Shown here: positions 1 to 27,309 of the stretch, in pieces | How positions within the stretch are numbered: position 1 is the first letter of the stretch | Layout: every line of letters begins with the position of its first letter | Source of the DNA: Psammoneis japonica | Taxonomy: Eukaryota | Direction: 5' to 3' | DNA: 27,309 nt | Assembly: GCA_008632985.1 (NCBI GenBank) | Contig: QPGO01000254.1 | Coordinates: 62,001 to 89,309, forward strand | Notes under the pieces: generated by a model | Told to the model about the DNA's origin: nothing | Database searches by the model: none | The model's input: only the letters and a program-made list of their open reading frames with translations | Made by a program: the position numbers and the translations under genes

Positions 1-911
1 GCGTGTCGTATGTGAGTGAGGAAAACACCAAGGTTGCCAAGTGGCGTATGCACGGTGACTTTTTCCATCCTGCGGCCTGGGAAGTGTGCAAGGATTCGTA
101 CGACATGACTTGGATTCCTGATTCTCTTTCTGGAGCGGGGGGTGTCAATGGTATCTGCTACCCTCACGATGGTGAATCCGTGGTTGCTCGCAAGCTTGCC
201 AGTGGAGAAGAATGCGGTCAATGGTGGGTCTACATGGCGGAGGAACAAGTTCCTACCTCGCCCGAGGTTTACGCCAGTCAAGTTACTCCACCTGTCGTTC
301 AGGGCGGATCCAACTTTATCTGGATGGCTACCGAGAGACAGCGCCGTGAAATTGTCAAGAACATGATTTGCCGTCACGAAAATGGCGACAAGAGTGACAA
401 GTGCGGCGAGAACCCACAGGCTGTCATGCCACTTGGTGATTTGGAGAGTTTCCTCATTAACTACACTCCCAACACGGGTCTTGGAAAGCAACACGTCAAG
501 GACCGCCGACCTGGATACTCGCGTGCCGCCGAACGCGAGCTGGACCGCGAAAAGGTGCGCGAGCGCAAGCAACTCAAGGGTCAAGAAGACATTGAAAAGG
601 CGCTCTTTGATTACACCATTTACCCCGCGGCTCTCTTCCACAAGGATGCCACGCTCAAGGCGGCTCGAGCACGGGATGCTGTCTTGACCAAGTCTGTCGA
701 CAAGGACGCTGTGGGACCTCAGACGGTCAAGTCGAGTTATTATGATGTTACCATTACCAAGCCTCGCGAGGCCACTCTTGGTTGGTGTCAAATGATTGCC
801 CGTCGGGGTCTGTGCACATTGTACGGAGACTACTTTAGAACGTCCAACGATGCCCGCTGTATGGAAGCCTGTGGTATGAAGAAGAACTGGACCAAATTTA
901 ATAAGAAGTAA
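1..911 (+). CDS. 3' part of a gene of unknown function, running in from the window edge; possible ShK-like Cys motif near the C-terminus
   Basis: Frame open from position 3 to TAA at 909-911 (302 aa) with protein-like composition; C-terminal CQMIARRGLC...CMEACG. Confidence 0.7.
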   Translation, partial: VSYVSEENTKVAKWRMHGDFFHPAAWEVCKDSYDMTWIPDSLSGAGGVNGICYPHDGESVVARKLASGEECGQWWVYMAEEQVPTSPEVYASQVTPPVVQGGSNFIWMATERQRREIVKNMICRHENGDKSDKCGENPQAVMPLGDLESFLINYTPNTGLGKQHVKDRRPGYSRAAERELDREKVRERKQLKGQEDIEKALFDYTIYPAALFHKDATLKAARARDAVLTKSVDKDAVGPQTVKSSYYDVTITKPREATLGWCQMIARRGLCTLYGDYFRTSNDARCMEACGMKKNWTKFNKK

Positions 912-1186
912 GCCGGAGGTCCAGGATGTTGATTTAGAGCCATCGGGGACGAATGCCTGACAATGTGTTTTGCGCATTAAGAGATATAACCAGATTTAGT
1001 TGTTACAGAATGCTTCTCTAAATATGGTAGCGTTGGCAATGTGATCACTGACTGTGCAAAGTCGCTCGTCGCTGCTGCAATCAGTCTACTTTCCTGTAAC
1101 GCAAGAATAAGCGGTATTAATAGTACGACGAGGGAGGTATGAGGCGTACTCTAGAAGGCCAAAGCTAAACTCAATAACCAACAGCG

Positions 1187-2224
1187 TCACGACTTTCCTG
1201 TTGAAACACATTCAAACGATCGAAACAAGCCAGCCGAGTAGGCTTCCTCTTGCACAATGCTCAGCCCGGGTGTCTCTTCAATCATATGCGTTACATCCTG
1301 ATTGTACACACAGCCCTTTCCACCAGCCGCTGCGGCAGTCTCGGCTGTCAAATCTTGGTACCAACCCAAGACCTTGTTGGAGGACTTTGTGTTTTCCAGC
1401 AAAAGCACTCGTCCTGTTTCAAGGTGGATAGAGTAGGTGATGCGATGAATTGAACATACAGAGTTGCTCCACGGCAGCATAGCAACATATCATTTCGCTT
1501 ACCGTTTTCGGGTTTGACGACTAGACTCATTTGCTGTAATGCAGCCTTGGCTCCTTGCGTCCCCATGACACAGAGCGAAAAGGTATCAACCACGGTATCA
1601 AACGAGGCTTGACCAAACAAGTCGACAAGGTCACGGGTTGCGTCCGCCTGGAGCACTTGAATGTCAACACGTTGCAAATTGTTCAATGTCTTGATTCGTT
1701 CCTTGGCTTGCTCTAGCATTCCTTGTGAAATATCCACCAAAGTCAAGGATTCAATATTGTTGTTGTTGTAATAGTCTAGATTTAATCCCGTCCCGACACC
1801 AATTTCCAAGACGCGACCCGTAGCTTTGGAAAACAAGCTTGCTCGTGCCTCGTTGATCCCCAAGGCAGACGCGGCGGTGCCGCCATCCAATTCATTGTAC
1901 GTATTGGCATAGGAATCGTACGCATCCGAAGCTTGCTCTGGCGACAATGCAATGGCAGACTTTATATTTGAGTGGCAACGCTCGCACATGCCAATCCAGT
2001 TGTCAAGAGACTTCGGCGGTTCAACTCAACTTCATGTGTCGGGTCGTGACTTTTTCAGCGATGTGTTTGATTGAATCATTTCTGGAGCTTTTCAGTCGAG
2101 TCGAAGCAACTTTTGGAACGTCTCGTGTATGCCTTGAGCCAACTACTTGTATCAATGCCTCTATCTGTGCACTTCTTCTGAAGCAACACACAAAACAAAG
2201 TAGCACGAAAAATTGTAACAACAT
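1187..2224 (-). CDS. Class I SAM-dependent methyltransferase (Methyltransf_11/25-like) with N-terminal targeting presequence; intron 1414-1502; two apparent 1-nt deletions (~2053, ~1965)
   Basis: Motif I VLEIGVGTG, then VDISQGML, QADA, FDTVVDTFSLC. A GTAAGC...AACAG intron joins KPENG to RVLLLE. Hydrophobic N-terminus MLLQFFVLLCFVCCF from ATG 2224. Confidence 0.85.
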
Positions 2225-2842
2225 GGTGGATCGAGGAGCTCGTTACTCTATTCCTGTGTTGTTCTCTAGCTAGAAGCTAGAACCCGTGTGTTGCACAATC
2301 GGTATACTTGTTGCATGCGTTGGCACCACCTTCTGAATTCAATTACAGCAGAAAACGGAAGATCAATATAGGTACTGTACGGTTCCACGTATTCAGTTTT
2401 TGTTCAATGTTGAAGCTGGATGTGCAAGATTCTTGTCCTTCGAATGCATCTTTTCTTCGTGCAGAAAAAGACTGGCCGTAACAGAATCCATTCACGTGCG
2501 TCACGAGTAAGGAGTTACACTTGTAGAGGCGGGATTGTTGAAGTTACTAACTAAGCAACACAGACAACGATCCATGCATGCAGAAGCAAAATCATCCTCG
2601 TCTCCTGCCTTGGTATGTGCCCTCCCTGCCGTGAAATTTCAAAAACTGCCGCCAACATCAGTCCTTCAGGCTCGTGCGTCACTACTTAAGGAGCAGGAAA
2701 AAGTCCCTTCTGGGTGACACCTTCATTTAACGACAGCGATGTCAAGACACCAAATGAACGATTTTCATTGGTCATCCGATAAGAAAGCGAAACGCACTTG
2801 ACCAACAACGCCACCATATCCTTTAAATAAATGATCGCCAAA

Positions 2843-2981
2843 ACGTCAGAGTTGGCTAAATAATTAGCTCACTTATTCTGACATCACTCGAAAACTGGTG
2901 AGGTGTGTCAGGTTGGACCGTCCGCGACCAATCAGAAAGCAAGACTGTGAAAGCATTCTGATTGTACGAGAGTTCTGACGT
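2843..2981. promoter_or_regulatory. Two TGACGT (bZIP/aureochrome-type) elements and a CCAAT box upstream of the HSF gene
   Basis: ACGTCA at 2843-2848, TGACGT at 2976-2981, CCAAT near 2928. Confidence 0.25.
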
Positions 2982-3229
2982 AGAAATCTCCGTAGCTTCA
3001 CAAATTGTTTGATGCAATTGGCGGCACGTACAGCGCCGTACAAAACCTACACAAAAACACAAACATCACTTTTTGCTTGACGCCGCTTCAGCACTTCACA
3101 CACAACCTTGATGCCAATCGAATTGCTTTTGCGTTCGTCACAAAAAAAGTTGAAGGCAAAAGGCATCACGATATGCAGTCGTTGACACCACCAACAAATT
3201 ATTCTAATCAACCTTGTAACTCCATCAAG

Positions 3230-4034
3230 ATGCCGGACTTTGCAGACAGCTTTGTGACCAGCTTCGCGTACCCACGCACCGGCAAACGAGGAGTCCCTCA
3301 GCAGTTCCCGAGGCGTCTGTATGAAATGCTGGAGAGCGAGTCAAAGTTGGCGGCATTGTCACCCGATCACCCTAGAACCATTTCGTGGTCTCCATCCGGC
3401 AAGGCCTTTGGGATCAACGATGTTAGTCTCTTTACCTCTCAGGTTCTTTCAAAGTACTTTCGCACGAGCAAGTTTAGCTCCTTTCAGAGAAATCTTAACT
3501 TGGTAAGTTCAGCTTGTTGTAGGAATTCTTTCTACGAGTGAATTTGCACCATTCATACAGCGATGGCTTGCAGTCCTGCCCTTATGAGCGTCTCTGTTGA
3601 AGTCTTGTCGAAACAACAAACGGTCTCACACTTTTTCTTCTCTGTTCCTATTGTTGTTCAAACAGTATGGCTTTACCAAGGTGCGTCGTGGTCCTGACGC
3701 CGATATGTACGGCCATCCTTCCTTTCTCCGAGGACACGCAGAGCTGCTCTCCCAATTACGAAAATGCAAGTCAGCTTCTGCACGACTTCGTGCTGCAACT
3801 TCGTCTTCATCTTCCAGCAGTGGTTCCGACTCGGACGAATCATCTCCCTCGTCGCCTCTGGTCCAGAAGCAGTCTCGATTCTCAAAAGGCTCTCACCCCT
3901 ATCACTATGAAATGGGAGCACGGGATGCCACGTCAAGAATCACAACCAATTTTGCAGGTCCCACCAGCAGGCTTGCCTTGCTGGCGACCGTCTTAGAATC
4001 ATCCGCACCCATGGCGATCAACCAAACGGTGTAA
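3230..4034 (+). CDS. Heat shock transcription factor (HSF DNA-binding domain); intron 3503-3665; alternative start ATG 3173
   Basis: FPRRLYEML...ISWSPSGKAF...VLSKYFRTSKFSSFQRNLNL|YGFTKV...HPSFLRG; GTAAGT donor, TCTCAC branch, AACAG acceptor. Confidence 0.93.
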
Positions 4035-4319
4035 TAAGGAAGGAGCATTTTGTTGTAAATAATATTTGCTTCCAACCGCGCTATGTAAATAATCAACCAA
4101 GTCGTGCTAAAAGCTAAACAAGAGGACAAAGCTAAGAAGCACGTACACGCTAAATTAATAAATTACAATCTACATGCAACTCAAACTCCCATTCGTCTAT
4201 TGTATGAAGGTAGGAAAGGGCTGGAGGGCCGACATACAACAGGTCCTGACTCCTCCTACCTCTGATGCCTTTTAGCTCGTATTTGCACAAAAAGCTCGTG
4301 ATTTCATAACCGTGAGTAC

Positions 4320-5599
4320 CTTGGGCATCGCTGGGCATCATCGTGCACGCCACAAAACCATGTGTCACACGTGATCTGTTTCCGAATCATCAAGCTTTGT
4401 TGTCCATGCCACATTCTCTGTTGGCACTCTGAGTCCTTGCTCACATTGAAGAATGATGAGGACACAGACACATGTTCCCGCTCGTGTTCCCCCCCCCCCC
4501 CCCCCCCTCACAGATCTCATGCAACAAAAAAAGAGATTGGCTCCAGCCGGGGGCATTGCACCACCTCCACACAAACAAAAGTTCTGACTTGCAAACAATC
4601 TTTGACACAATGGAGAGAAGCCTTGCAAGAGAAGAAATGATGAATTGGGTTCACATGTTGTGCGTTCATTTTCATCAGTTGTTGCGACAATTGCAGTGCT
4701 GTGCTTTTCCTTGCTGTTGCTTTCCTTGTGGAGTTTCTCTTTGCAGGTCACACAATGCCATGCATTGTTTCCAATGAGATCACTTGTTGTGTCAGCCTGA
4801 ACCGAGCACTGCTGCTCTCTTGAGTGGAGCCAGAAGACATCTTGAGTTGGTTAGAAGTGCTCTGATTTTTGGACAAGTTAAAGCTCACCTGCTTGCTGCA
4901 ACGGTTTGAAAACATGCTCTGTTTCTGCAAACCAAAGTTTGCCCTTGGTGCCCTCACCAGTTTTCTTCTCCTTGGCAAGCAGCACATGCAACATGAACAG
5001 AGGAGCCTTTTTTGTGCTTTTTGATTCAATTTTTTTGTTGCAACAGCACTTGCACCTTCAAATTTGGTGCTTGATGAGAGAACACAGCCTCTTCTGACAA
5101 GCACTCTGGCAAGAACACAAAATGAGCTGGTCAAAAGAACAATGACTCTGATGGACATCAGCTTCTGAAACAAGCCATTTGATTCATGACCCACCCACAA
5201 ACTTGCTTTTGAGGTGTGTTTAATTTTTGATGCACAAAGAGTGCAAGACAAACAAAAGAGTTGGTGGACAAACACCATCTCCACTGTCAGCACACTCCTC
5301 TGAATCGCCCAAAGTTGCGGTGCTGTGATCGCATGTTGCAAGCAGCACTGTGAACTTTTTTGGCAGATCATTGTGAAAGTGGTCTTGTCTTGGCCAGTGT
5401 TGCCATTGTGGCACTTAAACATGTCAAACAAGAACGACCCAAGATGTTGGATGCAAGTTGCCAATAATTGGAGCCACAGGAGACTGGCATTTGCAAAATG
5501 CAAATTGGAAATGTTTCCCTCTCCTCACAACCAACCCGCCCCTTCCGGTGGTTGTGTGTGTCGTGTCTCGTGTCACTCCGCGACCCAACCCGCCAGGCT
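4320..5599. mobile_element. TpA/CpG-depleted island, probably a hypermutated repeat or transposon relic of unidentified family
   Basis: Only 5 TpA in ~1.28 kb, few CpG in the core, Tyr-free ORFs, C19 run at 4489-4507. The composition is seen directly; TE identity is inferred. Confidence 0.55.
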
Positions 5600-5944
5600 T
5601 AAATAATATGCGGTTTGTATCATTTTATGATATCCCAATCTGTATATTATTTCTATTCCGTAATTCAAATTGCCACGACTGCAGTCATTGCCGGCGCGTG
5701 GCCGTGGCTTCTCGTTCCCTGGGCGTCTTCGATCTTGTTTCTGCGTTAGCGTGTTGGAGTGTACCGGTATAACCTTCTTCTTATCCTCCCATTTTGTTCT
5801 TTAAGCATACATAGCGATCGCTCCTTCATATATATTCTTTTACTGAACCAGTTCCTTTTACATTCCTTACCAACAGCCGGTATCTTTCTTTAGACTTACG
5901 GACGACGGGTTCTTGAAAAAGAAAAAGTGCTACTTTTCTCCACG

Positions 5945-7548
5945 ATGAAATCACTCGTGTTTTTTGTATTGTTGTCGCATACAACAACCATGGCGAAATC
6001 GCCGCTTGGCAGTGACTGCAATGTGGATTCGGATTGTGACAGTCGCAGCTGTGTCTTTGGACGTGGCACTTCTGGAAAATGTGTTTGTAACGAAGAAACC
6101 AACGCGGGTTGTAAAGACGGTCAAGAACAGTGCGCTATTCCACCCGGAGTTGCTGATGTCTTTGCCGAATGCTTGCCCATTTTTTGCCAACAAAATTCGG
6201 ATTGCTTCTTTACGGATCGGTGCTTCTTTCCGATGAATCGACCACTGGATGCTCCGGGAACGTGTCAATGCAATTCAAAAACACATATCGGTTGTGAACC
6301 GCCCATGATTTGTTCTGATGAGGATATATTAACCGAGGGTGGATTACCAAAGTGTAAAATTCCAGACGTGACGCCCGGATCGTGTTTGCAAAATTCGGAT
6401 TGTATCGAAACGAATCGTTGCTTTTTCGGCTTTAAATCACCCAGCGCGGCAGGAACGTGTCGGTGCAATTCAAAGACAAATGCCGGTTGTGAGCCGCCCA
6501 TGATTTGCACCGATGAGGATTTGGCATTGGATGGATTTCCCCGTTGTAAACTACCAACGACAGAGCCGGATTTGTGTTTGCAAAATTCGGATTGTACCGA
6601 AACGAATCGTTGCTTTTTTGGATTTCAACCACCCAACACACCGGGAACCTGCCAATGCAATTCGGAAACCAATGCGGGTTGTACCGAACCCTATTTTTGT
6701 ACCGACGTGGACATGGCCTTTGACGGACCGCCTCGATGTGCACTAGCCGTGGGAGAATCCTGTGAAGAGGAAAAGGAGTGTGAAACCAAGCTGTGCTATA
6801 AAAACTTTTTGGTTCCAGGCATGTGTATTTGCAATATGGAAACGCACTTTGGTTGTGCCGAGGGAGAAAAGTGTTTGCCGAATCCAACCATGGCCGATGT
6901 CCCACCGTCGTGTGTTGCGGACGAAAAAGAAGAAACAAGCAAAAAGGCTGGTATTGGCGAAAATTGTCAAAGCAACGACGATTGTGCCACGGAGAGATGT
7001 TTTTTTGGAGAACACCCGACGATACACCCGGCACGTGTCAGTGCAACGCAGAGACCAATATTGGTTGCGACCCGCCCCTGGTGTGCTCGGACGGGGCAAC
7101 TGCGGTGGATGGTGAGCCTGTCTGTACCATTTGTGGCAATCCCGAGGATTATTGTGTCGGTATGGACAATTGGATGGACTGTCGAGATTTGGAAATGACG
7201 GGATGTGACGTTGTTCAAATTGAAAAGTCGTGTCCGCTTCAGTACGAGTGCGTCGATTACAAAACGCCGTCTCCGACACCCTCTGCAACAACCGTACCAG
7301 ACAATAGAGAGACGCCACCACCGGTTGGATCGACAGACACGTCTCCTCCGACCGTTTCTATGAGCATGGCAACGCCTCCTCCGACCGTCTCTATGGAGAC
7401 GCCAACATCTCCTCCAACCGTAACTATGGAGACGCCAACACCTCCTCCAGTGGACGATCCAACCCAATCTCCGTCCGAAGCCAACACGATTCGACTGCCA
7501 CTTGTCGTGTTTTTATTCACTCTGCTTTTTCTCATTTCAGTAGCATGA
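5945..7548 (+). CDS. Secreted Cys-repeat protein 1 (~534 aa after repairing a 1-nt deletion at ~7011-7017); Pro/Thr stalk; GPI-like or TM tail
   Basis: Signal peptide MKSLVFFVLLS...; repeated 8-Cys modules (C-x4-DC-x4-CFF...GTC.CN..T..GC); METPT/PPTVS stalk; tail LPLVVFLFTLLFLISVA. Confidence 0.85.
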
Positions 7549-7941
7549 GAAGATTTCTTATTATTATTACTATTTAGACGATTTGCTTTATAAAGCACAG
7601 TAGTTTTGCTTGCTGATGCTACGGGATCCTTGATGAGTTTCAATCAGAGATGTAGCTTGATGACTCCTGCGGGCTTCCAAACTCGGGACGATTTTATTCT
7701 TGTTTGACGGCAGTTGTTGTCCCGTCATGGTCATTGCTCAAAATCTCGTCCTTGCACTACTTCAGCGCGTGCGTACAGTACGTGCAAGACGAAATCCGTC
7801 GCTTTGAGGCAGGCAAACCCAGTACTCTAGCTTATGGCTCGTCAATATGCAATCATTACTAACACAGCAACAAGATCTACCTTAAAACAGCACTATCGAC
7901 AAAAGACTCTGTATTTTTTTTTCATACGAGTACTCATCACA

Positions 7942-10003
7942 TTACAAAACCAAAAGAGAAAAAATAGAGGCAAGGGCGGTGAGGAAAAAGTTGCCACATG
8001 GCTTGTGAGGAGACGACGCAGAGGTTGTCGCCCCTTCTTCCGTGAGGTTCACATTCGGCCCTTTCGTCGGCGCCAATTCTTGAGGGGCAGGTGAAGAAGC
8101 GACGATGCCGGAGGAGGGTTGGAAAGAGGGCGCCAATTCTTGAGGGGCAGGTGAAGCGATGATGCTGGAGGACGGTTGGAAAGAGGGCGCAAGCGAAGGT
8201 TGGAAAGAGGGCGCAAGCGAAGGACTGGCACTTCCGTCCGCGCAGAGTTCCACGATAGAAGCCGACCCCCCTTCTGCTGGAGCACCGGCAACAAGTAGGC
8301 CCCCTTCGACTGAAACGCTCTCCCCAAAATTTGCAAAGCTCTTATCATAAGGTATCATTCCAAGAAGTGCCCATGTATTCTCCGTGCGAGTGAAGACGTA
8401 GACTGCTCCGCTCCATGTGGCATTGGGGGTGCTATCGTCCTCTGGAGCCCCGACGGCAATGACGTCCTCGTCGATGGAAACGCTCAATGCATAGTTTTTC
8501 TTTCCTGCTACATCATCAAAGCCAAAAAACCTGGCTTGTTGTGTCCATACATCGCCCGTGCGTGTGAAAACAAAGGCAGAGCCGTTATTTGACTTTATGC
8601 CAGTACCGGCAACGATTGTGTCCCCATCGATATCCACGCTGCTGAATCCAAGAGTTTCACGGTTAGATTGCGCCGCATCTCTATCCAATAATTCAGCCTG
8701 CTGAGTCCAAGTGTTGTTGGATGAGCGGGTGAAAACATAGACCGAGCCGTATAAATCATTTGCACCGACAACAATCGTATTGCCGCTTATCGCCACACTC
8801 TCTCCGAACTCTTCTACTCTTGAAGCATTGACCGTGAGTTTATCTTGCTGGGTCCATGAATTTCCCTCGCGAACAAAGACATGGACCGCTCCTCTGAAGT
8901 CCCGGCGTGCTCCAACAACGACTGTGTCTCCTTCTATCGCACGCTGTTCCCGAAATCATCGCCTAGCTCCCCGATTACGAGTCTGGCCTGTTGTGTCCAA
9001 TTGTTTCCAGTGCGAGTAAAGACATAGACGGACCCATAATCTTCAAATGTCAAAACAGATCCGTCATCCGGACCAGGTATTCTAGCACCAACAACAATTG
9101 TGTCTCCGTCAATTGCCACAGAGCGTCCGAACCAAAATTCGGCATCCGCAATCCCATCCTCGGAGGGGCGGACCTTGGCCTGCAGGCCCACTCATCGTTT
9201 TCCGTGCGAACGTAAATGTAAGCCAATTCTCGAGCGCCAACGACAATGGTATCCTGATTGAGTGCCACGCTCAGCCCAAATTCGACAAATGTTTCATCTG
9301 GAAGTAACTCGATGGTAGGACAGTCCAGGGACGGGGCGGTCGGAGCCGACGGGGCTGACGTCGGCAAAGTCGTCGGCAGACTGGTTGTAAGATCCCCCGG
9401 CTCCCAGAGACATGAACTTGAATCGACCACCTCGGCAAGGAAGGAAATAATATCCTCGTTGGTACAAGTTCCAGAACAAGAAGAGACGCACAATGGATTT
9501 GAATTCGGAGGCGCTACCCGCGTTGTAATTGGTTCACAGTAGATCTTATCAAAGTCGGTTGTGCCATCAGGGCACACCAAGGCAATAAAGATTCCTTGTC
9601 CAATCGATTCGTTGGAAGGAACGGAACAGTTGAAGGATTCTGTGGGTGCTTGCAGACGCGCCCTGACAGCCAGTGCTGACAAGAGGTCCACAAGAGCATT
9701 CCTTGCGACACAGTCGACGAGCACTCTACCGGTGCCTGAACACGTCCACGACGAACCTTGCTGTACGCAATCGGTGCCTTTCGAGTCCAAAAAGACTAGT
9801 TCTGCACCACATGATATGGTAATAGATGGAACAAGAGCCGGGCAACCACTGCTAGCCGACGCTCCAAAATCCAGAAGGTATCTTCGGAAGGGAAACTCCC
9901 GCTGTACAGGCGCCTGTAATAAGTGTCGCTGGAAGTCTAGGCCGGCGCCGTTCTGGATGATGAACGCAGCAACAACATGCAGTAGACGACTTGCAATCAG
10001 CAT
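7942..10003 (-). CDS. FG-GAP-repeat 7-bladed beta-propeller surface protein (~687 aa after repairing 1-nt deletions at ~9186 and ~8940)
   Basis: Seven FG.SVAI.GDTIVVGA-type repeats across three joined frames; signal peptide; Cys-rich N-terminal domain; LAPSFQPS stalk repeats; hydrophobic C-tail. Confidence 0.87.
8069..8222 (-). repeat. Coding tandem repeats (60-bp and 24-bp periods) forming the LAPSFQPS stalk
   Basis: GGCGCCAATTCTTGAGGGGCAGGTGAAG occurs twice 60 bp apart; GGTTGGAAAGAGGGCGCAAGCGAAGG recurs at a 24-bp period. Confidence 0.85.
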
Positions 10004-10450
10004 ACGGTGACGACATAGAATACATAGGTGGGTTAAGTCCACTTCCTTTTGCTCTCTCAACTCTCAACCACACTGCACACTGAACGTAACGAGCACAAGC
10101 CACAGCTTTTTCGTTTCTTTATTACTTCAAAATTCTAATTTCAAGAATTGGGGTTCCTATATAGTATGTATTTATTCGATTGTGGATACATCTATAACGA
10201 TTGTTACAATCGTCTGTTTCCGTTGAATTTCAAAATTTTCTTTTTATTAAACAACTCACATACATGATCATACGCGGACCTCTAGCTACGAATTCAAAAA
10301 TGTGATTATGGACGTTGGCTGTTGATTGAGGGATGTTGTTTGACGCTCACACTTTTTCGACCGCTTCTTGTCACTGCCTTTGAAAGATTCAAACAGACTG
10401 TGTTTTTTGAATTGCTAAAGCTTTGGTCGTCCGATAAACAAAAAATCACC

Positions 10451-13400
10451 ATGAGTTTTGTCCTCCCGCTAGTAATGGCAGTCGTGGCACTGTTTGTCGC
10501 GTCCGCAGAAGGCAATCTACTAGGCATCGGTCAAGATTGTGTTGGTCATTCCCAATGTGAATCTGGTTTGTGTCTGAAAGGCGCTCGGAAGCTGGGAAGC
10601 TCTGGTACTTGTCAATGCAACGTTGTGACGAATGGTGGCTGTAACGATGGAAAAAACTGTACCAGTGTCCCTTCTGGAACACCGATTTGTACAGCGTGTG
10701 GCGATCCACAGGCACCCTGTATGGAGAATTGGAATCACTGTCGTGAAATGGAACTCAGTGGATGTTCTTCCATCATTGGGGATGACAAGTGCTCCGCTAG
10801 GCTTTGCTTGTGGGGACGTCGGAGACTCATTGACTCAATTGCTACTACCTATTGGAGCTCCGTGTAACTACGACGACTCTAGTTGTGAGACTGGGCGATG
10901 CTTTTTCAGCTGGACGACTCCAGTGCCGGAATGTTCCTGTGACGTGATAACGAATTTAGGATGCCCATCTGGTTCAGAATGTGCAATCAACATTGTGGAT
11001 GATGGACCTCCTTTCTGTGCCCTTCCGGATGGAACAGCCTGTGAAGAAGGGCTGCAGACAGACTGCTCGGTAAATAGCCCTACTTGCTGCAAATCTGGAA
11101 TTTGTTCCGGCGGTGTGTGTGTAGTAGCACCTCCGTCGCAACTTGGATACAGTTGTAGGGAAAACTCTGACTGCGATACGGGTTACTGCTATCACGGCGA
11201 AAAGCCTCCTTACACCGCTGGAACATGTCAGTGCAACCCGTCGAATGACGCTGGCTGTTCGGGGGATCTCAAGTGTAAATTCAGTACGATCATTGCAGAC
11301 CTTGCTCCGTTCTGTGGATATCCACTAGGCGCTACTTGTACAGTCAGTTCTGCGTTCGAGTGCGCTTCAGAAAACTGCTACAAGGGAACTTGTCACTGTA
11401 ATCCGAATTTCGTGAACACAGGATGCCTTTCAAGTCAAGAGTGCGTCGGCGATGAAACCGTTGGGTACCACTGCCAAGACCCTCCTACATTACCGGATCC
11501 TGATACTGACACCAGTCCACCTACGCTTGCTCCCGCGACCGACCCGTTACTGCCGATTGGTGCTCCGTGCGATTTCGACGACAGTGTCTGTAAAACAGGC
11601 AGATGCTTCTCCGGATATACGTCAGATTCGGTATGCTCGTGTGACGTGGAAACGAATGCGGGTTGTCCTTCTGATTTAGAATGCGCCATTAATATTATCG
11701 ATAGTGGTGGTCCTCCGCACTGTGTCATACCAGACGGTGAAGCTTGTGCAGAGGATCGGCAGGAGGATTGCTTGACAGGTACTTGTTGCAAATCAGGCGT
11801 ATGCTCCGGTGGCGTGTGCGTCGAGGCACCTCCATCCCCATTAGGATACAGTTGCAGGGAAAACTCAAACTGTGACACTGGATTTGTTATCACGGCTTCA
11901 AGCCTCCTTATACTGCTGGTTCGTGTCAGTGCAATCCGTCGACTGACGCTGGCTGCTCGGGAAATCTCGAGTGTACAGTTAGTACGGTTGTTGCAGACAT
12001 TGCTCCATTCTGTGGCTCTCCAATAGGTTCTGTTTGCACTGTCGGCTTTGATTTCCAATGTGCGTCAGAGAACTGCTTCAAGGGAATCTGTGAGTGTAAT
12101 CCGGATATGGAAAACACCGGTTGCCCTTTAAGTCAAGTTTGCGTCGTCGATGAAACCGTTGGGTACCAATGTCAAGACTCTCCTATATCACCGGCTCCTG
12201 ATGCTGACACCAGTCCACCTACGCTTGCTCCCGCGACCGACCCGTTACTGCCAATTGGTGCTCCGTGCGATTTCGACGACAGTGCTTGTGAAACAGGCAG
12301 ATGCTTCTCCGGATACACGTCAGATTCGGTATGCTCGTGCGACGTGGAAACAAATGCGGGTTGTCCCTCTGGCTTAGAATGTGCCATCAATATTGTCGAT
12401 AGCGATGGTCCTCCATTCTGTGTCATACCGGACGGGGAAGCTTGTGTGGAGGATCAGCAGACAGATTGCTTGGTAGATACTTGTTGTAAATCCGGCGTCT
12501 GCTCCGGTGGCGTGTGCGTCGAGGCGCCTCCATCCCCATTTGGATACAGTTGCAGGGACAACTCAGATTGTGACACTGGATTCTGCTATCACGGCTTTAA
12601 GCCTCCTTATACTGCTGGTTCGTGTCAGTGCAATCCGTCGACTGACGCTGGCTGCTCGGGAAATCTCGAGTGTACAGTTAGTACGGTTGTTGCAGACATT
12701 GCTCCATTCTGTGGCTCCCCAATTGGTTCTGCTTGTACTGTCGGCTTCTATTTTGAATGCGCGACAGAGAACTGCTACGCGGGAATCTGCGATTGTAATC
12801 CTAATTTGGAAAACACCGGTTGCCCTTCAAGTCAAGTTTGCGTCTCAGATGAAACCGTTGGGTACCAATGTCAAGACCCGCTTATATTACTACCGGCTCC
12901 TGATTTTAGCACCAGTCAATCGACTTCTGCTCCCGACCCTTCGACTACAACGCTGCTGCCCATTGGTGCTCCTTGCGATTTCGACGACAGTGCTTGTGAG
13001 ACAGGCAGATGCTTCTACGGATATACGTCACTAGAATCTGTATGCTCGTGCAACGTGGAAACGAATGGGGGGTGTGCGTCTAATTTGGAATGCGTCAGCA
13101 ACATTGCGGAAGACAGTGGCTCTCCATTTTGCGCCCTTCCTGATGGGGAAGTATGTGTAGCAGATCAGCAAACAGATTGCTCGTCAGGTACTTGTTGCAA
13201 ATCTGGTGTCTGTTCAGGTGGTGTATGCGTGCCAGCACCACCATTGCCATTTGGGTCAAGCTGTCGCGACAACACCAATTGCGATACGGGGTATTGTTAC
13301 CACGGCTACAAGCCTCCAGATACTCCTGGCTCGTGCCGGTGCAACCCGTCGACCGACGTTGGCTGCTCAGGCGACCTTAAGTGCACATTTAGCACCCTTT

Positions 13401-14631
13401 TATCGGATTTCGCTCCGTTCTGTGGTTCTCCAATTGGTTCGACTTGTAACACGGAGGCTGAGTTTGAATGCGCATCAGAGAATTGCTTTATGGGAACCTG
13501 TCAGTGTAATCCGAATTTCGTGAACACAGGATGCCTTTCAGGTCAAGTTTGCGTCGGCGTTGAAACCGTTGGATACCAATGCCAAGACCCACCTACATTA
13601 CCGGCTCCTGATGCTAACAACAGTCAGCCTACGCCTTCACCTGCACCTGACCCGTTGAATACTACATTGCTACTGCCCATTGGCGCTCCATGTGATTTCG
13701 ACGACAGTGTCTGTGAGACGGGCCGATGCTTCTCTGGATATACGTCAGAATCGGTTTGCTCGTGCGATGTGGGAACCAATGCAGGATGTCCTTCTGGTTC
13801 CGAATGTGTTATTAACGTTTCGGAATATGATGGTTCTCCATTCTGCGCCCTTCCGGATGGAACAGCATGTGTAGCAGATCAGCAAATAGATTGCTCTTCA
13901 GGTAATTGTTGCAAATCTGGCGTCTGCTCAGGTGGTGTATGCACGCCAGCACCACCGTCGCCCTTTGGGTCAAGCTGTCGAGACAGCACCGATTGCGATA
14001 CGGGGTATTGTTTCCACGGCTTCAAGCCTCCAGATACTCCTGGCTCGTGTCAATGCAACCCGTCGACCGATGCTGGCTGCTCAGACGATCTCAAGTGCAC
14101 ATTCAGCTCCTTATTCTTGGATTTTGCTCCATTCTGTGGTTATCAAATTGGTTCTACTTGTAGCACGGACGCTGAGTTTGAATGCGCATCCGAAATTGCT
14201 TCATGGGAACCTGTCAGTGTAATCCGAATTTCGTAAACACCGGATGCTTTTCAAATCAAGTTTGCGTCGGCGATGGAACCGCTGGGTACCAATGCCATGA
14301 CGTTGTTTCCCAACCAGCTCAGGAAGCTGGATCCATTTCACCTTCACAGGCTCCTGTTTTCATCTCGGAGGTACCTACACTATCAGTTGAATCAAACGTA
14401 CCTTCTGACATGCCTACAAAGGCTCAATCCAATGTACCTACAAGTGCACCTGTTTCGACATCCGTTGCACCTACACAAGTTGGTTCCAGTGCACCTTCAC
14501 CTTCGTCATTTTCTATCACAAAGACAGCGAACAATCTAGGTATTGATGACGAATCGGCAGCCCCGTCAAGTTCTACCATCTTGTTTGGATGCACTTTTTC
14601 CATTTGCTGTGCCATTTTCTTTCTAGCCTAA
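10451..14631 (+). CDS. Large secreted Cys-repeat protein 2 (~1393 aa after repairing frameshifts at ~10780-10793, ~11884 and ~14194); five 30-Cys units; Ser/Pro/Thr stalk; GPI-like tail
   Basis: Signal peptide MSFVLPLVMAVVALFVASAEG; sister units show exactly which base is missing at 11883-11885 and 14193-14195; tail ILFGCTFSICCAIFFLA. Confidence 0.87.
10842..14300 (+). repeat. Five intragenic tandem units of ~700-717 bp
   Basis: Units begin with LLPIGAPC at ~10842, 11547, 12245, 12953 and 13670. Confidence 0.92.
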
Positions 14632-14887
14632 GTAGGTACAAGGTGCGATTCAATCGCATCAATAGAGTTTATTCATTATTCATAAGACAGTATAGCAGAT
14701 GGATTGCTTTTCCAACGTAGTCCCTAGCGATGATTTTCATGGACGCATGTGAAATAGCGAATTGAGCATAGAATAGAAAACCAAATGGGATTTCATTTTG
14801 TTCCTCAGCCGTGATATGAACCTCTGGAGGGGCTGCTTTTACACATATTTCCTAGAACGAGGTTTGAACGAGTCCTTTTGTTTGTCC

Positions 14888-16534
14888 CTAGGTGGCAATG
14901 CCCGGTGTCACACGCTCTTCTCGCGTACGTTCAATCCCAACAAACTTCAAAAGCACCTGTTCAATCCAAGGATTGGTGTCGCCCAATTTTAGTTTCAACA
15001 AAAAGTATTTTTCGAAAAGTACTTTGGATAGCCACGAGACAAATCCATTGTCGACCGTTACGTCAATCGATCGTGGTGATATTTGAGGAACCGTAAGAAA
15101 AATGGCGCCTTCGCCGCCACCAAAATCCGTTATACACAATCCATGCAAGGAGGGCTTACTCGTCAGTTTCACTTTACCCCGCTCTTCCTTTTTGTTTTTG
15201 GATTCTTCAATCAAGCGATCAATATTGTGAACAACGGCGGTACCCATGCTTTCAATCATGTATCTAGAAATGCAAAAGCAAGGAGTACATTGTGAGTGAA
15301 AAACGAGCAAACGACAGTATACGAAATGTGCACGGACAACACAAAACTACACATACCCAGTCTTTGGCACGCCAAGAGCTACGGGAGTATCGAATGACGG
15401 GAGTCTGGATAAGTGAACACACACTCCGACTGCAAAAATGTTATCAAAGGCTTTGGATTGCTGGTGATCATTCACCAACACCAGACCTTTTTCATCGGTC
15501 AGACCGGGAACGGACTTCCAAACGTCGTATCCACGAAAGGGTGGAATCAACATGGTCAATCGGCTAGTCAACTTGGCGTCCTTGATGACCTTGCCGGTTT
15601 TCTTGTGCAATTCTTGAACGTGAACACTGTCGGGTTCCACCTTTTTCACTCGAGAATTCGCCATGTACTCGACATTGTGCCGACCCAACGTTTCAATCAA
15701 GACATTACGAGAATTTCCAGCTCCATCCAAACCCAAATGACCAATGTACGGTTCGGGCGTGACAAAGGTCATGGGGCATTGATCGACCAAGGATTGCCCC
15801 CCGGCCTCCTTTAGGGCATTTTGTAACAAAAAGGCGTATTCATAGGCGGGTCCAAAACACGATGCACCCTGTGTCGCACCCACCACGACGGGTCCGGGTT
15901 GCGCAATCAATCGTTGCAACGCCGTGGCAGCGTCTTGGGCGTGGGGAGTGGTACAAACCGATTTTCCCGATTCCTTCATGCCAGTTATTTCTTCAAAGGC
16001 CAACCGTGGACCCGTGGCAATGACCAAGTAGTCATAATCGACAATCGTCGTTTGCTTGTTATTGTCAGTCAATGTCAATTGCTGTCGTTTCGGATCCAAC
16101 CTTTGTGCACGGCCATGCACAAACTCAATGCCGTGTTTGGGAAGAAGCTCTTGCAAATTTAGTTGAATATCCTTTGGTTCTCTCGTCTTGACGGCCACCC
16201 ACGGATTGCTCGGTGTAAAGCTGAAAATGTCTCGATCGGAAACGACAATCACCTCAACTTTGGTTCCAAGTTCGTTGCGCGCATCCAAGGCGGTGGACAA
16301 GCCACCCACGCCACCACCCACCACCACCAATCGTGGTCGTCGTCGTTTTTCAAATGAATCGTTTCTTGCCGACATTGACAAAGCGCTGTGCATCGGATTT
16401 TTCGGAACGATCCGTCTAGACACAAAGGGGCTTGTTGTTTTCAAAGAAACGGGTTGTGCCGAAAAGGCCGTAACGACGACTGGGCTTTCCTTGGAAATCG
16501 GAAGGAGTAGTGAACAAAGGAAGAAGAGATTCAT
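14888..16534 (-). CDS. sqr: Sulfide:quinone oxidoreductase, type I (SqrA-like), with putative bipartite plastid presequence; intron 15264-15356
   Basis: VVVGGGVGG, FTPSNPWV, LVIATGP, SVCTTPHA, GASCFGPAYE, EPYIGHLGL, VPKTG|YMIESM (joined across a GTATGT...TCTAG intron), LCITDFG, FEKYFL. Confidence 0.92.
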
Positions 16535-17007
16535 GTTGAGCTGTTTTTGAGAAAGGTAGTTTTGTTTGTGAGAACATGAACGAAGCTGATCGGCACGAGA
16601 GGGTTCGCATCAAAGGCCAAAAAATGAGGGACCGTGTCACGTTTTCGGAGAAAATGTGAGACCCTAATTTCTCCGTTTTATCCATTTCTTTAATTATGTC
16701 TAAAAGCTAATGTTTTTAGTCGTGATCGCTAGTCACGAATCAATCCATGACCAGCGAGAACCGATCGATCTTCGCGCGACTTTCAGACTGCGCCCGTTCA
16801 AAGTTCACACGTCCCTTTTTTCTCTTGCTTCAAAACAAACCAACAGCGACGGTGTTGCAGCAGCCGCAGCAACAACGAACAGCGTCACGTCTCATCAAGA
16901 ACAAAAAGCCGCCATAGGTTGACACAATTTCTCAGAGTCTACTGGTGACTGTCCTTGAGGAAATACCCTACAAAAAGTGTTAAGAGGAATTTTTATTGTG
17001 TCTTACC

Positions 17008-19140
17008 ATGAATTTGCAGCATCTCCCCGCTACCCTCCTCATTGTTGTTGCTCTCCTCTCAACAACAACAACAGTTTTTGCTCAAGAGCCCATTGGATCG
17101 GTATGTCGACAAGATTCTGATTGTGAAACGAGAGCTTGCTTTTTTGGTTTTGAAAACGAAGGAGTTTGTACCTGCAACACGGATACAAACCAAGGCTGCT
17201 CCAGTCCTGCGACTTGCAGTATTGACATTTCACAGCCAAGTCCGGCACTGCCTCCGTTCTGTGCCTTGCAAGAGGGACAGCCTTGTGATTTACAACAACA
17301 AGGATCCGATTGTTTCTTGACAGAACAATGTTGCAAGGGCAAATGTAGCACCGACGGAGGAATTTGTAAAGCATATATTCCTCGACCGATTGGAGAAACA
17401 TGCGGCATAGCTTCGGATTGTGATTCTAATTTTTGTTTTCGATCCATTCAACCTGCCGATACACCGGGACGTTGTCAATGCAATGTCAATACCAATGCGG
17501 GTTGTCCTCCCAATGAGAATCGCACGTGTCAATTTTTTGAATTCTTTGCCGATGGACCTCCGGCCTGTGCGCTTCCCATGGGTGCCGCGTGCAATGACAC
17601 AAGAGCGTTGGATTGTGACACGACGGTTTGTTGGAATGGGACCTGTCAGTGCAACATCAACTTGGTCAATTTGGGATGTACGGGTGATGACGTTTGTGTT
17701 GGTGACGAAGAGGTGGGGTATACCTGTAAGGATACGTCCGAACCGGTTGGTGAACTCTTGCCGATTGGAGCGGCTTGCCAAGAAAAGTCAGAATGCGTTA
17801 GCGACTTTTGCTTTGTTGGTTTTGGAGACGGCGGCGTGTGTACGTGCAACCCGCGGCTCAATACTGGATGCAATACTGGAACCGAGTGTGTTGTTGGTAT
17901 TTCCGAATCATCGTCAGCTGTCCCTCCCTATTGTGCTCTCCCAGATGGTGCTGCGTGTAGTGAACCGGCTGTAGATACCGAGTGCTTTCTTCAAGACGGT
18001 GGTTGTTGCCGAGGAAGTTGTTTGCAGGATGGAACCTGTGAAACAATCTCCAATTTACCGTTTGGATCTCCATGTCGCATTAATACAGACTGTGAAAGCA
18101 ATGTTTGCTTTTATGGCTTGATCCCTCCCGGCTCGCCGGGAAGCTGTCAATGCAATGTAGATACCAACGTTGGTTGTACGGGTGGTCGTACGTGTACATT
18201 TGTGGAGACTGTGATGGATGCACCAGCCTTTTGTGGATTACCTATTGGGGCAAGTTGTGATGCTGAAAATCCATTGGACTGCAGTTCAACTCAGTGCTTC
18301 AACGGAACATGCCAATGCCACAAGGACTTCAACGCCGGTTGTGCGGAAGGGCAGGTTTGTGTGGGTGATGAAAATACCGGGTATACCTGTAACGACGATA
18401 CGTCCGAGCCAGGAGAAGGCTCACCGATTGGATCAGTATGCAAACAAAACATGGATTGTTTAAGCGATAATTGCTTTTTTGGTTTTGGAGACGGCGGCGT
18501 TTGTTCGTGCAACACAAGGCTCAACACCGGATGCAATAGTGCGACCGAGTGTGTTGCTGGCATTTCTGAATCAAGGGCAACTGTGCCTCCCTATTGTGCT
18601 CTTCCGGACGGTGCTGCCTGTCAGCCACCTGCTCCAGATACCGAGTGTTTTCTTCAGGATGGCTGTTGCCGAGGAAGTTGTTTGCAGAACGGGACTTGCG
18701 AAACAGTTTCTGCTTTATTACCGGTCGGTTCAACATGTCGCGAAGATGCTGACTGTGAAAGCAATGCTTGCTTTTTTGGCTTGGTCCCTCCTGGTACACC
18801 AGGAAACTGCCAATGCAACCTGGACACCAACGATGGTTGCACCAGTGGCCGCACCTGTACTGTCTTGCAGTTTTTGCCAGACGCGCCTCCCTTTTGCGGC
18901 TTGCCGGTCGGGGCAACGTGCGATCCTGAAATTACCCTTGACTGTAGTACAACTCGGTGCTTCGAAGGCACATGCCAATGCCTTGAGGAATTCAACGCGG
19001 GGTGTAGTGAAGGACAAGTTTGTGTTGGAGACGAAAGCACGGGCTATTCATGCACCTCGACGTCCGCAACCGCCACTCTTCGTCCTACAAGCTATCTCCT
19101 GTTTCTATGTGTTTGTTTGGCAATGATAATAATTATGTAA
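17008..19140 (+). CDS. Secreted Cys-repeat protein 3 (710 aa, intact); three 30-Cys units; GPI-like or TM tail
   Basis: Signal peptide ending TVFA|QEP; units start at ~17089, 17761 and 18424; tail YLLFLCVCLAMIIIM. Confidence 0.9.
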   Translation: MNLQHLPATLLIVVALLSTTTTVFAQEPIGSVCRQDSDCETRACFFGFENEGVCTCNTDTNQGCSSPATCSIDISQPSPALPPFCALQEGQPCDLQQQGSDCFLTEQCCKGKCSTDGGICKAYIPRPIGETCGIASDCDSNFCFRSIQPADTPGRCQCNVNTNAGCPPNENRTCQFFEFFADGPPACALPMGAACNDTRALDCDTTVCWNGTCQCNINLVNLGCTGDDVCVGDEEVGYTCKDTSEPVGELLPIGAACQEKSECVSDFCFVGFGDGGVCTCNPRLNTGCNTGTECVVGISESSSAVPPYCALPDGAACSEPAVDTECFLQDGGCCRGSCLQDGTCETISNLPFGSPCRINTDCESNVCFYGLIPPGSPGSCQCNVDTNVGCTGGRTCTFVETVMDAPAFCGLPIGASCDAENPLDCSSTQCFNGTCQCHKDFNAGCAEGQVCVGDENTGYTCNDDTSEPGEGSPIGSVCKQNMDCLSDNCFFGFGDGGVCSCNTRLNTGCNSATECVAGISESRATVPPYCALPDGAACQPPAPDTECFLQDGCCRGSCLQNGTCETVSALLPVGSTCREDADCESNACFFGLVPPGTPGNCQCNLDTNDGCTSGRTCTVLQFLPDAPPFCGLPVGATCDPEITLDCSTTRCFEGTCQCLEEFNAGCSEGQVCVGDESTGYSCTSTSATATLRPTSYLLFLCVCLAMIIIM

Positions 19141-19575
19141 ATCTGATCTGAGATCTGACGCTACTTAAATGTTCCCGCAGTAGGACCTTCTGCTCTACTC
19201 TCTAGAGCTAGTAGCTAGAGCTGTTGCGCCCCGTACAAACTTTCCGGGTGATGGCTGCGACAGATAGCTTGCGATCTTTCGCGCCTCAACTTTCTACGAG
19301 AAATTCACGTACATCTTCTACGTTCTAACGATCCAGTTGACACCTCCGAACCCTGAATCCATCAAAGCAATCAGAACATCGCGTGTTGATCCTTCTTTAC
19401 GATTGCTGTGCAGTTTTCCGTGATGACGGGAAAAAAACATCAGTATTTTGGGTTGCGATAGGATTGCTCGACACAATAAAATCATCTGTTCGGATCGAAT
19501 CACCTTTCATTGACTATAATATTTTAAAGTGAAACAAAGGCTTAACCCTCCGCAACATAAAGCGAGAGAAGATAT

Positions 19576-21680
19576 ATGACATCAACCGTGATGGGACGCG
19601 ATGAAAGCTTGAAGTGTCGATCGGGTGTGACACCCACGCGACGAAACGCTCTCCACCAGGCTGATTTGGAGTGGGCTTCACGCGGTGATGGTTGGTGGAG
19701 TCCGTTGTACCAGGCATTTGTCAATTTCATAATGTTGATCACCTTGATACCACTCAATGTGCTGATCCTTCTTCTCGCGGCCTGGCCACTAGTTTTGAGC
19801 TATCGCATGAAGGTAATGTCCCTTGATTCCATTCTTTACCTGATCTTGACGTATGTGTTTGCGCGGGTAGTGCTACTATACCTTCAGCCCGACGAGGATC
19901 CAAAGGACAGTGTTCCTCCAAAAGAGAAACTAACAGTTGCTGTGATCGGTGCGGGCCCAGGTACGTAATCGACTTCAACGCGTCACCTTCTACAACTCGC
20001 ATATCTCACTGGCACGTCTTCTGCTGCTACTTTTTGAAAGCTGGTTTGGTGACAGCCAAAGAGTTGATTGCCGAAGGTCATGTACCCGTGGTCTTTGAAC
20101 AGAGCTCTGCCATTGGCGGAGTCTGGCAGCGAACTGGAAAGCAGTGCGGCCGAGGACAAGCTCTTGCAAACACAATGACCTCAAGCTCAGCATTAAACAC
20201 GGCCTTTTCGGACTTTCCCATTCAAGCCGAGTATCCAGGACCAGATCCCTACTTTGCGAGTCAAGAAGCCTTCATGGACTATCTTTCAAGGTATGCCAAG
20301 TACTTTGGAGTTGATCAGTACGTCAAACTCAACACGAGTGTGAAGGAAGTTACAAAGATGAAGGACGGGCGATGGCAGATCAAGACGGTGCAGACAAGCA
20401 GCAAAGTCGAAAATGTGCAGGAGTTTGACAAAGTAGCTGTCTGCTCTGGGCAAACAGCTGTTCCAAGGATTATTAAGTTTGAGGGTCAGGATAATTTCAA
20501 AGGAAACATTATCCATTCGTCCGAGCTTTTTGATGAAGACGATTTTGAAAGGTTCAGAGACAAACGGGTCTTGGTGGTTGGAGGCGGGGAGACCGCGTCA
20601 GATGTTGTCTTGGATCTCTGTGACAAGGTAAACGTTTGTGACGTGTCACTCCGAAATCCGCTTCAAGTTCTACCGCGGAGCATGTGGGGACTTCCACCTG
20701 ACTATTACGAGACCCGTGTTCTCTATCAAGCACCTCGTTTTGCTCGCTGGGCAACCTACAAGCTCGTCATAGTGACCACCGCCTTCTTCAACAACGCGTT
20801 TGCTCGTCAGTATGGAGGCAAAATGCTTTGGGCTCCATCCATCTGGTGGAACCTACGGTTACTCTTCACCAAAAAATACATATCTGAATGCTTGACAGGT
20901 GTGAGAACGATTTGCTCATCGGTCCAAACCACCAAGAGCGACAACCTTGTCTTTGCGCTGAGTCAGAACAAAGAGAAGTGCAGCATTCGAAGTGGTGTCA
21001 AATGCATCAACAATGATGGAGCGGTTGTTCTGGATGACGGCAGCATACAGCAGTACGATGCCATTCTGCTAATGACGGGATATCAGCCGTCAAAGTTTCC
21101 ATTCCTTCCGAAAGCGCACATGACAAATAAGGTATGTGAACGGTATCTTGGAGTATTCCACCCGGATCTTCGAGACATGGCATTCATTGGCTTTATGCGA
21201 GGACAAGTGGGCTCCCTCATTATGGGTTTTGAAATGCAGGCACGCTGGTTTGCCTTGATATGTTCCAAGAAGAGAAACCTTATCAGTGAGGTAGAGATGC
21301 AAGCCCATATATGCGAGTCAGCGAGGACTCATTACTGTTACAACGCCACGTCAGGTGTCTGGTTTTATACAAACTATCTTGCTCGCCACTGCGTCGGCTG
21401 CGAGCCAAACTTCGTGAGGTTCTTCTTGCATGCTCCTGTGGCCTGTGTCAAGGCTTACTGCTCCCAATTTGCCGCATACCAGTTTCGAATGCGTGGCCCT
21501 CACTCCGACCCTCAGTCAGTGGTGGATGGTTATGCTCTTTCCGACGGTATCATCTACATGCTACCCGCCTGGCACTGTCTCGATCTCTTGTGGGTACTTC
21601 AGGGCTTTTGCTTTGAGGTCTGGGGTCTGATTCCGGGTCTAGCAGTGTATCTGGCACCGCTTTTGAGTCAATGGACCTGA
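19576..21680 (+). CDS. Flavin-containing monooxygenase (class B FMO, ~674 aa) with N-terminal membrane extension; intron 19961-20040
   Basis: VAVIGAGP|AGL across a GTACGT...GAAAG intron; GGVW; FMO signature FKGNIIHSSELF; NADPH site VVGGGETASD; TGY; EMQARW. Confidence 0.92.
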
Positions 21681-23580
21681 GCAAGGTTGTAGCCGGGGGA
21701 ACGTTGCAACGATCCAGCCAACTGCATAAATTGTTGCTGGCATGTGTTAGGATGCGACGTTCCCACCCTAGGTACATGTTTTCCCTTCAATTCATTCTAG
21801 TGCATAATTTCATAAGCCACTGGTGAATGAACAAACTCATCTTGTGCACTTATGTGAGTGCGTCTATTGACATTTGGTAAAAGCAGACTTGACAGCAAGT
21901 CTCGGTGCCTTCCCTTCAACACGACGACAGACTTCTGGATGAAAGGGACTTGGGACTTGGAAATCTGGTGTTTGCGAATTTTACGGGTGGGGCACAAGGC
22001 GCCGTTATTTTGATGCCATTGCAAAAGCGGCCTTGTTTAAATTGGATCTGCATGCATTTTTCCAACACTGCCACCCAACACCACTGACTTGTTTCAAGTG
22101 GCAAGCACCTGAGCTTCTCCATGTGAGCATGCTGTTGTGGAGTCCAAGTTTCTGAGGCTTGTCTTTGATGGGCAAGGAACCTCCAGGTCCTCACCATGCA
22201 AAGACCCAACTAAAAAGCATGCTGGCAGCACTCACTGCTTTGATCCCCCCTTCTCTGCAAGAGCTGTTGGCACCACCTGGCCAGTTTTGGTTGGCATGTG
22301 CAGCAAGACTGTGGTTGAGTGGCACCCAAAGCAGGAGACTGCTGCAGCATGTGAAAAGCTGATTGTGTGGAAATGTTCTGGGGTTGTCATGAAGTGACGT
22401 GGCCAAATTTTATGTTGTTTTGATGTCAGGTCATTGTGCAGTGGTGCTTTGATGTCTTTTTCTGCTTGAGACATGCACTCAGTCAGACATTGTCAGAGAA
22501 TTTTTTCCATTGTCACACTTTGGCAACAGTGCAGTGGCTGCATTGAATGATGCCATTTTCTTGTTCTTGATGAGTGCAAGCTTGTGCTCACACACAACAC
22601 TTTGACAATGGTGCCATGATGCTGGCAAGTGCGGCAAACAAAAGCAAGGAAAGTGGAGTTCAGCATTGTTGCACAAACACCTGATGCAACCAGCACATTG
22701 TGTTGGTTGGTTCTTGTGCAAGAAATGCAGCTCACCATCTTGCTGCCTGCCATGCCTCACCCTCCTTGCCCAGCATGAACTAAAAAAAATTGCAGCACAG
22801 AAAACACACATTCTGTTCCCACCTTTTCTGAAGTGTGTGTGCAAAAAACACCCACATCTTGTTTGAAGAGAAGCAAACTTCTTCTTTCTTTGCTCACATC
22901 TCAGCATGAGCACACCCACACCACAGTGTTTTTGCATGGGGCAAGTCAACAACAAGCGCAAGCAAGGGGGGAGTGACAACACACATGTGCCTTTGGCATC
23001 TTGCTTTTTCATTTCTGTGTTGGTGGGAAAGCCACCTTTGTCTTGGAAGCTCCAGCTTTTTCATGTGGCACAGATTGCTGTCTGGCTGGCTCTAAAACAA
23101 ATTTTGTTTGCAGACAACACAGCCAAGAAAATGTGCAAGCACAGAGCTGGGCACCCAAAAGCTGCTTCATCTGGGACACCAAAAATCTGGGTCTGACTGT
23201 CTGCCACAATCTGGGAATTTCTTGACTGCAATCCCAGATTGTTGCAAACTTGCTGCAAGCCAAGTCCTCCCCCAAATGCAAGATGAGAACCACACAAGTT
23301 CACAAGCTTCTAAAGTCCAAATTGCTCCCCACTTTCAAGTGTGAACCTTTTTGCACATGACCACAATCTTGACCCCTGTTGACATTTGCAGTTCCTTGTT
23401 CATTGAACACTTTTGTTGCTGCTCACAACCCACCCTCCTTGTCTGCAATTTGCATTTTGTCTCTTTGCTTTGTTGTTTTAAAAGCCAAATGTGCAACTGC
23501 CACATGTTCTTGAATTTGAATTGCTTTGCAGAATGCCTTTTTTTTGTCATCTGGATTTTGTTGTTTCCTGCAATTTGCGT

Positions 23581-24530
23581 TCACACACCAGTTTGGTTGG
23601 TTGCCATGGCAGCAATTGCTTCTGCTTTGTTGCTGGCAGCCACCACCTGCAATGGCAGGTCCTCTCCCATTGGCGCTGCCCGTCCTTCCTCTCTCTTGTG
23701 TTTTTTGTTTTCCTCCCTGGACAAGTTTGTCTTCTCTTGCCTTCTCTCCTTGAGCCATGCACCAAATCCTTTGTTGCTCTCTTGGTCTTTCACCACCCAC
23801 TCACACAGATCATTGCACTTTTTGATCCCCTCCTTGCTCCATCCTTGGCTCCTCTTTGCCAAATCCCCCACTGCCTGTGCCATGCACTTTGCAGGAGCAG
23901 CATCCTGCACTGTCAGCTTCCTCCTCCTTCCAATGTCATTTTCCTTTTCCAATTTCTCTGCTGTGTCCATCACCTTGTTGCAGCAGCTCAAGTGCTCCAG
24001 CAGAGCAAATGCCTTGATGAAATGGAGAGCCACTCTTGGAGCAAATTGGCTGTGCTTCCACCAAACTGTGCTTGTCCCACCACAGTCTGCACCAGAGTTT
24101 CTAAGAACCACGTGCACGTGTCTTTGTCAGCTCTCTTCCCTTTGTCAAATCTTTGCACTTCACCAGCAGCAACCCCTCTAAAGCAGCAGCTGCACAGATG
24201 AAATCAATGGAAGTGACACTCAACCCATCAGACAATCCCCTCCAACACACTTGAATGCGCGCACATTGCTGCTTGCCTGTCATCCTCCTCCTCATGTTGT
24301 CCTGCACATTGTTCCTCTTGCGGTTGAGTTTGGTTCTGAACACCTCTCTGCATTCTTCCCAGAATGCCTCTGGCAAAGACACCATGCTCCTCAACTCATG
24401 CAGAACCGTTTTCATGAAATCTTTTCCTCCAGCCATTTCTTTGTTGAAGATTGTGAACTTGTGATGCAGCAAAACACTTTCATTGATTGCCTTTGCCAGC
24501 ATGGACCCAGTCAATTTCTTGCCCACTGCT
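23581..24530 (-). pseudogene. Decayed two-exon gene of unknown function (relic intron 24276-24190)
   Basis: FWEE(C>Y)REVFRTKLNRKRNNV; (C>Y)TWFLETLVQTVVG; AFALLE; AK(CM>YT); GWSKEGIKK(C>Y)NDL(C>Y)EWVVKD(Q>R); frameshifts between blocks. Confidence 0.6.
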
Positions 24531-26409
24531 GGAGCTTGATCCAACACATGGCAATGCTCCATGAGAGTCACCACTGAACTCAAGTCCCCACCCACAAACT
24601 GGAGTCGATTCAGCTCCCCATGTTTGTTTGTTTGTTTGTGCATTGAACAAGGCCGCCACCAGGCCGCAGGACTCATTGCAACTGTGTGTCACACCACAGC
24701 GGCAAATCACAAGTCATCAGTGCATCAGCATCTCTTTGTCATGCCCTTCTCAACCCAACTTGCTGCTCGAAGTTGTGCTTCCTCCCTCTGTTGCACCTGT
24801 GACAACTGTGTCCTCCATCATCTTTCCCTTCCCAACAGGCAGCTCTCTTGTGTTGCACTGTTGGCCTCATCTTGCCCGGTTCATGACAAGGAAAGTTGTG
24901 AAATGAACGCACTTTGCATGTGATTTTCTCTGTTTTCTCATTGCTCACGCATCCTCTCTTGATTCAAACAGGTGTTTGCATCATTTTTGAGCACTCATTT
25001 CCACCAACCCCATGTTTGAATGTCCATCAACCTTCCACTGTTTTGAATTGTGCTCCATTGCAAGCCAATCCAACACGCAAATGAAGATTGGCACACTCTT
25101 CAAATTAACCCCAAACACCACATTTTTTTCTCATTGTCACAAAACATGCACTCCACTTCTTTTCTGATGCAACATCAGTTTCACATGGTTCAAAATTTGT
25201 GCTTGACCCCACATTTTTTTTGTGCCAAACCACATGTGCCGTTGCCTCTTTTTCATTTGTTTGCAACTTGTTTGATCATTCCCTCTGCTTGTCTGATGCC
25301 ATCTCTCTCCACCAACCACTCTCTCCATCACCCAAACTGGTCCATTTCACATTGTGACAACACATGATGTGTGTGTGCAAATTCAGGAACGCACCTGTCC
25401 ACAATTTTGCACATTCTCTGTCACTCATCCAATGGTCACTGACACATCTCATTGTTGCTGAGACATGGCAGCAGTGAATTGCATCAACCACCAGGAACAT
25501 GCGTTCCCTGCATTGCCATCACATGCTGCCAACTAAGCATCAATTTGGTCATGTTGCTGGTGGCAGCGTGAGATCTCACTGTGGTGCTGCAAGCTTCAAT
25601 TTTTTTGCCAAGGTCATTTGTCACCCTGCACTCTTTGGCACTCAGACTCAAAGCCAGTTTAATTTCATCAATGTTGGTGGTGGTTGTGCCAGTTTTGCAA
25701 TTGCCTGTCATTTGCTTGTTCCATCCTGCAAGGCCTGCAGCATGGAGCTCCACAGTCCTTGTCACAACTTGGGCTGTGACTGGTGTGCTGGCATCTGGCC
25801 CAACTCTCCTGGCAGTCATCCTGCCCTGATCAATCAGTCATTCCTTGCTGAAGATGATGCAGTTTGCTGTTTGCACCATCAGAACAATGCCAAGATTTTC
25901 TTTGGCAACTGCAATGGGCTGGTGATGCTTTTTGGCAAGAATGGGACACAGAACCACCTTGAGGAGATTCTGTCCAATGAGTGTGCTGAAGGAACTGTTG
26001 TCATTTCATTTGACATGATGTTTTGTGGGTGCACCACAAATGGACGCATGCATCCTTTTTTGTTCCTGCCTGCCAAACCGATCTGTCATGGGGAGGCAGT
26101 GTCAACAGGCACCTCTTTCACAAGTGCACCAAAAAAAGAGATGGCGCCATCAAGCCAAAAGGCATTCCACTGGAAACAATCTTGCAATGGACATCAAATG
26201 AAAGTTCCACCCTTCCAACAACATGGGTGGCATGTTGCCATCTCATTTCCATCTGGCAACTCTTTTCCATTTGAACATTGTGTTGTCAGTCGCCATTTCC
26301 ACAAACTTGCTTTCTATGTTGACAAAGATGCTGCCTGCTTTTGATGACCAACAACTTCTTTTTTCTCTCACAATTGTTCACAAGACACCATGTGCTTGCA
26401 GCATCAAAA

Positions 26410-26715
26410 TTGTGGGCTGGACATGCCATGTTCCTTTGATCTGAGTTGGTTTTGTTTGGCAAAGCAATGTTCTAGCATCAAAAACAAATGATGCACCTGC
26501 TTCTCCCACCAACAATTGTTTTTCCAAACCCAACCCAACCAAGTGTCTTCATCATGCTCTTTCTCATTCAAAACCACCTTGCAACCATCCGGCCATGTCT
26601 CGATGGTGCCATTGTCCTTTGTGGTGTCGTCAAGGAACAGAAACATGGTGGACATTTTGTTTCCAGGAAACAACTCTGTTTTTCTGCATGATCATGATGC
26701 ATTTCCCCTTTGACC
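26410..26715 (-). pseudogene. Decayed 2OG-Fe(II) dioxygenase (PhyH-like) fragment
   Basis: Ordered motifs in shifting frames: GEMH(H>R)D; TMFLFLDDTTKDNGTIETWP; GEAGASFVFDAR; H(C>R)..LPNKTNSD(Q>R). Confidence 0.55.
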
Positions 26716-27274
26716 CGGTTGCTTTTTGTCCACGTCCTCCGCCAGTGGAAAGTCTGGAATGAAGTCCAACATTTTTCTGCCAACTCAATGCCTCCACCTC
26801 GTCCTTTTGTTTGCCAGCAAACTCTCTGACAAAATGGTGTCCTTCTTTATCCTGTTGTTTCTTGGTGCTTTGTTCGCCAGAGCAGCAATCTGGTTTGGCA
26901 AGAGTTGCAGCATTTTGAATTTTTGTAAGCAGCAATGCTGGTGAGCAGACTGGGAGGACATCAAAGTCCTCATCAGGGGCAACATGCCATGGCCAGTTGC
27001 AGAGGATTGTGTGGATCAAAGGAAGAAACTGAAACAGAGTCAACACCTGGGGAGGAGGAGCTGGCTCTTCCATCAGGCGTGACATCAAGGGTGGACCAAA
27101 ACTGCCATCAAGACATTCTGCTCCAGCGAACTCAGCAACATCCACAAGACTGTCCTCTCCAAGGGCAGACACACCATCATCTGCAAACAAGACAAATCGG
27201 CAAGAGTTTTCAGTGGCTGCACTGGTGGCAGCAACATTGGTGGCAACACGCAATCAACCAGGGCATCTGACGGA

Positions 27275-27289
27275 GGGGGGGGGGGGGGG
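27275..27289 (+). repeat. G15 homopolymer followed by TG
   Basis: ATCTGACGGA(G)15TGCAG read directly. Confidence 0.9.
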
Positions 27290-27309
27290 TGCAGACCATT
27301 TCCAGCAGA

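Follow-up and report, generated by a model that had tools for sequence, protein, structure and literature searches.

A nuclear gene for a predicted type I sulfide:quinone reductase with a plastid-type leader in the diatom Psammoneis japonica

Gene structure and neighbourhood

A two-exon gene predicted to encode a sulfide:quinone reductase (SQR) lies on the minus strand of the window, by which we mean the whole 27,309-nt stretch of P. japonica DNA analysed here. Its parts are as follows.

16534..14888, minus strand: the SQR gene, two exons; the span from stop to ATG is exactly these coordinates
15357..16534, minus strand: exon 1, with the ATG at 16534, codons 1-392 and two bases of codon 393
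15264..15356, minus strand: intron of 93 nt, GT..AG, phase 2, spliceosomal type, GC 0.40
14888..15263, minus strand: exon 2, with the last base of codon 393, codons 394-517 and the stop at 14890..14888

Splicing joins two parts of one enzyme. The coding sequence of 1554 nt specifies 517 amino acids and has a GC content of 0.485, against 0.40 in the intron. Residues 67-392, from exon 1, match residues 5-324 of the SQR of Acidithiobacillus ferrooxidans (E 5.8e-78). The product of exon 2, which comprises the C-terminal membrane/quinone domain and the third cysteine, matches residues 326-431 (E 1.2e-17). This comparison fixes the splice junction, because the alignment stops at A. ferrooxidans residue 324 in exon 1 and restarts at 326 in exon 2. 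Read unspliced, the frame runs into a stop directly after ...PKTGYV, and the motif PKTGYMIESM arises solely when the exons are spliced. An in-frame stop 26 codons upstream, and the absence of any ATG in between, establish this ATG as the first. An earlier note on this DNA had proposed a spliceosomal intron and had picked out the motifs SVCT, GASCFGPAYE, LCITDFG and PKTGYMIESM; all four occur in the translation, and the GT..AG intron restores both the reading frame and a collinear alignment.

The surroundings of the gene are eukaryotic in character. Paralogous cysteine-rich genes of eukaryotic type lie on both sides, and a nearby FMO-like open reading frame finds its best named match in the diatom Seminavis. 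A secreted-looking neighbour at 16996 has an apparent junction A/Q, the slash here and below marking the junction. No gene for a persulfide dioxygenase or a rhodanese, as partners in sulfur metabolism, was found within the window.

Assignment to type I

Sequence searches and predicted fold both assign the product to the type I (SqrA-like) SQRs. An unbroken alignment to the solved type I enzymes of A. ferrooxidans and Aquifex spans residues 67-517, at about 40-45% identity. In phmmer searches of the PDB, these enzymes gave E-values of 6e-78 (3sx6/3sz0, A. ferrooxidans) and 6.5e-70 (3hyv, Aquifex), against 1e-26 for the type V enzyme 3h8i, 5e-9 for flavocytochrome c (FCSD) and 1e-8 for human type II. 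The AF2 model, with pLDDT mostly >90 over residues 67-392, ranked these families in the same order in Foldseek, type I being nearer than types II and V and flavocytochrome c: rmsd was 2.0-2.2 A over ~330 columns to the A. ferrooxidans and Aquifex SQRs, and 3.3-3.5 A to human type II SQOR. Pfam Pyr_redox_2 matched with an E-value of 1.9e-20, and the FAD-binding GxGxxG motif is present as VVVGGGVGG at residues 70-78, in a fold backed by the model and Foldseek.

A search of NCBIfam with the protein returned no equivalog match; its type III selenoprotein model scored 78 bits, short of its cutoff of 525. On that score, and on the type II and type V E-values given above, we rejected types II, III and V for the protein. 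That the enzyme is type I-like and not the mitochondrial type II, as the earlier note had it, is borne out by sequence and modelled fold alike: the protein is nearest to type II in neither.

A diatom-wide family

The gene is not peculiar to P. japonica, and its product classes as a member of a diatom-wide family. The clade that holds it is well supported and comprises 68 eukaryote-like proteins, 6 of them with diatom names. The best named matches share 48-56% identity, which places the window in a diatom far from the named species, and unnamed eukaryote-like and named diatom proteins together reach up to 48-60%. Bacterial proteins attain at best 39-47%, and the nearest non-eukaryotic relatives are proteobacterial. 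A metagenome scan with the SQR found 80 loci at 39-45% identity, the same range as bacterial loci, and matches in a protein atlas were to generic bacterial SQR and Pyr_redox_2 clusters only.

In the trees the eukaryote-like clade is long-branched and groups neither with the proteobacterial nor with the cyanobacterial type I sequences. We built a 205-row FastTree, leaving out L035 and L080 (ORF not found) and L027 and L060 (wrong ORF or start), and a 48-row quick PMSF IQ-TREE. The outgroup was four distant, untyped plasmid homologues, in a set with no named type III, IV or VI references, and its branches are very long, at 4.9-10 changes per column. Because the clade is separate from both bacterial groups, and the trees hold three clades and such long outgroup branches, they do not fix the donor. 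Descent of the clade from a plastid ancestor may be part of its history. The earlier note had likened the protein to the SQR of Oscillatoria: the parallel is best taken as one of function and not of descent, since the family does not fall among the cyanobacterial type I proteins.

The N-terminal leader

A leader of 66 residues precedes the first residue that aligns to the solved enzymes. It falls into two parts.

16466..16534, minus strand: residues 1-23, signal-peptide-like, ending VVVTA, with a hydrophobic core, a small/aromatic junction at 23/24 and pLDDT <50
16337..16465, minus strand: residues 24-66, transit-peptide-like by composition, with Phe24 at +1 and low pLDDT; the solved enzymes align from 67

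The first part resembles a signal peptide and the second a transit peptide. A hydrophobic core at residues 3-11 has a mean Kyte-Doolittle value of 2.92 and leads through a long c-region (SKESPVVVTA), with K and E in it, to the junction VVVTA/FSAQP, which has a small residue at -1 and Phe at +1. Residues 24-69 (46 residues, up to VVVGGG) have the hydroxylated, net positive composition of a transit peptide, poor in acidic residues, with 10 K/R, 2 D/E and 22% S/T. In the AF2 model, residues 1-61 have pLDDT <50 except for one short helix at 48-52. The signal-peptide call comes from a crude hydropathy-plus-motif rule. We also considered SRRIV (residues 39-43) as a lumen-targeting Tat signal and rejected it by eye, as no hydrophobic stretch follows it.

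This pattern recurs across the family. Gruber et al., in 2007 and 2015, are said to have described the diatom plastid junction as a small residue at -1 followed by F, W, Y or L at +1, an aromatic +1 reportedly separating stromal from periplastidial or secreted proteins. Our rule asked for a hydrophobic core and then [AGSC]/[FWY] within 16 residues, and 48 of the 53 clade members with complete N-termini satisfied it, with F at +1 in 38, W in 9 and Y in 1. Across 500 shuffles of the same leaders the mean was 11.5 and the maximum 20. The five leaders that failed the rule have the junctions G/L, T/F, P/W, A/L and G/L. Given a PDB match at 6e-78 and a leader motif that recurs over the family, neither the identity of the enzyme nor its leader is attributable to chance. 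The earlier note had described an extension of about 60 residues with a hydrophobic segment, VTA/FSAQP and an S/T/R-rich region, and had called it a plastid-type presequence. Each of these elements is there, in a heterokont arrangement that nearly all full-length relatives keep. On this pattern, import of the SQR into the plastid is probable.

The leader also bears on the main rival reading, that a functional type I SQR works outside the stroma. It could reside in mitochondria, either in place of the usual type II enzyme or beside it, in the ER or secretory path, or in the periplastidial compartment, or it could be dually targeted via Met48 or Met54. Both internal methionines lie ahead of a basic stretch, and starts at either could give a shorter product with no signal peptide. 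Ten of the 68 clade rows lack a leader, having just 0-16 residues ahead of the FAD motif; these may be truncated gene calls or genuine leaderless forms. Known eukaryotic SQRs, moreover, are mitochondrial in the accessible parts of PMC5061849 and PMC9666304. But the strongly hydrophobic N-terminal core is unlike a mitochondrial presequence, the aromatic +1 is far more frequent in these leaders than in their shuffles, and the secreted-looking neighbour at 16996 has A/Q in place of an aromatic +1. We consider a site outside the stroma rather unlikely.

Catalytic and quinone-site residues

The three cysteines of type I SQR are present and almost invariant in the clade.

15953..15955, minus strand: codon of Cys194 (SVCT), equivalent to A. 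ferrooxidans Cys128; kept in 68/68 clade rows
15857..15859, minus strand: codon of Cys226 (GASCFGPAYE), equivalent to A. ferrooxidans Cys160; kept in 67/68 clade rows
15134..15136, minus strand: codon of Cys436 (LCITDFG), equivalent to A. ferrooxidans Cys356; kept in 63/63 clade rows covering the column

The other residues probed by mutation in A. ferrooxidans are likewise in place. Ser192, His198, Glu232 and His266 align to its Ser126, His132, Glu166 and His198; we took the mutated residues from PDB entry titles, and Glu166 by its position in GPAYE. His198 is kept in 67 of the 68 clade rows, and Glu232 and His266 in all of them (68/68 each). Such near-invariance of cysteine, histidine and glutamate residues over the clade indicates purifying selection on catalysis. 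In the Nitzschia inconspicua orthologue P0058, Ser replaces Cys226.

Exon 2 aligns across the C-terminal amphipathic helices and quinone channel of type I SQR. The Phe in its SKVLFEKYF aligns to A. ferrooxidans Phe394, which the accessible portion of PMC9666304 gives as a quinone-site residue. The position of A. ferrooxidans Phe357, directly after the third cysteine, is Ile in P. japonica, as it also is in Aquifex SQR according to the same portion of that paper (PMC9666304). Immediately ahead of the third cysteine lies a clade-specific insertion of variable length, 9 residues in P. japonica and longer in relatives.

This insertion, together with the long branch of the clade, its distance from characterised enzymes and the lack of an equivalog match in NCBIfam, would suit a neofunctionalised flavoprotein that kept the SQR fold, lost sulfide oxidation and perhaps took a different thiol or persulfide as its substrate or became a quinone reductase. 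We judge such a loss very improbable, since all the mutagenised A. ferrooxidans residues are kept in the P. japonica protein, and nearly always in the 68 rows, and identity to the solved type I enzymes reaches ~40-45%. The protein is thus predicted, with high confidence, to be a functional SQR.

The remaining alternative is bacterial DNA, as a contaminant or an assembly chimera with a chance upstream ORF for an extension; the proteobacterial nearest non-eukaryotic relatives would fit it, but its likelihood is negligible against an intron needed for frame and collinear alignment, a coding GC (0.485) equal to that of the window (0.481), the Cys-rich paralogues on both flanks with the Seminavis-like ORF nearby, and bacterial identities below those of eukaryote-like and diatom proteins. 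The gene is eukaryotic and nuclear, and the earlier note was right to conclude from the intron that it is no bacterial contaminant.

Comparison with characterised SQRs

With the type I enzymes of A. ferrooxidans (PDB 3T31, 3SX6 and others) and Aquifex aeolicus (3HYV), the P. japonica protein shares its fold, the Ser/Cys/His/Cys/Glu/His/Cys set and the Phe394 equivalent. It differs from them in being encoded by a nuclear, intron-bearing gene, in its 66-residue leader, in a FAD motif of the form GGGxGG and not GAGxGG, in the 9-residue insertion before the third cysteine and in its place in a separate eukaryote-like clade. Its presumed acceptor is plastoquinone, whereas the solved type I enzymes use ubiquinone or demethylmenaquinone.

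It is also of one type with the cyanobacterial SQRs, Geitlerinema sp. PCC 9228 sqr1 and relatives. In the accessible part of PMC5061849, plastoquinone is the acceptor of cyanobacterial type I SQR during anoxygenic photosynthesis driven by sulfide. On that account no other characterised SQR is known to reduce plastoquinone in the photosynthetic membrane of an oxygenic organism, and the cyanobacterial enzyme therefore serves us as the functional model for a plastid SQR (PMC5061849). Identity to cyanobacterial homologues is 32-39%, and the P. japonica protein is not nested among them; this comparison set consists of plasmid-borne homologues typed as type I-like, with Geitlerinema sqr1 itself outside it.

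Human mitochondrial type II SQOR (6OI5) belongs to the same flavoprotein superfamily and carries out the same overall reaction that we predict for the P. japonica enzyme. It is far more distant, at E 1e-8, ~20% identity and rmsd 3.3-3.5 A, and it has a mitochondrial presequence and uses ubiquinone, where the diatom protein has a plastid-like leader.

A proposed route and role

We put at about 0.6 the probability that this gene encodes a nuclear diatom type I SQR with a bipartite plastid-targeting leader, working in the plastid as follows. The signal peptide would direct the precursor to the ER, which forms the outermost membrane system of the plastid, and be cleaved off at VTA/F. Phe at +1, together with a transit region that is basic and rich in Ser/Thr, would then bring the SQR through the plastid's inner membranes to the stroma. 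There the mature protein, a monotopic flavoprotein starting near residue 67, would sit on the thylakoid or inner envelope through its conserved C-terminal amphipathic helices. The Cys226/Cys436 pair and FAD would oxidise H2S to sulfane sulfur and pass two electrons to plastoquinone. Proteobacterial type I SQRs face the periplasm, so an SQR on the stromal face would have the opposite topology. That weighs against this account, as do the long, charged c-region of the leader, the possible short products from Met48 or Met54, the ten leaderless clade rows, the Ser of the Nitzschia orthologue and the lack of a partner gene for sulfur metabolism in the window.

The analysis shows the enzyme family, the catalytic residues, the gene structure and a leader pattern kept over the family; plastid import, plastoquinone as acceptor and the physiological role are what we infer. 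Three roles suggest themselves. We rank first the clearing of exogenous sulfide, which is toxic to PSII and metalloenzymes. Control of sulfide and sulfane sulfur arising from plastid sulfate assimilation would come second, and sulfide-driven supply of electrons to cytochrome b6f and PSI third. In its boldest form, hydrogen sulfide would serve diatoms with this SQR family as an electron donor for photosynthesis, with electrons passing from SQR through plastoquinone to b6f/PSI for ATP, and possibly for CO2 fixation too, all without PSII; we regard that as distinctly unlikely.

Significance

To our knowledge, eukaryotic sulfide oxidation has been described as a mitochondrial type II function. We found no literature report of a type I SQR in diatoms or of a plastid-targeted SQR in any eukaryote, although surveys of SQRs may list such sequences, and the accessible portions of PMC11736642, PMC8651085, 10.1101/2023.01.30.526236, PMC7490399, PMC11089139, PMC13384644, PMC11350084, PMC5061849 and PMC9666304 mention neither topic. 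The SQRs described from eukaryotes to date are mitochondrial in the available text of PMC5061849 and PMC9666304, and a 2024 review of plant sulfur states, in the part available, that no oxidative dissimilatory sulfur enzyme, SQR included, has been integrated into plants (PMC11350084).

If the protein is directed to the plastid, it would open the plastoquinone pool to sulfide in a major group of photosynthetic eukaryotes. Such an enzyme would bear on the tolerance of diatoms to sulfidic sediments, mats and oxygen-minimum settings, on plastid redox poise and chlororespiration in darkness or anoxia, and on the existence of anoxygenic-type electron flow beyond bacteria. Should sulfide also prove to be a photosynthetic donor, this would be the first case among eukaryotes of photosynthetic electron flow that is driven by sulfide and of anoxygenic type, and would offer a mechanism by which benthic diatoms persist at sulfidic, anoxic interfaces of sediments and mats.

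Gene model and genomic setting

The sulfide:quinone reductase (SQR) gene is a two-exon gene on the minus strand. The earlier note had placed it at 14888..16534, exactly its stop-to-start span. The long ORF of exon 1 runs from ATG 16534 to ...PKTGYV and then a stop; ...YMIESM... and LCITDFG are found in a second ORF in another frame, exon 2. The splice model has these features (slashes mark junctions here and below):

16534 to 14888, minus strand: SQR gene
15356, minus strand: intron start, donor ACTGG/GTATGT
15263, minus strand: exon 2 start, acceptor TTTCTAG/A

Splicing takes out 93 nt (GT..AG, phase 2, GC 0.40) and leaves a 1554-nt CDS of 517 codons, with a GC of 0.485 vs 0.481 for the whole window. 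This predicted splice rests on comparison: in a collinear alignment with Acidithiobacillus ferrooxidans SQR, exon 1 reaches residue 324 and exon 2 picks up at 326, and the junction forms the conserved PKTGYMIES block. Met1 is the first possible start, because an in-frame stop lies 26 codons 5' of it with no intervening ATG; the protein also has internal Met48 and Met54.

Flanking genes point to a diatom genome. The neighbours are:

1348-1989, minus strand: class I SAM methyltransferase ORF (ORF reading)
7942-8796 and 9050-10060, minus strand: two FG-GAP-repeat ORFs (ORF reading)
12107-14631, plus strand: Cys-rich gene, upstream
16996-19140, plus strand: Cys-rich gene, downstream
20034-21680, plus strand: flavin monooxygenase-type ORF, matching Pfam FMO-like at E 4e-50

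The Cys-rich genes on either side of SQR are paralogues (40% identity, E 8e-134, in a comparison leaving out ORF 10632-12026) built from repeated modules of ~230 residues each, and Pfam gave neither protein a family. The upstream gene appears to run on into ORF 14182-14631 in a changed frame, with what is probably a short intron between; the downstream protein has a signal-peptide-like start, MNLQHLPATLLIVVALLSTTTTVFA/Q, and a hydrophobic tail at its end. The best named match of the FMO-like ORF, at 48% identity, comes from Seminavis robusta, a diatom. The ORF probably lacks upstream exons as read, since it starts with TTG and is 548 aa vs ~690 aa in relatives. The Seminavis match and the paralogous flanks therefore mark the window as diatom nuclear DNA. 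Several further ORFs >200 aa had no Pfam family, and no sulfur-pathway partner gene was found in the window.

Enzyme identity

Structural comparison assigns the protein to type I. Pfam returned only the generic Pyr_redox_2 domain, and NCBIfam no equivalog (best, a type III selenoprotein model, 78 bits vs a cutoff of 525). Solved structures were more specific.

Matches of the SQR protein to solved structures (types I, V and II as assigned in the available part of PMC9666304)
A. ferrooxidans SQR, type I, E 6e-78
Aquifex aeolicus SQR, type I, E 6.5e-70
Acidianus SQR, type V, E 1e-26
Human mitochondrial SQOR, type II, E 1e-8
Flavocytochrome c subunits, E 5e-9 or weaker

The exon-1 protein was modelled with AlphaFold from an alignment of 19 rows. 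The model, with pLDDT mostly >90 from residue 67 onward, superposed on both of these type I structures at an rmsd of 2.0-2.2 Å over ~330 columns, vs 4.7 Å for the type V structure and 3.3-3.5 Å for human SQOR. Ser192, Cys194, His198, Cys226, Glu232 and His266 align with A. ferrooxidans Ser126, Cys128, His132, Cys160, Glu166 and His198, and a third cysteine, Cys436, with Cys356. Quinone-site Phe394 is matched by the Phe of SKVLFEKYF, and the C-terminal amphipathic region is kept. Structure matches, superposition, catalytic residues and C-terminal region therefore make this a type I enzyme, as the earlier note had called it; the E-value and rmsd to human SQOR rule out type II. An Ile follows the third Cys, as reported for Aquifex in the part of PMC9666304 available.

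A distinct lineage

The protein belongs to a eukaryote-like family. A search of 5.8 billion proteins (8000 candidates scored) gave 7991 matches. Among the best 120 of these, the top 67 share 44-60% identity with the window SQR and, where complete-looking, span 445-612 aa, exceeding bacterial enzymes; those that follow are 402-454 aa (most 424-441) at ~44-47%. Six long matches carry diatom names (Amphora coffeiformis, a Nitzschia transcriptome, Cyclotella cf. meneghiniana, Cyclotella atomus, Nitzschia inconspicua and Epithemia clementina), and none of the 120 is near-identical, so the collection does not include the source species. The best 80 prokaryotic loci (one genome per species; 39-47% identity) are proteobacterial by title in 78 cases, without taxon in two and cyanobacterial in none. 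Plasmid-borne cyanobacterial homologues, type I-like themselves, reach 32-39%. At four cyanobacterial and Rubrobacter plasmid loci (L081, L082, L084, L086), SQR homologues lie beside genes of DUF2892 or DUF302 and beside ArsR/SmtB regulators, an arrangement that matches the arsR-linked sqr operons in the available portion of PMC5061849.

FastTree (205 rows, four loci left out) recovered three clades: eukaryote-like (68 rows, support 100), proteobacterial (129 rows, 99) and cyanobacterial (4 rows, 99). The join of the first two was supported at only 30. A quick IQ-TREE run (LG+C20 PMSF, 48 rows) agreed, with supports of 99, 96 and 91, and did not settle the forks among the three. Both trees thus make the family a distinct, apparently single-origin type I lineage, and they demonstrate neither a transfer from proteobacteria nor descent from the plastid or from cyanobacteria.

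Clade-wide conservation argues for retained catalysis: Cys194, His266 and Glu232 occur in 68/68 rows, Cys226 in 67/68 and the third Cys in all 63 covered. The one exception at Cys226, P0058 from N. inconspicua, has Ser, which could be a sequencing error, an annotation error or an inactive copy. Immediately N-terminal of the third Cys, the clade carries a charged, variable insertion (residues ~409-430 of the window protein; exon 2, roughly 15152-15217). It makes the window protein nine residues longer here than the A. ferrooxidans enzyme, and it is longer still in several relatives.

A predicted plastid-type leader

Sixty-six residues precede the first that aligns to bacterial enzymes. A hydrophobic core (residues 3-11) is followed by SKESPVVVTA/FSAQP, the c-region being long and charged; the 46 residues counted past the junction contain 22% S/T, 10 K/R and 2 D/E. 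Residues 1-61 are modelled at pLDDT <50. Gruber et al. in 2007 and the 2015 ASAFind paper reportedly describe the signature of heterokont plastid import as a signal peptide followed by an aromatic residue or Leu at +1 and by a transit-like region, the aromatic being said to be absent from periplastidial and secreted proteins.

Comparison carries the most weight: the pattern is shared across the clade. Fifty-three of the 68 rows have a Met start and no fewer than 30 residues ahead of the FAD motif. By a rule that is a crude proxy for SignalP and ASAFind, 48 of these complete leaders have a hydrophobic core and then [AGSC]/[FWY] within 16 residues (F 38, W 9, Y 1), vs a mean of 11.5 and maximum of 20 positives in 500 composition-preserving shuffles. 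The other five read G/L, T/F, P/W, A/L and G/L. The plastid-type presequence proposed earlier is thus borne out as a sequence pattern, and plastid import is likely. Ten rows have 0-16 residues before the motif (P0007, P0011, P0017, P0019, P0026, P0039, P0044, P0052, P0053, P0059) and may be truncated gene calls or transcripts, or real leaderless forms that would act in another compartment; five are fragments lacking the region.

Novelty and proposed role

The enzyme type is known; host and gene structure are new and the compartment probably so. The literature searched, in the parts available, held no report of a diatom type I SQR or a plastid-targeted eukaryotic SQR. Because clade proteins already sit in databases under automatic names and the distribution survey of Sousa et al. 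2018 lay outside the search, we claim only that no description was found. The accessible text of a 2024 review (PMC11350084) says such enzymes, SQR among them, were not integrated into plants, and that of a 2026 mat study gives type II as the eukaryotic form.

We propose that the precursor would enter the ER co-translationally, be cut N-terminal to Phe24 and be carried into the stroma. There SQR would bind a plastid membrane monotopically, its Cys226/Cys436-FAD site would turn H2S into sulfane sulfur, and plastoquinone would be reduced. In the available portion of PMC5061849, the sole characterised plastoquinone-using SQR is of type I and serves cyanobacteria in sulfide-driven photosynthesis. 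That the protein functions as an SQR is very probable; we put the whole mechanism at 0.6. The original observation is confirmed, and its interpretation, that sulfide electrons may pass to plastoquinone, is backed by sequence rather than physiology. That a eukaryote runs photosynthetic electron flow on sulfide seems unlikely. Candidate roles are to detoxify sulfide from outside, to deal with the sulfide that plastid sulfate assimilation makes, or to supply PSI with electrons.

Follow-up and report, generated by a model that had tools for sequence, protein, structure and literature searches.

The window, a 27,309-nt stretch of Psammoneis japonica contig QPGO01000254.1 (positions 62,001 to 89,309), contains genes of ordinary composition alongside two blocks of DNA that have lost most of their TpA and CpG dinucleotides (below, TA and CG). 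The larger block, island 2, lies beyond an FMO-like gene that serves as an internal control and for which the RNA-like run X2 provides a spliced GT..AG joint at 19958/20039; it extends to the end of the window, so that its right border lies outside. The smaller block, island 1, is located between two ordinary genes.

4484..5536, no strand: island 1, second block purged of TA and CG (observed/expected ratios, TA/CG positions, Poisson test)
4489..4507, + strand: island 1, C19 homopolymer at its left edge
20034..21680, + strand: FMO-like gene of ordinary TA and CG content (Pfam PF00743, E 4e-50; composition)
22040..27309, no strand: island 2, purged of TA and CG and rich in CA and TG (dinucleotide observed/expected ratios, TA/CG positions, Poisson test)
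22040..22650, no strand: single-copy part of island 2, equally purged (contig depth 60.6 in the public DNA run X1)
22651..27309, no strand: multi-copy part of island 2 (summed X1 contig depth 252-1960, compared with ~55-60 for single copy)
27275..27289, + strand: G15 homopolymer in island 2, 20 nt before the window end (C15 on the strand of the pseudogene described below)

Dinucleotide composition of the two islands

Across the 5,270 nt of island 2, we counted 15 TA and 42 CG where base composition predicts 364 and 286 (observed/expected ratios, o/e, of 0.04 and 0.15), the loss of TA thus going beyond that of CG. Conversely, CA (621 vs 331 expected, o/e 1.88) and TG (580 vs 315, o/e 1.84) are in excess. 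Elsewhere in the window (1-22039), o/e values are 0.54 for TA, 0.93 for CG, 1.21 for CA, and 1.29 for TG, and at this flank density island 2 would hold 196 TA and 297 CG (Poisson P 1e-63 and 5e-77, respectively). Each 1-kb window of island 2 contains only 5-16 TA and CG together, compared with 73-112 in the flank, while G+C content is 47% vs 48% and AA/TT show no depletion (o/e 1.32/1.24 in the island vs 1.22/1.15 in the flank). The left border is sharp: the final CG and TA of the flank are found at 22028 and 22038, and the next TA and CG follow at 22211 and 22398. These counts agree exactly with the 15 TA and ~42 CG of the preliminary description, which had also recognized the excess of TG/CA and the abundance of both depleted steps in the flank; the o/e calculation that it had suggested, run here within the window, sets the island clearly apart from its surroundings. 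Its observation that open reading frames in island 2 lack Tyr and are rich in Cys and His is true, but is an automatic consequence of composition because there is almost no TA and an excess of TG and CA.

Island 1, which the preliminary description had overlooked, comprises about 1 kb with 5 TA and 9 CG where 39 and 59 are expected. We found no similarity between the two islands by blastn, and a transition-tolerant local alignment gave scores of 73.5 and 72.0 in the two orientations compared with a null of 75.7 +/- 10.7; as far as these alignments can tell, island 1 is unrelated to island 2. The whole window contains only two G/C runs of at least 9 nt.

Read support and copy number

Two contigs assembled from X1 bear directly on whether the purged sequence is real. 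The longer one, contig record 6 (2774 nt at depth 61), covers 20414-23197, crosses the left border of island 2, and departs from the window by 10 other letters and 12 gaps. Contig record 7 (898 nt) covers 25536-26433 with 5 other letters, and both records have an even depth of 59-61. Had TA and CG density been normal, one would expect around 100 differences per kb. In the flank, X1 differs from the window by an 11-nt indel and scattered SNPs and thus does not merely duplicate the assembly. The depletion in island 2 is therefore not a base-calling artefact, and the misreading of modified bases that the preliminary description had named as a possible undoing of its interpretation finds no support in this independent read set; even with the sequencing platforms of the assembly and of X1 unrecorded, we give such misreading only a minimal chance.

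Most of island 2 is present at about 4-33 times single-copy depth. Over positions 7310-27309, we placed 600 X1 contigs, 69 of them at 99% identity or more, 90 at 95-99%, 221 at 90-95%, and 220 below 90%; their listed differences are transitions at 142 of 218 places. No unmutated or intermediate copy of island 2 DNA was seen. The first ~126 nt of the single-copy part lie inside an X2 contig (record 13; 21582-22166, depth 2370) that also takes in the 3' end of the FMO-like gene. Since these first ~600 nt of island 2 are single-copy yet equally purged, any targeting would not strictly follow detectable repetition.

A decayed gene in island 2

Profile searches show that island 2 carries a frameshifted pseudogene of an uncharacterized two-exon gene family (no Pfam family) with relatives among metagenome eukaryotes. 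Its recognizable parts are all on the minus strand:

24254..24562, - strand: exon-1 homologue with the RKRNNV motif retained (35-relative profile, E 7e-26, profile positions 29-130 of 132)
24271..24276, - strand: splice-donor position of the family, reading G/GCAAGC in the window (slash, splice site) and G/GTAAGT (L003, L004) or G/GTACGA (L001) in relatives
24009..24140, - strand, frame -1: first part of the exon-2 homologue (71-relative profile, E 2e-6, profile positions 17-60 of 205)
23959..24015, - strand, frame -0: middle part of exon 2, anchored by eye (positioned differently by MAFFT)
23677..23874, - strand, frame -0: last part of the exon-2 homologue with RSQGWS and KHKREE motifs (E 6e-13, profile positions 90-155 of 205)

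The initial search with exon 1 had returned 18 hits (best E 1.4e-14), and the invariant W, R, and NN of this exon are retained. We regard the gene as a pseudogene because exon 2 contains a frameshift, apparently a one-base loss in the codon following Ser-Ser, and because the splice donor reads GC; the profile matches are spread over three frames. Under the by-eye anchor, the family's invariant Tyr-Tyr (TAY TAY) corresponds to TGC TGC in the middle part of exon 2. A six-frame Pfam search of island 2 yielded neither a reverse transcriptase nor any other domain, and no relative of the pseudogene was found in a viral collection.

All 106 relatives contain Tyr (mean 3.2%), compared with none in the 213 aligned residues of the window, and four related loci have TA o/e values of 0.75-0.97 and CG o/e values of 0.50-0.84. 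Codon usage in the relatives includes 31 TAY and 61 NTA codons. Because the relatives of the pseudogene have normal TA and Tyr, the TA loss in island 2 is, by this comparison, derived relative to the gene family. Of 17 dinucleotide columns with TA in the majority of the 3-4 related loci, 8 read TG or CA in the window (P 0.024 against a background of 22.8%). The anchored 54-nt stretch adds 5 of 5 such columns, a count that is biased because the stretch was chosen after its Tyr-Tyr/Cys-Cys pair had been noticed, and that gives 13 of 22 when pooled with the rest (P 3e-4). Similarly, the GTAAG of the family's splice donor is GCAAG in the window, while columns with a CG majority show the corresponding change in 3 of 8 cases, which is not significant. 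The five profile columns with consensus Tyr read G, C, F, L, and L in the window, that is, one predicted Cys and no His; much else has changed besides TA, since protein identity to the relatives is only 24-42%.

Balance, strand symmetry, and sequence context

The purine/pyrimidine skeleton of the islands is intact, with 0.237 pyrimidine-purine steps per base compared with 0.247 in the flank. When we took the flank of the window itself and simulated the conversion of 96% of its TA and 85% of its CG, CA and TG reached o/e values of 1.89 and 1.92, close to those of island 2, and the mass balance thus supports a conversion of TA and CG into TG and CA. Both strands are affected alike, and site by site, as judged by the counts of CA and TG, a runs test (z = -1.8), and a chi-square test over 250-nt segments (P = 0.065).

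Among the 20 TA that survive in the islands, Y-TA-R makes up 15 compared with 120 of 782 TA in the flank (P 9e-9), while R-TA-Y accounts for none compared with 264 of 782. Expressed as half-site survival relative to the flank, TAC (0.007) and TAT (0.032) were removed most thoroughly, followed by TAG (0.117) and TAA (0.244). A two-parameter model with independent half-sites predicts 0.33 R-TA-Y survivors, and none was seen; the survivors thus fit a half-site rule by which TAY is lost about 6 times faster than TAR. Their context could instead reflect the origin of new TA, for example by C>T at TCA, rather than removal.

A proposed local process converting TA and CG

We interpret both islands as decayed DNA, which in island 2 is mostly multi-copy and includes the broken two-exon gene. 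Nearly all TA and most CG would have become TG and CA through transitions that struck either strand, a reading to which we assign a probability of roughly 0.55. Two self-complementary pyrimidine-purine steps would thereby have collapsed into a single non-palindromic one. The loss of CG would be explained most simply by deamination of 5-methylcytosine, which is established chemistry, if the region is or was methylated. A second process is needed for TA because 5-methylcytosine deamination does not remove it. This process would act on DNA, in the same blocks that lose CG, equally on both strands and independently at every site, and would remove 5'-TAY-3' (5'-RTA-3' on the other strand) about 6 times faster than 5'-TAR-3'. 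Conversion probably took place in this genome after insertion, with targeting presumably by repeat or chromatin state. The preliminary description had proposed such a second, region-targeted conversion of TA into TG/CA, and this core of its claim is partly supported by a loss that is real, confined by a sharp border, located in multi-copy, decayed DNA, derived, and balanced in mass, whereas its mechanistic arm invoking a Pol eta-like polymerase is disfavored (see below).

Among possible chemistries, we rank adenine deamination ahead of thymine modification in R-T-A, with error-prone repair behind both. As a tentative first choice, a deaminase that is recruited to silenced DNA would hydrolytically deaminate the adenine of T-A-Y, and the resulting hypoxanthine would be read as G. 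The DNA adenine deaminase that the preliminary description had listed as a candidate is compatible with the preference for TAY over TAR, and action on thymine in R-T-A is equally so. Known A-to-I deaminases of the CDA fold (TadA/ADAT2, ADAR) likewise deaminate adenine after a 5' U or T, with TadA/ADAT2 acting on U-A-C-G anticodon loops, and TAC is the context most thoroughly removed from the islands. In contrast, their known natural substrates are RNA, and we know of no natural DNA adenine deaminase that acts on chromosomal repeats.

Alternative explanations

The repeat family might have been poor in TA and CG before it spread, as an old purged master copy or as DNA of another genome or virus, so that no TA-directed process would operate today. 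The lack of any copy with TA and CG, the equal purging of the single-copy first 600 nt, and the conserved Tyr columns without a clean Cys/His pattern all speak for such an inheritance, and one signature shared by two unrelated islands would be expected if it marks old DNA of a particular age or origin. However, this explanation merely relocates the TA-removing process, and to our knowledge no genome signature reaches a TA o/e of 0.04. It also sits poorly with the normal TA of the gene family's relatives, with the lack of a relative in the viral collection, and with a skeleton and CA/TG excess that are exactly what conversion of this genome's flank yields. We therefore consider inherited composition unlikely, though well short of negligible.

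A modest chance likewise goes to a symmetric, heritable mark on the thymine of TA in silenced DNA that mispairs with G and causes T>C, in parallel to 5-methylcytosine at CG; candidates would be 5-hydroxymethyl- or 5-formyl-uracil or an adduct like base J, made by a TET/JBP-type dioxygenase. Only the two palindromic pyrimidine-purine steps are eroded, and palindromes would allow a mark to be copied across replication; strand symmetry and a half-site rule that reads equally well as R-T-A agree with this idea. Thymine before A is reported to be enzymatically modified in nature, as 5-hydroxymethyluracil in dinoflagellates and as base J in the telomere repeats of kinetoplastids. In these lineages, we know of no reported TA erosion or other link between the modification and sequence decay. 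In dinoflagellates, 5-hydroxymethyluracil replaces 12-68% of thymidine with a distribution called random in the accessible part of the source (PMC6313786). For diatoms, the accessible literature yielded no report of such bases, and its texts that pair 5-hydroxymethyluracil with diatoms appear to concern dinoflagellates.

Error-prone patch repair, in which T:G mismatches left by deaminated 5-methylcytosine attract mismatch repair along with a Pol eta-like polymerase that miscopies nearby A:T, would account for the loss of TA and CG in the same blocks. It resembles the second phase of somatic hypermutation (MSH2/6 and Pol eta, at WA), where A:T is mutated as a sequel to cytosine deamination, and A>G at TA belongs to the Pol eta spectrum. 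The preliminary description had proposed this WA mutagenesis as its second mechanism, but AA is also a target of Pol eta and should drop, whereas AA/TT are higher in the island than in the flank. Near-complete loss at TA alone with a rule for the 3' neighbor, together with equal strands and no strand-biased patches where somatic hypermutation shows strand bias, further reduces this mechanism to a slim chance.

Selection on an active element to evade host nucleases or RNA decay directed at these steps is very improbable: avoidance of CpG and UpA is known for RNA viruses, as far as the available portions of the sources go (PMC7879557, PMC2707012), but the gene inside island 2 is broken (frameshift, altered splice donor, loss of the invariant Tyr-Tyr), depletion is as strong outside it as inside, and an o/e of 0.04 across 5 kb of non-functional DNA would require selection at hundreds of sites. 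A-to-I editing of element RNA at UA, fixed in new DNA copies by retrotransposition, is scarcely credible despite the preference of editing deaminases for a 5' U, since editing of one strand yields TG without CA and ~180 lost TA predict a TG-CA gap of ~180, contradicted by the observed 41, and no reverse transcriptase domain was found in six frames.

Comparison with known systems

Decay of methylated CG in vertebrate genomes and methylated transposons resembles the islands in its strand-symmetric change of CG into TG/CA with compensating excess, and in known systems it is confined to methylated DNA. The CG loss of island 2 (o/e 0.15) is balanced by a gain of TG and CA that simulated conversion matches. 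TA is left untouched in those systems, whereas in island 2 it falls from ~196 expected to 15, and deamination of 5-methylcytosine is thus rejected as the sole cause.

Fungal RIP (Neurospora and other ascomycetes; RID, DIM-2) is similar as a transition-only, dinucleotide-specific hypermutation of repeated blocks that affects both strands and produces pseudogenes next to genes that it spares. Within island 2, duplication and purging coincide over 22651-27309, and 22040-22650 is purged at single-copy depth. RIP consists mainly of C>T at CpA, creates TpA, and lowers G+C, whereas the island has TpA destroyed, CpA raised, and G+C nearly unchanged; RIP has no A:T>G:C component. Fungal RIP is therefore rejected as the cause by its opposite direction, as the preliminary description had correctly pointed out. 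RID-related DNMT4 genes are given for 31 of 60 diatom species in the available part of a survey (PMC9998398). Our literature search found no description of combined TA and CG purging.

The pattern of the islands suggests a local mutation process acting on TA, and no known mechanism accounts for this loss. Possible, albeit doubtful, is a RIP-like defense of opposite polarity in a eukaryotic alga that hypermutates repeated or silenced DNA at both steps, with an A:T to G:C enzyme for TA that would be a candidate T-A-Y-preferring DNA adenine deaminase or a thymine-modifying enzyme. If true, it would have no precedent as a natural A:T>G:C DNA hypermutator, nor as a RIP-type system beyond the fungi.

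TpA and CpG are jointly depleted in two blocks of the window

The preliminary description had counted 15 TpA and 42 CpG steps in a block at 22040-27309 (island 2). Our recount gave identical numbers, equivalent to observed/expected (o/e) ratios of 0.04 and 0.15 against the 364 TpA and 286 CpG expected from base composition. The accompanying claim of a TpG/CpA excess was likewise borne out, with o/e values of 1.88 for CpA and 1.84 for TpG. In the flank (the other 22 kb), the same ratios are 0.54 for TpA, 0.93 for CpG, 1.21 for CpA, and 1.29 for TpG. At flank density, island 2 would contain 196 TpA and 297 CpG (Poisson P = 1e-63 and 5e-77, respectively), and the two steps together number 5-16 per 1-kb window throughout the island versus 73-112 in the flank. 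The left border is sharp, with a CpG at 22028 and a TpA at 22038 followed by the next TpA only at 22211 and the next CpG at 22398; the right end lies beyond the end of the window.

A second block that the preliminary description did not list, island 1 (approximately 4484-5536; 1053 nt), contains 5 TpA and 9 CpG where 39 and 59 are expected and is flanked by a gene for an HSF-type protein and another open reading frame (ORF). The two islands have no sequence in common by blastn, and a transition-tolerant local alignment scored 73.5 and 72.0 in the two orientations, compared with a null of 75.7 +/- 10.7. The only G or C homopolymers of at least 9 nt in the window are a run of 19 C at 4489-4507, at the left edge of island 1, and a run of 15 G at 27275-27289, located in island 2 and 20 nt before the end of the window; a C run thus begins each block if island 2 is taken on the strand of its pseudogene (see below). 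Gene products of the window are HSF-type, FG-GAP, methyltransferase, and FMO-like proteins, with one GT..AG intron present. Tandem repeats in the flank lie in or beside ordinary ORFs (6254-6682, 192 nt x 2.2; 7343-7448, 33 nt x 3.2; 8069-8223, 57/24 nt).

Sequencing reads confirm the depletion and reveal a dispersed repeat

Public sequencing runs were aligned to positions 7310-27309 of the window. In the DNA run X1, whose contigs cover genes at an even depth of around 55-60, one contig of 2774 nt (20414-23197) crosses the border and extends 1.15 kb into island 2 with 10 differing letters and 12 gaps, and a second one (25536-26433) differs by 5 letters. If the true DNA had the usual TpA and CpG density, around 100 differences per kb would be predicted. 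The depletion is not a reading error, with the X1 platform, which is not on record, as the remaining caveat. X1 is also not a copy of the assembly but a second haplotype or strain, because it shows scattered differences in the flank and lacks 11 nt at 21981, just before the island 2 border. The pattern is real and very unusual.

The other runs mostly inform on the FMO-like gene to the left of island 2. Run X2 is labelled "DNA?" yet behaves like RNA, with a depth of 2400-6800 confined to this gene (19560-22166) and a joint that skips the GT..AG-bounded segment 19959-20038. As its contig extends to 22166, the 3' end of the FMO-like transcript appears to fall about 126 nt within island 2; a further contig of low depth (5.9) covers 22477-22658. 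Run X3 covered the FMO-like gene only within 7310-27309, and run X4 gave no contigs matching this stretch.

Over 22651-27309, the summed depth of X1 contigs rises to 252-1960, or roughly 4-33 times single copy. Among the 600 X1 contigs placed on 7310-27309, 69 match at 99% or more, 90 at 95-99%, 221 at 90-95%, and 220 below 90%, with transitions making up 142 of the 218 listed places of difference across this whole stretch. Given this summed depth and these diverged contigs, island 2 consists for the most part of a diverged repeat with dispersed copies. The first 600 nt (22040-22650) are present at single-copy depth and are purged to an equal degree.

Island 2 contains a decayed member of a two-exon gene family

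TGA is the only stop codon available in island 2, where the two strands together hold 25 overlapping ORFs with lengths of 80-281 aa. No Pfam family was found with 14 island ORFs (none reached a family's curated threshold; top hit at E = 0.045, 13.5 bits), with six-frame translations of both islands that ignored stops, or with further ORFs of the window and related loci. Rfam had no matches in the window, no internal repeats were found in island 2, and neither a word-based protein search with a single 191-aa ORF nor a metagenome scan with a plus-strand ORF returned a match.

An HMMER search with the minus-strand ORF at 24101-24676 retrieved 18 proteins, the best of them at E = 1.4e-14 and 42% identity, and alignment-based searches extended this family to 24 exon-1 and 71 exon-2 relatives, all of them "hypothetical" and originating from assemblies of metagenomes or sequencing runs. 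A repetitive 430-aa sequence, P0018 (E = 4.9e-4), was excluded as spurious. In four related loci (L001-L004), the gene consists of two exons, with a short intron following a conserved G|GTAAG donor. The family is widespread in metagenome assemblies and carries the motifs FPxKKF, RKRNNV, LCLENYY, RNQGWS, and ERKRKREE, and many of its database "proteins" terminate in Gly-Lys because the donor is read through. Profiles of the relatives match island 2 in three segments:

24562-24254, minus strand: exon-1 homologue (E = 7e-26)
24140-24009, minus strand: exon-2 homologue, first part (E = 2e-6)
23874-23677, minus strand: exon-2 homologue, last part (E = 6e-13)

These matches fall in three different frames, exon 2 has lost one base in the codon after a Ser-Ser pair, and the splice donor reads G|GCAAGC. 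The family member in the window is thus a pseudogene.

No Pfam family rose above noise for 8 exon-1 relatives and 4 locus ORFs (12 scanned), a sequence comparison of the family with the PDB gave no relative, and neither did a search of viral contigs with the exon-2 alignment. An AlphaFold model of exon 2 is confident (mean pLDDT 79) and all-helical, with a fold that was not recognized by Foldseek (best E = 1.7) or VIA-align (wide, best Z = 3.7), which does not imply that the fold is new. Among the related loci, L002 is missing both the intron and some of the RKRNNV region (734-845), and its two exons overlap in different frames; this copy could have been processed or have suffered a deletion. 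In L003, the family gene is preceded on its own strand by a 378-aa ORF (296-1432) in which an H-x-D ... H arrangement is visible by eye; Pfam gave this ORF no match above noise, and neither L001 nor the window has an equivalent.

The loss of TpA is derived relative to the gene family

Tyr is present in each of the 106 relatives, averaging 3.2% (Cys 1.8%, His 1.3%). The 213 aligned residues of the window copy include 0 Tyr, 6 Cys, and 7 His. TpA is common in the four related loci (o/e 0.75-0.97; CpG 0.50-0.84), whose exons contain 31 TAY and 61 NTA codons (Y, pyrimidine). Alignment columns were counted after excluding four "ex2m" rows of a misaligned exon-2 middle block. Where 3-4 loci gave a TA majority, the window has TG (5) or CA (3) in 8 of 17 columns (background 22.8%, P = 0.024); CG-majority columns were not significant (3/8). 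Directly behind the frameshift, a gap-free anchored stretch of 54 nt shows TG (4) or CA (1) in 5/5 TA-majority columns, and the invariant Tyr-Tyr of the family (TAY TAY) reads TGC TGC. This stretch is illustrative and not independent evidence, because it was picked after the Tyr/Cys pair had been noticed and MAFFT places it differently. The pooled value is 13/22 (P = 3e-4). Five profile columns with consensus Tyr read G, C, F, L, and L in the window, without a clean Cys/His pattern, which counts against this reading. Conserved Arg is retained at 9 of 13 positions, as expected from its encoding by AGR in 64/93 cases among relatives (R, purine). Compared with the gene family, the loss of TpA is a derived state.

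The replacement is symmetric between strands and proceeds site by site

The purine/pyrimidine skeleton of the islands is ordinary, with 0.237 YpR steps per base compared to 0.247 in the flank. Randomly converting 96% of TpA and 85% of CpG in the flank to TpG or CpA in a simulation gave o/e values of 1.89 for CpA and 1.92 for TpG, close to the 1.88 and 1.84 of the island. Both strands are affected equally (621 CpA, 580 TpG). With RNA editing fixed by retrotransposition, one strand would carry around 180 more TpG than CpA, a defining feature that this symmetry contradicts. Nor do TpG and CpA cluster by kind along the island (runs test, z = -1.8; chi-square test in 250-nt bins, P = 0.065), which argues against a processive single-strand enzyme of, e.g., the APOBEC-like type. 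Mutagenesis of the Pol eta type, which the preliminary description had listed as one candidate (A>G changes at WA), fails in its defining context, given that AA and TT are not depleted (1.32/1.24 in the island versus 1.22/1.15 in the flank).

Surviving TpA steps are biased towards Y-TA-R (15/20 vs 120/782 in the flank, P = 9e-9), and none of the 20 is R-TA-Y (264/782 in the flank). Relative to the flank and counting both strands, half-site survival is 0.007 for TAC, 0.032 for TAT, 0.117 for TAG, and 0.244 for TAA. A model of independent half-sites gives a survival of 0.065 for TAY and 0.64 for TAR, a rate ratio of 6.2, and predicts 0.33 R-TA-Y where 0 are seen. The contexts of the survivors could partly reflect the origin of new TpA. 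Surviving CpG mildly favor R-CG-Y (20/51 vs 255/1185, P = 0.005). At the DNA level, the two self-complementary YpR steps have thus given way to the non-palindromic step, symmetrically on both strands and site by site, and this replacement is limited to sharp-bordered blocks that hold multi-copy, decayed DNA.

A mutational origin of this pattern is likely. Loss of CpG would result from deamination of 5-methylcytosine (5mC), a decay that accounts for this arm alone, and loss of TpA would require a second process directed at the same blocks, either deamination of adenine to hypoxanthine or a mutagenic modification of thymine. Since TA is self-complementary, the TAY/RTA rule agrees equally well with either chemistry. 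Deamination of adenine may be rated slightly higher, as it would be a hydrolytic reaction like that at CpG and as CDA-fold enzymes with a 5'-U preference are known; these act on RNA, with TadA targeting a U-A-C-G loop. Thymine modification at TpA is known from other protists. The passages of a review considered here (PMC6313786) do not state it. Erosion of palindromic steps alone would suit marks that are maintained across replication. Each repeat copy may have been converted on its own, or all copies may descend from a purged master.

Comparison with known hypermutation and implications

To our knowledge, every known programmed or chromatin-linked DNA hypermutation begins at cytosine, be it RIP, 5mC decay, or AID/APOBEC. 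Fungal RIP resembles the pattern described here in being confined to blocks, limited to transitions, and specific for a dinucleotide, but the islands do not belong to it: RIP creates TpA, which here is lost. The RID-related DNMT4 is reported in 31 of 60 diatom species, with no RIP-like signature described in the part of that work considered here (PMC9998398). In a full-text literature search, no account emerged of TpA and CpG being lost together from repeats; the portion of the literature on TpA with transposable elements that it sampled comprises mostly studies of fungal RIP or transposons and a few on viral or animal CpG/TpA content.

Islands of this kind evade similarity searches and would be invisible to RIP indices, which seek the opposite signature. 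The absence of TAA and TAG stops produces long spurious ORFs, and gene callers would over-predict ORFs in such islands with TGA as the sole possible stop. With so extreme a signature and so many copies, the question is directly testable. Block-confined erasure of TpA through A:T>G:C transitions would represent a new type of mutagenesis and, through the loss of Tyr codons, TAA/TAG stops, and GTAAG splice donors, a new way to disable repeats. Any enzyme responsible for it would be nature's equivalent of the engineered adenine base editors.

Follow-up and report, generated by a model that had tools for sequence, protein, structure and literature searches.

Neighbouring bases of the surviving TpA sites suggest context-biased TpA erasure in two TpA- and CpG-stripped islands of a Psammoneis japonica contig

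Two islands in the DNA analysed here, a stretch of 27,309 nucleotides from Psammoneis japonica that we refer to as the window, have lost nearly all their TpA and most of their CpG dinucleotides (Table 1). They raise the question of what process removed the TpA sites and why 20 of them are still there. The observed-to-expected ratio (obs/exp) of TA is 0.04 in the islands and 0.56 in the other 20.5 kb of the window, a 14-fold depletion, and that of CG is 0.18 as opposed to 0.96, while TG/CA stands at 1.81 as opposed to 1.22. The proportion of pyrimidine-purine steps is unchanged (1563/6551, or 23.9%, in the islands and 5066/20549, or 24.7%, elsewhere), and the two products are about equally common (TG 722, CA 756). 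The obs/exp of GC goes from 1.00 to 1.22 in the islands, a rise of the kind that TAC>TGC and GTA>GCA predict. AA is not depleted (1.29 in the islands, 1.17 elsewhere), which indicates that a 5′ T is required.

The islands have sharp borders. On the right, both depletions start together, normal sequence ending with a CG at 22028 and a TA at 22038; the left border falls at 4318-4384, and the adjoining genes are unaffected. The CpG loss is probably a process separate from TpA erasure, because TA-free stretches can retain CpG; one of them, 24179-25106, holds 13 CG. In sequencing reads, the 23110-27309 part of the right island reaches a summed contig depth of as much as ~2,600 in a bin, with single places at ~4,000, compared with 61 in flanking single-copy DNA, and 571 contigs fall over it, most of them 85-95% alike. 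Contigs from a public run, at single-copy depth, match the TA/CG-free sequence 22039-23197 except for 10 letters, none of them at its four TpA; sequencing run X2 covers 21000 to ~22690 only, and run X3 contributed no contig. Comparisons by blastn of island with island, within islands and with the rest of the window revealed no similarity, and the 20 surviving sites can thus be treated as independent places.

Table 1. Coordinates of the stripped islands, their parts and their surviving TpA sites in the window.
Feature	Position	Strand	Remarks
Right TA/CG-stripped island	22039..27309 (runs off window end)	.	15 TpA, ~42 CpG in 5271 bases
Left TA/CG-stripped island	4318..5599	.	5 TpA in 1282 bases
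Single-copy part of right island	22039..23109	.	31-letter depth 61; fully stripped of TA and CG; 1.07 kb
Multi-copy part of right island	23110..27309	.	summed contig depth
Relic open frame, 288 codons	25478..26341	+	diatom gene family, N-terminal DOT1-like SAM-methyltransferase fold (VDxGGG motif)
CTAA x7	22211, 22781, 23093, 23311, 24102, 24179, 25534 (span 22211..25537)	+	right island
TTAA x3	23479, 25106, 25660 (span 23479..25663)	.	right island
TTAT x2	22411 (outside span 26315..26929), 26848		right island
CTAT x1	26315		right island (span 26315..26929)
CTAG x1	26473		right island (span 26315..26929)
GTAA x1	26926		right island (span 26315..26929)
TTAG x1	4852		left island
TTAA x3	4879, 5221, 5416		left island
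ATAA x1	5465		left island

A listing of every TA from 21900 to the window end shows exactly 15 in 22211-26927, the survivors of the right island. Together with the five in the left island, they agree in every context and count with the list in a preliminary description of this DNA, whose division of the 20 sites into 15 YTAR, 5 with TAY on one strand (mixed) and 0 RTAY we reproduced exactly. Each island shows the YTAR excess by itself (11/15 on the right, 4/5 on the left). Among the 765 TpA of the window's normal DNA, only 15.3% (117/765) are YTAR, with 51.1% mixed and 33.6% RTAY, and the survivors differ strongly from this background (chi-square p = 7 × 10⁻¹³). For a sample of 20 sites on which the hypothesis itself had been formed, the binomial probability of 15 or more YTAR is 4.2 × 10⁻⁹ against all non-island TpA and 6.2 × 10⁻⁷ against non-island TpA outside open reading frames of at least 150 amino acids (56/256, 22%). 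The preliminary description had named new TA sites created by C>T at CpA as an origin of the survivors that would refute it, but the survivors do not mirror such sources: against the flanks of island CA+TG, of which 21.2% are YTAR, the probability is 4.0 × 10⁻⁷. In 20 one-kb blocks of background the YTAR share never exceeded 0.28. With ancestral TpA counts modelled from the window's gene-rich DNA rather than from an unmutated copy, the estimated survival is 0.46 for YTAR, 0.035 for YTAY, 0.043 for RTAR and 0 of ~79 for RTAY.

This pattern is captured by an additive model: hits on the two strands are independent of each other, their rate depends on the base 3′ of the A, and a single hit on either strand removes the site. 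With two rates, kR was 0.38 and kY 2.97, a ratio of 7.9 (profile CI 4.1-21; 3.9-16.3 across four baselines), which fits far better than a uniform rate (LRT p = 4 × 10⁻¹¹) and returns 15.2 YTAR, 4.6 mixed and 0.2 RTAY sites where 15, 5 and 0 were observed. The dose-dependent, TAY-preferring mutator proposed earlier is thus upheld as an additive two-strand preference under all four baselines. Its plain form, in which TAY is hit and YTAR spared, is too simple: a four-rate fit is better than a two-rate one with three of the four baselines (p = 0.002-0.019, and 0.078 with the flat one), and CTAG, a YTAR site, is not spared, with 1 left of ~11 expected, a number below the additive prediction from CTAA. 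The four-rate order C > T > G > A was identical under all four baselines, with k of 4.1 for TAC and 2.4 for TAT. Where the partner half-site is TAA, 6 of 7.8 expected sites survive as TTAA and 8 of 13.2 as CTAA/TTAG, but only 3 of 31.8 as TTAT/ATAA and 1 of 37.9 as TTAC/GTAA. Pyrimidine versus purine at +1 is therefore a first approximation only, and, given a bias at +2 (A in 13/24 TAA half-sites versus 31%, p = 0.017), the rule may take in more than one base or have a structural origin. In the right island, all seven CTAA are on the + strand and TTAG is absent (p = 0.016, uncorrected), an imbalance that a strand-symmetric process does not predict, and a purine follows each of the seven. A strand-asymmetric process was set aside, the two products being equally common and the pooled non-palindromic TAA half-sites standing at 9 versus 3.

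The converted sites offer a test in which the survivors are not used. We estimated, at ~220 converted sites and assuming that CpG decay is split evenly between strands, the fraction of lost TAN that had turned into TGN. This fraction was 0.77 when N was C (bootstrap 0.61-0.93) and -0.20 when N was A (-0.74 to 0.26), with intermediate values for T (0.43, 0.21-0.66) and G (0.66, 0.33-1.05) that do not place TAT above TAG. The product test thus confirms the extremes only, C as fast and A at ~0%. By flank, the TGN fraction was 1.06 (0.69-1.45) for T_Y, where the partner half-site is TAA, and 0.42 (0.01-0.81) for C_Y; the raw TG:CA ratio in Y_Y flanks was 1.55 in the islands and 1.51 in the background. 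Of the 143 letter differences between assembly and run, 40 are listed; the comparison shows at least two double differences of the CA/TG kind and one of the TA/CA kind. Position 26848, TTAT in the assembly, is CA in the run's single-copy contig, and this TpA may be newly made, and position 25025 is CA in the assembly and TA in most copies, with flank C_T. At both of these YTAT sites it is the T that varies, which is the product that the model calls minor, on the 'wrong' strand.

The island frame 25478-26341(+) is a dead copy of a gene family. An exhaustive HMMER search with it returned six relatives at E <= 0.001, all from diatoms and 25-32% identical, a distance at which they serve to polarise amino-acid composition, conserved Tyr columns being few. 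The aligned core of the relic has Tyr 0, Cys 15, His 11 and Arg 2, and those of the relatives have Tyr 2-7, Cys 2-5, His 2-7 and Arg 7-14. Compared with the six diatom relatives, the relic is short of Tyr and Arg and rich in Cys and His, which gives the direction of change: the first two were lost and the last two gained. Pfam gave no match above noise for 15 and then 71 island frames, and a word-index protein search with the frame 24101-24688(-) gave 0 hits. In metagenome scans, the frame 23584-24126(-) yielded 331 pattern matches, 0 of them confirmed, and an exact 28-base stretch of the island yielded 0 matches. As blastn in the window, the word-index protein search and the metagenome scans found no unmutated island copy, the ancestral state is modelled, not seen.

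Our combined findings suggest that the 20 TpA are probably the slow-reacting residue of an in-place, context-biased transition process, TpA to TpG/CpA, in two silenced repeat islands. Under such a process, the two DNA strands would be struck independently and any hit on a single strand would erase the TpA, at a rate that depends mostly on which base lies 3′ of the targeted A (on the other strand, which base lies 5′ of the targeted T), with C fastest, T fast, G slower and A nearly refractory. RTAY, made of two fast half-sites, would go extinct and mixed sites nearly so, while TTAA and CTAA/TTAG, made of two slow ones, would mostly remain. The chemistry may be adenine deamination in DNA, with A turned into hypoxanthine and read as G, by a putative enzyme directed to repeat chromatin, and the CpG loss in the same islands would be a parallel, separate decay of methylated C.

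The base under attack could be the other one of the pair, since A-directed and T-directed chemistry leave the same footprint. In that case the erasure would carry the same context bias, with oxidation or some other modification of T in 5′-RTA followed by T>C, and the rule would read G-T-A > A-T-A > C-T-A > T-T-A. A TA>TG change reads as TA>CA on the opposite strand, both products are about equally frequent here, and none of the survivor, rate or product analyses separates the two chemistries. Nonetheless, we consider attack on thymine unlikely: the present analyses hold no positive evidence for it, and the main text on the sole published case, that of Bigelowiella, argues for adenine deamination, itself by inference alone (10.64898/2026.01.13.699255). 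It is quite improbable that most survivors are new sites, formed again from the plentiful CA and TG by ordinary C>T or G>A, with contexts that reflect where such changes occur. At least one of the 15 right-island sites, 26848, is polymorphic and could be new. However, island CA+TG flanks are RTAY in 24.5% of cases, against which 0/20 has p = 0.004, and the YTAR excess over the same flanks (15/20) has p = 4 × 10⁻⁷; the four TpA in 22039-23197 are identical in an independent contig, and re-made RTAY must still vanish faster than re-made YTAR. Because potential sources for re-making are more numerous for RTAY (362) than for YTAR (313), the outcome of 0 versus 15 would still need context-dependent erasure even with some re-made TpA.

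Protection instead of preference, with TpA at junctions of T-runs and A-runs (TTTAAA-like) shielded by DNA shape or a bound protein, would fit the reach of the bias to -2 and -3 (T 0.60 and 0.53) and +2 (A 0.53 versus 0.28), as well as the slightly A+T-richer survivor flanks (0.59 versus 0.53, p = 0.04). It appears hardly probable, as three CTAA sites have C-rich 5′ flanks and, at lost TAC, it was the A before C that was hit (0.77, with a CI that excludes 0.5), which speaks for preference and not for a shield alone. The idea that the elements never had non-YTAR TpA, or that modified bases misled the assembly or the base calling and so produced the pattern, draws on the modelled ancestral state, with no unmutated copy recovered, and on a public run that has no recorded library type. 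We regard it as very improbable indeed, given that no one-kb normal block exceeds 28% YTAR, that pyrimidine-purine steps are kept while TA and CG vanish, that Tyr and Arg are replaced by Cys and His in the relic frame, and that public-run contigs carry the stripped sequence too. Misdirected T:G mismatch repair of the VSP type, which depletes CTAG in E. coli, was also set aside, since neither the CpG loss nor the flank seen here would be expected from it.

Context-biased erasure of this kind can be compared with known systems. TpA-only hypermutation is in print for Bigelowiella natans only, where the DNA hit is that of integrated giant viruses and virophages (Mettrop et al., bioRxiv 10.64898/2026.01.13.699255). 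According to that preprint, 231 de novo TpA mutations arose at a rate ~1000-fold above background, A>G or T>C made up 210/211 changes in the NCLDV region and 20/20 in the virophage region, and the viral region has a TA obs/exp of 0.45. Its main text contains no neighbour rule; the words context, trinucleotide, tetranucleotide and flanking occur in it 0 times. As there, changes here are limited to TpA, with TpG and CpA products on either strand, although here this is read from composition. They are likewise confined to foreign or silent DNA with domain borders, here 23110-27309 in multiple copies and the first 1.07 kb in single copy, and the long-term footprint is likewise low TpA with high CpA+TpG, which in Bigelowiella extends to transposon-derived genes. 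Bigelowiella is a rhizarian, whereas the host here is a diatom-like stramenopile from another supergroup. Erasure is nearly complete here (TA obs/exp 0.04 versus 0.45), CpG is depleted as well (obs/exp 0.18) whereas G:C pairs are spared in Bigelowiella, and mutations were seen arising de novo there, whereas the process here is deduced from composition.

In Neurospora and other ascomycetes, RIP introduces domain-wide CpA to TpA transitions confined to repeats, enriching TpA and killing transposons. The islands share with RIP a repeat-confined, domain-wide transition hypermutation with a dinucleotide target. However, the polarity is opposite, with TpA removed (14-fold) and CpA/TpG enriched, and the base pair is another one, as presumably is the enzyme. 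Deaminases of the TadA/ADAT2 type, which act on tRNA A34 and in bacterial mRNA editing, also carry out A-to-I conversion with a 5′ U/T, and their native UAC(G) is the fastest context here; to this extent the parallel with TadA drawn in the preliminary description is apt. It is a loose one, as TadA is reported to need TACG in a loop, with a +1 C>T change abolishing editing (PMC12255301), whereas TAT (k 2.4) and most TAG are erased here too. The substrate here is moreover DNA, hit on both strands. ADARs accept a 5′ A as well, favour a 3′ G and act on transcripts. Hyper-editing of double-stranded RNA by ADAR favours a 5′ U, as cited in the main text of the Bigelowiella preprint (10.64898/2026.01.13.699255), and a review (PMC11334849) gives no ADAR neighbour ranking. 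Clustered A>G changes with a favoured 5′ U/T are common to ADAR hyper-editing and the islands. Unlike under ADAR editing, AA is not depleted here (1.29 versus 1.17), hits fall equally on both strands, and TAG belongs to the half-sites that are spared (11/40 in survivors versus 20% in the background). The stripped domain moreover takes in single-copy DNA (1.07 kb), and its sharp border coincides with that of the CpG loss.

The neighbour-base fingerprint is the most direct handle on the putative enzyme. It can be compared with the 231 published Bigelowiella mutations and with the in-vitro preferences of candidate deaminases, and it can be used to tell TpA erasure from ordinary mutation in any algal genome. 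Should the rule turn out to be common to two distant algal lineages, a single ancient defence system would be a better explanation than two accidents. It is possible, though doubtful, that an old defence against invading or repeated DNA, a chromatin-directed DNA adenine deaminase that rewrites TpA, is common to diatoms and chlorarachniophytes, and the order T-A-C > T-A-T >> T-A-G > T-A-A would then point to a TadA/ADAT2-derived enzyme freed from the need for a tRNA loop. A natural enzyme that deaminates adenine at TpA in double-stranded genomic DNA would, if true, be of interest to base editing, and a shared defence built on it would be nature's equivalent of the adenine base editors made in the laboratory, and the reverse of fungal RIP.

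Two stretches of the window, delimited by dinucleotide ratios per kb together with lists of TA and CG sites, are stripped of these dinucleotides (left and right islands, see the feature table). Observed/expected ratios in the islands versus the other 20.5 kb were 0.04 versus 0.56 for TA, 0.18 versus 0.96 for CG and 1.81 versus 1.22 for TG/CA. The share of pyrimidine-purine steps was the same in both (1563/6551, 23.9%, and 5066/20549, 24.7%), as expected if the changes had been transitions that interconvert TA, CG, TG and CA, and the near-equal numbers of TG (722) and CA (756) in the islands indicate that both strands were hit. The right-island border is sharp and common to both depletions (last normal CG at 22028, last normal TA at 22038). 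Site by site, TA loss and CG loss are uncoupled, since 927 bases (24179-25106) have 0 TA but 13 CG. AA was not depleted (1.29 in the islands versus 1.17 in the background), thus the footprint requires a 5′ T. The two islands retain 65 CpG, with GCG up (41/130 half-sites versus 20% in the background) and TCG down (25/130 versus 28%; context shift, chi-square p = 0.009). A pair of 32-base inverted arms, 78% complementary, could be an element end common to both islands in opposite orientation, or two homopolymers.

Coordinates of features in the window
Feature	Position	Strand	Remarks
Left island	4318-5599		
Inverted arm, left island	4484-4515		long C run
Cys-rich tandem repeats, set 1	6190-7100		inside long ORFs; period ~192 bases
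Cys-rich tandem repeats, set 2	10600-14350		inside long ORFs; period 698-714 bases
Cys-rich tandem repeats, set 3	17000-19100		inside long ORFs; period 663-672 bases
FMO-like monooxygenase ORF	20034-21680		best named relative Seminavis robusta (diatom), 48% identity
Right island	22039-27309		passes window end
Longest island ORF, relic gene copy	25478-26341	+	exhaustive HMMER search: 6 relatives, best E = 5.9e-15
Inverted arm, right island	27265-27296		long G run

Twenty TpA sites survive: CTAA (7), TTAA (3), CTAG, TTAT (2), CTAT and GTAA in the right island, and TTAG, TTAA (3) and ATAA in the left. The preliminary description had read them as the remains of a mutator that hits TAY (TAY>TGY, equivalently RTA>RCA) and spares YTAR, and its tally was exact against the full site lists: 15 YTAR, 0 RTAY (TAY on both strands) and 5 in which a single strand carries TAY. 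As blastn within and between the islands found no similarity, these are 20 independent places. In normal DNA RTAY is the commonest class (257/765, 33.6%) and YTAR the rarest, with a YTAR share of at most 28% in each of 20 one-kb background blocks. The probability of at least 15 YTAR among 20 was 4.2e-9 against all non-island TpA (117/765, 15.3%), 6.2e-7 against non-island TpA outside ORFs of at least 150 aa (56/256, 21.9%) and 4.0e-7 against the flanks of island CA and TG, which represent random re-making of TpA (21.2%); all such survivor statistics carry the caveat that the hypothesis arose from the very 20 sites used as the test. The bias is present in each island separately (YTAR 11/15 right, 4/5 left). 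Were the survivors new TpA made from CA or TG, a scenario that the preliminary description had itself raised against its rule, 24.5% RTAY would be expected (P(0 of 20) = 0.004), and because RTAY-type sources in the islands (362) outnumber YTAR-type ones (313), even re-creation needs faster erasure of RTAY.

We estimated ancestral TpA for each flank pair by multiplying the number of island pyrimidine-purine steps with those flanks by the TA fraction of the background (total ~241), and modelled survival as exp(-(k top + k bottom)), each k set by the 3′ base on that strand. Two rates (Y/R) were better than one (chi-square 43.6, p = 4e-11), giving kY = 2.97 and kR = 0.38 (ratio 7.9, profile CI 4.1-21) and fitted/observed counts of 15.2/15 YTAR, 2.7/3 YTAY, 1.9/2 RTAR and 0.2/0 RTAY. 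Four rates improved on two (p = 0.009), at 4.1 for C, 2.4 for T, 0.8 for G and 0.03 for A. With the baseline taken from all background, from DNA outside ORFs, from DNA inside ORFs or set flat, kY/kR ranged from 3.9 to 16.3 and the order C>T>G>A was constant; the four-rate gain had p = 0.002-0.019 under three of these four baselines and 0.078 under the flat one. Among sites with a TAA partner, arithmetic on the fitted site table gave 6 surviving of 7.8 expected for TTAA, 8 of 13.2 for CTAA/TTAG, 3 of 31.8 for TTAT/ATAA and 1 of 37.9 for TTAC/GTAA. Only 1 CTAG is left of ~11.2 expected, so what had been described as spared YTAR is the sparing of TAA half-sites (TAN read on one strand), with TAG spared only partly. 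The original wording is thus a good first approximation, and the actual rule is graded C > T > G > A at +1.

YTAY has TAY on one strand and TAR on the other, so a TAY preference predicts more YTGY than YCAY even at saturation. The excess of TG and of CA over the numbers expected from the background, with CpG decay assumed even between strands, confirms the extremes, C being preferred and A refractory; the order of T and G is beyond the resolution of this test. It leans on the background model, the raw Y_Y TG:CA ratio being 1.55 in the islands and 1.51 in the background. The rise of GC observed/expected from 1.00 in the background to 1.22 in the islands fits TAC>TGC and GTA>GCA.

Fraction of lost sites converted to TG
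Class	Fraction to TG	Bootstrap 95%
Y_Y flanks, all	0.78	0.52-1.08
T_Y flanks (partner TAA)	1.06	0.69-1.45
C_Y flanks (partner TAG)	0.42	0.01-0.81
Lost TAC	0.77	0.61-0.93
Lost TAT	0.43	0.21-0.66
Lost TAG	0.66	0.33-1.05
Lost TAA	-0.20	-0.74 to 0.26

Several observations fit a simple rule imperfectly. Comparison with the reads gave two TA/CA differences: position 26848 is TTAT in the assembly where the single-copy contig of the public run has CA, and 25025 (C_T flank) is CA in the assembly and TA in most repeat copies; at both, T is the variable letter, a minor product under the model, and 26848 could be a freshly made TpA. The right island has 7 CTAA versus 0 TTAG (p = 0.016, uncorrected), which a strand-symmetric process should treat alike. 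Positions -3, -2 and +2 around survivors are also biased, towards T...TA...A, with A following TAA in 13/24 half-sites versus 31% in the background (p = 0.017). The rule may therefore extend past one base, or local DNA shape may account for part of it.

The data are the 27.3-kb window and one public run. The window appears to be nuclear DNA from a diatom-like alga. Among its long ORFs are those for the FMO-like monooxygenase, FG-GAP ORFs and Cys-rich tandem-repeat ORFs. The three Cys-rich sets have in common a CxC-containing 40-base core; they have no Pfam match and resemble a secreted repeat-protein family. In run X2 (30 million letters), coverage of 21000-22265 is confined to 21000 to ~22166, where the depth is in the thousands, and drops beyond it. 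Such a profile would be compatible with an FMO-like transcript whose 3′ end lies ~130 bases inside the right island. In run X1, one 2774-base contig of depth 61 reproduces 21000-23197 except for 10 differing letters, and from 23110 on the summed depth reaches ~2,600 per bin over 571 contigs, mostly 85-95% alike. The right island thus opens with ~1.07 kb of single-copy sequence and continues as a repeat present in tens of copies. The single-copy part (22039-23109) has depth 61 like the adjoining gene, yet is fully stripped of TA and CG; it is either an old unique relic or due to spread of the process from the adjoining multi-copy repeat. The 10 differences of the X1 contig include two CA/TG double hits and zero single hits: 22404-22405 and 22661-22662 (flanks C_A and T_G) are CA in the assembly and TG in the contig, as would be seen if one ancestral TA (or CG) had been hit on one strand in one lineage or haplotype and on the other strand in another.

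Direction of change comes from a relic gene. Pfam gave no match for 86 island ORFs, and the longest of these belongs to a diatom gene family of ~600 aa with a DOT1-like SAM-methyltransferase fold (VDxGGG motif) at the N-terminus; two of its six relatives are named, from Bacillariaceae sp. and Cyclotella meneghiniana. Over 177 aligned residues, the relic core has 0 Tyr (2-7 in the six relatives), 15 Cys (2-5), 11 His (2-7) and 2 Arg (7-14), as a dead gene copy would be expected to show after TAY>TGY/CAY and CGN>TGN/CAN changes.

The simplest chemistry would be adenine deamination, with A becoming hypoxanthine and being read as G; attack on the T of RTA instead would leave an identical trace. 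ADAR-type editing, compared through its context-preference ranking, is a poorer fit, as the islands show no use of a 5′ A and the spared half-sites include TAG (11/40 in survivors versus 20% in the background). The parallel with TadA drawn in the preliminary description holds for the fastest context, TAC, and the likeness ends there: according to PMC12255301, TadA edits UAC, requires the full TACG, and loses editing with a C>T change at +1. For Bigelowiella natans, a 2026 preprint (Mettrop et al., bioRxiv 10.64898/2026.01.13.699255) reports that integrated viral DNA undergoes hypermutation restricted to TpA and that transposon genes are poor in TpA; a word search of its main text gave 0 occurrences of context, trinucleotide, tetranucleotide, flanking or diatom. 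Judged from the result listings, full-text literature searches found no description of TpA hypermutation in diatoms.

The context dependence is in all probability real, and the enzyme and chemistry we infer. The need for a 5′ T, the involvement of both strands, the domain border that TA loss has in common with CpG loss and the coverage of single-copy DNA beside the repeat favour a process that would act in place on DNA within silenced chromatin over one that edits the transcripts of transposons.
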